A stretch of DNA of 60,482 bases, filler included, from Globobulimina sp. (lineage: Eukaryota), in assembly GCA_003354225.1 (NCBI GenBank). It is 16 parts of 16 records of this genome, joined end to end, with 100 filler letters (N's around TTAATTAATTAA, not from the genome) between each part and the next. Parts side by side here need not be neighbours in the genome. Positions count along the whole stretch, not along the records: positions 7,587 to 11,277 come from PIVH01002257.1; 15 more parts are not named here. One strand, written 5' to 3'. The notes beneath the pieces were generated by a model. It was not told the DNA's origin, ran no database searches, and worked only from the letters and a program-made list of their open reading frames with translations. The position numbers and the translations under genes are program-made. Below, in pieces: positions 1 through 60,482 of this stretch (its first letter is position 1; each line of letters begins with the position of its first letter).

Positions 1-1329
1 TACCAGAATCAGCTAAAATATCCTTGTGTTTTGCTTCCACATAACTCCGAGATTCAGGCAAAAAACGCTCTAAAACAATATCAGCAATCAATGCAGAAAC
101 ACCTAAATACGCTAAACCAGCACCAAAGGTTATTGTCAGTGCAAAGAAACTAAATTGTCCGCCAATGCCTTCTGTCACAAATATAACTCTTATTCCATAC
201 AACTTCCTCAAATATCTCCTCTCCTCATTGGTGTCATAAGCAACCGTTCTAAAATTATATCCACTCGATATTGTCCGGTTTGTCCCTGGTTCGCCATCAA
301 TACGTTTGAAGCTAAAATCCGGATTGCACTCTAAATACACGTACATATGTTTGCTATTTTTGAAAAAAGTGCATAAATCCAAATATAAGTCATATATAAA
401 TATAATATGCAACTTTTCCAAAGATATCAAAAATCTGTATCCAAATTAATTAAAATAGGAAATATATATAAAATTACCATCAACGTCCTTATCAAAATCA
501 CAATTCCATATGGACGCCACCAACAAAATAGCGCCTCGGCTTGCAACTGGATCAACGTTTGTTATCTCACCGTCTGTTGCCTTGGATAACAGCTCATTGA
601 CTGTGAATAAATTGTACCCAAACGTAGGTGCGCTGCCATATTTGTCATAGATATTATTCCTGTCAATACCAAACAATTCAAAGTTAACATCGATTTTAAC
701 AAAAGCTGTGAACTCACCGACATTGTTCACCAAGTCAAGTTTTGTATCGTTTTCTAGAGGACACCACGAATACATCTCGCATCTCCCATTAACACTGCAA
801 TTACCTGTGAATATACCTTGGCTGTCTGGGGAATACAAATATTCGTTACATGCTTCTGTAGCGTCCGCAGTGCATTCTGGTACGTCCTCATTGCCAGCGC
901 AGTTTAATTGTCTTGTTTGATTTGGAGTTGCTGTGATTGCAGTTATGATAAAAAACGCATTTTCTTCCATTGACGGCTGACTGTACATGTTATGTTGGTA
1001 CAGTATGTATAAAGTTTGAATATGAGAATAGCACTTAACACTAAATCCATAGCATCAAACGGTGTTAAATCTTGAATAGGACCACTATCATTACCAATTG
1101 AAGCAGAGCCTTTAAGTTTTATTGAGGTAGTTCCAGTTACTTCTCCCGTATCTTGGTAGCCTTTGTCCAAAAATATAGTGAATACTAAAACATATATTAA
1201 TACTACCAACATTGTAATCCAATAAATTATTGACAAGCTCACATTCCTGATACGAATGAATCGGATAGATTTGTACTCACAGAATATTCCTGCTAATGTG
1301 TCTTTTGTTTGCTCGCTGCAGTTGCACAT
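1..1329 (-). CDS. P2X: P2X purinergic receptor (ATP-gated cation channel), 3' end truncated at window edge; introns 981-1039 and 331-477
   Basis: Spliced translation gives TM1 followed by KGYQ, SIKLKG, a Cys-rich ectodomain (CEMYSWCP), WNCDFD, GYNFR, RYLRKLYGIR, then GGQF and TM2. Both introns are GT-AG and restore the frame. Confidence 0.93.
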
Positions 1330-1382
1330 GATTCTTAACTGTGTTCTTTAATTCTAAAGATTTACACACATTATCTTTCAAC

Positions 1383-2568
1383 ATGGCACATTCGAGCCAG
1401 CTTGAATATAAATCCATAATAGCTGACGCTATTAAATCATTATTGAAGGTGGATGATAAAGGGTGGAATATACAAATATTTGAGGATCAAAATAAAATAT
1501 CAGCATGTTTTTGTGAACATTGTGATTGTATTTGTGTGGATGCTGTTGAATTAGGATGTGATCATAGTGATAATGATATATTATTATATTGCAATGATTG
1601 TTTAAAACAGTTAATCAAAGAGAATAATCACAAATGTCCACTCAATGGGCATGGCAATCCATCAGTTGTATCAAGTCGATTTGCGAGAAGACAGATTGTC
1701 AAAGCAGCGGTAATGTGTCCTTATTCAACAGCATATAAAATGAAAGTTGATGCTGCAGCTGGGGCACAGATAATTGATACAATGGGTAATGACGAAAAGG
1801 AAGGAAATCCGGAGGTTAATATTGCGGTATATCAGGATCAGGTTTATGGCAATAAACAATTACAAATGCAAATGAACGCAAAGAGACAGAATAATGTATG
1901 TAATTGGCGAGGAACGCTGAACGATTTAATAAATAATCATTTAGCTCAATGTACAAAGACAAATAATTCATCATTTGTACTAAATATACAAAATAAAGAT
2001 TTAAAGCATAAAAATAAGCAATTAAATGCGCAAATCAATCGTCAAAAATCAGAAATTGCACAATTTAAAATTCGATTAAATGAGAAAAACGCATTGATTC
2101 AGAAATTAAATAGTCGGTTAAATGCAAGCTCAGCTGGTCAATCTGTGCACAGATTACAAAATGAGATCAATGCGTTGAAAAAGAAAAATAATTTTAATGA
2201 TTGGATAACATGCAAAAAATGTGCAACAAAGTATGATGATGGGTCGAATGCAAAAGGTGAATGTGTACATGTTGGTGATTGGCACAGTGAATATAGTGAT
2301 TGTAATAAATTAAAATGTGCGCTTGGATTGACTACAAATGTATGATTATTGAATTCCAATGTGATATTTTTTAATATATACTAGTACATAATGATAGGTA
2401 TCACATTGGAATTTATGATAAAAGATTGGGAAAAGTCATTGGTGCTGCTGTTATTCTGTTGAATATGATTCAAAATGTAAAAAAAGTGGAAAACATGAAC
2501 CAATGCCAAACACAGTTAAATTAGGTGTTGGTGGTTATGAATGTGATGATGATGATGAGTGGGATTGA
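1383..2568 (+). CDS. RING/TRAF-type zinc-finger protein with coiled coil and C-terminal Cys/His (BTK-like) finger; intron 2340-2424
   Basis: CxxC...CxH...CxxC...CP RING-like cluster; CNWRG...NHLAQC TRAF-like finger; heptad region; after splicing CKKC...CVH...HWCCC...C...H; stop TGA 2566-2568. Confidence 0.7.
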
Positions 2569-2959
2569 TTTGTAATTAAAGAAAAAAAATATGATACTAA
2601 TTACAAACCCGTTTCAACGCCAACATTTTCAATTTAATAATGATCAGAAACTAATTAAAGCACGTCCATAAACCCAATGTGTACAATATGTGACAAGAGC
2701 TTTTAGACAGACTGCAGCTGTGTTGCTGTTCAGAAATATCTTTTGATGCACAAACAATTAATTGAGGCTAGAACTAAAACTGGTACGGAAGATAAAAATA
2801 TTAATAATTCCCTTTCAAAGTATATATAAATAGAGCAACCAAAACAGTCTATAACACACATATGATATATATAGAGATAAATACATGCAATAATAACAAT
2901 TCTAGGGATCGATATTTAACAATTTAAAGATATAATAAATAAATATAACAATGAAGAAT

Positions 2960-3694
2960 TTAATAATATGGACTGAACAGAGACTCAGAGGGCTCCATAT
3001 TAAATGCCACCGATGAAGGTTCTATAGATCGTTGATTCCGCATATTCAACTTATTCAAACCTAAAACATGCGTCGTTTGTTTGTTGCTATGTTGATTGAC
3101 AATGGCTGTTACTGTGTCCACCACTACATATTCTGTGTATATTTATATTCATGCATCGGACATTAAATTCGAAGGAGGGGAGTATTTTGACCTGGAATAA
3201 TGGATTTGATATAATAATTATCATAGTTATTGCTCTCTAGATCTGTGAACGTCTCTGTCTCCGTTTGGTACTCTGTGCTGATATAACTGTCTTCGGGGTC
3301 ACTCCGCGCAGTGTCCAGTGTGTCAACATTATATGTACCAACAGCTGCAGACAGCTGTGAGATGGGCGTATGAGACATTGTTTTGTTTTGTGTTATCGTG
3401 GAACACACAAATCTGTTATGTCGATGATGATAATTACTGTTCTTTATACGAGTGGGTATTGAGCGAGATCTGTGAGGATAATTATAATTATAATATGATT
3501 TATAATTATGATTATTGTTAAGTTCGATTGGATGTACATGTCGAATTGCTGTTTTTTTCTCATTTACGATCGTATCAATAGACCTTTGGAATTTATCCGG
3601 TCGAATTCGCCTTGAGTTCGAGTGCTTGAAACCTATGGTGGAGTGTATATGATCTCTAAAGGGGTTTGTATGCAAATATATTTCTCTACATCTA
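2960..3694 (-). CDS. 3' part of an uncharacterised low-complexity protein; intron 3133-3191
   Basis: The open frame from the contig edge continues across a 59-nt GT-AG intron to TAA at about 2960. No domain recognised. Confidence 0.45.
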
Positions 3695-3794
3695 NNNNNN
3701 NNNNNNNNNNNNNNNNNNNNNNNNNNNNNNNNNNNNNNTTAATTAATTAANNNNNNNNNNNNNNNNNNNNNNNNNNNNNNNNNNNNNNNNNNNN
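3695..3794. other. Artificial contig linker (44 N + TTAATTAATTAA + 44 N); first of 15
   Basis: Identical 100-nt spacers also start at 7487, 11278, 15069, 18859, 22648, 26435, 30222, 34007, 37790, 41573, 45356, 49139, 52921 and 56702. The 12-mer puts stops in all six frames. Confidence 0.99.
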
Positions 3795-4108
3795 TACAGC
3801 CCAAAAGAGTGAGTGACGCACCGCCTGAATATGAGGATGTTGAGCCACCTGCATATTATGAAGGTGGTCATGAGTGCAATGTGCATAGTAATGAAGGACA
3901 AAAATCTATAAACGTTAAAGAATGGTTTAAAAATGATGTAGATTTGGATGGAAATGAATATAAAGAAATATATTATAATATATTTATTGAGCAAGGTTTT
4001 GGAAATATAAAAGCCATCAAACTTATAACAGATAAAGATTTAAAGGATATTGGAATTGATAAGATGGGGCATCGGAAAGTCATACTCAATTCTATCAAAC
4101 ATCTATGA
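3795..4108 (+). CDS. C-terminus of a SAM-domain protein (5' truncated)
   Basis: VKEWF...YYNIFIEQGF...LITDKDLKDIGIDKMGHRKVILNSI is a typical SAM pattern, preceded by PPxY-like motifs (PPEY, PPAY). Confidence 0.8.
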
Positions 4109-4213
4109 TCCATCACCAACAAATTGTATGTATTATTAAATTAAGTAAGTAAGTAAGTAAAAACTACACAGTCAGTCCACTGATGATCCGTTGAATCAAC
4201 TGCCTATACCACG

Positions 4214-6550
4214 ATGTTGGTTGCACCGCTATACGCTCGCCACAAAGGTGTCTCACGCAAAACCGATGAAGATGGATGGTCCATACCTTGGATTCTCCGA
4301 TTTTGTTATTTAATTCGTGCTTTAAAATACATATTTCCATTATGTATAGCATTAATTGGAGTGATTGACTTCCTCGCCACCTGGAGATACTGTGCATTAT
4401 TGCCATTATTCAGCGCACCCGTCTTTACATTCGAAATCAAAGCCTGTTTTCTTATATTCTTCTTCTACGCCGTACTGTATTTTATCATCTTAGTCTGTGA
4501 CTGTGCGTCAATCATTGCCTCCCCTCAAGATCCCAAAATAAAATGTTTAATATTCTGCATGCTGTGTAGCATATTATTCTGTATCTCGCCCTTCTTTTTA
4601 TATGCCGTATTTGCTGTAATGTTCTCCTTTCAAACATGGACCATCGAATCCTCTGAGTATAGCTATGTCAAATGGATCTATCTAAACATTATCCAATATC
4701 TGCAAAACGATATAAACACTATGAGTTTCGTTCAACTTTATACTATAAAATATAACCCCTATCACTCTGTTTATTTTTTAAAGGTATCAAATATTTCCGC
4801 ATCGCAAGGGACCGTCCCTTGAGAATATACATCATAATGTTCAAAGCTTTAATAATGTGGCTAAACATCCAATTATTCCAATTCCTGCTCACTGACTATC
4901 CGCGATATTGCCATGAATGGCAAGATATGCGCCACAAAATGGAGCTCGTCGAAACACGGAAACGTTATGCCGCAAACATCAACGTTGAGCGTTATATGCC
5001 ATTTTATCTATAAATTCCACACTTTTTGCAATATCACAGCATGACAATGATGATATGGACCCCGATGATCACGGTGAAGAGGATAAGATGATCGAAGAAT
5101 ATTATAATTCCAACTCCTCACTGTCACCAACCCATTCATCAAATAATTCGGCCGGTTGTTGTGATTTTAATTTCAATAAAAACGAGATTGAGTACAGTTC
5201 ATTGCGGGTGGATCGATATACCCATTGGTGCAATGAGAGGCATTTTAAATCATTACGCAGTCCGTTAGCTATCATCCATGAGATTGTCAACTCATATCCA
5301 GCCACACAGATTGACTCAATTCAGTTCAATTCGATCGACTATGTAAATGTGTATAATTTGTCGCAGCGACATTTATATAGATATTCGAATGAAACTTATG
5401 ACAAAGCTCAGAGCAAAAAGCATCCGATTTATGCCTATGCCGCCATTGCATTGTATTTGTGTGCCTGTTTGCATACGATTTTATTTTTTATGTGCTACCA
5501 TTTTGGATTTAAAGACAACTCGCAATCGGTGTTGGGTTATATTTATTTGTTGGAATATATTGCATTGTATGGCATATTCACTATGATGATATTCAATGTG
5601 TTGCATTGCGATCGATTGTTGACTATTATTCAAAATACGTCATGGTTTGATGATAAATTAATTCATGTTATATATGGATCGTTGGTTGGTGGCGGAGGCA
5701 ATGATGACGAGAATGGGGAGTTAGTTATGAAATGTTTGGCTGACTTTTATGTCCATCATAAGCGCGTTGTGCAGATAACAGTGCAGCATTACATGATGTT
5801 GCATGTTTTGAATATATTATTGCCACAAAAGTGGCTCAGGTATGGCTGCTCTCTGTGTGTAGAATGTAAATGATGTATTTGACAATTTGGTAGCGATATA
5901 ATTTGTTTTTGATGTTACTAAATTCGCAAATGGTGATTCTATAACATTTTGCTATGTTTTTGTTCAGTGAATTAATTATTGAATATTTGTATGGTTTTCA
6001 TGCATTCGGAGATGGTGACGACAACATAAAAAATATAATTCATGGCACGAATCATCATAATCATAATGGAATGCATGAGGTTGAAATCGAGGAATGGAGT
6101 TTGTCCGAGTCCATAAAGTCGGAAAATGAAAAAAATAATTTGGATAATTTGCCCATACCAACAGATGATAACTTTTTGGGAATAAGCAACCGTATCATTA
6201 ATACGCCAAATATCGATATTGATGATGAGAATGTGATCAATAATCTAAGCAATGACTTATTGAACCAATTTATGGAAGAAAAATATGACGAAAATGGACT
6301 ATGTGTTTGTCATGAAGACGATAAGGGATTTATTCGAATGTGGGATGAGTTAAATTTGGATGTGGTTCGATTGCAATATAATGCGTTAAAAAAGTCGAAA
6401 ATATCCGACACCGATTATGACAAAGAAATCACGCAGCAACATAATAAAACTACGAAATCTATGGAATTTTATTTTGATTTTATTCGATCGTTACATTATG
6501 AGGCACAAGCTGAGCAAGAGCAAAATATACATGATGATGCAACGTTGTAA
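4214..6550 (+). CDS. Uncharacterised multi-pass membrane protein; introns 4725-4783, 4984-5039, 5840-5967
   Basis: Four ORF-track fragments join in frame through three GT-AG introns (59, 56, 128 nt). Several hydrophobic segments. Confidence 0.65.
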
Positions 6551-6663
6551 TAGCTATAGCCGATATTTATTTTGTATTTTAAAGGCATTTAATTTTTATT
6601 TCTTTCATTTTAATTGGAAAAACTTAAGCTGTCTTTAGTAAGTCGAAAAAACGCAAGGAGAGC

Positions 6664-7486
6664 ATGCTGTCTTTATTAATTATTTCGTCCACACTGCAAC
6701 CATCATTAGCTAATTTCCCCTGCGAAACACGTAAATCAGCCCTTTCGGGAGAGGATGGCGTCCACCGTGACGATGACACAATATCCATTGGCTGTACAAC
6801 ATCATATCCAACACTAGTTTCATGTGGATGCAGTACTTATTATTCAGGCGAATCTGATTCTGATGGTTGTTATATCTCTAACAATAAATGTGTCGCTCAA
6901 AATGGCAACGGTGGAGATGGGGTCTATGCACATGCGCGTTGTTGTAAATTCCCAGCAACTGATGTCCAATGCACTTCTGTTGCAATGGGCGAGCCTTCCA
7001 CAGGTATATCTGTCACAATCTTTCCATATATTTCGTATCTTCATGAAAAATGCGAGTCTGTATATGTTACTGAATACAAATTAATTTGCAGGTGATGACA
7101 CTCCCAAAGCTTATTCATGCGGACAATATCAACATCAATATTTGCTTGGCTGCACAGTGAAGAGTTCGTGGTCTGGCTTCGATGGTTGCTATCCAGGCAC
7201 AGACAATCCATTCCAAATAACAATTATCCCCACAATCGATTATACGCCAGCAACCATCAATTATTGCACAGCTGTTCATGGTGGTGATGGGGATAACTCC
7301 AGAGGATGGTTAACATGTTGCGACTCGCCAACCTATGCATTAAATTGTGTTCTACGTTATGGAGCAGAAAGTACGCTATCGACTGCAGTCTGTGGCGCCG
7401 GGTATACAATGACTGGCTGTTCTGGATATGGCCCCTGGAGATCCGTAAAGTTAAGTGTACACTCAGTGAAGTTAAGTGTTTCCGAT
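6664..7486 (+). CDS. Secreted Cys-rich protein with three PCSK9 C-terminal (resistin-like) modules, 3' truncated; intron 7004-7091
   Basis: Signal peptide MLSLLIISSTLQPSLA; module 1 ends CVAQNGNGGDGVYAHARCC; module 2 has YLLGC...LTCC; module 3 has AVCGAGYTMTGCS. Confidence 0.7.
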
Positions 7487-7586
7487 NNNNNNNNNNNNNN
7501 NNNNNNNNNNNNNNNNNNNNNNNNNNNNNNTTAATTAATTAANNNNNNNNNNNNNNNNNNNNNNNNNNNNNNNNNNNNNNNNNNNN

Positions 7587-9525
7587 ATTAACTCTATCTA
7601 CCAATTTAGACAGGGGATATGAGCCATCAGCACATAGTATCTGGTTAATTGTTGGAAATAATGAACGGATTATGTCATATAACATACCATCCAATTCATG
7701 GACATATCATGGCACGTTCACTACCACATTGCAATTAGGTGTAGTGACTGCACAATGCTCAGCTCAATGGGGTGATGATAGCATAATGTTTATAGATGCA
7801 GGAACGTTACGACAATTTTCATTTAATTCTATTGCATTGACAAATACAAACAATCCCTTACTTCATCCCCGTGAAGCACCATGTGTTGCCATAATATATT
7901 CAGATTGGATATTTGCAACGGGCGGTGTGATTAAATTTGCAGATGCAGAAAATCCTATTAATTATGAGAGCAGTTATCTGCAAATACTTGATAATAGAGG
8001 ACCAACTGCATATTGGTATAGAGGGCCAAATATGATTGATAGCCGTGCCCAACATGCTTGTGTTGCGCATAATGGTTATATGTATGTATTTGGTGGAGTC
8101 TATGCATTTGCACCTTCAGGTGATGTCTTTGCCCGTGTATCATCAGAAAAAATATATATTGGGGACATGCCAAATATTGGATCATGGTCCAACATTGATT
8201 ATATTCAAGGTTCAAATGTGCATTATCACAGAGCTGTTGTTGACGATTTATACAATCAAATATATCTAATTGGAGGAAGAGATAGTTATGAAGGTATTGC
8301 ATCCGATAATATACAAATATATGATATATCCACGGATACCATGGAATTGCAGAATGGAGCGGGTCGGCTAAACACTGCGAGGTCATCACCTGCGGTCGTT
8401 ATCATTGATCATAAAATTTATGTATTTGGTGGATTAGATCCTGTTGGCGGTGAGTATGCATCATGGGAAACATCAAATATATTAACATTTCATCCAACAG
8501 CATCGCCAACAAATACAACATATTTCCCAACATATTTCCCAACAAAATCACCAACAAATATTCCGACAAAGTCACCAACATATTTTCCAACAGCATCGCC
8601 CACATATTTCCCAACAAATACAACATATTTTCCAACATATTTCCCAACAAAATCACCAACAGATATTCCGACATATTTCCCAACATATTTCCCAACAATC
8701 AGTCCAACTTTAAACCCATTAACACTTAACGCAGATGGTGCAGTTGGAACAACTTCTGATTCGAATAAAGTTAGTATTGACGAGGAACAAAATAATGGAA
8801 ATAATATACGGATTACAGGAATGACATTAATATTATTTATTGTTATTGGTGTATTTGCTGCCATTATTGTTGTTGGCTGTATTTTATTTTTTCTTTATCG
8901 GTCTAAACTAAAGTCAATTTTAGCAGCAATCGAATTAAACAGCAGTCCCGAAGGTATGCAGTGTGCCATTTGATTTAGAATGTATATATTAGAGATTTCC
9001 AATTGCCACTTATTAAATCCCATTAAAATTGGAAATCTCTATTCAAAATAAAAAATTGCCATACTGCGTAAAGAGGATACTGACGTTTGTTATGATGGTA
9101 TTGACAATATCCAATCAGACAATATAATCTCAAATGATAATGATTTAATTAGTATGGTTAACACAACACAATGCGTTGATCGTAGTGGAGATTCAGGAAA
9201 AACTGATGGTAATGTTTATGATAACAATACATTGGATGGCCCCGTATCTGTTGGTCAGACAGACAAAGAAAAACATGCGGATCTATATGCAATGTCAGCT
9301 GCTGCAGTGATACAATCGGCGCAATTGGATGAACAGATGGCCATAGAAGAAAGGAATAAAGAAGAGAGTCAAGAGGAAGGTTTCAATGTTGATCAATTTT
9401 TTGCTGCGGAAAAGAGTGAATCAAATGAGTTGAATGAAAATAATACAACAACTCGTGATGGGAGAACAACAATTGGTGGTGCTAATGATGTAACTCATGG
9501 TGGAGATGATGTACATAATCAGTGA
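7587..9525 (+). CDS. Kelch-repeat type I membrane protein with Pro/Thr stalk (5' truncated); intron 8954-9073
   Basis: Repeated YVFGG/YLIGG/FATGG Kelch motifs, then PTxxPT repeats, a single TM helix (LILFIVIGVFAAIIVVGCILFFLY) and an acidic tail. Confidence 0.8.
8491..8712 (+). repeat. Coding tandem repeats of about 12 nt (CCAACATATTTC-like) encoding a PT(Y/K)(F/S) mucin-like stalk
   Basis: Direct repeats visible in DNA; translation PTYFPTKSPT repeated. Confidence 0.9.
8990..9041. repeat. Perfect 15-bp inverted repeat with TA at both ends inside an intron (mini-MITE-like hairpin)
   Basis: TAGAGATTTCCAATT (8990-9004) and AATTGGAAATCTCTA (9027-9041). Confidence 0.8.
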
Positions 9526-9610
9526 CTTGTTATATATGTGTGTATTTTCTTTAAATAGTTATATATTTGTTTTTATTTGTTTGATTGGCCACGTAAAGCA
9601 ATAAGAAAAG

Positions 9611-11277
9611 TCAATAAAATTCATTACAATTACACTTACCATCATTAAATATATGGACACGATTTGAGTCAGACACAACAAATCTTCTATTTTCCAATTT
9701 ACTCACTAATTTTATAAAACTATGACAATCCGCACATATCCTCAGATTTTTATTTATTACAATTTCGTATTCTTTTGTTGTAGTCAATAAACCATAAACC
9801 AACGCAATTTTTTCACTATGTCTTAACAAAACATACTCTTTGGTTTCATTTTTAAATTTATTCAGTTCCCTTGTTATTAAATTAATATCTGGCTTATATT
9901 TAAATGGTTCTTTCATTAATTTCCCAACGATTTCATTTAGTTTCTTATCAATTTCATCATATTCCTTATATTTCCGATAATGATCACCAGCGATAAATGT
10001 ATGAATTTCTCCATTAATATCAATCTCCGAAATCGCTTTTCTTTGATACTTATCCAATCCTTTTCTTTTCATCTCATCCCTAATCTCATTCTTTTTAATA
10101 AAATTATTATTTATTCCATAAATATTTGATAACAAAATCGATGTCGACGCCAAATGTCTCCCTTTATTCAATATGTCATTCATAAATCTATCATTTATTT
10201 CCTTATGAACTTCTTCTGCAAACATCTCATTCTTATATTTTATGCAGCCGCTCATCAATGAGGTCCACATCCCTTCGTAATAATGATTATTTGTATACTT
10301 TTCATATTGTAATATCAACTCTTTTGCCTCTGACAATTTCCCACTGCGAGAGTAGCAATCCACGAATGCTGATACTAAATATGAATCATATTTCATTGCC
10401 ATTTGCGTAATATCATTATTCCAAACATTTACTGCTGTTTCCAACTCACCGCAATGACCACAGGATGAGATCATTAAAATGAATGTGTTCTTATCCTTCT
10501 TAACTCCTTCAACCTCCATTAACTTATAAATCTCAAATGCTTTATCAATATCACCATTCCTCCCATGTGCGTGAATGAGCGCATTCCACAGATTTATCTC
10601 TGTCAAATATTTATGATGTTGCTTTTGCTTTATTTCATCAAATATTTGCTGACAAATCTGTAAATAGCCACATTTGCCATATAGCTCAATCAGATTTATT
10701 TGAATTTCAGTTTCCTTTAAAATCCATGATAAGTAATTATTGTTTTTTAATTCATCATGTATTTGTTTACCAAAATGATAGGCAGTGCATTGGGTGCATG
10801 TTTTTAACGCAATTGCATAACATACAGTATCTGCTCTTATTTTGTTATTAATGGTATTTAAGTTTTTAAATAAGTGCAAACATTCTTTATTCCAATTGTT
10901 GTGATAATACGCTTCCATCACAGCACTTAACAAAACAATATCTTTATCTTTGTCATTAATGCTGGAATAAATGGATAAAACTAGATCCATTTTCAAACAG
11001 TTTCCATATAAATCAATCAACGTCGTGGCAAATTTCAGTCGCATTTTATGATCAAATTCTGGAGCAAAAACATTTATTTTTGAATGTATTGTTTGACCAC
11101 ATTCATAATCACACAGATTTGCAGATGATTGCAATGCTAATAAGTGGGTTGTATCATTGTGCAAAGACTCAAATTGATTATAAACTTGTATTGAATGTTT
11201 AAACCAGTCGTTGTCGTTTAGGACAGTCATCACTGCATTGATACTCACTGTATCTTTAAATAAAATCGAATCAAAAA
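9611..11277 (-). CDS. PLS-class pentatricopeptide repeat protein with E1/E2 and DYW-type cytidine deaminase domain (5' truncated)
   Basis: P/L/S-type repeats (WNALIHAHGRNG, GKQIH, LIELYGKCG, VDCYSRSGKLSEA); E2 LLSNIYG; PG-box-like SEIDINGEIHTFIAGD; HSEKIA, KNLRICADCH, D..RVHIF.DGKCNC; C-terminus EFY. Confidence 0.95.
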
Positions 11278-11377
11278 NNNNNNNNNNNNNNNNNNNNNNN
11301 NNNNNNNNNNNNNNNNNNNNNTTAATTAATTAANNNNNNNNNNNNNNNNNNNNNNNNNNNNNNNNNNNNNNNNNNNN

Positions 11378-12042
11378 ATTTTAACCCGCTACAGAATAAT
11401 CCTAAGAGTAAATGGGTCTCACCCGTATAGGTCATCTGACTCTGCTCGTCCCAAAATCTACATTAATTGACGAAAAGCATCTTTTAAATCACGCAGAGAA
11501 ACGTAATCATATTTCAACAATAAAGTAACATATTTACGAATGTTTGGAAGTGTGGGCATTTTGCAATTTGCCTTATTAATCACATCATTAATGGCTATAG
11601 TTCGACGGGTGGCAAATGAACCATGTCTTGCCACTCGTATTTCTGTCATTAGATTTGTGTCATTGTCCTTCTTTGGGACACACAATAAATTCAAGTTATA
11701 ATGTAATTGTTTGCCAGTTTTTGTGATATATGCTTTTTTTGCTTCTTTTACCATTCTTGTTAATATTGCACGTAGTTCTCTTTTGTCCCTGACAATATTG
11801 GAAACGTGTTTGCATAGTTTCGACGGATCTCTATTATTTAAATATAAAGGATAACCATCCTAAATCAAATTGATTTCAATTTCACCATTTGGGTGATCCG
11901 CTAAGTAGTCATGGAATAGATTTATATTAAAATGTTGTTTTATGGTTGGTGGATGTTCCCAAAGTCGTACTAATTCTTGGAGTAAAACAGCACATTCAGA
12001 GTCGATTTCTGTGAGTTTGGGAATTACTTTCTCTGTATACAA
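11378..12042 (-). pseudogene. Reverse transcriptase N-terminal fragment with in-frame TAG stops
   Basis: ORFs 11860-12042 and 11458-11754 share one frame, separated only by TAG 11860-11862. A second TAG at 11458-11460 follows DLKDAFRQLM. Confidence 0.75.
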
Positions 12043-14850
12043 ACATAGCGGGTTAGTTTATTATATAGGGAAAGTTTGAGAGTCTGAAAGAAAAAACACT
12101 TGTTCGTTGAATAAATCAAAGGAATGAATTTAAATTTGGTGTCAAATGTATACAATAATTAATTAAAGATTGTCGGACAATGTGGTATTGTGTGTGTTGT
12201 TGAACCACAGATGCAAATGTGTAGTCTTTGTTGATTTCCAGCATTGCATGATAGACAACTTTTGTTTGAACAATTCTCTTCATCCATATGATGAGCTGCA
12301 CACATTTTATCCAGTTCAGCTTTGTGTTTTTTATTTTTCAATCTGGAGCGTGTAATCTCCATCCAACGATGTAATCTGTTGGTCCTTGTTTTTCTTTCCT
12401 GTGGAGACAATCCCGTGCGTTTTATAGTAATTTTATGTTTAGGGATTGCTCCGAATTCCTCCATCGTTGATGGTTTCGTGTCAGATAAATGTTTCTGATC
12501 TTTTAATAATTTGATATGATCATAATCACGAAACATATGTTGCATCCATAAATCATCCGATCTCGCAGCACTTACTTTTTCCAAATTTAATTGTTGGCGT
12601 AAATGTGTGTTTTGTGCATCCATAACAATGGATGATCTCTGTTTGAATGATCTGTTAAATACTTGATTTATAAAATTATAAAATAATTGTGCATCAATCT
12701 GAGGATCATCGGCTAAAATCTTGATAATTTTCTCGAATTCACGCCAATCATTGGTCGCTACGGACAACATTCGGGAATAGCATTCAAATTCTCTCAAAGG
12801 ATTACATTTAATCCTCTTTTTTGTATATAAATTTGTTAATTTTGTTACAATTAATTTCCTCGAATGCGATATATGTAATCCCCAAATTGTAATTAATCGC
12901 TGTACTTCGGTAATGAATTTGAAAATATTTTGTTTATCTTTAAATATATTATTAATTGTCGATGTGAGCCGCGCTCGGATTAAATTTTGAGTATTCTCGG
13001 GTATCTCATTAAATTCAACATAATCTCAGAAATTGTGTTTGGATTTACTCGCCAAATAAAGAGTAATAGTTCCAATTCAGAATCGAAACGTTTGTCCAAT
13101 TTTGAACGTGTTCGTCTCTTCTGTTTCTTGCGTGGATTTGATGTATCACTACCTTCGGAGTCAGTGTCTATATATAAATTATATGCAAAGGTTTTAATTA
13201 TAAAAGTTCGTATATTTGAACTATAAACAAAGCAAAATGACTCAATTTGTGCCTATGGTGCTATGTGTGGCATCGTGAGATTTTGTTTGTAATATTGACC
13301 TTTGTGAGCTATAGTGACTATGTTAGGTATTTACCGTTCGTCGTAGCTACAAATATGGTCATCAATATCAATAAAAGTGAATGAAAAGGAGATAAAAAAC
13401 AGTATTCACACAAACGTTTCTCTCCAATTGAAACGTTTTTGTGCGATGTCTCTGAAACAAAGGACATCCAAAGTCATACAAAAGATTTCGAACAAGCGTA
13501 TTGTTCAAACGACTCACATGACAGAAGGAGACAGACCAACTTACCTTGGATCTCATCGACAATTTGCTTTCCTCTCTTCTTATTCGCCATTTTTTGATAT
13601 AAATCTTGGTGAAGGGAATGTTGTTGATGTGTCCGGGTTTCGTCTGCAATTAATTCGAAGCCCAGCACTGTTTTATTTACATAATGTTCGTGACTCCATC
13701 TTGTCACACCACGTTTGTCGGAGTTTAACATATCATCCACCGACTGTTGTTGTGGTGATTTGAGCGATGCATTCTTCGATGATAAAATGCCTAAACTTAA
13801 GGCTAAATCATCCTGTTTCTGCATTATGGCACGGAGATATTTTGACGGTGGCGGGGTTCGTTCAGAGTCGCCTGAATGTGGCGGAGATGACGGCATAGGA
13901 TATTTGAATTCGTCGTCCTCCTCTAAATCCACAATCGCACCGTCCCTTTTTCGTTTCTTTTGCGGTTTGAATAGTTCCAATTCATCCCAGTCAGTGTATG
14001 AACGTTCTCTGACTTTTTGTTTCTGAATGAATTGGACTTTCCCTTTTTTAAATTGATAGGTTTCTTTGGGGATAATATTGAGCGATTCATATGATTTAAT
14101 CCGCTCACCATTGTTATCAATAAATCCTTTCTTCTGTAAAAAATCGAACTGTTTGACATAAATTTGAATAACGGACGTTTGCAGTTCACGGCCTTTGAGG
14201 CTTTAAAGCCGACCAAATTTATGCGATGCGGGTGTCAAATGATGATACACTCTGTGATTGACTAAGAATTGCATCATACGGTGATTGTATGCATTCAATT
14301 CGCCTTTGACATCGTTGTAAATTAATGATTGCTTACGGTAATTTGCAATGTTTTTAATTAAATCGGACCTATAATCAATGACTGATTTTAATAAACTCAT
14401 AAATTGTGAGTCATATTGATTGGTCTTGTCAGCTAAAACGAATTTTGAATATTTAATTTTCTTAATTCGGTCCAAATTTGAATTGTCGGAATCTTCGGAC
14501 TTTTTCTCTTTTTCAATTTCGATTCTCTCGTCTTGGATGCCGAAATAATCCGATTCTTCCGGACGAGGGCTCTGTGGGTCAACCTCTTCTCTGTCGATGG
14601 CTGAATCATCCTCATTGGAGTCTGAATCTTCACCACGTGGCCTCACCACTGGATCCTGCGGAGGATTAGGAAAGTCCCAGTTGGCGACCATCGATGGGAT
14701 ATCATATTTCTCCTTCCTCGCATTCCAAGTACGGCTTCGGCCCGTTGTTAATTTGGGATAGAACCAAATTACATTCGATAACAATGCTCGAATTTCATTG
14801 TGATTTACTTTGACATGATCTGGATTTGCCGCTTCATACGCTACTGCCTT
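11378..14850 (-). mobile_element. Degenerate DIRS/Ngaro-like retrotransposon: gag-like ORF1 with terminal Cys/His finger followed by RT N-terminus; 3' part lost at contig edge
   Basis: ORF1 ends C..HH...C....C..C...HICICGSTTHTIPHC. The downstream frame reads LADHPN..LI*DGYP...CVPKKD...IRVARHGS...AINDVI...RDLKDAFRQL, matching DIRS-type RT motifs 1-3. RNase H and tyrosine recombinase are not in the contig, so the subgroup is inferred. Confidence 0.72.
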
Positions 14851-15168
14851 GAAATACAGTAGTGTTCACGATCAGAGGTACGCATATTAGTACTAAAATA
14901 TATATTTTATCTAATCATATATTTACGAAATGGTGGAGCTGTCAAGGGCTAATATATATAATATATACTAATATATATATTATATATATTATATATTATA
15001 TTCAAATATATTATCAAAATATAACTCGGGCATAATTTTAAGGGGAAAAATTAACAAGCGAAAATGCGNNNNNNNNNNNNNNNNNNNNNNNNNNNNNNNN
15101 NNNNNNNNNNNNTTAATTAATTAANNNNNNNNNNNNNNNNNNNNNNNNNNNNNNNNNNNNNNNNNNNN

Positions 15169-15427
15169 TTTTGTAATCGAGTCACTTGACCATTGGTCCT
15201 CTTCCAATATTTTACTATCATTGCTTGATACAGATTCCTTAATTATATTAATTTAGTTTGAATAATTGCGCGCAGTTTATAATAAATTACCGTTACGGCG
15301 TTACCTGGCGTTGTTCATCGTAGCTTGATGATAATGATTTTTGCAATGCGTGATCTCTTTTTTCCGAGGCTTCAACATCACAGCCACAACAATAACAATC
15401 CAGAAGACTATCGTTTCGATTTCCCAT
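15169..15427 (-). CDS. N-terminal fragment of a probably dual-acylated protein (MGNRNDSLLDCYCCGC...); intron 15238-15304
   Basis: ATG-Gly start, Cys cluster, phase-0 GT-AG intron; the frame stays open to the contig edge. Not in the ORF track. Confidence 0.5.
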
Positions 15428-15529
15428 GATCAACAATCTACAGTTGTGGTTTTTTTTAAACTTAATTCAAATCTTTTACTGGCAGTCATTATATATATCA
15501 AAAATACAAAACATTTCAAGGTAAATATG

Positions 15530-18500
15530 TTATGATTGTTTCAATCGATGTCTAGCTCTTATTTCCGGTAAATTAAACACAGAATATTCCTGACCAGAAA
15601 TACACATATCGACTGTAACAAAATTTTTATTCATATAATCCCCTAATAATAATTTATAACTCCCCGCAACAATTCTTTCATGACCCACTTCATTCGTAGT
15701 TGATATAGAATACGGCGAAACACTCAACGTTACATTTCTAGACTGACCCACAGCAACATATGTTCTTTGAAAGTCAAATAATTTTATAGGCACTGCATCA
15801 TTATCGTCGGATGTGACAAATCCTAACACCACACAATCAGAGCTCATCTTGCCAGTATTCGTGACTTGAACAATAAATCCAGTCTCATCCGAGACCTCTC
15901 CATATTCCATCTGACCAATCCTCGTCGCATCAATACAGCCATTTGCATCCCCAACAGTATTATTATAATACTTATATGCAAAAGTCGTGTAACTTAAACC
16001 AAATCCAAATGAGTACAAAGCAGTCCCTTGATAATACCTATAAGTTATCCCACCATTATTCCTCAATGACATATCCATAATACTCGGCCTAGCCTTCGTC
16101 AATGAAGCATCATAAACAGTCACTGGCAGCTTTCCAGCCGGCGACACATCTCCAAATAGAATATTATTGATAGCATCGCCACCCAGCTCGCCGGGATAGA
16201 ATGCTTCGACAATGCCTGCAACATTGGCTTTAGGCCAAGTAATATCCAGCGTTCCGCCATTAATCAGCACCAAAACAGTGTTTGCGTTGGCAGCAAATAC
16301 CTGCTTCAATAATGTCAACTGCTGGCCTACAAACTGTATATTCTCGCGGTCCCACCCTTCGTCCTCGCGCGCCGCAGTAAACCCTTGGCCTGGATGCAAA
16401 CCTAAAATGACCACAGCGACCTCAGCTGCTCGTGCTGCAGCAACAGCTGCGCCAAATCCATGTGTACTGTTACATAAAATATCGCAAGCTTGCGTGTATG
16501 TGGCCGATATTTTTCTATCCAACGCGGCCTGATATGGAGAGTGCGCATTGACCAATGTATTGCTTCCCACATATATGGACAACATATCCTGTGTGGCATT
16601 CGCATGCGGCCCGATAAATGCTACTTTGCTTGACGTTGACAAGGGTAATATGCCATTTTCGTTTTTCAACAAAACAATGCCTTGTTCTGCTGCGGATAAC
16701 GCTAACTTACGATGTTGCGGCGAGTCTACGCGATCTGCACCGTATTTGTTGTAAATGGGGCCGGGATGGTCCATCATGCCCAAATCGAAGCTTTTGTGGT
16801 ATATTCTGCCGGCTGCTCGGTCAATGTCTTCCAAATGCACAACGCCTTGCTGATAGGCGGCGGGAAGGTATTCCATATAAAACGAACCGCAGTTCGCGTC
16901 ACATCCGCCTTGAAGCTGTAATATATAATATAGAATGCAGTATAAATATATATGTATAACCAATAACATACAGCAACTCGGGCTTGTTGTGATTTGTTTC
17001 CATTGTAATTTTGGTCAATATAACGACTGAACGCAGGATCTCCGATGGCACCACAATCGCTGACGAAAAAGCCGTCAAATCCCCATTCCGCTCTGGCGAT
17101 TTCATTCATAAAATAGTCATTGCCGCAGGCTGGCATATTGTTGATGGCGTTGTAACTGCACATTATGCTCTCTACGCCACCAACTTCAATCGCGGTCCTC
17201 CACTGAGGCCAATAATATTCGACTGATAGTTGAAGATTATAAAGCAAAGTGACATGAATTCAAAATCTATATTGACATAAATGTACCTACCTTGATCTTG
17301 TGCGGATACATTGGCATTAAACGACCCTCTGTCTGTGCCATGATTGCCTTCTAGATCATAATCAGCATAATGTTTTGCAGTGGACACAACTTTCAGATAT
17401 TTACCATCTTCTCCCCGTTGCATATACCGCACGTATTGAGCCACATACTCGCCAGTTAAAAACGGGTCTTCTCCGGGCGTCTCCTGTCCTATTCAATGCA
17501 TACTATATTCGTTATGTTCAATTCTGTAAATATGAAATCATAAACATGCCTCGTCCCCATCCTATGCAGTATATCCAATACAAAATATAAAGTATATACA
17601 TTTCCTGCATTACATACTTGGGTCTCTGAACAAATTAATATCCGGAGTCCTAATCAAATAACACAAAGCGTACGAGTACGACACAAGAAATGCAACAAAT
17701 TACCAATTACAAACCAAAAAAATGTGCCAACAATGCCCTGGTTGTGTAAAGCTCGCGCTTCATCAGATATTGCCGTCGCAACTTGCTTCCAAAGCGTTCT
17801 GTTGAAGCTAGCTCCCAATAACGTGGCATGCGGGAAACTGGTGGGACAGCCAGTATTGCCGTTCACTTTGGCACCGCAGCCACAAATAACTCCATGCAAT
17901 GCCTCGTTGAATTGGTTTGGCGGAACTCCCAAACGCGGCACTCCATTGTTACTGTTTTGTAAGTTTGCAATTTTCTCGCCGACAGACATGCGAGAAAGCA
18001 AATCTTTGACTCTTTCAGCTGTGGAAAGTTGCGAGTTACAGTATGGATAACTGTCATATGGCGCTTGTGTGCAATTCGCAAATGGATAATATGCAGCGGT
18101 TATACATAAACTTGAATTACTTAGACTTGAAATATAATGTGCCGTCGGATTGTTTAATCTGAATTTCTGTAAAGAGTTGGATGCATCGCAGGCTTCCATC
18201 GAAAGGATGGAGTATTCGTCGTTGCCGATTGCTTCTAGGCAGGTTTTGGTAGCGGCGGACTGGAAAGCTACTGCGTCATTGCCTAAGTCAAGAATATTGA
18301 AATCTTGATTGTAATATAGGTTCGGATCATAGCCCCTGTTCGTAATCGGTGTTTGTGTGCAAAATGTGGTATGTTGTACATATTACATACCATAGATGAG
18401 GAACTGTTCCTTTCTATTTAAATATATTATTATTTATAAGTTTTATTATATGCAGATGGACAGAAGATATATTTAACGGACCCCACAACCACTACAATCA

Positions 18501-18679
18501 ATGACTTTGTCGCTATAACTTGCATTGTAAAGATTCAATGTATAAGTTGTAGTGCTGGAGTTTACACTCTTTGGATTCCATTCTTGATATCCTGGATAGG
18601 TTCCACATTCGTTGAGTGTGAATGGATTGCCGTTGGGCAGATCACCCTTTGATGAATGAATCAGGCATATCAACGTCAT
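15530..18679 (-). CDS. Glycoside hydrolase family 3 beta-xylosidase/glucosidase with N-terminal ricin-B-like lectin region; multiple short introns
   Basis: NEALHG, TSFP, spliced [43 protein letters not shown] (nucleophile Asp), EGWDR, YPGELGG, FGFGLSYT and an Fn3-like tail. The start codon is approximate. Confidence 0.93.
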
Positions 18680-18958
18680 ATGAGATAATGCAATGCAGAT
18701 ACAAAATGCCAACCTTCTCAAAAAGGTTCAGTATTTGTGACTAATGTCTTGACTGAGTAAGGCGTGTGTCTTATTTAGTTTTGCCATTTGTTTGCCCCGT
18801 TTTAAGTAAAATGAAAGAAGTTTTCAGAATTTTTAACCACAGATTTCGCAGATTTCACNNNNNNNNNNNNNNNNNNNNNNNNNNNNNNNNNNNNNNNNNN
18901 NNTTAATTAATTAANNNNNNNNNNNNNNNNNNNNNNNNNNNNNNNNNNNNNNNNNNNN

Positions 18959-19628
18959 GGTTGAAATTGAAATTGAAATTCAAGGTTTTTTTAATTGGAT
19001 TGTTTTTAGTATGAATAATATTTCTGGCTTTAACTCTGATTAATGCTTCATCCAATAATTGCATTTTTATTTTCAATTTTTTACCATAATCTGGCAAATT
19101 ATTTGTTAATTCATTGTTGCTTAACATTCGTTGGCAATCTTCCATTTGGGCAGAGATTTCAGACTCGGATAAGTTATCAAATTTATTTTTCTTTGCTGTA
19201 TTTAAACCTCGATATGGTGTGTTTTTTAATGCAGTTTTAGGACTTATTCGCGATCGATTCTTATTGTGATTATTATTATTGTTGTTACCTTGGAATGGAG
19301 CAAAAAAGTGAGTCAGTTTGGTTTGGGTTTTGTGTCTTGCTCTGAAAGAGAGAATAATTGGCGATGCGGATTCTTCTGAAGTTGACTCGTTTTGATATGG
19401 CAAATTATTAACGGAACTATGATTGCCAGGAAATTTTGCTTCAGTTTGTGGTGGAATACGTTCATGAGATTGTTCATGATAGCGATATATAGATAATTTT
19501 CTTGCTGATTGAAGTAATGTTTGTATATCATTTCCTGAATCTGATGAAGATTCGTCAACAATTTGTGCATGTTTTTTCCTGTGTCGACTAGTTATTGGTA
19601 TTTGATCGTCAGAAGATGACACAGACAT
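18959..19628 (-). CDS. N-terminal low-complexity part of an unknown protein with an LPDxGxKL motif (3' truncated)
   Basis: ATG at 19628; Ser/Asn-rich; LPDYGKKLK lies within a helical segment. Confidence 0.55.
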
Positions 19629-19728
19629 TATTTGATGCGGATATTATTGGACTGGTATTTTGGAGGTTTTTGCTACTGTTTTTTATAAAAATAAATCTTT
19701 AAAACCTTTTAATTATTGCCTTGACATC

Positions 19729-21622
19729 ATGTCCTTGGATCTTTTATCTTTGCTGTCCACACTCCACAGCGAGAGGAATTGAATCTAAATCAAAAGCTGA
19801 AATTATTGACTCTTTGTCATCTTTTGATGAACGTATTTTAAAACATATTTTAATCACAATTCTATGTGAAATTAAACCTAGTCTCAAACAACTGGTCATA
19901 ACGGATCCCGATGCTTCAACAGTTAACTTTATATATTTGTATTCCAATTAAATTCTCAGAATTGTTTATTAAAGATCTCCGCTGCAAAATGTATTACAAA
20001 TAGTTTTTATGCAATATCCGCATCACAAAATATGAAAACATCCAAATTATTATCATTACCATCAATGATCAGCGCGTACATTTTATCCTTTTGTGATATG
20101 AAAAGTCGTCGAAAATTTGAATTATTATCAAAAGATTGCAATGGATTATGTCAGATTCCGCTAACAAACAATGATTTAATTGTTGACAGAACTTTTGTCA
20201 AATACCTTGTCGGTGATAAATTCACTCCAATTAAATATCGAAACATTAAACATTTAGATTTAAAATTTGTTTTTTTAGCAGCACGGCACGAAAATAATAT
20301 TCTAAGCAAACACCAAGAACAAATTGAAGAGAAATATTATTCACAGTTAAATCGCATTTTTTGTATGTCGAAAAAGATAAAATCCATTAATTACGATTTA
20401 ACACATATATCTCCCAAAAGTACATTGACATTAAGCACATTAAAACGTAGCTGGGCTTCTGGTGGTTATCATGGAATGTTAGATTGGATGAAAAAATTCA
20501 AATTAAATTATAAAAATATTACTAAACTGAGTATGGTGCCCTGTATAAAAAGTGATTGGACAAACTGCTGTGATTTGGACAAGACGCAAACTGCTGAATT
20601 TGTGCGATTTTTCACCAATTTGGACACATTAATTATTGCTGACATTAGGCGTTCTCGCTGGCATCGCAATGAAGCCTCAGGCGTATTGAGCTTATTTAGC
20701 ACTAATTATTATTGGAAGCAATTAAAACATATTGAAATTAATATGGCAGCACTCGATATCACTGATATCGATATTCGACAACATCCTCTTTTACATATTC
20801 ATCAATTTAAGAAATTAAATAAATTAAAAATAAATCTTGGGATATACAATGGATATAATTCTGGGAATCCAAATGAAAAAATATATAATTATTATCAAAA
20901 AATTTGGACAAATAAAGTTTGTAATCAATTAAATGATATAACGTTGAAATTTAATCCGCATAGTTATGAGGATAAGGAAATCTGTATTTTCACCAAATCT
21001 GTTGCATTATACATTTTTAATTGAACCTGGATTCTGCAGAAGAACGGATTTAAAACTAAAATATCAACATTTAATCGGCCACACGGATAAATTAAAAACA
21101 ATGGTTGTTGATAGTTGTGATGTTTTTAAATTGGGAATGAATATTTTATCTTTACAATCGATTGAAATTCAATCATTACAATGCGATGTTGATGGTATTT
21201 TTGATGAATTAATGGAAAGTTTTAATCATTTTCAGTGTACTCCGAGTTTAGAGTCATTTAAATGGATTGTTGATTGTTGTATGGATCGTAAATGGAATGA
21301 CACAGTGATTGGATTTTTGAGTTATTTCTCAAAACAAACTGGTGTTAAAAATTTAAAAAGTATTCGTTTGATAAATAAATCAGAATATAAAAGATCAGTT
21401 GGTAGCATAAATAAAGATAAATCATTAAAAATATGTAAATTAATAACATCATTAAATGATATTAAATTTATTGAATTAACAGGATTAAGATTGAAAGCAA
21501 AAGAATTTCAATATTTATTGTTTTGGTTTCAACCGCAATTTGGTTTTATTGATAAACAGAAAGAAGTTTGGAGTAAAGGAAATAAACATGTTTCGTTAGA
21601 CATAAAATTGACAAAAAATTAA
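19729..21622 (+). CDS. F-box-like/LRR-like protein, apparently frameshifted (possible pseudogene); intron 19922-19974
   Basis: LLSLPSMISAYILSFCD...LLSKDCN F-box-like motif and LxxLxI repeats. Needs a +1 shift near 21013-21018 and probably another near 19760. Confidence 0.55.
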
Positions 21623-21802
21623 ACTGTATTAATATTTATACATTTTAACATTATATAACCACCGATTATCTTTTTTTTTCTTAGTACCAGTTTTATAAAA
21701 CTGCCCTGTGAAACGACCCATAGCTACATATATATGGAACTGTGACTTGTGCTATTTTTTAATATAATATTGTTGAACTTAAAAACATTTCGAGGACTAC
21801 AA

Positions 21803-22647
21803 ATGCGGCATAGCTTATCCATCCGTGAAGAAGTAGAACGCAGTAAAAGTGGTCGATACAACAAACTAACTGATGGTCAGTCCAATAAATTAGTTGATGG
21901 TAAAAGTTTAAAAACTGATTTTGTTGGCGCAACAGGTAAAATAGTCACAATATTTACATTGCTTTTAAGCGGTGTGTGCATGATAGCAATGTTGCTTACT
22001 GGGAATTTTTTTGTTTATTATATTGTAGTATGCATATATGAAATAATTATAATCTGTCATTATGGTTATCCGTTAATTAAATTCTTAGTATCAATTCATT
22101 TTGGTGATAAAAATAATGCCGAGGCAGTGGATGCTGATTCTTGTTGGTCAATACTGTATAAATATTGGTTGGAATGGCAAATTGGATTTTGTTTTAGTTT
22201 TAATATCGTAACATCAATATTATTGTTTATATATTTAGGACACAGAACATCTGCAGAAGAAACAGCAAAATATGCCGTCGAAGGTTTATCATATTTTCTT
22301 GGCGCATTTAGTATTCCTTTGCCATTAATTTGTTTAAGAATGTATCCAAATGAAATAAAACAACAAATGCAAGATAATATCAGTTATGTTATGTGATATA
22401 ATTATGCTACAAATGCACAGTAATTAATAACAAATAACATACACAGAACATGTTGGAATTATCTTAAGGAGATTGAGTCTCACGTCCATAAATTCACGAA
22501 AAACAAACAAATCGCAAAAATCAGATGAACCAATGACATATTCTTCTACAAAATCTAATAAAACATTAATAAAAAAGCATAAATTTAGACCGTGGAGAGA
22601 CGAAGGAATTGTATTTTGCACCGTGATCGTATATATGATCCATGTTA
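21803..22647 (+). CDS. Uncharacterised multi-pass membrane protein (3' truncated); intron 22383-22446
   Basis: At least four hydrophobic helices; a 64-nt GT-AG intron joins ORFs 21749 and 22473 in frame. Confidence 0.55.
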
Positions 22648-22910
22648 NNNNNNNNNNNNNNNNNNNNNNNNNNNNNNNNNNNNNNNNNNNNTTAATTAAT
22701 TAANNNNNNNNNNNNNNNNNNNNNNNNNNNNNNNNNNNNNNNNNNNNGCCAATTATTGACAGTAAAGGGCCGGTAACTGCGGTAAGGGAGGGAAAACAAT
22801 ATTTTTTTCAAAAATCATGAACATGTTTGAAATCGTGAAAAAACACTCTACCGGACCACCTACTTTTCATGTCATTTTACTAATTGTGACCGTGTTTTTG
22901 AACCGGTTGT

Positions 22911-24237
22911 TTAAAAATGAACGGCTGTGTTATCCTCCTCATTCCACATCATTCTTACTTTTTGTATGGCAATGGACGAATTCCCCAAACACAATGCATT
23001 CTTTCCTGATAATCTAACTCTATACATCCCCTCTTTCATCACCACATTACTCACAACTGCGACCTCTTCTTCATTTTTAGTTTCATTCTGCTTTAAATCA
23101 AACTCTCCAAATAAAATCCACTGTTGCTTACTCTCTTCGTTTTCATTTTCTTTTTTTTCATCATCAGCAACACCACAAATATATTGACATTCGACCCTAT
23201 ATTTTGCATTCATATTTTTACCATATCTCACTGCAAACTGCATTGACTGTTTACTTCTATCAAAGGAAGGCTGTGACACAAATTCCATACGGTCAGCAAT
23301 AATATAATCCAATTTTGTAGCAATGAAGGTTTCAAACGATTTCTCATTGCAGCCATAACAAACAGTCGGTGTAATATAAATATCTATATTATCCACCATA
23401 CATTCTTGCATCGATTCGAATTGTTTCTGTAACACACATAACATATTACGATTTGCATTTATGTTTTAAAAAAAAGTGTATACAAAGGTGCAAACAGGCG
23501 GAATAAATGCAAATAATGCAGTTGGACATAACTGTTGCAACGGCTATGATTTTGTTGATTTTTGCTTGTGTTTGCATAATTTGTGATTGATTTGATGATA
23601 AACATTCATTAATATCATTTTGGATTTTCTCAATTGTACTGGTTGCATTTGTTACTGATGTTAACTGTGAATTGAGTGATTTTGTTTTATTTGTTACAAT
23701 ATCATCGATATTATTAATAACGAATGCCTTTCTTTTTTGTAATAATTCCATAAACGATATGTATTGATTATTGACTTGCTCTTTGATATTATTTGCAGAT
23801 GTTGTCAATGTTTGTATTGTATGTTGTATTTTCTTTGTATTTTTTGTGGTCTTCTCTTTTTTGGAATGTATATTTAATATAAAATCATTTTGTAGTGACG
23901 ATAAAATAATGATACTCTGCTTTGGATTTGATTTATTTGAGTCTTGTGCTAATATGGATGTTGGTATCTTTCTGAGTGCGGATTTTAACCGTAATAAATA
24001 TTTTCGTGGAATGTTTTCTTGCGTAAATATTTCTCTATGTGTTTTTACATATATTTACATAAATGGCGGAGATATAGAATCAGACTTTAAATCATCTTCA
24101 TTCGCTTGCATAATATCATCATATTCGAAGCCTGCTGCAGTAAATGGTTGAATTATATCCTTCAAATTGCTAGATTTGAGCCATGACGACAATTTAGTAC
24201 TTGTACCGTCTCCTTCCAATTGTAACTGCGCTGCCAT
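22911..24237 (-). CDS. Protein with SAM-like N-terminus, coiled coil and Fn3-like C-terminal region; two introns (one at 23427-23532)
   Basis: LSSWLKSSNL...FTAAGF...ANEDDLK SAM-like pattern; heptads; YRVRLSGKN...GNSS Fn3-like end; GT-AG introns restore the frame. Confidence 0.6.
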
Positions 24238-24354
24238 GCAACTGAAGGTAGAAGATTTACTGTTTTTTTTTAGCTGTAGCTTCGCAGTTTTCATTTCAAA
24301 AAAAAGTGAAAATCTAAAAAAAAAGTGACAATTAAACAATTATTAATTGGCAGT

Positions 24355-25629
24355 TTAATATTTAACCATATAACATGGTAATATTTGGTCAACATCAAAA
24401 ATAACAATTTCCGATCCATATCTGCCATTTGCACGCATATGACTGTCATAACCGTTTTTCTGTTCACATCCAGTCTCTGTTTGTATCATTTTAAATGAAT
24501 TTCCCAACATAATTTTACATAAAAAAAGACCATTTCCATATGATTGTGATACATTTGCAAATTCACTAAAATAAATACCAGCGCCATACCAACCTTTGTC
24601 ACCACTATGCGAAGATAACTTGGATAAATCAAAATTATTCTCAATAATTGATGCCATATTTGATGTTTTTGTACCATGCCATGCCAATATAATATTAATA
24701 TTATCTTTGCCAAGTCTTGCTGTCATTTCTTTCTTTTTCTCTTCAAATTTATTAATTAATCGCGGATTTATAACATAAGTTATTTCATTTAATGTTTCTT
24801 TCATTTTATTACAATTTATCTCCAACATTCTTCCTCCAGATCGAATATACTGCGACTCACAAATACGAAAATGTGCATCTCCTTCGTCGCTTTCATCATA
24901 AAATCTTCTACGAATTAATCGACATTTAATAATTGCACCACTTTTCATCGCATTATCATACATTCCCTTTATGTCAAGTCTCGGAGTTGCATCCTCATCA
25001 CAGTCATTATTTGTATCTGTACATATATTTGACATTGGTATCGGTGTTGGAACCATTTGTGGCGGTAATGTTGGAATCATTGGTGGTTGTAATGTTGGAA
25101 AAGTTGGTGTTGACACGAATGCAGATGTTTGTGGTGTAAGATCCCATTTGGAATTATTATTATTATTGTACATGTTGTTAAGTGTTGGCGTAATTGCTTT
25201 TGAATAAGAAAATGACTGTGACTGTGACCGAGATCTTGATCTTGATCGAGATGTACTTCGTTGGTATGTGCTATTTGAGCGAGATGGTGATTGTGACGTT
25301 GAATATGATCTATATTTATATCTTTTTCTGCGTGATTGTCTTTTATGGTTATATTTATATTTGTGTCTTTTTTTGGATTTATATTTATTATCTTTGTATC
25401 CATATTCAATCAATAATTGTCTACCATGAAATTGATGACCGTCTAATTTACACATTGCATCTTTTGCATCTTTGGAGTGTTTATATTCTACAACACAACA
25501 ATTTGTGCTATGTCTTGTTTCTGTCAATGAAAACGATAATAATTTGCCATACTCACGGAATAGCAGTTCAACGTCTTTTGGATATATTTTTGTTGATATA
25601 TTACGAACATATAATCTATGTTGCGACAT
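24355..25629 (-). CDS. RRM + RS-rich + PARP catalytic domain fusion protein
   Basis: RLYVRNI (RNP2), CCVVEY...DAKDAM.KLDG...GRQLLIEY RRM; SRSRSRSRS; then LAWHGT, WYGAGIYFS, LCKIMLG, GYDSH, EIVIFD..QILPCY PARP signatures. Intronless; ATG at 25629 is the likely start. Confidence 0.9.
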   Translation of the reverse strand: MSQHRLYVRNISTKIYPKDVELLFREYGKLLSFSLTETRHSTNCCVVEYKHSKDAKDAMCKLDGHQFHGRQLLIEYGYKDNKYKSKKRHKYKYNHKRQSRRKRYKYRSYSTSQSPSRSNSTYQRSTSRSRSRSRSQSQSFSYSKAITPTLNNMYNNNNNSKWDLTPQTSAFVSTPTFPTLQPPMIPTLPPQMVPTPIPMSNICTDTNNDCDEDATPRLDIKGMYDNAMKSGAIIKCRLIRRRFYDESDEGDAHFRICESQYIRSGGRMLEINCNKMKETLNEITYVINPRLINKFEEKKKEMTARLGKDNINIILAWHGTKTSNMASIIENNFDLSKLSSHSGDKGWYGAGIYFSEFANVSQSYGNGLFLCKIMLGNSFKMIQTETGCEQKNGYDSHMRANGRYGSEIVIFDVDQILPCYMVKY

Positions 25630-25899
25630 AGCATAAAATTGCGGTGTGAGGAGAAAAATGGAGCAAGATGAAAATGACAAAAGCTGACAAGTTTTCTACA
25701 GTAAAAACTGCCCTTTGATTTTTGTTTGAAAGCAAATAGGTTAATCTTCCGTGTGTGCGAGGATAATGTAGTTCTAACAGCTATGGATCTGCAGTTATGG
25801 ATGCATTTATGTTAAGTAGTCAAATAATTAAATTGAATTAGATAAAAAATAAGATAAATTAATAATTACTTATTTACACAAATACGCACAAACAAAATG

Positions 25900-26434
25900 T
25901 TACCATGCAAATATTGTTTTTTTCTCATCAACCTTTTTTTTCATCGTTTTCTCAGCGAATGGTTTTCCAGACCGACTATAAAATCCACCTAAATATATAC
26001 ATTACACATCGTATAATTACACATACACTAAACTACCATAATAAATGCATACCACTTTCCAAAGTTTGATATTTATCAATTACATTATCCAACATTTCCC
26101 GAACAGCATCTGGAGGTGTTGCAGTTGCATGTTTTCCGCCCATATCCGTTTGAACCCATCCTGGTTCGACTAAGATTGTATGAACCCCATCCTTATTTTT
26201 TTCTGATTCTCTTGCAAATGATTGGAAGGCCATATTCATCGCAGCCTTACTTGCTCTGTATTCGACGTAGCTATTTGAGCCACAGTCCACTATGGAAGCG
26301 AAACCTGTGCTTAAACCGACAATTTGTTTCCTTTTCGATAATTTGACATTGGAATATAAAGCTTGACCGATCAACATTGGACCTACGACATTTATATTAT
26401 ACATATTTAACATTTCGTTCCTTTGTAACGTTCC
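25900..26434 (-). CDS. Short-chain dehydrogenase/reductase (C-factor/sniffer-like), 5' truncated, one intron
   Basis: INVVGP, YRASKAAMNM (YxxxK), PGWVQTDMGG, spliced SGGFY. Confidence 0.9.
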
Positions 26435-26534
26435 NNNNNNNNNNNNNNNNNNNNNNNNNNNNNNNNNNNNNNNNNNNNTTAATTAATTAANNNNNNNNNN
26501 NNNNNNNNNNNNNNNNNNNNNNNNNNNNNNNNNN

Positions 26535-29500
26535 CTTTGTATCATTTATTTCATCCGCTAACATATCGTCACTATTATTCAACGATTTACTCATATTTTC
26601 CGCACCACGACCTCTCCGCTCTCGACACCATTTGATTTTATCATACCACACATCCATAATCTCAAAGGGTGCATAAAATGGTCTGCGTACTCCGTATTTA
26701 GTAGGCCAGACACGGTCTAAATAAAACATTATCACCGTATAGATTATGAAATCGATAAACATGTAAATATATGCCGTAGATAAACGAAAATGTGTCAATT
26801 CATTCAATTCGTTAAAGTTACTCCACTGTGCACCAATTTGATATTCTTCATATTCTGCCACTTGTAACAATGCCAAGGCAAAGGCAGCGGGACCACTCCA
26901 ACAGACGGCATTCTTCGTATTTTCGTATGGCGCTTCCTCCACAAACCGATACACATAAAAAACAATTAAAAATGTTACACAGGCCACTAATGCGCCTAAC
27001 CGTGGCGCATCAAATAACATTCCAACCGTCATAGCTAAGCTAATCATACACAAACCAAATAATTCAATCCCGACAAACATCAAAAAGGGATCAGTGCGAA
27101 CGTATACATTTGCACATAAGCACCATACTAAAAAAGCAGCAGACACGGAAAATAATAAAAAATATGATATTATATAAGATAATAAATAGGCGGTGTTGCT
27201 GCCACCCAAAATACGAAAACCTTCTTTTAATCGCGCTGCCTTTTCATCCACAATGGTTTTGGCAATGATGACAAACGGATAACTAAAGGCAATCACCATC
27301 ATCATTGGCAATAATCTCTTGACTACGGTCCAAAAAAAATCTTCATCATAGGGCGGAAATGGAAAGATATGAACGCCTATTTTTAAATTAATCGCACGAT
27401 CATAATTTAATATACGCAAAAATGTCTGATCAATTGCATTCTGCCAACCTATTACATGCAAAAACAAATAATTTTCAAAACGTTTGCAGCAAAAAGGGAG
27501 CAGATATACCTAGAAAACCGCTGAATATATAATCATAAAATGAGTTAATCATTAATGATTCGGGTGTTCTGCCATATTTATCCACAAATGGTTCTCTTGT
27601 GTTATGTACATCAGATTGGTTGAAGCGCAATGTATAATCAATCGATTCATTGGAGATAGAATTAAACACAATTCCCGCAGAAATAGCCGGTTTCCCATCA
27701 CCGTAATCTCTATATTGTGTATATTGTTCCATCTCTGATTCACTGTCAAAAAACATAAAGATATCCATAAATGAGTTATTTGCCGATTGGTTTAAGCAGG
27801 TTGGCTGTTGCGGAGTGGTTAATAAATTAAACAATAAATTCATTTCCGGACTCACATTAATTTCATCACCTAACAACTCCAATAAATCAGCCGTAAATTG
27901 TGAATTCCACGCACCATTCGGGGCGATTATATCTTGAATGGAGCTTAAATTAGCAAATATATTGGCAGCATCTTGTAATGCCGTGGTGGGAACTGCAGTT
28001 TGTCCGACTATGGTCGGTGACGGAGTTCCTGGTTGCGGGATGCTAAAATTTGTGAGATTTCCAAATATTATATCAATGATATTATTTATATTGGTTACAT
28101 TGATGAATCCATTATTTGTGCTTTCCAGGACACGTACAACTTGTAAAAGTAATTCTAACTCTGAAAAATCTGAAATGATTTGGCCTATTTTAAAGTAAAA
28201 AGTTTTTTTTTAAGCTCAAATGTTGTACTTAGCACTTGCTTACTTACCTAGTGTTAAATTTGGATCAATATAATCAATCGTATATAGATCATCAATCCAC
28301 GTATCATTGATTGTGATATTTAATGTGTCTGCAATGACATCTTTGATTAATGAATCATTTAATAAGTCAACAACAGTCCCAACTGTAATATCACTAATAT
28401 TTACGGTTGCGCTTGCTTGTAATGTCAAAATATCAACAATTATGGTTAAAAATTGTTGCGTATTCACCACGACATCATATATATCTGTCTCATTCAAACA
28501 ATATGTATCATTCTCAATAAAATATCTTGTTTTTGTTGTAAAAAACGCAGTGGTCATTGGCGGCGACACTGTTGTTTGCGGCCTAACATTTGAGCCATTT
28601 ATTGCAAGCGTTGTCGTAATATTTGCAATTGTATAATTAAAACAATTTGAATGGAGTGTAATCTCCGATATATCCAATACAGTATCAAAAGTAACATTAA
28701 ATAAACTCTCACTCACTGCATTTAAAAATATAGCCGCACTGTCATTGCATGTGATATTCGTCCCATTTAACTCAAATACATCGTACATATCTTGCAGTGT
28801 GATGCTAAAATTTGAGGTGTTATCGCCAGCGCGGCCCATCGCACTCATAAACTCTAAGAATTGGCAGGTTGTAGTCTCATTTGTAAATTGTAATAATTGT
28901 GCGATGGTGTTTGGATCGGTGACATTGAACTCGATGGTTTGATTATAATCTGCAAAATCAAACTCATTGAGAAACGTGATAAAATCAGCAACATTTTGTG
29001 GTGTTTGCGCGATTGAAATGGAAATAGTTGCCATCAGACCTTCCATTTGTTGATCATTATAGATATCCAATCCAATGGCAGAGTTATTTAATAATTGGAT
29101 GAATGAGTCACAAGTATCACCGTTGAAATCGACACATAAATCCAACGTGTCATTGATTAGAATGAATAAATCGCGAAAGTTGTCGAGTGAAGATAGGAAA
29201 TATGCGGGAGAGTAATAATCAAATAATGATTGTGAAGAAACATAGTCATAATACTCAGACAAATAAGATAAAAACCAACGCGTATTGTTGTCATTTGGGG
29301 TGACTGCAATGTATTTATTTATTTTCCGGCCTAAACATATATTTTGGGAGTCTAATGTGCCCGGCAATGATACGGGCAAACCATCCACATCAAAGATACT
29401 GAAAATTGGAATGGATTGACCATAGGTGATGTCCGGTTCATTTATGATCTCTACTTCGTCGCGAACAAATATTAACATTGAGACTAATAAGACGGGTAAG

Positions 29501-29589
29501 AATATCTCACATAATGTCCCTAATGGACGGCGTTTTTTATTTATATACATTTTCCATAATAATAAGCCAATTTGCTCACAAAATTTCAT
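26535..29589 (-). CDS. ABCA-subfamily transporter, N-terminal half (3' truncated before NBD1); introns 28185-28247, 27449-27509
   Basis: QIGLLLWK...KKRRP..TLCEIFLP, AGIVF...YTLR, SGFL..QNAID, FPFPPY, IVDEKAARLKEG.RILG, YLDRVWP..YGVRRP. Confidence 0.92.
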
Positions 29590-29799
29590 TTTTCGTTGGT
29601 GTTGGTTGGTGTTGGTGTTGCTATGCTTGGACAAAAACAGTTTTTTGCTTGGGTTAATTAAATAGAGTTTTTTTTTGTGGCTGCAAATATCGTTATGCCG
29701 CAAATATCCTATAATATTCCTAATATTCCAAGATTTTCCAAGATACATAATATTCCTATCGGATAGACTCAATAATATTCCAGTAATTTAAGGAATTAA

Positions 29800-30221
29800 T
29801 TATAAATAAATAAACATTGTATTATCCGTGTTGCATTCAATGGTAACAATATAAATGAAGAAATAGTTAATCCGATACAAAATAAAATGTGCAAATTAAC
29901 ACAATTGAATTTTTTTGTGTGAAAAAAAGAGTAAAGTTGGTCATATCAGTCCCGTACATTGTTCCTGGTAAAAGCTCCCGTTGTTCCATATTATATTTAT
30001 AATATTCATGGTAATAAAATCTTACACCAAAACTATAGGTTTTGATATTTTGATTAATATTGCCATCATTTTCTTTTTTTTCTTCTTTTTTCTTCTTAAT
30101 TGCGGCTGTTACAAATTTATTATTTGTAGTTTTTGTAATATTGATATTTCTTAATTTATTAAATTTATTTCTATTTTTTCTTAATTGTTGATTTTTCCCC
30201 TCTTCGGGGCTTCTTTGGCCA
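29800..30221 (-). CDS. Fragment of an unknown protein (NKFVT...YSFGVRFYYHEYYK)
   Basis: Open frame from the contig edge with no ATG; the end is uncertain; may be a truncated or decayed copy. Confidence 0.3.
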
Positions 30222-30321
30222 NNNNNNNNNNNNNNNNNNNNNNNNNNNNNNNNNNNNNNNNNNNNTTAATTAATTAANNNNNNNNNNNNNNNNNNNNNNN
30301 NNNNNNNNNNNNNNNNNNNNN

Positions 30322-31953
30322 TGAAAGAATGAATTTTTTACCGGCCACAGTCTACGATATTACAGCTGTCCCCGCCTGGTCTTTACATTTCCTATTCGCA
30401 CTCACCTGGGAAGGCTTAATATATCTCAAAATCGCTAAAATTTATTATGTTTATTTCTGGCAACAATATAATTTAGCAATTGCTGATATGGCATGGCAGC
30501 AAAATATCAATTCAGATGTTGCTGTTTCGTGGTATATTAAACACAAAGATACCTTCGGTGACATGGCACATTTGATGAAAGTTATATTGTTTCCTTATGT
30601 GTTCATGGCAATGTTCAATGCGATCATTCCATCCATACTCGATACCACACCTAATTTTTATGGCGATGTGTGGGAGCTCGATATGATTCATTTGGTTGAG
30701 ATATTAATCCCTGTCTTAGCTGGCTTTGCTATATTATATAAAATACGATTAGTAAATGACATTTATCAGATTAGAAACGAAGTAATCATCGCCATGTCAA
30801 TGATGGGTTTATCCTTCATAGTGTACAGTGTGCTGTTCTCAGTGCGGTATCTGGACGCGGCAAAATCTGACAGTCCAACCTGGAACAGAGCGTCTTCTTT
30901 GGGCAGTATATTTATTATGGACTTGGTGGCCTTTCCATGTTCGATTTTAAGCACATTGTATCCGGTTTATTTAATTAGAAAAATGAAAATGGAGAAACAA
31001 AGCCATCAGCAACTCATCAAATATTCGCAAAATAATGTTGGTTCAGATTTGATGACAATGGACAAAATATTAAGTGAATACGCACCATTTGCTGCCTTTA
31101 TGTCGTACCTTGTATCTGAATGTATGTTATTCTGTTTTTTGACATAGTTAAAACATGCAAATGAACCATGTAATATGTCAGATATCTGACATTTAAGTTA
31201 TCTTATTTCTGAAAATATTTAGTTTGCCCCGAAACTCTGCTATTTTTGACAGAGTTGATTCAGTGTAAAATTGCGTACCAACAAAGAATGAATTATAGTG
31301 TACAAATATTGGTTGAAGGTGGAAATAAAGAAAAAAAGGTCATTGTGGTAGATTTCAATAAAGATCCAATGGATTTGGAGGTGGATCTTAGATGTGAGAA
31401 AGGCAGGAATTTTACGTATTTATTTCATTCCGGTGGCTCTATAATGACTAAATTAAGCCTTTCGACACAAATTCCGACACCGGTGATGATTAATAAATAT
31501 CCAGATTCTTTGTATTGGCAAATGGCGGCTTTATATAACAAATATGTCTCAGTTGGAAGTCAATTTCAATTAAATATCTCCGGTTCAGCTCGTATTAAAT
31601 TGTCAAAAATATTTGAGGATGAACATAGAGAAACAAATTTGATTAATGGTCGAAAAAGATTGATTCCAATACCATTGGATGAGGTGTATGCGGATGGGAT
31701 GCTGTATAATGTTATGGATGAGGTTGCCATTGAGATATTGCAGTTGTTACAGTATTCATTTTCACGGTTTGTCTCAACAGAAACATTTCATTCACTTAAT
31801 AATGATAAGCAGTTTGAGATGGACAATAATTTTGCATTATTTGTAGACAATGGCAGTAATATTGGTTTGGTCAAATGTCCCTCACAACCCACCGATGAAG
31901 CATTTACCAAACGGTTAAATTCTCCGGAAAGTGGCATATTAATAAAATTATAA
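30322..31953 (+). CDS. Multi-pass transmembrane protein with C-terminal RGS domain (7TM-RGS-like; 5' truncated); intron 31122-31222
   Basis: About five TM helices visible, then IL....F.AFMSYLVSEFCPETLLFL, LYNKYV...SQFQLNIS...R, EILQLLQYSFSRF. Confidence 0.85.
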
Positions 31954-32442
31954 ATAAAATTCAATTGTTTTACGATATTATACGTATACTAGTTGTGACT
32001 TGTGGTGTTTTTGTGTTTTCTTGCACCTTTTGTTTGTTTGTTTGTTATAATATTCTTATAATCACTCTACTCTTTTTATTTTATCACAGAACATCTAATA
32101 TTCAATCAAATAATAATCCATCCATCAAATCGAGATTGTTTGTATTAAAAGATGTTGAAATTAAAACGAGAAAAAAGTTTAGTACTAGTCACTAGAAATA
32201 AGAAAATGTCAACAATAATACAAATGATGGATTTATTGTACGATATCGCATACCATATATAAATGTCCAATTTAATTCGCCAAAACTTGAGAGACAGCTA
32301 TTTTGCATACAAGCTTATTTCATCTGCGCGCTTCATGACAGCGCACCGATTACTTGCCATTGCAGCGAAAAGTATATACTGTTCAAAAGAAAATGGTATA
32401 CTTTGCATTATTATTGATGTCATATATTCCAATAAATTCATT

Positions 32443-34006
32443 TTATATTTTGATGATCTCCCTTCCTTTGACACAAAATGAATCCACATTAAAATGGTCC
32501 ATATTCACAGAGTCTTTGATAAACTGCTTCAATGTTTGATATTTATCTTTATAAAATGACGGAGAATTTCCACAAACATCCAACGATGTTATGTTTGATG
32601 TAAAATTATCCCAAAACGCATATTCTTGGCCTTCAGCACCAGCTGATATTAATTGATGTTGTTCCAACAAACAATCCCTATCACAATGAATGGCGGTAAT
32701 CTTCACATCATTATTTTGTTCGCATTTAAACGAGATCCCAATATTTGTGGTCTGATTATCAACACAAATAATCCACACATACTCGACCCAATATTTATCC
32801 CCTTCAAACACCAAAATCGGTATCAAATCAACTGTATTCTTGACACACTCTCGACACTGCGCAATAAATTCTGTCCGCTGCAGCGACAAAGTCATGCTCC
32901 GTTTACCATTGCTTTTGCCAAATATGCCAATAACATCACTACTTTGCCACTTTGCATCTTTAATCATTTTATAGATTTTATTCCTATCTCTCATCACAGC
33001 CTTAATTTTAGCTGTTTCCGCTGATATTGTGCTCGTTGCAAATTTACTATTTCCTCTGAATGACAGTGGTAAACTCGCTGCCTTTATGCCATATTCACTC
33101 AAAAGTTGCGCCGCTGTCATTAATCCATCCAACTTCCATCCAAAATTATTGTTTGCTGGATTCGCTGTGTCTAACTTTTTAAGTATACAATACAGCATTT
33201 CATTGCTAACTTTGTCGTGAAAGTCATAATTTGCAATCTTAATCTCGCCATCATCCGTATTGAAAGAAGATTGCTTCAATGCACGAGTAAGCGCAGTGGC
33301 TGCATCTATAAAATGATTTAAATTCTTATATTGCTCTTTAATTGAATTGGGAATTGTTGTTTTGTTCATTTCTTCAGAAATCAATATCTTTCCTCGTCCT
33401 CTCAGCTCCGCACTCGGTTCATACTGCGGTGAATGGAGTGCAGTGCCAATCTTTTTATGACGTTTGCGTTTCTTAAACTTTTTCTTTTTCCTTTTCGAAT
33501 TTCTATCACTACGTTTTTCTATAACTTCTGTTGGTGATTCTTCTCCCTTTTTCTCTGTTTCTTGGGTAAATAAATGGTTATTAATATTTGGTTTGGTTTT
33601 CGTTTCTTTGATGGTCAGACAACAGTATTTGAAGCCTTGTTTGCTTAATGGAGGACTATTCGGTGGGACATAAACTGCCGCATTGGCATTTAACTGAATT
33701 GTGGTTGGGTTTGGTGCGGATTTCGATATTAATAATTCAACGGTTTCAACCTCATCCTCTTCGTCCTTTTTTTCTTTGCCTTTTTTCTTTTTTTTCTTTC
33801 GTTTTTTGTAGCCATGTTTTCCATTAATATATTTACGACGTTTCCCTCCGTCGCCTCCATCGCCCCCACCATTCTTTTTGTTATTTGCGGCATTATGGCC
33901 TCCGGCATTGTTAATATTATTATTGTTTCTTTGTGGTTGATTTGCTTGTTTCTTGCCGTTATTTTGCGGCTTATTGTTATACGACGACGACTGCTGTGAG
34001 TTATGT
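32443..34006 (-). CDS. Unknown protein with basic/low-complexity N-region, PAM2-like motif and globular C-terminal domain (5' truncated)
   Basis: The frame is open upstream of the ORF-track start at 33384 towards the contig edge; LNANAAVYVP at 33664-33693. Confidence 0.6.
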
Positions 34007-34106
34007 NNNNNNNNNNNNNNNNNNNNNNNNNNNNNNNNNNNNNNNNNNNNTTAATTAATTAANNNNNNNNNNNNNNNNNNNNNNNNNNNNNNNNNNNNNN
34101 NNNNNN

Positions 34107-37100
34107 TCAAAGAAATCGAGGAAGCAAAAACAAAAAGAAATCCTGATGTCGCAAATAATGATGATAATGATAAGAAGCCACGATTTTCTTTGCTATTAAA
34201 AGCTATTATCAATATACGTAACGATGAGGAAGATGATGACTTGGATTTTTTAAATGAAATCGTTGATCAAGAGATTGAAAACAAGCAAAAAAATGTACAG
34301 CAAAAGCAAAAGGAACAAAAAATAGATATAACTAGTATGGAAATAGAGAAATTAGAAAAAGTGGATGAAGATATCCATGTCGATACAGATACAGAAATAG
34401 AAATAGACATAGAAACAGATACAAATACAGACACACAAACATTAAGAACAATGATAATTGCCTTAATTAATGATGCTCGATTTGAATGGACAATAATTAT
34501 ATGTATTTTATTAAATTCATTGATATTAAGTTGTGAGAAATATCCAATGAGCAACCAACGAGAAACATTTCTATTAATATCAAATTACATATTTACAATA
34601 ATATTTACATTTGAAATGGTATTAAAGATAATTGGTTTATCAGCAGCTGGATATTTAAGTGATTCATGGAATATTTTCGATGGCTTAATTGTTGTCATAT
34701 CATTAGTCGACATTTGTTTGCCATCTTCGAACTCATCATTTACTGCGCTGAGAGCATTTCGTCTTTTACGCGTTTTTAAATTATTAAAGTTTTTACATGG
34801 CTTACGAGAATTATTAGAAACTGTTTTGTCCACATTAACAGATTTAAAATATTTTTCGTTTATTTTGGCTTTATTTATATTTATCTACGCTTTAGTGGGC
34901 ATACAGTTGTTTCAACAAAAATTTACATTCGACGGTATTACCTCACGAGCGAATTTTGATTCATTTTGGTGGTCTTCGCTTACTGTATTTCAAATATTAA
35001 CCGGCGAGAATTGGAATGAAATATTATATGACGGGGTAAAAGGAACAGGTTGGTGGTCATCAATATATTTTATATCTTGTTTTATTTTTGGAAATTATAT
35101 CATTTTGTCGTTGTTTATGGCGATATTATTGGGAAATTTTGAAATTATACCTGGTGATGAAGAAAATCAACGCGAATCGAAAAAAATTCGAAATAAAATT
35201 AAAGAGAAAATTATTAATGTTTTAATAAAAATATGTAAACCATTATCTTTTCTACAAAATAATAATAATAATGCTGTCAAAAACAATCAAATTGCAATTG
35301 TAGGTGTCGAGGAAAAACGAGTAATGACAAAAAATGCATTGTTTGTAGATGATGTTGGTGACGATATGATTATTAATTCGATGCATATGCCGACAAATGA
35401 AACAGCGCTATGTTGCATTGACAATGAGCATTTTTTGCGTAAAATTTGTATACAAATTGTAGGATCTGTATATTTTGAAAGATTTATTATGTTTTTGATA
35501 TTAATATCATCGATATTATTATGTTTGGATGAACCAAAATTGCATAAAAATTGCAAATTAAAACAATTTTTACATGTGGCCGATTGGGTAATTACTATCT
35601 TATTTGGCATAGAAATGATGATTAAAATTATAGCTTTGGGCTTAATACATCACAAAGATTCATATTTGCGCAATGGATGGAACAAAATGGATTGTTTTAT
35701 CGTACTTATATCGATAATGAATTTATTTTTAAGCGGCTTAGAATTCATTAAAGGTTTTCGAGCATTACGCGCATTGCGGCCGTTACGAATGATTTCGAGA
35801 TTCGAGAATATGAAATTAGTGGTAAACAGTATATTTTCTACCATTCCCGCTTTGGGAAATGTTGTATTAATTACATTATTATTTTTTTATATTTTCGGAA
35901 TTATCGGAGTTCAACAATTTAAAGGTTTATATTGGAATTGTGTTTCTACAGATGATCACTATCAAATTATCAATAAAAATGAAAATCAATGTATTGGAAT
36001 AAACGAAAGTTGGGAACATTTAACAATTGGCAATTTTGATAACATATTTAGTTCAATGTTATTATTATTTGAATTAGCAACGTTGGAACAATGGCCATCT
36101 ATTATGTATGCCGCAATTGATTCGAGAGGACCAGGATTGGCTCAACAACGAGATTTTATGCCATCGCGATCAATATTTTTTGTTATTTTCTTATTAGTAT
36201 GCTCATTTTTTGTATTATCATTGTTTGTCGGTGTCGTAGTCGACGAATATCATAAATATCACGATAAATTTACATGTGGATGCATTACGGAGAAACAACG
36301 TGAATGGCTGCAGTCAGTTCGCCATCTGATAAATGCTGATACGAGTTCAAAATTAGTGGCCCCGCAGTCCGGATATAAAATCAGAAGATTGCTGTTTCGC
36401 ATTGTAACAGATGATAAATTTGAATTAACTGTCACGATATTAATTGGTTTAAATATTATTGTAATGTCGTTATCGTATTATGGATCGCCTAGCACATATG
36501 CACAAATATTGGATGTGTTACATCATGTATTTTCATACATTTTTATTTCTGAAATGATTATAAAATGGATTGCTTTGGGATTGAAGCAATATTTTCGTGA
36601 TAAATGGAATCAATTTGATTCATTTATTGTGGTTTGTTCCATTGTTGAACTCGAAGCAAATTCATTAATTTCATTTGATCCAACAATAGCCAGAGTATTG
36701 CGGATTGGCAGGATTTTCAGAGTGGTTAAAAGGGCAAAATCATTAAAACATTTATTTTCTACACTCTTGAACAGTTTACCTGCATTATTTAATGTAGGCA
36801 TATTATTATTATTATTATTTTATGTTTATGCAGTTGCGGGAATGTCATTATTTGGCAATGTTTTACATGGACAGTATCTGAATAACAGAGCAAATTTTGA
36901 ATCTTTTTATATCGCAATGTTAACATTATATAGAATGAGTACTGGCGAGTCATGGAATGGATTATACCACGACTGTTCCATCACAAATACAAATAGTAAC
37001 TGCAGCCATGATGATGGAGACAATTGTGGCTCTCCAATGTTAGCTACAATATATTTTTTATCATTTTATATACTTTCTGCAATGGTTATGTTGAATGTTT

Positions 37101-37549
37101 TTGTTGCAGTGGTTTTGAAGAATTTTGAAGAACAAATTGAATCATCATCAAAACATCTAAAAATTCCCACCAATGTTATGGAACAATTTGAGAAATTATG
37201 GCTAAAATTTGCTGAAAAAGATGGTGAATTGATGAAAGCAGATCGATTAGGAACATTTTTAAATTTATTACCGGAACCATTGGGATTGCTAAATAATCCT
37301 AGATTTGGTAAAGATTTACAAAAATGTATATATAAATTACAAATTCCTCAATCAAATGGTTTTATACATTATATAGATTTAGGCACAACGTTAACATTAA
37401 GCGTATATGGCACCGATACCTCAATGATTCCCGAAGAGAATGAATTTATGAAATATACACGATCCCAAATGTTTAGAAAATTCCCAAACTTTAAGACATT
37501 TAAAAAGAAACAAACAGTCTGCGGTTTAAATCCTCATGCTTCAGAATAA
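34107..37549 (+). CDS. Four-domain voltage-gated cation channel alpha subunit, Cav-type filter; repeats II-IV (5' truncated), intronless
   Basis: S4 segments (LRAFRLLRVFKLLK, FRALRALRPLRMISR, ARVLRIGRIFRVVK); pore loops LTGENWN, ATLEQWP, STGESWN; EF-hand-like tail with LPEPLG. Confidence 0.96.
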
Positions 37550-38060
37550 TATATTGTATGTTAGTAAATTCAATTGTTATTTTTTGTTCACATAAATTAA
37601 ACAACCACTCATAATAAATAAATAATTCATTACCAACCAATCATAAAAATGAGCAATTATAAACCGTTTGCTTTGTCCATATCAATTATAAAGTCGATAC
37701 AATTTGAGAAATATATTAAGAATACTTAGATAATTATAGAATGTTAAGTGCTTAAAAACAGCATTTATATATATATATATATATGTTCANNNNNNNNNNN
37801 NNNNNNNNNNNNNNNNNNNNNNNNNNNNNNNNNTTAATTAATTAANNNNNNNNNNNNNNNNNNNNNNNNNNNNNNNNNNNNNNNNNNNNTTTTTTGTATG
37901 GTTGAAAACGGTTGAAACGTTTAAACGTTTAAGTGAATCACCTTTGCGTTTCTGAGACGTCAATCTACGTAGATTGTTGTATATATTCTAAAGACACAGA
38001 AACATAATATGTAAACAATCAAGCAAGACCTAAAAACATTCACAACATAATATCTACAGT

Positions 38061-39476
38061 TTAACAATGAGATGTTTGTGACTCATCATCATTATGATTC
38101 CCATTATCATCATTTTCTTCATCTCCTGGCTGAGTGATGCTATCTCCCTCTTTTAGTGCATCTTCTATTTGTACATCAATATCAAAATCGTGATTGGCTG
38201 CTTTTGCAATGGTCTCTCTTCCCGCAACATTATTATACCCATCGAGCGTAGGACGGCCTGGACCATCGAGTGTGGGCCGACCAGCAGTCTCCGTTAAAAT
38301 GATATCACCGCCATCCACATCCACATCCACATCAACATCTACATCAACATCTACGTCTGGAAGGTCAGTTTGTGAATTGCTCTCAATATGCGCTAACTGT
38401 ATAGCTTGATGATATTGCGCTATATTCACAGCTAAAGCGACATTTTGCGATGGTGCACCAATTGCATATTTCCCGCTATTTCTTTTTTCACCGAATGTAT
38501 CATTTCTGGTTAAACTATCTTTCCCTTTCGCTTTACCCACAGCATAAACCATATAAAAGCACAACAAACAAACACAACATCCCACCAAACCCGATAATAT
38601 TATTAGAAGCGACCAAAATGCAGAATTTTCCGGCTGTGAATGAATATAAATATTGTCCTGTGTTTGAGTAATATTTGCTGGAAACGTTGCTATATTAATT
38701 GTTGGATTTACTGTTGTTGGAATTGTTGGAATGGTTGGAAGTGTCGGATTTGATGTCGGCGAATGTGTTCCAATGGGAGGATACCATGAATCTATCCAAC
38801 CACATTTTGATCCGATACATTCCCAAAGATACGGATTATTGCTAAAATCAACCACCATGCTGGTACATTGCAATACAGATCGGTCACATTGTAGTATACA
38901 TTCACCAGATCCACATTTTAAGTATACATTATCACATGCATCAGTTAATGGTGTATAGCAATTTAAAGAGCAATCGCCGGCTCCACAGTTCATAGTTAAT
39001 GATTTGCAGGAACTGGCAGCAGGGCAGTCCACTTTGACAGAATTCGATATTGCTGCGTGTAATGTTACTGAATCGCACAATTCGTTTCCTGTTGTTTTTT
39101 GGCTGCTTATGCCACAGAATAAATATATATCATTTGATATTGAATCAGCATAAATATTCAATAGTTTACATGTTCGAGCTCCATCACATATTATTTACAA
39201 ACTTGAGGCGTTTGCTCCGTGAATGGTTCCGTTGGAACAAGCGTCAGGCGATGCTGATCCCGAGCCGCAGTATATAGAACATGGTTGATTAGCATTGCAG
39301 TGTAAATTAGCGTTTTTGCATGATTCCTGATTGTCACATCTCATGACACATGCTTCGTTAGTTTGGGTACAGACGCATGCAGCTTGTCCGGAACAATCAA
39401 CAATCTCTGATAACACCATATTGGTCATTGAATATAACAAATTGGTCATGAGGTAGCAGCGGAGCAACCGCGACAT
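38061..39476 (-). pseudogene. Cys-rich repeat type I membrane protein with one in-frame TAA (39195-39197)
   Basis: ORFs 39195-39476 and 38061-39161 share a frame. ASSL*IICDGARTCK fits the C-x4/5-C repeat, so this is a premature stop rather than an intron. A PT stalk and TM helix follow. Confidence 0.6.
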
Positions 39477-39623
39477 TATCGTTTTTAGTTGTTTGTGTTT
39501 GAGCTGTTTTCATGAGATATCGTGGTATTATGAAAACGTTGATTGTAAATTACTCTCTATTAATAATTTAATACAATCAAGACATGCCACACAAAATACA
39601 AAAAAATTAATAAACAATACACT

Positions 39624-41572
39624 TTACCAATTTATTAATTTATTTAAAATTTTAATTTCTTGTTTTAAAGTATCATCTTTAACACATTTCATTTCTTTTT
39701 TGAAATAATTTTTGAATTCATTAAATGTTTGTTTATATTTTAATTTATCATTACTATTTATCCAATTTTTAAGCAATGAAACATAACGAGACAATAATAA
39801 ACCTTTTCTAATCCCTAAATTTGGATAAATTTCATTATTATTATCATCGCATATTAAATTTATACATTGTTTATGTTGGAAATGTTTACCGAATTTATCC
39901 TCAAATGTAATTTCAACAAAATATGGACATTGTTGGATTACATTTTTTTTATTTAATTGAATTAAAATAATTCCTCCTTTAATATCGCCGGCATCATTGG
40001 GTGGCGACGGAAACAGCGTTTTAATAGACATAATCTCTCCATTTTTAATATTCACGTTATCGGAACCAAATACATTTTCTATTGCATTATATTTTGATCC
40101 TTCGCAAAATAATGTTAATTCTAAATTAAATACCATTGGCGATACAAAATAATCAAATTCTGAGCATAATTTCTTTTTAAATTCTTTATTTGTATGAACT
40201 GCAAAATAATTACATCCGCGAACATCGCTTATTTCTGAAATTAAATCTGAATTAAAGTCAATACCAATTCCAGTAAAAGTCGTATAAATCCTTTTTATAT
40301 TCACCTCATTGTCTGCTGCATTTTTAACCAAATTTAATAAACTGTTTGGATCCGTTGACCCAGAGTTTGGTCGAGCGTCCGTTAAAAATCTGTAAAAACA
40401 TCAAAATAATAATGACATTTTGGATATTAATGACATTGACAGAGAGTACGTACATTAATCTATTTTCATATAAATCATCATTCAATACATATAAAATTGA
40501 ATTAAACAGAGCTATTCCGCCTTGATAGCCAGCTTCAAAATTAGTACCACCCCTTTCTGAAATGTTTAATATATCTTCGATTTGCTCCATTTTTATATCT
40601 TTCATCTTTGAGAAATTAATTTTAATCTCTGAATAATTATCAAATAAAACCAGACCAAATCTATCCTCGGGGGTCAAATGTGTCAATAATAACAATAAAC
40701 ATTGCTTAGCCACTTCCATTTTGCTTTTCCTATCCTGATAATTATCGTTATTATTAAAAGTGGTCCCCATACTCCCGGATATATCTAAAACTACGACTAA
40801 GTTTAAATGTTTTCGTTGGAAATCTTTCTCGCAAATATTTGAATTTAAGCCGACAACAACAAAATGTTCAAATTGTTTGTCATCTTCGCTTTCCTCAAAT
40901 TCGATCATATCATTTATTGTGTTATTGATATTTCTCAAAGCGTTGGGAATCATCGATTTTGAATAACTGTATGAAGGATAAAATATAGGTAACTCTTCTT
41001 TTTCCTTTTCGTCAATACCCATCTCATTCTCATTCGCATTTGAATCAAAATAATATTCATTAAATATGCCCTGATATGAAATTGAATTAAGTGCTGGAAT
41101 CTGTTTGTTTTCAATACATAAACGAAATGAATTTATATCTTGCGCCCCGCCCAAAGAAAAACCAATATTTCTATCAACATTTGTTGCATTATTCTGTACA
41201 GAATGATTATGTGACATACGATTCCTCACTCGATGGAGCTGCCGGACTGACATACTGTTTGAGCAGCTCCGGAGCTGCCTTTTCTTCATTCCATGGGCAA
41301 CAGATCGCAAACTACTAATTAGTAAAATATCAAAATAAATAGACTGTATTAAAATGAATGTACCTTTTCGTTTGACACATATGCATTTGGGGCATTGCAG
41401 AACTATGCTGCTGTAGTAGTCCCATCTGTTGTTGCTGTCGTTCATGTCGACGATATAGTTGTTGCTGTTGTTGTTGCTGTTGTTGTTGTTCATGTACTTG
41501 TTGACGATATAGTTGTTGCTGTTGTTGCTGTCGTTGTTGTTGTTGTTGTTGAGGAGCGAATTTATACGCACT
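39624..41572 (-). CDS. von Willebrand factor A (MIDAS) domain protein; intron about 40390-40453; 5' structure uncertain
   Basis: IGFSLGGAQDINSFR, LNLVVVLDISGSMG, GGTN, spliced NRLIFLTDARPN, TTFTGIGIDFN, FDYFVSPMVFNL. Confidence 0.88.
41420..41550 (-). repeat. (AAC)n poly-Asn tract with a duplicated NNSNNYIV unit
   Basis: GTT triplet runs on + strand; GACGATATAGTTGTTGCTGTTGTTG occurs twice. Confidence 0.85.
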
Positions 41573-42098
41573 NNNNNNNNNNNNNNNNNNNNNNNNNNNN
41601 NNNNNNNNNNNNNNNNTTAATTAATTAANNNNNNNNNNNNNNNNNNNNNNNNNNNNNNNNNNNNNNNNNNNNCCCTAGTTTTAACAATATCAATCAGAAT
41701 GTATTAATATTAACACACAACAAACATATATCATAGATAAACAATCACACAAAAAATCAATATTGTACATATCGTATATGTCAAGTTATGGAGCCATTAT
41801 GGGGTGAACAGACTTTTGCAACACCCTTTTTCATGTTCCGCTGGATTCACTGTAGGGTATTTTTTTGGGTAAAATATTGTATCCATATCCAGTTGGTATC
41901 TTGACTTGGTAAAGTTTTTCACGTCTCGGGGCGCCCTTCTGGAAACACGTTACCCAGTCTCGATATTACTGAATATGGGTAAAATACTAATTTAAATATT
42001 TAAACATCAATTATTTAATCCATACAATAAATATAAACATTTTGCAAAAACCTCTTTTAAGTCAACCCTAAGATAAGAAACGCAATTAACAATTCCAA

Positions 42099-42380
42099 AT
42101 GTCCACAAAAAAGAAAGAGACGAAGGAGAAAGCTGTCACCCCGTTAACACCAATGGGTGAATTTTTAAAAGGGACAGAATTACAAATTTGGACAAAACAG
42201 TTCGATTATAACCATGTAACATTGGAGGGGGTAATTGGGATTTACAAAACAAACAAACTCTTTGGTTACTTTGATGATTTTGGCTTGGGATTAGAAAATA
42301 CAAAATGTTTGGAGGGGATGATTAAAAGGAAAATAGATAAAGAAAATAAAAAAGAGAAAGAAGAGAAAAAATCGCAATAA
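42099..42380 (+). CDS. Small basic hypothetical protein, weakly SAM-like
   Basis: 93-aa ATG-initiated ORF in AT-rich surroundings; FL...EL..W...F pattern. Confidence 0.35.
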   Translation: MSTKKKETKEKAVTPLTPMGEFLKGTELQIWTKQFDYNHVTLEGVIGIYKTNKLFGYFDDFGLGLENTKCLEGMIKRKIDKENKKEKEEKKSQ

Positions 42381-42904
42381 GAAAAAATCACATAAAAATA
42401 AAAACTATAAAGAAGAATTTATAAATAAAGTATGTACGTTCTGTCAAAAATTCGCATAACCTCTGCGCAAAAACCGTAAATATATATAGATAAAAAAATA
42501 GCTGTGAATCTCCAGGTTGTATCAAAAACATATGTTGTATTTTTTTTGTTGCTTTTTATATCCCAATTCATACAATAATTTTGTGTAGATTTATTTTCTA
42601 CGCACACGAAGTATGAATATAATGTTTGATTTTTTTTGTAATATGTAAATTAATATTATTATGCAGCAAATTATAGAAACGAAATTGTAACGTCATAATT
42701 ACGATAATGCGCATGCATTTATTTTGTATATTCGTTTGTTGCATTCGTACTTTCCTTCGTGTCTATTCTTGAAATATTAAGTGTGTGTGTTTTGATTAAC
42801 ACATTCTCGATGCACCAATATAAAGCTCCAATTGCTAATATACCAAAACATATTGAATTAATAAAATCCGAAAACATATTGGTTTTGACAACATCTTAAA
42901 ATAT

Positions 42905-43373
42905 TGAATCACACAAAAACCAAATCCATAGATTCATATTTTACACTGATTTGCATCTCGAATATTTTGCAAGATTTTGTTTGGTTTACCATCCGTTAAT
43001 AAATAAATTTTATTTATCATTTTCAATCATATTTGTATGGCGGACAACAGTGCTTTATTTGTGTTGGTGCCGCCATTTACCAATGAACATTTGGTTATAA
43101 CTTCAATGGTATGGTCAAATAATAAAATATTCATAGAACCGGAATACCAGATCGATCGTTGGATTGTCTCTTTCTTATTATCACTATAAATCGGAAAATT
43201 AAATCATTTATTAAATCAATTGCATTATTCTTATTATTTGTGATTGGTTTTATATTTTCAAACAAAGGACGGACAGATATTAAATGACAAAAACAATCAT
43301 TTCTATCCATCAAAAATAGTGAATTTGAAGGCTTATTTGCATTATTTTTATATTGTAATATGATTAAATCCAT
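42905..43373 (-). pseudogene. Decayed vWA-domain gene remnant
   Basis: One frame reads SGSMNILLFDHTIE...VNGGTNTNKALLSAIQI*LKMINKIYLLTDGKPN...CKI*IYGFGF, with two TGA stops and compressed motif spacing. Confidence 0.65.
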
Positions 43374-43640
43374 ATTGATATTGGGAGACGGTTTATAATT
43401 ATTTAATCGATCACCATTTACATTTATATACTCATTGTACGCAATATTATGTTCCCCAAAATAATGAACTTTGATTTTATTTGTTCGTTTATTTATTTTT
43501 AAAATATTGCCATCAAACCAGGTCTCGCCTTGTTTAATTTGAATTGGATCATTTGTTTGCTATCCACATAGGTCTGAAACAAACATTTGATTGCACATCG
43601 AAAACTAGCCAAGACTTAGTGAGCCAAAACCTGCGTTTGC

Positions 43641-45355
43641 ATGGGAGAATTACTGAGTAATCTAGCATCTTCATGCGCGCCCACTGATGGTACCTCTATC
43701 AAAACATGTTGGAGCGACCCATGTTTTAAAACCACAACCATTACAAATCCATACAAAAACGAAGAAATTGAGCAAAAAAGAAAGAAAAAGAAAGATATTA
43801 TTAATAATAATGATTCAGAAACACCACATACAACAATGCCAGAAACGAATCAAGCCGAATATTCACAAACCAATATTAATCCGTTGCAAACCGTTAGCAA
43901 ATGCGACACAAACAGTACGTGGGATGAATGTCCAGCAATAAAACGTCTTATTAAAGCACTAACAATTTATCAACAATTGGATCGGGAATATTTTTTGCAA
44001 TTTTTCGACGAAGATTATCCTCAATTAATTAACGATTATACTCATTTATCACAATCCCATGCAAAAGATTTGCAGGCTATCAATCATAGTTTGGATTTTT
44101 GCAAAATGTCTGAATGCGGTTATTTGAAAACCCATTTTCAGCAACGAGATGTTGGTCCAATTGGAGTCCAACACGGTTTCTATTGCGATATAATGGATAG
44201 TTTACATTTTCATATTCATCATATTTATGATTGTGGATTGCGAACAGATATCGACCAACAAATATCCAATAAAATTATTGCGAAGACAAGAAAAATCACC
44301 GACGCATTTGACAGATTTAGGATTAGTAATAACACAAAATATAGTATTAAAGCCAACGCAAATGATCAGCAATGCAAAGGTCAAAGTTCAGGTATGCTAT
44401 GTATTGAATATTATTTATAATATTTGCTGTTATGTAAATTTTTCACAGTGACTATTTCAGATGAAATGTTTAACCGTTTAACAAAATATAATATCGATGT
44501 CGATCAAATAAACGAATTACGTGAATTAATACAACTACAACATTATGATACTGATGCTATTGAATATGATATTGAGTTTAATGGAAATATATCTCATATT
44601 ACACTTAAAAGTAAAATTAAAGATTTCTTGAAAGAAATGTAAAGTTTAGTTATGCTTTTTTAATGTAAACGTACAGTAAATTTGCTGTTTGGATAGCAAC
44701 GGCAATGTATATATATGTTTGATTTTGAAAATACAAATAATCAACAAAAGGAATTAAAATTTTATTTGACAATCGATTCAAATGCATTTATGTCAAAATT
44801 TGAAGCAAACATTAATAAAAATCAATTATTCATTGCCCACATTCATAGAAAAGAAGATAATGAATCAAAAGAATCAAATGAAAGACAAATATTTGTAAGA
44901 CAGCCGGATAAAAATATATTAAATGTATTTGAAATAAAAACGAAGCTTTGTGCAAAAAGTACAATATCATTACGAGTAGAAATCGAACAATATTTAGAAG
45001 AAATGAGTGGATTCAATCAAATAAATATTCAAATATTAAAGAATTTAAATGAGTATAATATAACACCCACTTTCAAACAAATTAATGTTAATTTTTATAT
45101 TGAAGATAAGGATGACATCATCGATGAAAATATTCTATTTGTTGGCAATCACAATAATAAAAATAATATAATTTCAAACAAAATAAATGCAAACAAATGT
45201 GAAATAAATGGGAATATTGCAATGAGCAATGCGTGGCATTCGGATCTATGTGGAATGCAAATAAATGATCCAATTAAAATTAAACAAGGCGAGACCTGGT
45301 TTGATGGCAATATTTTAAAAATAAATAAACGAACAAATAAAATCAAAGTTCATTA
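43641..45355 (+). CDS. Uncharacterised protein with His/Cys-rich helical domain (3' truncated); two short introns
   Basis: ORFs 43641, 44424 and 44715 can be joined by GT-AG introns; motif CPAIKRL...NDYTHL...C..SEC...MDSLHFHIHH. Confidence 0.6.
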
Positions 45356-45455
45356 NNNNNNNNNNNNNNNNNNNNNNNNNNNNNNNNNNNNNNNNNNNNT
45401 TAATTAATTAANNNNNNNNNNNNNNNNNNNNNNNNNNNNNNNNNNNNNNNNNNNN

Positions 45456-48400
45456 AGAATTTTACTGATATCGAACCTGTGCATGATTCACTACGTAACG
45501 AGATATTGAACCAAGTTAAAAGTCTGAACAATGAGTGGTGGGAAGCAGCCGTAGCAAAAGCCAGATCGTTATGGAACAAAAATATCAAAGCGAAAAGAGC
45601 AAAATGGAATATTCTAAAAGGAACTCGCATTGGCGAACTACATACAATTTCAGTATTGCTTGTGTTGGAGCCAGAGTTAAGAGTTCTAGTTAGCACCTTA
45701 TTCATGACACGGCCAATAATTGAGGTACACAGACGATTTGCAATTTGGTTCAAATTATTAAAGCAAGCTATATATTTATATGGCGATGCATTAAGAGCAA
45801 GTTGTCCAATTTATTACGCTACCAATGATAAAAAATTATTTGCGAAATTCAAACGCGATTTGAATGTTCCTATCATTGCCTCCACGCAGCCTGTCTCTAT
45901 AGAACAAAACACGGCAAATAAGCATAATACAGTACTGATGGAACTGACCAATGCCAGCGCTCGGAAATTACCAATTTATTATTTTAATATTCAATCTATT
46001 ATTACTAATCAATCATTGTGTGTGTACATGTTTTTTGGTGGCCAATTTGATATGAAACCGCACAAAGATTCAGCCAGAATTTTATTAGCTAAAGGCTCGC
46101 AATGTAAAATATATTCGAGGACAGCAGGGAAATGGTGTTACGGAGTGGTGAATGATATATTTACTGATAAAGAAGGCGAATGGTTGAATATTGATTATGG
46201 GGATAGATACAAACAAATAAAGAGGCTGAGCAAGGACTTACGTCCAATACATATCGGAAAAGCATGGTATGATAAAATGTGGAGATATTGCAGTGAAAAA
46301 TATCCATCGCCGCAGCAAAAGCAAAATAACCCATTTTTGGATGCGTTGGTGGGACCAAACCATAATATATTGAGTCAATGTAATATTGAGCATGATCCAA
46401 AATTAGCATTTCGTATTAAGACAATATTGGCACATTATAAGACAGCCAAGAATATAATACCGGATTTTGATACATTTATTCGAGAAACAAATATCGTTAT
46501 ACCTGACGCTGCAATTTCAGATAAGTTCAGATCAATGTACTGCCGTAAACGAGCACGGTTACAGTCTCAGAATAAACGTGTTACGCTAACAACAGTTCAT
46601 TCAAAATCATCCTCAATGTTTGCAGATGACATAAAGCACAATTTTGAACAATCAACACCAAAGCAAGTGAGTGTGAATCAGGTACGGCAACAAGCAACAT
46701 ATGGTGCAGGTATTTGTATGCGTTATGATGTGAATAAGCCTCGCTTTGAGTCGCTGGCCGAAGAGATTATGTTCAATGAAGTTATTAATATTTCGAATGA
46801 GATATTTAATCATTATTTAGTAAAAGCAAAGGACATTTATTCTGAAAATTGTCTAATTATGGTGTCAACATCAAATGACTCGAATTTTGGCATTGAAAAA
46901 TATGAACCCATTTCAATAGCACATATAATTGCTGTTATGATCCATACCGAAGAAGCTCAGTATTCACGAGAATTTGTAAGGTCCTGTTTAAATTTAGATA
47001 AAACAAGCTCGGAAATAGAGATTCAAAATCATTGTAATAATTTCTATTGGTTTGGAAGGTATTTATTCGAAGCTATTGAATATTATGGGGAAATATTTGA
47101 TGTGCAGCCACCATCTCGTCACAGTAAATCAACTCAACAGAATTTACAACCATTACCACGTATATTCAATTTTAAATTATTTGCCCCCTCAAGTATGAAT
47201 TTTGTTATTTTTATATTTTTCTAGCTGTGATGCACATTTTGCATTTGTAAACAGTTAATTTCCCGCTATCCACTACGCATTCAATGGAAATGGCTTTGCA
47301 TTATGCCGGAGATAAAGGATGTGTTATAGAGTTAATTCCAAAATATAATGGGGTTTTAAACTCAACAAAATTTCTGAATTTAAATGCAATGTATCAAGAT
47401 TTTGACGATGAAAAAAGGTATGCATTTGTTGTATATATTATTATTGTATATATTTGTATTATCTGTATGCAGATTGTTCTTTGGGCGAAGGTGTGCTGTC
47501 CAGATTAAAAATATTGTGTCATCCCATCACCATTCATTTCATAAGTTTATTTTGCCGTTGGTATATTTAGAAAAAATAATGTTGCAAACAATATTTGATC
47601 GACAATTTTTTAACGCAAAACACCTGTATGGTAAAAAAGAGAATATGGCGGATATCCAATCGACATTATTTAATTTAATCCATTCCTATATTGGAATTGC
47701 TTTGATGCAACGTTCAAACTCAGATATTTCGGCTGAAGTTGATGAAGAAACTCAATGTTTTATTATAAAAAAGTATTTTCCAACAACCGGCACTCAGGGA
47801 AATGCATATATATATGAGATTTTGTATGTTGTTAATTTATTAAAACATTGGTGCGAAGGAAGAAGTATGTTTTCTATGTTTATAACTTTCTAAAACGTTT
47901 TTCTAAAACGTTTATGTCACATTTAATAAATAGCATTTATAACATTTGAATCTTTTGCCGCCGAGATACCATTTATGATAAAACCATTGCAACAATTTTT
48001 TGTTACAAAACATGGAAAGCATAGCTATCAAATTAACATTACAAATTTGCAATTAATTATGCCAAATCTTAAGAATTATCGTAATTTTGATAAATATGTT
48101 GTTTCCTTGCAACCATTACCAAAAAAAGAACGTATAACAACAGTACAATCAAAGGGGATTATTGAGATAATAAATCGGAATTTGTATCATTATTATAAGC
48201 ATCAATCGAATGACACATATTATCAAAAACAAAATAAAATTGGAAAATTTAAAAGTTACTGTCAAGAGCAAAAGTTTGATGATATTTATGTTATGGCTCA
48301 ACTGCAACAATCAGCCAATAACTGTCATATTTGTCAATTTGATAAATATTTTCCTTATCCACCAAATATAAAAGTGTCAGACTCTGAAAAATTTGTTCGC

Positions 48401-49138
48401 GAAATATTGCAAACTGCCTCAAAACCAAATCTTTTCAATATATTATACGGTGATGTTCGACATTTGGATTTGTCATCGACACCAAATATTGATGAAAAAG
48501 TAGATTATCCAAATACAAATATATTATCACCGCGGATTTCGGTTAGATTCGTCCAAACTGATGAACAATCAGATGATTATGATTCCATTTTTCGTGTTTT
48601 ATCAAACTGTCAAAGACATGAAATACCGGATGCAATCTGTGATATTTTGAAAGACTTAAAATATTTTAATAAAAGCAGCAGATTTCAAAAAGATCGGAAG
48701 GCAGCGGCACTGGCAGGCGCACCTCAAATGAAATTAAATCCCAATAAAAGCAACTTCTCATTTCCAAAGATCAAACAAAAAGATGTTATATTACAATTCA
48801 AAAATAGAAATAGACGCAATCTGACAAAGTTTTATGGACCGATATCCAAACTACGTAAAGCCACAAAGACAGATTTTATAAAAATAGCTGAAGAAATTAA
48901 GTTATTCGATGAAGATATGATACAGCGGTTAGCGGATAAATTAATGGAGCGATTATTCAGTGATATTGAACGTGTGAAACCATGGAAATGTCGACAATGT
49001 TGGTTTATAAATAGAAAAATGATGATTGGTATGTTTGTTTTATACTCTGTTTTGATTATAATACGTATCAATTTATATTGTTTGTATATAGGTGGTTTAT
49101 GGTGTTTGTATAATCAATTAAGTGAATGTGGTTTGTGT
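45456..49138 (+). CDS. Large multidomain protein (both ends truncated): two divergent ADP-ribosyltransferase-like domains flanking a Tudor/Agenet-like module, then a RanBP2-like Zn finger; introns include 47193-47254, 47418-47472
   Basis: Internal duplication (W..LLKQAIYLYG / W.GRYLFEAIEYYG; PIIAST / FPLSTT; MFFGG / LFFG); KGSQCKIYS...KWC.G.V...EGEWL.I.Y; WKCRQC...N...CGLC. The CDS is well supported; domain names are inference. Confidence 0.6.
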
Positions 49139-49238
49139 NNNNNNNNNNNNNNNNNNNNNNNNNNNNNNNNNNNNNNNNNNNNTTAATTAATTAANNNNNN
49201 NNNNNNNNNNNNNNNNNNNNNNNNNNNNNNNNNNNNNN

Positions 49239-49875
49239 AATGGTTAAATCTATATTTAATTCAAAATCGGAATTACCAAAATTATTAATTAACGCATTAA
49301 TAACTGGATTACGTACAAATATCTCCACTTTCTATAAAACAATAAGATTGAATGGAGTGCAGCAAAACACTTTGGAATGTCAATGGGATGCTTGTTTTGC
49401 AAAATTATCAATGATAATAAAATATTTCAAATCAATACATTTTACATTTCTTTTTGACAATGGATTATGTGAACTAGTTTCTTATCTTTATATTATTGGA
49501 AGAAGTCATAGTGATGCACTATTATTCACATATTCAATTAGGTTGTATTGTGTATGTATATATTATGCAGAAATATGTGATCACCAAAATAATACGAGAT
49601 TTAGTATGCATTTCAAAAAAAAGATGATGGAAAATGAAGTCCAATTTGACATCGATTACACGGCAGAATGGTTTGTTCAATGCACTCGATCTCGATATCG
49701 ACCTCTATGCGAATGGTTTTTATGCTATAAACCAAAAAATGAATTTAAAAGGAAAAATAAATGTAGTGGGTGCAGATTAGTGCAATATTGCTGTAGAAAT
49801 CATCAGAAGAAACACTGGAAATATGTTCATTCTCAACAATGTTCAAAACTTTACTGTTCACATAAACATGGGTAA
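49239..49875 (+). CDS. MYND-type zinc-finger protein, C-terminal part
   Basis: CEWFLC...KCSGCRLVQYCCRNHQKKHWKYVHSQQC. Confidence 0.85.
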
Positions 49876-49973
49876 AAGTTTTCTGTTTTCAAGAGCAACC
49901 ACAAATCATGTCCACCGGCAAAAGCAGTAGTTGTTTTTTTCACTGCAGTCCTTTACATCGTTTACAACAAACA

Positions 49974-52293
49974 ATGCAAACTTCACCGAGCTGGACATAT
50001 TTAATATTACTTGTTAGTTTACAGATAGCACCACCATTCTCTCAAAGCATATATTGCAACACAGCAAAAGAATGTGTAGGGAATACAAGCATTCATACAG
50101 GCCAAGTGTCAGTATATGCCAACGGCTATAAGAGTTTGTCAGGTCCAACCACCTCAATCACAGCTTCTTCCATTTTATGTTATGGCTCCTATTCATGCAA
50201 TGATATAGCATTCATCAGCTCTTCCAATTATATCTATTGTCGCGGGAGCAATGCGTGCGGCAACATTGATACTGCTCAATATGTTCAACTCACAGAAACA
50301 AATGCATATATTTATTGCGGTGGATCCAATAGTTGCGCATATTCAAATTTAAGAGCAGCCACAGCTCTCAATCTGAGCAGCATATATTGCTATGGTGCAG
50401 ACAGTTGCGCCAATGCAGATATTGTCGGCGTAACTAACATCTACGCATATGGAGCATACTCATTATACCAAACCACAATCGATAGCAGCGGTATAACCAA
50501 CACTGGTATCGGTATTGCAACGTTCCAATGCTTTTTCTAATTTCCTTTTGCTCATATTTTCGCACTGCAAAGTATATCCAAACAGGTTCAAAAAAAACAA
50601 AAACACAAAATATTCAGCAATGACTGTGACATTATTCGGATATCACTCAGGATTCGGCAGCACAATAATATGCCGCACAGATGACAAATGTATCATTAAT
50701 TGCTACGCCAATGGCTGCGAGATGCTATATATTGAGTGTATCGGCGATTGTACAATCAACAAAAACTCAAACCAGACAATTGCGCCCATCACCAACATAG
50801 AGGATTTTGACAGCAATAAATTAAATTTATTCTCGGATGCCACCACACTCACTGCAAATAACGATGATCTATGTTCATTGCATGGCTCATTACAATCGTC
50901 ATCAGATAATGTGTTTGATGATTACATACAACATCAATATGGCGCAGATATTATAGTAACGGATGTAAATGCCGGCCCGATATGTTGCCGAGGAGCTTGG
51001 TCCTGTACCGGTGTCAATAATATCCAACTTAACACTGCCACTCGTCATGCTGTTGTATGCAGCGGTTTGTGGTCCTGTACAGATGCAGCCATTTCAAACA
51101 ATCATGGCTCTATTTTTTGTGAAGGTGCATGGTCCTGTTATACTGCAACAATATTGACCACCATTGCAAACAATGTCTATTGTTTAGGGTCTCGTTCCTG
51201 TCAAAATGCTCATATTACTGGCGCACAAAATATATATTGTACGGGAAGACGAGCTTGCTCTAATTCAGTGGTTAGAAGCGGTGGGGATTTAAATGTTTAT
51301 TTATTGGGTGAAATCTCTGCCGTTGGTACTGATATATACTGCAATGAAGGAGATCATTGCTTCATTTTATGCGGCGGATCGGATGCCTGTAGGGATGCTA
51401 CGCAATTATTTTGTAATGGTACATGTGAGATTGAATGTGATTTGGATAGTGGCTGTCCAGATATTTATGCAACATTCAATCCAACTCAAGCTCCAACACC
51501 AAGTCCAACAGAATTGACGTTGCATCCAAGCAGTTCCCCGACAAAAAACCCGACGGAATTGACATCGAAACCAAGCATTTCCCCAACACAAAGTCCAACT
51601 GAATTGACATTGCATCCAACACAAAATCCAACAGAATTGACATTACATCCAACACAAAATCCAACATTAAAACCAAGTAGTTTGCCAACAAAAAATCCGA
51701 GTGTATCTACAACTGTTTTAGTGTATGAATATGGCAGAAGTTCATCCGTTGATTATATATATTGGTTGATTGGTGGTGTATTGTTTATTGTGGCTGCGAT
51801 TGTAATTGCTGTTTTTGTATGTTTTGGTCCTATAAAACCAAAGAAAACAAACGAAATAAAGCCTGACAATGAGGAACGTGCAAGAACTGATCAGTTACAA
51901 ATGGAAAGGGCGAAGGAAAGAGATTATAAGAAAGTAAATGTCAAAAGTGATTCTGACGTGTTTGAATGGAATGGATTGAATGGAAATGATCAGAGAAGTG
52001 ATGTTGTGATGGCAGAGATGCCGCCTCCGCCGGAAATACAATCAATGCGACAAGTGGCACAAATACCGCCTGCTTCAAAGTGGATGATTGAGACAATGGG
52101 TGGCAATGTAAATGCATATGTGCATGATTCGGATAGTTTATCTGTGGATGATTCGGATAATAGGCTTTATGAAGGAAACACAGCAGGCGGTCAAATAATT
52201 AATGTAAATGTGAATCATTCAGCAAGTTTCTCCTCTGAGCTCGACCAAATCGATTGTGGACATGTAACAAATAAGTATAGTTATTATCAGTAA
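49974..52293 (+). CDS. Cys-rich repeat type I membrane (surface) protein with Pro/Thr stalk; intron 50506-50617
   Basis: Signal peptide (MQTSPSWTYLILLVSLQIAPPFSQS), many IYC.G..SC repeats, PTELTLHPTQN repeats, single TM helix and cytoplasmic tail. Confidence 0.8.
51481..51700 (+). repeat. Coding tandem repeats (PTELTLHPTQN-like units)
   Basis: Repeated CCAAC(A/T)GAATTGAC(A/G)TT units. Confidence 0.85.
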
Positions 52294-53020
52294 ATGTAAA
52301 CTTCAAATCATCAGTTTTTGTTTCGTGCCGTTATTTATATTTTTTTCTTAATTTTTTATTGATATTCATCTGCGTTGTAGTGCATCGTAGTAATCGCAAC
52401 GTAAACTATGAAATATTAAATAGTATCATATGAGTGAAGACGTGTATGAGACGAATTTTAATATATAAAAAAAGAGGAGCACATTCGGATTTCAACTTTT
52501 GCAGTTGATCGATTGGTTGTTCCTGCCTAGCAAGGTCGTCGTGTAGTGTGTATTGTGCTGTCTCTGTAGTGGTTTTGGAGCTATAAGAAATGTTGAGGTT
52601 CTCAACTTTAGGGTTAATAAAAAATACAAATGTTATGTTCCAGGTTTTACATCATATTGATACAATCACGAAAAACATCCTTATATCTCATCGGATACCC
52701 TTATAAATGCAAAACATAGAACATCGCATAACATACTTTTGGATCTGTACAAAATGACGAAATAAAGTACTTTCCCCCGTGCTTTGGTTTGGAGGGAGCC
52801 TATGTATCGTTACCACCATCTCCCTGGTGTGCGAGGATAATCTAAAAGACTTTTAAAAGTTTTTTCCAGAGCAGTAGGAAAGTTTTTAAGGAAGTGTGAT
52901 ACTTTTTTCCTGTTTGCATTNNNNNNNNNNNNNNNNNNNNNNNNNNNNNNNNNNNNNNNNNNNNTTAATTAATTAANNNNNNNNNNNNNNNNNNNNNNNN
53001 NNNNNNNNNNNNNNNNNNNN

Positions 53021-53923
53021 CTGATGCAATTGTAGTCGATCCATTAAAAGGATATTCCAATGCACATAAAATAGCACAAGCTATGGCATATTTTCATAAC
53101 GTTATTCCTCAAAATAAACAAATAAGAATATCAGTTATTAATCAAGAAGGTATATGGCAAATTTTACATGAATGGTATACAAAAGCATCCAATTTTTGCA
53201 GAAACGATTTTAATGATAATAATAAATATCAACAATATCAAGATTTGGATTGGGAAGATATCAAAAATCAAATAGATTGGATGAAGTTATTGTTGCCGTG
53301 TCAAGATATTATAGATAGCAAAAAAAATGCATTAAAAGTAATGCAATATCATTATGGGAAAAATGTAAAGAATTTAATTGAAGTAAATGATAATTTTAAA
53401 TTTGAATATATTGCAAGACAATTTCTATGTGATCGAATATTATGTCATAACGATGTATATCTTGGAAATATATTGGAATTAACAAACAGTGACAAAGTAA
53501 TATTAATTGATTTTGAATATGCATCATATAATTATCGCGGATCTGATTTTTCAACATTGTTTGGTCAGTGTAAACAAGATGGATTTCGAGAATGTGATAT
53601 TTGGGATGGCGAAGAAAGAAGACAGTTCATAGGATATTATTTAACAGAATTTGAACAGTTTAATGAACAGAAATGTACAAAAGAAGAATGGAGTTGTTTA
53701 TTAACGAAATGTGATAGTATTATATTAGAGTTTTGTATGGTATTAAAATGCATATATTTGGGGACTATGGGCTGTCATTCAAGCAGTATTTAACAAATTA
53801 TCAGGTGTTGATAATATTAATTATGCAAAGCAACGATTGTATTTTCAATATCAATATTTTAAGAGATTATGGTTTCAACAATATAAAACAAATATTGTTT
53901 GTTTGTCTAATTCAAAACTGTGA
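53021..53923 (+). CDS. Choline/ethanolamine kinase (5' truncated) with an apparent +1 frameshift at 53745-53748
   Basis: Brenner motif CHNDVYLGNIL and LIDFEYASYNYRGSD. The conserved WGLWAVIQA...NYAKQRL is in the +1 frame, ending TGA 53921-53923. Confidence 0.88.
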
Positions 53924-54199
53924 TCAAAAGTATATATTTTCTGTCTGCTCGAAGAGCACAATAAATACAGCAACTAAAAAAACACAGTCAAATACACACT
54001 ATCGATAACCACAAAGATACAAATTTGATAAATTAGCACATTATACTTGACAAAATCCAAAATAAGGTCGATGTTTCATTGGTTGGTGACGACTGACGAA
54101 CAATAAATACAATTGTGACATTGACAAATTAATACTAAATAAATAAACAAAAAACAAAACAAAAAAACAAAAGCAAGTTTGTCTGTACATATCAATTAA

Positions 54200-56701
54200 T
54201 TAATATATAACGCCTCTGCCAAAATACTCGGCCACCGTATTGAAGGCATCGCCGGTGTTATGCGCCGCTTTCAATTGTCCAAAAAAGGAGTCGTGATCGC
54301 CTTTGGAGCGTTGCATCATTTCCTGTTTTTCGAATATCTGCTTATGCGATTGAGAGCATTTCGGACATTTCGGATTGGATTTGTTGTACAGACATCTTTC
54401 ATGCAACGAGTGTCCGCACAAGAAATGAACCGTCGGCAACTCCAATGGCGCCAAACACGCGCAACATTTGGTGGCTTGGAAGGTTTTCGGTTTGCTCGTC
54501 AAACTCACGATGGATTTCTTCATTTTGTTGATCTGACTCTGCAACTCATGAATGGAGATTTCGTCCTGCTCAATTTCCTGGTTTTGCAGCGACAAATCAT
54601 TGATAATATACTCGCGAATCACCGACAACGACACAGACGAAGACGACAACAGCTCCACCACCATCAGCGGAGGAATTAAGTTCAACTTCGAGATCTCCGA
54701 CAAGCACAACTGAATACACTCGATATTGTCGTCGGCGTCGCCCTTCTTCTCGTCCTGCTTCTCCTCCTCATTCCCACTCCCATTCCCTTTGCTGTTCTCG
54801 TTGATGAAGTACGTAAAGGCACTGATCCACAGCGACGGGTCCTGGCTACTAAAACGCGAACACGTCTCAATGATCTTGCTGTTGTCGCTCTTGTCCGTGT
54901 AATGAGAGATGATCTCATGATACAAATGCAGCAATTCGTACAAATAGATCACCGCAGACTCGATGCCGTACATTTTGCTCAAACCCAAAGCGTGCGTCGC
55001 ATCGTATTTGCTCGTCTCTGTCCGCAATATGCGCAGTATCTGATTGCTGATACTGTCATATTCCTCCATTCTTTTCTTCCACTTCAAATTGCAGGCTTCC
55101 CGCATATAGATCTCCAGCAACGTATTGTACACAACTTGCGAGGCGGCGCTCGTATTCGATTCCGGCTCGATGAGAAACTCCAGAAAGTCCCTCAACTCCG
55201 CCGGCTGCCGCACGAATAAATGGATAAACTGCTCGGGGTTCGCCGCTTTGTGCTCGCTGTTGTTGTTGTTGTCGGTGCAGAGCACCTTAATCAGCTCGGT
55301 GGTGCCTTTCGGCTCGTTTTCGATTAAGGTCTTTCCAATGCGCAAGATGGACTTCTCCGCGTCCACGAAGGCCAACAGCGAGATATATTTGAGCGCGTCC
55401 TGGTATTTCCGCAGGTTCTTCTGCGATTTGCCCGCTTCCTCCAACAAAATGTCCAGATAGATCTGGTGTTGCTGCTTTTGTTTGGCCAAAGACCGAGCGT
55501 GCCGCAATAAGCCCGCCTCGCGACACACGCGGATCGCAGTCATGACGTCGAAGTTGTACTTGATGTTCTTGTCGCTCATATCCTCGTCGATGTTGATGAA
55601 CTCGTTCAGTTTGCTCGAATCCTTCAACTTCGTATAGCAGTTTAGGAGCAACGTCGTGTGGTCGGAGGTGGGCACTCCGTATTTGTGCAAACGCGCCAAG
55701 TATTCCGTCAGGTTTTTGATTTTCTGCGCGTCCAAAAAGCGCCGGATCACGTACGACGGCTCGATGGTGGAATGCTTGTCGATGGTTTGCAGATATTGCT
55801 CCATCGCCTGATTATAATCTTGTTTCTCGTACAGGTAATCGCCATAAATGCAGTAATATTCGATGATTTTGGTCTGATTGCAACCCTCAGAGCGAGCCAA
55901 TTGGATGGCTTTCTCGTACAAATTGTTGCGGAAAAACTCATTCAATTTCTCCTGCAAGTCTTTGTCGCGCAATTTGATTAAATATTTGTTGGTGAGTATG
56001 AAGACGGAGCCCCATTCCGATATAATTGAGATCAAATCGTCAAACTGCCGTTGAAACGCCACATATTTATTGGTATTGTCATAAATGCAGACTTCCACGC
56101 GCTTATTCGCAGTCATTTTGGTCTTGATTAAGGTGACCACGATTAAGTACCTTCGAAAGGAAGACACCATTTGTTTGTGTCCAGGGAAGGCATGTTCGCC
56201 GCGGACCTCTTCGCCTAAAAACATGTGCACCGTCTCGCTCTTAGCTACGATCAACTCGCCAGTCTGCTCATTGATGATAGAACAGCCCAAATCGCAGCCG
56301 CCTGTGCTGTCGATGAAGATGCACGGCATGTTACGGTCGAATATATGGAAGGACATAATGGCGTGCACTGTTATCACATATAGCAGTCTATGCTGGTCTT
56401 CCTTTTCTAAGTAATGTAGGCCAGTCACTGCGTGCGGCCCCTCTTTGGTTAATTTAATGGGACGGATCTTCTCGATCGCTAGCAACGAGGGGCGGTGTTT
56501 TAGATTCACATTAAATACCAACACCACGCCATTGGCACAGCCAACCGCTATTTGGGAGCCTGACGAGGTGGCTGTTAATGCGGATATTGGTAACCTGCAT
56601 GGATGTGAATGTGTGAATGTGTGAACGTGTTAGTGTGTGCAACGATGTATGTATATGTATTTAACTCCATTTGTGAGTCAGGAAAGAGGCGAAATGATTT
56701 T
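54200..56701 (-). CDS. VPS11: Vacuolar protein sorting 11 (HOPS/CORVET core subunit), 5' truncated; intron about 56595-56665
   Basis: YGDYLYEKQDY..AMEQYLQTI, EPSYVIRRFLDAQKIKNLTEYL, DHTTLLLNCYTKLKD, RING-H2 (CCAC...VHFLCGHSLHERC...CPKC) and terminal VAEYFGRG. Confidence 0.96.
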
Positions 56702-57519
56702 NNNNNNNNNNNNNNNNNNNNNNNNNNNNNNNNNNNNNNNNNNNNTTAATTAATTAANNNNNNNNNNNNNNNNNNNNNNNNNNNNNNNNNNNNNNNNNNN
56801 NTACTCCAATGCCATAATGTATATCTATTTAAATCCACCAAGATAAACGATATCGCGCCTAACAAAATCGTAGCGGATTAAGTTATTTATTTCCGAATGA
56901 AAATTTCCAGATATTTCCGGAATTTTATAATAAAAATTTGTCCATATTCCATAACAAAATTTATGTATTTTATTATTCATCAAATAAAAATTCAACAAAC
57001 AAAATATAGTCCATATAAAATTAATTTTATTATTGCTCAAATCCATACTCATCATACGTTTCAATCCCAGGATCTCTAATAAAATTACCAGGATCTTCAA
57101 TCCCTCTCGATACAATCTAAAAAATACTTTCATCATTATTCAAATGTGAATAATACCAAACCATCCAAAATAAACTTTGTATGATATTAATAAAATCAGT
57201 GTTGAAAAACACCCTAAAAATAAAAATAAGCATCGTCTTATGGTACGAATTAGTGTTAAAAAACACCCTAAATTCTGCTCAATACTCATCACCATCTGGA
57301 TATGGATTAAAAATAGGAGAACGAGAGTTGTAAAGTAGGATAAAATGCATAGAGCATGAGCGTTTGTATATGTTTTTGAGAGGAATATTTATGAAACGGA
57401 GTGGTTTTAGAGGGACCGGCCATTTATGAAAAGCTTTCGACAAAATAGGGTATTTTGCTGCAGTCTATCTTTTTATAAAAACGCTTTACTACTAGTAGCT
57501 AGCTAACTAAATTGCTAAA

Positions 57520-58413
57520 ATGAGCTTTTGGCCAACAGAAGAAGAGAATACTTATTTTTCTAACATAGTATCGGATGATGAGGAAGAAGAAGAAGAGGAA
57601 GAGGAAGAGGAAGAGGAAGAGGAAGAGGAAGAGGAAGAAGAGAGCATTGAAGAACAGATAGTATGTTTTAAAGCAGAATACGCCTTTGAAATGAGTAAAA
57701 ATAGCCACTTGCAAAGTGAATTGGAGAACGTAAATGTACGAATTCGGCGAAGACAAGCCATTGTTGAATATTATGACGAATATACATTTAATTATGTGTT
57801 TGATGATAATATTAATAATAAATTTAATATGAAAGAACTGGAACATGCAATAGATATAATTGACATCGATAAAGATTATAAGAACATTATACATACAATA
57901 AAATATGAAGAAAGACAGAGATTAGAATTCGAAGAAGAAGAGGAGCAAGAAACAAAAACAAAATTCCATCATCAATCTTCAGTGACAGTGTTTGGTGATT
58001 CTAGATCTGCCAATGCCAATGCCATAACATCACAAATCAGCAATGGATCACAAACTAGAATGCGATCCAAATCAGCGGCGCATGTCATGCATTCCAATAT
58101 TTTGTATCAAGTATCGAAGCAGGACCAAATCATTGAAAAACATTGGATGAAAGAATTAAGAAAAAAACAATTTAAAATATTTGTCAATAAACACAGAAAA
58201 CGACGACTAAGTAAAATAAAAAAAGGATATGAGCAAAAATTGCAAGAATTAGAACTGCAAATTAATATAAAACATAGAATTCAACAATTAAATGATAGAA
58301 AAAATGAACTTGAAATATTAAAAAAATCGAGAATCACTTTTATAAGAAATGGATCAAAAGAATTGGATCAGCTAAGAAATGTTATCCACAATTTAAACAT
58401 CACTGTGTCATGA
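57520..58413 (+). CDS. Acidic (poly-Glu) coiled-coil hypothetical protein
   Basis: 297-aa ATG ORF with a (GAR)n tract at about 57579-57641 and C-terminal heptads. Confidence 0.6.
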   Translation: MSFWPTEEENTYFSNIVSDDEEEEEEEEEEEEEEEEEEEEESIEEQIVCFKAEYAFEMSKNSHLQSELENVNVRIRRRQAIVEYYDEYTFNYVFDDNINNKFNMKELEHAIDIIDIDKDYKNIIHTIKYEERQRLEFEEEEEQETKTKFHHQSSVTVFGDSRSANANAITSQISNGSQTRMRSKSAAHVMHSNILYQVSKQDQIIEKHWMKELRKKQFKIFVNKHRKRRLSKIKKGYEQKLQELELQINIKHRIQQLNDRKNELEILKKSRITFIRNGSKELDQLRNVIHNLNITVS

Positions 58414-58526
58414 ATATCATTATCATTATCATGTATATTTAATTTATTTATCCTTGTTTTGTTGTTTAGGAATAGGTGTTTAAGGTTTTTTTCTGTGTCT
58501 TAGTATTACTAAAAAATGCATGCAAA

Positions 58527-58756
58527 TACTGTGGCATCATTAATTAACAAAATCATTGATTTTTCTCTGAAAAACTTTCTTTTCAGCAAAATTACATAGT
58601 TTCCGTCAAGTCACTAGGTCAGTAAACGGGTCAAAAGGAGTGGATTTACTGCGTTTTTTTGGGTAAATTAGTTTTACAGAGTGTGCAAGTTTGATGAAAA
58701 GTAGTACTTTTCAATGCAAAGTGATTGTTTTGATGAAAAGAAATGATGCCACAGTA
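58527..58756. mobile_element. MITE-like element, 226 bp, 13-bp terminal inverted repeats, TA target-site duplication (Tc1/mariner-like)
   Basis: TA-CTGTGGCATCATT (58527-58541) and AATGATGCCACAG-TA (58742-58756); imperfect subterminal IR (CTTTTCAGCAAA / TTTGATGAAAAG); non-coding, between convergent genes. Confidence 0.72.
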
Positions 58757-58788
58757 AATTAATTAATTATTATAATTACAATATTAAA

Positions 58789-60482
58789 TTAAATATCATC
58801 GCATTCATCGGAACTACTTTCTTCAATATTTAACTGAAATGATACTGCCGTCGAATGGTATAATCTTAAAACTAATTTTAAAAAATTGCCATCTATAATA
58901 TCAATACCAAACATTTTATCATCCAAAGTTTGAATATCTTGAATAATGATATCGATGTCTTTGATTTCTAATTGATCCGAGATCTCAGAAATACCAATCA
59001 ATATTCCTTCAATTAGTAATGTAATCATATGATCGATCAATTTATTCCGATAAATTTCAAATATCTTTAATGCATTCGAATCATTATCATCATACTCATC
59101 AATTATAATTAACTCGAAACCGCAATGTATATATAAATAATTGGCGATGGGCCGCAAACATTTATCAATAATACTTTTATGATTTATTTTTGTATAACCA
59201 CTACGCGTACGATTTATTTTTGTATTTCTTGGTTGGTCATGAAGTAATTTTGTTGGATCATTATTATTAATATTTTTGTTATCAATATGTGGCGATATTT
59301 TTGTTTGATAATAGTCGGATAAAACAGATAAAAATTTTTGTAACGTGCCAATATATTGTTGCGTACATTGCTGTTGTTTTGATTTTAATAATTTTATTGA
59401 CTTTGAATTATCCGAACTCGAACTCGAACTGGAATTTGAATCATTTTTATTTACAAAATAGATGAGAGGCATCTCAATAATATCATGTCCGCCCATGAAC
59501 CTATTTTGTAAGCCATACAATGCGCTGTCTCCGTCCTCATCGGTTGAGATAAACAAATTATTTGCATTTGATTTGCCTTCAAACGGTAACAAAACTGGAA
59601 AACGAGAAATATTAAATAAAAACATATCCACTGCAAATACAAATCCCGCGTCGCGAATCATTGATCTTCCATCGTGGCTAAAATTGTATGGCAAGTTTAT
59701 ACCAAATGTTTTACGAACAACCGATACAAAATATTTCTGAATTCTGTCCTGTGTCGTCGTGTTGCTATTACTTGCTTTATTAGTATTTATTGAGACAACT
59801 TCTAATTGTTTTTTCAAATCAGCCAAACTTACACCGTCCAACTCTTCATAGACTAAAAGTGTCGCTTGCTTTCCCTCACCATCTATATTTGCATTATATT
59901 GCGACAATAATTTGTAGGTTTGGGCACTATCAATGCTTGTTATTACGTCCAAACCGGGCACACATAAACCACACGATGCCCCTAAAAAATTGCCCAATAT
60001 TTCTGCCGCCGGATTCACCGGCACTTCTACGCGAATATTTGAATACACATCAACATCAACACCATGCTCATCATCCTCATCATCCTCATTATCCATCTCC
60101 TGCACTGCAAATGACTCACTTTGATAATAGTGCAATTGTAATGGCGCAAATTCCTCATAATAGGACGCTTTGTTCGAATGGAAATTATAATTACTTAAAT
60201 TAGTATTGGTATTGGTGTGATACGTACTTCTTCTTCGCCGCTGTGATAATTGCGATAATTCAGAGATAACTGACTGAGTATCATCAAAATATGACAATGT
60301 GGATATAATGGATTGCTGTGTACTATGTTGTGTACTATGTTGGGAGGATCTGCTGATAATAATCGGGTGGCAATGGACTCAATTTCAGTTTTGCTTTTTG
60401 TAGTAATTGACATTGAAGTGATATATTGCTTCATCGACATATATTTTTTACTGTTTGTGATTTGATGAAAGATTTTTTTTAA
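58789..60482 (-). CDS. Actin-fragmin-kinase-like (PI3/4-kinase-fold) protein, degenerate catalytic motif; 5' part uncertain
   Basis: EILGNFLG...GLCVP, LLVYEELDGVSL, GFVFAVDMFLFNISRFP...SNANNLF. A frame change near 60365 is needed to link the upstream sequence. Confidence 0.55.

Follow-up and report, generated by a model that had tools for sequence, protein, structure and literature searches.

Few programmable RNA editors are understood as well as PPR-DYW proteins, and protist proteins of the DYW type were reportedly treated by Knoop and Rudinger in 2010 and by Schallenberg-Rudinger in 2013. For foraminifera, which are dominant ecologically and important to geology, the first mitochondrial genomes date from 2021 to 2023 and were described on the basis of DNA alone. 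The DYW genes present outside plants in Naegleria, Acrasis and paradinids came with mitochondrial C-to-U editing. Protist DYW-type PPR proteins are known from Naegleria gruberi, Acrasis kona, Physarum polycephalum and malawimonads (PMC4758236, PMC11946409; Fu 2014, PMC4202320). In Naegleria, mitochondrial C-to-U editing was discovered by way of these genes (PMC4758236), and in paradinid Rhizaria they accompany such editing (PMC11946409). The DYW families of Physarum, Naegleria and Physcomitrella cluster by taxon and show no indication of recent transfer, as PMC4758236 reports. In 2026, a survey of NCBI nr arrived at 31 DYW domains for Rhizaria (PMC13386178), and foraminiferal genes may already be among them. 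An earlier note on the DNA analysed here held that the architecture occurs only sporadically outside land plants; this overstates its rarity, since examples from Amoebozoa, Discoba, Fungi, rotifers, malawimonads and paradinid Rhizaria are in print. Judged by title, none of the publications found has the DYW proteins of foraminifera as its subject, and the matching passages of PMC4758236 do not treat them either.

PPR-DYW genes are thus already known in several protist groups, to which the gene described here adds a foraminiferal member. It lies in a stretch of 60,482 nucleotides (filler included) from Globobulimina sp., referred to below as the window. In our analysis, the locus is likely a nuclear gene of a foraminiferan, or else of a very closely associated organism that occurs in all the foraminiferal data sets examined, and would encode a factor for site-specific C-to-U editing in the mitochondrion.

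Overall organization of the locus

The window is not one continuous piece of genome, a point that the earlier reading missed: the N-run map resolves it into 16 unrelated short contigs of 3681–3694 bases each, joined by 15 linkers of the form N44-TTAATTAATTAA-N44. One of these contigs carries the PPR-DYW gene and a convergent Kelch gene (Table 1). Translation of its minus strand yields an open frame of 554 codons with zero stops or frameshifts. The gene span of 9611–11277 proposed in the earlier note places the frame correctly, whereas its upper limit is the contig end, which cuts the gene; the frame stops 2 bases short of this point, which is not the gene start. Because the contig ends there, the gene is truncated at its 5′ side. 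In a tblastn comparison, residues 63–606 of the orthologue P0001 align to 11275–9614 with 62% identity, and judged against this orthologue the gene appears to lack about 62 N-terminal residues. The N-terminus of P0001 (MLLFRSLWYR...) is basic and contains no acidic residue among the first 20. A tblastn search with seven foraminiferal paralogues matched 9614–11275 only, and no second DYW locus was found within the window.

Table 1 Features of the contig carrying the PPR-DYW gene, with positions counted along the window
Feature	Position	Strand	Basis
Contig of 3691 bases bearing the PPR-DYW gene	7587..11277	.	N44-TTAATTAATTAA-N44 linkers on both sides; N-run map
Kelch gene, convergent: beta-propeller, PT repeats, hydrophobic stretch, acidic tail	7672..9525	+	Pfam Kelch families, PT repeat
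Kelch gene parts: exon 1, GT..AG intron, exon 2	7672-8953, 8954-9073, 9074-9525	+	X2, X6 contigs
AT-rich spacer of 85 bases between the two stop codons	9526..9610	.	Sequence
Stop codon TGA, after ...CNCNEFY	9611..9613	-	Translation
PPR-E1-E2-DYW coding region	9614..11275	-	554 codons, runs off contig end; tblastn with P0001
PPR array, residues 1-333	10277..11275	-	Pfam PPR families; alignment to 9kfx and 5iww; AlphaFold2 helices
P2-L2-S2 triplet, residues 227-333: INLWNALIHAHGRNG..., KNTFILMISSCGHCG..., SYLVSAFVDCYSRSGKLSEA...	10277..10597	-	Best Pfam PPR stretch; 9kfx collinearity
Putative E1 and E2 motifs, residues 334-405, two hairpins	10061..10276	-	9kfx alignment; helices 334-346, 350-388, 392-404
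DYW cytidine deaminase domain, residues 406-554	9614..10060	-	Pfam PF14432; 7o4e; 7w86; Foldseek
PG-box position, residues 409-421, KYQRKAISEIDIN	10013..10051	-	Alignment; two beta strands predicted
HSE: zinc ligand H486 (catalytic), proton-shuttle E488	9812..9820	-	40/40 invariant; aligns to HSE of 9kfx, 7o4e, 7w86
CADCH: zinc ligands C514 and C517, plus H518	9722..9736	-	Invariant C514, D516, C517, H518
C-terminal segment H541-IFNDGK-C548-N-C550-N-EFY	9614..9655	-	Invariant H541, C548, C550; termini of relatives
Artificial linker N44-TTAATTAATTAA-N44, 100 bases; another contig beyond	11278..11377	.	N-run map

The missing start codon and N-terminus, together with the position of the gene against the contig end, would also be expected of a truncated or dead gene copy. 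Such a copy is very unlikely, as all 554 codons are open, the gene is cut exactly where the contig stops, and the code and catalytic residues are conserved (see below). Moreover, a 2278-base contig of run X2 reaches 23 bases past the stop codon on one side and 588 bases past the contig end on the other.

The Kelch gene with its intron is located on the same contig (7587–11277) at a distance of 85 bp, with the stop codons of the two genes at 9525 and 9611, as had been reported. Its spliced frame is open over 577 codons. The 120-base intron is skipped in contigs of runs X2 and X6, and run X2 carries the Kelch gene in an intron-free, cDNA-like form. The two X2 contigs end close to each other in the spacer, at 9588 for the one covering the PPR-DYW gene and at 9600 for the one covering the Kelch gene. 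Transcription of the locus is only suggested, by runs X2, X6 and X8. The close relatives of the Kelch protein are EukProt entries only, with identities of 57, 57 and 42%.

The GC content at third codon positions (GC3) is 0.285 in the PPR-DYW gene and 0.22 in the Kelch gene. The gene had been described as AT-rich like its neighbours, a comparison restricted to this one contig, as the others are not physically adjacent. Between the contigs of the window, GC3 spreads from 0.21 to 0.67, the upper value belonging to a VPS11 gene on another contig. The assembly seems to be mixed in origin, and the foraminiferal label for the gene therefore rests on its homologues rather than on the name given to the assembly.

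PPR array and putative E motifs

The PPR array is recognised by four Pfam families, PPR (E = 3.1e-23), PPR_2 (1e-12), PPR_1 (1.8e-07) and PPR_3 (2.7e-06), all above their cut-offs. It begins with the tail of an S motif, which is followed by nine hairpins in the order P-L-S, P-L-S, P2-L2-S2 (residues 9–40, 41–79, 80–112, 113–149, 150–188, 189–226, 227–261, 262–297 and 298–333); these borders are our own reading from Pfam, the structure alignment and the helices of the model. The signature residues WNALI, SSCGHCG and VDCYSRSGKLSEA occur in the protein. The alternation of P, L and S repeats ending in P2-L2-S2, as described in the earlier note, is borne out by collinearity with 9kfx and with the PLS9-PPR structure 5iww, with non-canonical motif lengths of 32–39 residues versus the canonical 35/36/31.

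The Pfam E_motif profile scores below threshold on the protein (E = 0.051, 14.3 bits against a cut-off of 27.3), and residues 334–405 align to the E1 and E2 motifs of 9kfx, a synthetic PLS-type PPR-DYW protein whose structure was determined in the RNA-bound state. Sequence collinearity with 9kfx extends over residues 161–544 of a 545-residue reading, taking in P2-L2-S2, E1, E2 and the DYW domain (E = 2e-82). The AlphaFold2 model (pLDDT 92.9, pTM 0.91) shows a DYW fold preceded by nine hairpins of the PPR type and two at the place of the E motifs. In Foldseek, the whole model matches 9kfx with an E-value of 4.8e-24 and a TM-score of 0.71 over 561 columns, and the DYW domain matches chain B of OTP86 (7o4e_B) with a TM-score of 0.85 on the target and 40% identity.

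The protein of the window and the land-plant PPR-DYW proteins, represented by Arabidopsis OTP86 (At3g63370, 7o4e/7o4f) and the synthetic 9kfx, have in common the part order P-L-S, P2-L2-S2, DYW, with probable E1 and E2 motifs between S2 and DYW in the window protein, and they share the HxE...CxxCH centre as well as the C-terminal H/CxC residues. Their overall identity is 25–31%. In contrast to the plant proteins, the window protein has three additional residues ahead of the HSE region, carries VSDSNRVHIF in place of VRDxNRFHHF, terminates in EFY and lacks the P-G pair, in addition to the deviating repeat lengths. Moreover, its S motif preceding P2 is a conserved IQINLIELYGKCG with I/E at the code positions, unlike that of plant factors.

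DYW domain and zinc sites

The DYW domain is matched by the Pfam profile DYW_deaminase (PF14432) over profile positions 2–93 of 93, with an E-value of 2.5e-29 and 101 bits (cut-off 24). By sequence, it also matches the DYW domains of OTP86 (7o4e, E = 1.3e-25) and DYW1 (7w86, E = 6.6e-23). In an alignment of 40 foraminiferal, plant, Physarum and rotifer sequences, residues H486, E488, C514, C517, H518, H541, C548 and C550 are invariant in all 40. H541, C548 and C550 correspond to the H/C/C residues that, in plant DYW domains, reportedly make up a second zinc site in the OTP86 structure work. These results agree with the earlier description of a DYW domain with every zinc-deaminase residue, in that the profile match is accompanied by intact HSE, CADCH and second zinc sites, and the coordinates then given for HSE (9812–9820) and CADC (9725–9736) are exact.

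The final tripeptide is EFY rather than D-Y-W, which had been noted before and is seen directly in the translation. Across a clade of 23 rows that contains the window protein (see below), the termini consist of D/E/N/G, then Y/F/C/N/R, then Y or H (or similar). A canonical PG box comprises some 15 residues that open with P-G at the head of the DYW domain. The segment described earlier as PG-box-like is only partly so, since two beta strands are predicted at this place, but the segment reads KYQRKAISEIDIN and has no P-G pair, showing YQRKA instead and a two-residue insertion. The variant is common to three orthologues, P0001 and P0002 reading YQR(L/T)A. At the same position, the paralogues show QPGISE (P0004 and P0005), PQGISE (P0003) and IPAVSE (P0118).

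Because the PG box and the C-terminal tripeptide deviate from the plant consensus, the gene could be genuine while its protein is itself no active editing deaminase, serving instead in RNA stabilisation, cleavage or processing, or requiring a partner in trans. Among plant DYW proteins there are some that function in RNA cleavage, and certain editing factors are active in trans. The loss of the P-G pair and the EFY terminus both fit this explanation, and the retention of P-G in P0004 and P0005 means that the orthogroup of the window protein is the deviant one. In addition, no published report of C-to-U editing in foraminiferal mitochondria was found; a 2023 survey of foraminiferal mitochondrial genomes reports no editing in its accessible part, apparently with no RNA-DNA comparison (PMC10127745). 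The PG box is taken as required for editing in plants, whereas PG boxes and termini are generally variable in non-plant DYW domains, according to the accessible part of PMC13386178. Furthermore, none of the eight zinc-site and catalytic residues varies in the alignment, the altered PG segment is kept across three species and is not decaying, and the two beta strands at its position are confidently predicted. The members of the 23-row clade, with their Y, H or similar ends, have nonetheless kept the domain. On this evidence, we consider an inactive deaminase unlikely, and an editing deaminase remains our preferred reading of the domain.

Relatives and origin of the gene

The best full-length matches are P0001 (62% identity), P0002 from Bolivina argentea (74%) and P0003–P0008 (36–48%), the last group including proteins of Nonionella stella and B. 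argentea. An organism name was available for 11 of the 28 relatives looked up, and nine of these 11 are B. argentea or N. stella transcripts. At least six distinct family members come from Nonionella and at least three from Bolivina. The gene is thus, as judged from sequence, a member of a lineage-specific foraminiferal family with several paralogues per species.

In a DYW tree of 121 rows, which is unrooted and has a weak backbone outside the clade concerned, the window protein belongs to a clade of 23 rows with an ultrafast bootstrap of 100 and an SH-aLRT of 96. All seven Nonionella rows fall into this clade and the 39 named plant rows all lie outside it; its named members are without exception from Nonionella. 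Within it, the window protein groups with P0001 and P0114 (99/94). The clade is joined with a Bolivina subclade at 93/39, and the Physarum row P0154 lies outside it. The tree covers foraminiferal, plant, Physarum and rotifer rows, to the exclusion of Naegleria, Acrasis, malawimonad, fungal and paradinid sequences; a DYW-only search (8 proteins among 190 candidates) found no further named protists. The suggestion that the organism is probably a foraminiferan is in line with the named relatives and with the composition of the clade.

The plant-type architecture and the predominance of land plants among the matches could be explained by contaminating land-plant DNA or by a gene recently acquired from a land plant. 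Named land-plant proteins reach at most 31% identity over the full length and 37–39% in the DYW domain, versus 62–74% for unnamed and foraminiferal proteins. The phylogeny, set beforehand as a check, placed the gene in a separate clade that holds no named plant. In addition, the GC3 of the gene is low, and it shares its contig with an intron-bearing gene of similar composition. Because of the low plant identity and the separate clade without named plants, contamination or recent transfer from a land plant is for practical purposes excluded, and the earlier argument against plant contamination stands.

The contig might otherwise derive from another eukaryote that accompanies foraminifera, such as prey, a symbiont or a parasite. 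The named relatives (11 of 28) come from the transcriptomes of just two species, and the window assembly looks mixed, which would leave room for such a source. However, the PPR-DYW gene is covered by contigs of 97–99% identity in runs from four studies, which are labelled as three organisms and were compared as assembled contigs. The number of members in Nonionella and Bolivina exceeds what is expected of a trace contaminant. The composition of the gene fits the AT-rich majority of the window contigs, and the EukProt-only relatives of the Kelch neighbour, whose source names follow the same number_1 pattern as the Nonionella and Bolivina records, are suggestive of a foraminiferal source. An accompanying eukaryote is therefore a rather improbable source, and the gene is best assigned to a foraminiferan.

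Comparison with other non-plant DYW families

The families of Naegleria, Acrasis, Physarum and malawimonads resemble that of the window in being small and lineage-specific, in keeping their zinc ligands and in varying at the terminus; the lineage of the window gene is a different one, Foraminifera within Rhizaria. The Physarum proteins are mostly of the 'LS-type' in the accessible description (PMC4758236), in contrast to the P-L-S order of the window protein. The bdelloid rotifer Adineta ricciae has a protein with intact catalytic motifs (CAF1212594.1, P0123), which shows 39% identity in the DYW domain and falls outside the 23-row clade. Intact catalytic motifs are also reported for the non-plant DYW deaminase PPRD1 of diplonemids; as far as its accessible part describes it, PPRD1 is single-copy, has an atypical PPR array and acts on more than 100 sites (bioRxiv 10.64898/2026.09.04.749523), in contrast to the multi-paralogue foraminiferal family with its regular array.

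The paradinid Ascetosporea belong to the same supergroup, Rhizaria, and in them PPR-DYW proteins co-occur with mitochondrial editing of both the C-to-U and the A-to-I kind on a massive scale (PMC11946409). According to the accessible part of this publication, their DYW domains group with fungal ones by a two-residue deletion common to both, and 1–3 genes are present per strain (PMC11946409). By this published description, through which the paradinids were compared, the foraminiferal family is the larger one. The paradinids are the sole rhizarian precedent we found for PPR-DYW proteins with mitochondrial editing.

RNA recognition and proposed function

At the putative code positions, the window protein is identical to P0001 at 17 of 18 positions, against an overall identity of 64%, and to the Bolivina orthologue P0002 at all 13 that are comparable, whereas the code residues differ in the paralogue pair P0004/P0005 and in P0003 and P0118. 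The putative RNA-reading residues are thus kept among orthologues and varied among paralogues, a pattern that points to selection on specificity. The pairs are readable in only four or five of the nine motifs, as N/(N or D), T/D, S/D and N/D, and motif F carries an I/E pair outside the known code rules. Assuming that the plant code applies, the readable pairs would call, counting from the edited C, for a pyrimidine (−12), two G (−10 and −9) and a U (−6).

With the deaminase residues intact, a mitochondrial editing system directed by PPR-DYW proteins can fairly be proposed, and the host may have one. As in plant and Naegleria proteins, the protein would be imported into the mitochondrion, where its PPR array would read a specific single-stranded RNA with one motif per nucleotide, through the fifth and the final residue of each P or S motif. 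The DYW domain would then come to lie over a cytidine some four nucleotides to the 3′ side of the base that S2 reads, and the HxE/CxxC zinc centre would deaminate the positioned cytidine to uridine. Counted against an editing factor are the altered PG box, the EFY terminus, the absent N-terminus, the sub-threshold E_motif, the partial code and the mixed assembly.

For foraminifera as a whole, the chances seem evenly balanced that they own an expanded PPR-DYW family and so convert C to U at a set of positions in mitochondrial genomes that are small, divergent and tRNA-less. A conserved family of DYW proteins with many members predicts such edited genomes, and the editing would have been overlooked because these genomes were read from DNA only. 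If this is true, the published foraminiferal mitochondrial proteins, the COI barcodes and some 'divergent' genes represent partly pre-edited sequences, and editing would change the translation and comparison of mitochondrial genes and barcodes. Among Rhizaria, the family would then be the second case and the largest one, with a bearing on whether eukaryotes had DYW editing from their ancestor or gained it by transfer. The well-supported non-plant clade is in any case an addition to the question of whether DYW factors are old or have moved from one lineage to another. Within the foraminiferal DYW family, two subclades are observed, with Y- or F-type termini.

Architecture of the PPR-DYW gene

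The window contains 30 runs of 44 N in its 60,482 bases, paired around the 12-mer TTAATTAATTAA. The resulting 15 identical 100-base linkers separate 16 contigs of 3681–3694 bases, arranged longest first. The window is thus a chain of contigs and not one continuous stretch of genome, and neither the order of genes nor their spacing carries meaning across the linkers. The PPR gene sits on the third contig (7587–11277, 3691 bases). Sequence beyond 11277 or before 7587 belongs to other contigs, therefore neighbours are meaningful only inside these 3691 bases.

The minus-strand frame of the gene is open from 11275, at the contig end, to a TGA at 9611–9613 and comprises 554 codons, with no plausible start codon found up to the contig end. 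In tblastn, residues 63–606 of the orthologue P0001 (606 residues) align with 11275–9614, so that about 62 N-terminal residues lie past the contig end. The PPR-E1-E2-DYW gene is genuine, cut by the contig end and apparently functional.

The Pfam family DYW_deaminase matches the gene over positions 2–93 of its 93-position profile (E 2.5e-29, 101 bits against a cut-off of 24), and four PPR families lie above their cut-offs (PPR, E 3.1e-23). E_motif is found under its cut-off (E 0.051). The best solved-structure match is 9kfx (E 2e-82), a synthetic PLS-type PPR-DYW protein crystallized with its RNA, and the two proteins are collinear over the stretch that begins at the last S motif and takes in P2-L2-S2, E1, E2 and the DYW domain. 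Next in rank are two isolated DYW domains, from Arabidopsis OTP86 (7o4e) and DYW1 (7w86). In the confident AlphaFold2 model, built from a 40-sequence alignment (mean pLDDT 92.9, pTM 0.91), helical hairpins lead into an alpha/beta domain (Table). Foldseek ranks 9kfx_A on top (E 4.8e-24, TM 0.71 over 561 columns), and OTP86 matches the C-terminal domain with a TM of 0.85 and 40% identity.

The deaminase motifs HSE (9812–9820) and CADC (9725–9736) are located exactly where the earlier note placed them. Residues H486, E488, C514, C517, H518, H541, C548 and C550 are invariant in the 40-sequence alignment; they are the catalytic zinc centre and, as is reported in the OTP86 structure paper, the ligands of the second zinc. 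The terminal tripeptide is EFY instead of DYW, in line with the earlier note. That note also described a PG-box-like segment, whose position is indeed occupied, by KYQRKAISEIDIN, but which lacks the P-G pair and carries a two-residue insertion. This altered segment (YQR-K/L/T-A) is common to the window protein and its orthologues P0001 and P0002, and is therefore a fixed feature rather than decay.

Coordinates of features in the window and in the model of the PPR-DYW protein
Feature	Position	Strand	Remarks
Linkers	3695–3794, 7487–7586, 11278–11377 and onward		15 in total; N44-TTAATTAATTAA-N44
Nine helical hairpins	residues 9–40, 41–79, 80–112, 113–149, 150–188, 189–226, 227–261, 262–297, 298–333		AlphaFold2 model
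E1 and E2, two further hairpins	residues 334–405		AlphaFold2 model
Alpha/beta domain	residues 406–554		AlphaFold2 model
Kelch gene	7672–9525	plus	convergent on PPR gene; Pfam
Kelch gene intron	8954–9073		skipped by contigs of runs X2 and X6
Long open frames	11461–11859, 12162–13025, 13477–14202, 14206–14865	minus	contig 11378–15068
GH3 (glycosyl hydrolase family 3) gene	15533–17014	minus	5th contig; GC3 0.40
RNA recognition motif and poly(ADP-ribose) polymerase catalytic domain frame	24358–25695	minus	RRM_1 1.9e-11, PARP 3.5e-15
Multi-domain voltage-gated cation channel	34109–37546	plus	1146 codons; Ion_trans E 2.1e-173 in three stretches, PKD_channel 1.7e-24
VPS11 gene	54203–56629	minus	15th contig; GC3 0.67

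Kinship and DYW phylogeny

Among 7999 candidates scored, 107 proteins match the window protein at E ≤ 0.001. The eight best relatives (36–74% identity) are without an NCBI name, and every named land-plant protein among the 107 is at most 31% identical. Exact look-ups on 28 relatives yielded organism names for 11, the other 17 being ENA, Logan or JGI records without one. The named relatives come from Bolivina argentea (P0002, P0007, P0127), Nonionella stella (P0005, P0006, P0118, P0120, P0129, P0173, plus the cluster member P0260), Physarum polycephalum (P0154) and the rotifer Adineta ricciae (P0123). In addition, the 145-residue DYW domain, scanned against 1.84 billion representative proteins, finds 2138 at E ≤ 0.001, a number that falls to 1267 at 1e-10 and to just 14 at 1e-30.

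A DYW tree was built from 121 rows drawn from 202 near-complete domains, comprising all 51 not ending in W, 39 named plant rows and the hits P0114–P0174; the 81 rows left out end in W and include no named plant row. The careful IQ-TREE search (LG+C20+F+G4, 139 columns) supplies the phylogeny called for by the earlier note and places the window protein in a 23-row clade (ultrafast bootstrap 100, SH-aLRT 96), which is recovered by quick trees too. This clade contains all seven Nonionella rows, 15 unnamed rows and none of the 39 named plant rows. The closest grouping inside it unites the window protein, P0001 and the hit P0114 (99/94). Land-plant contamination is ruled out by this composition together with the plant identity of at most 31%. 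The PPR-DYW gene is not plant contamination and is a member of a foraminiferal family. The tree is silent on whether this family is ancient or acquired, because it is unrooted and has little support along its backbone.

Another small clade, which contains Bolivina P0127, is joined only weakly to the 23-row clade (93/39). Its members, all outside the window (P0126, P0127, P0069, P0163, P0261), end in DFF, DYF or DWW and have RD..RWHIF instead of SD.NRVH.F. The presence of Bolivina argentea, the distinct termini and the RD..RWHIF motif suggest that foraminifera have two or more DYW subfamilies.

Conserved code positions and proposed function

Code positions, the fifth and last residue of each motif, were assigned in our own reading, following the plant consensus. 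The window protein and P0001 are identical at 17 of 18 putative code positions (346 of 543 aligned residues overall), and all 13 comparable positions are identical in Bolivina P0002. The paralogues P0004/P0005, P0003 and P0118 have other residues there, P0004 and P0005 agreeing at 14 of the 17 positions with a residue in both. Such likeness among orthologues and unlikeness among paralogues would be expected of orthogroups that each read a conserved RNA site of their own.

If it works like plant PLS-DYW factors and as in the Naegleria precedent (PMC4758236, PMC11946409), the protein would enter the mitochondrion. There it would bind a single RNA site through its PPR array and, at the zinc centre, deaminate a cytidine lying a few bases downstream. 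Four code pairs can be read: N/(N or D), T/D, S/D and N/D. Under the plant PPR code, with S2 opposite −4, they predict a pyrimidine at −12, G at −10, G at −9 and U at −6. The gene is of value because it lets C-to-U editing in foraminiferal mitochondria be tested clearly and at low cost.

Beyond plants, DYW-type PPR genes have been described in Naegleria, Acrasis, Physarum, malawimonads, diplonemids, rotifers, some fungi and paradinid Rhizaria (PMC4758236, PMC4202320, PMC11946409, PMC13386178, bioRxiv 10.64898/2026.09.04.749523), and the window gene is an addition to this known class. The 2025 paradinid paper states that C-to-U editing had not been reported earlier in rhizarians (PMC11946409), and a 2026 survey of NCBI nr puts the number of DYW domains in Rhizaria at 31, with species named in the supplement only (PMC13386178). 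The accessible part of the 2023 paper on retarian mitochondrial genomes describes genomes that have 14–15 protein genes but lack tRNA genes, and a cox1 frameshift conserved in miliolids, and does not report C-to-U editing (PMC10127745). Judged by titles and the available text of PMC4758236, PMC10127745 and PMC8589990, no report of foraminiferal DYW proteins or C-to-U editing was found.

Run contigs and the Kelch neighbour

The PPR gene is covered by contigs 97–99% identical to it, from runs of four studies with three organism labels. One gene-sense contig of 2278 bases from sequencing run X2 extends from 588 bases upstream of the contig end to 23 bases past the stop, and the Kelch gene is present in that run in spliced form. 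The X2 contigs look like cDNA. The X2 contig over the PPR gene stops at 9588, and another X2 contig, over the Kelch gene, stops at 9600 with adapter sequence after it. Should these positions mark transcript ends, the convergent messages would share about 13 bases, and their 3′ untranslated regions would be very short.

The Kelch gene codes for a surface-protein-like product that combines a Kelch propeller and PT repeats of the PTYFPT type with a hydrophobic stretch and an acidic tail. As the earlier note proposed, it bears an intron and shares the contig: a 120-base GT..AG gap is seen in contigs of runs X2 and X6, and 85 bases separate the stop codons of the two genes. After splicing, its frame is open over 577 codons. 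Three EukProt entries, at 57, 57 and 42% identity, are the only close relatives of the protein. Within the PT repeats, 105 bases (8527–8631) are absent from one source-run contig, probably reflecting repeat-length variation.

The PPR gene is also AT-rich like its Kelch neighbour, again as first noted, with a GC3 of 0.285 against 0.22, and it resembles the genes of other AT-rich contigs (0.21–0.34). Higher G+C than in the rest is seen in two contigs (53021–56701 and 15169–18858, contig GC 0.41). The assembly may hold a second organism, because GC3 reaches 0.67 in VPS11 and 0.40 in GH3.

Other open frames

The four long frames of 11378–15068 have no Pfam match and, being on a separate contig, are unlinked to the PPR gene. 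Frame 11461–11859 resembles the start of a reverse-transcriptase domain (...VPKKDNDTNLMTEIRVARHGS...), and this may therefore be a retroelement fragment. The cation channel frame spans its entire contig, with both ends open.
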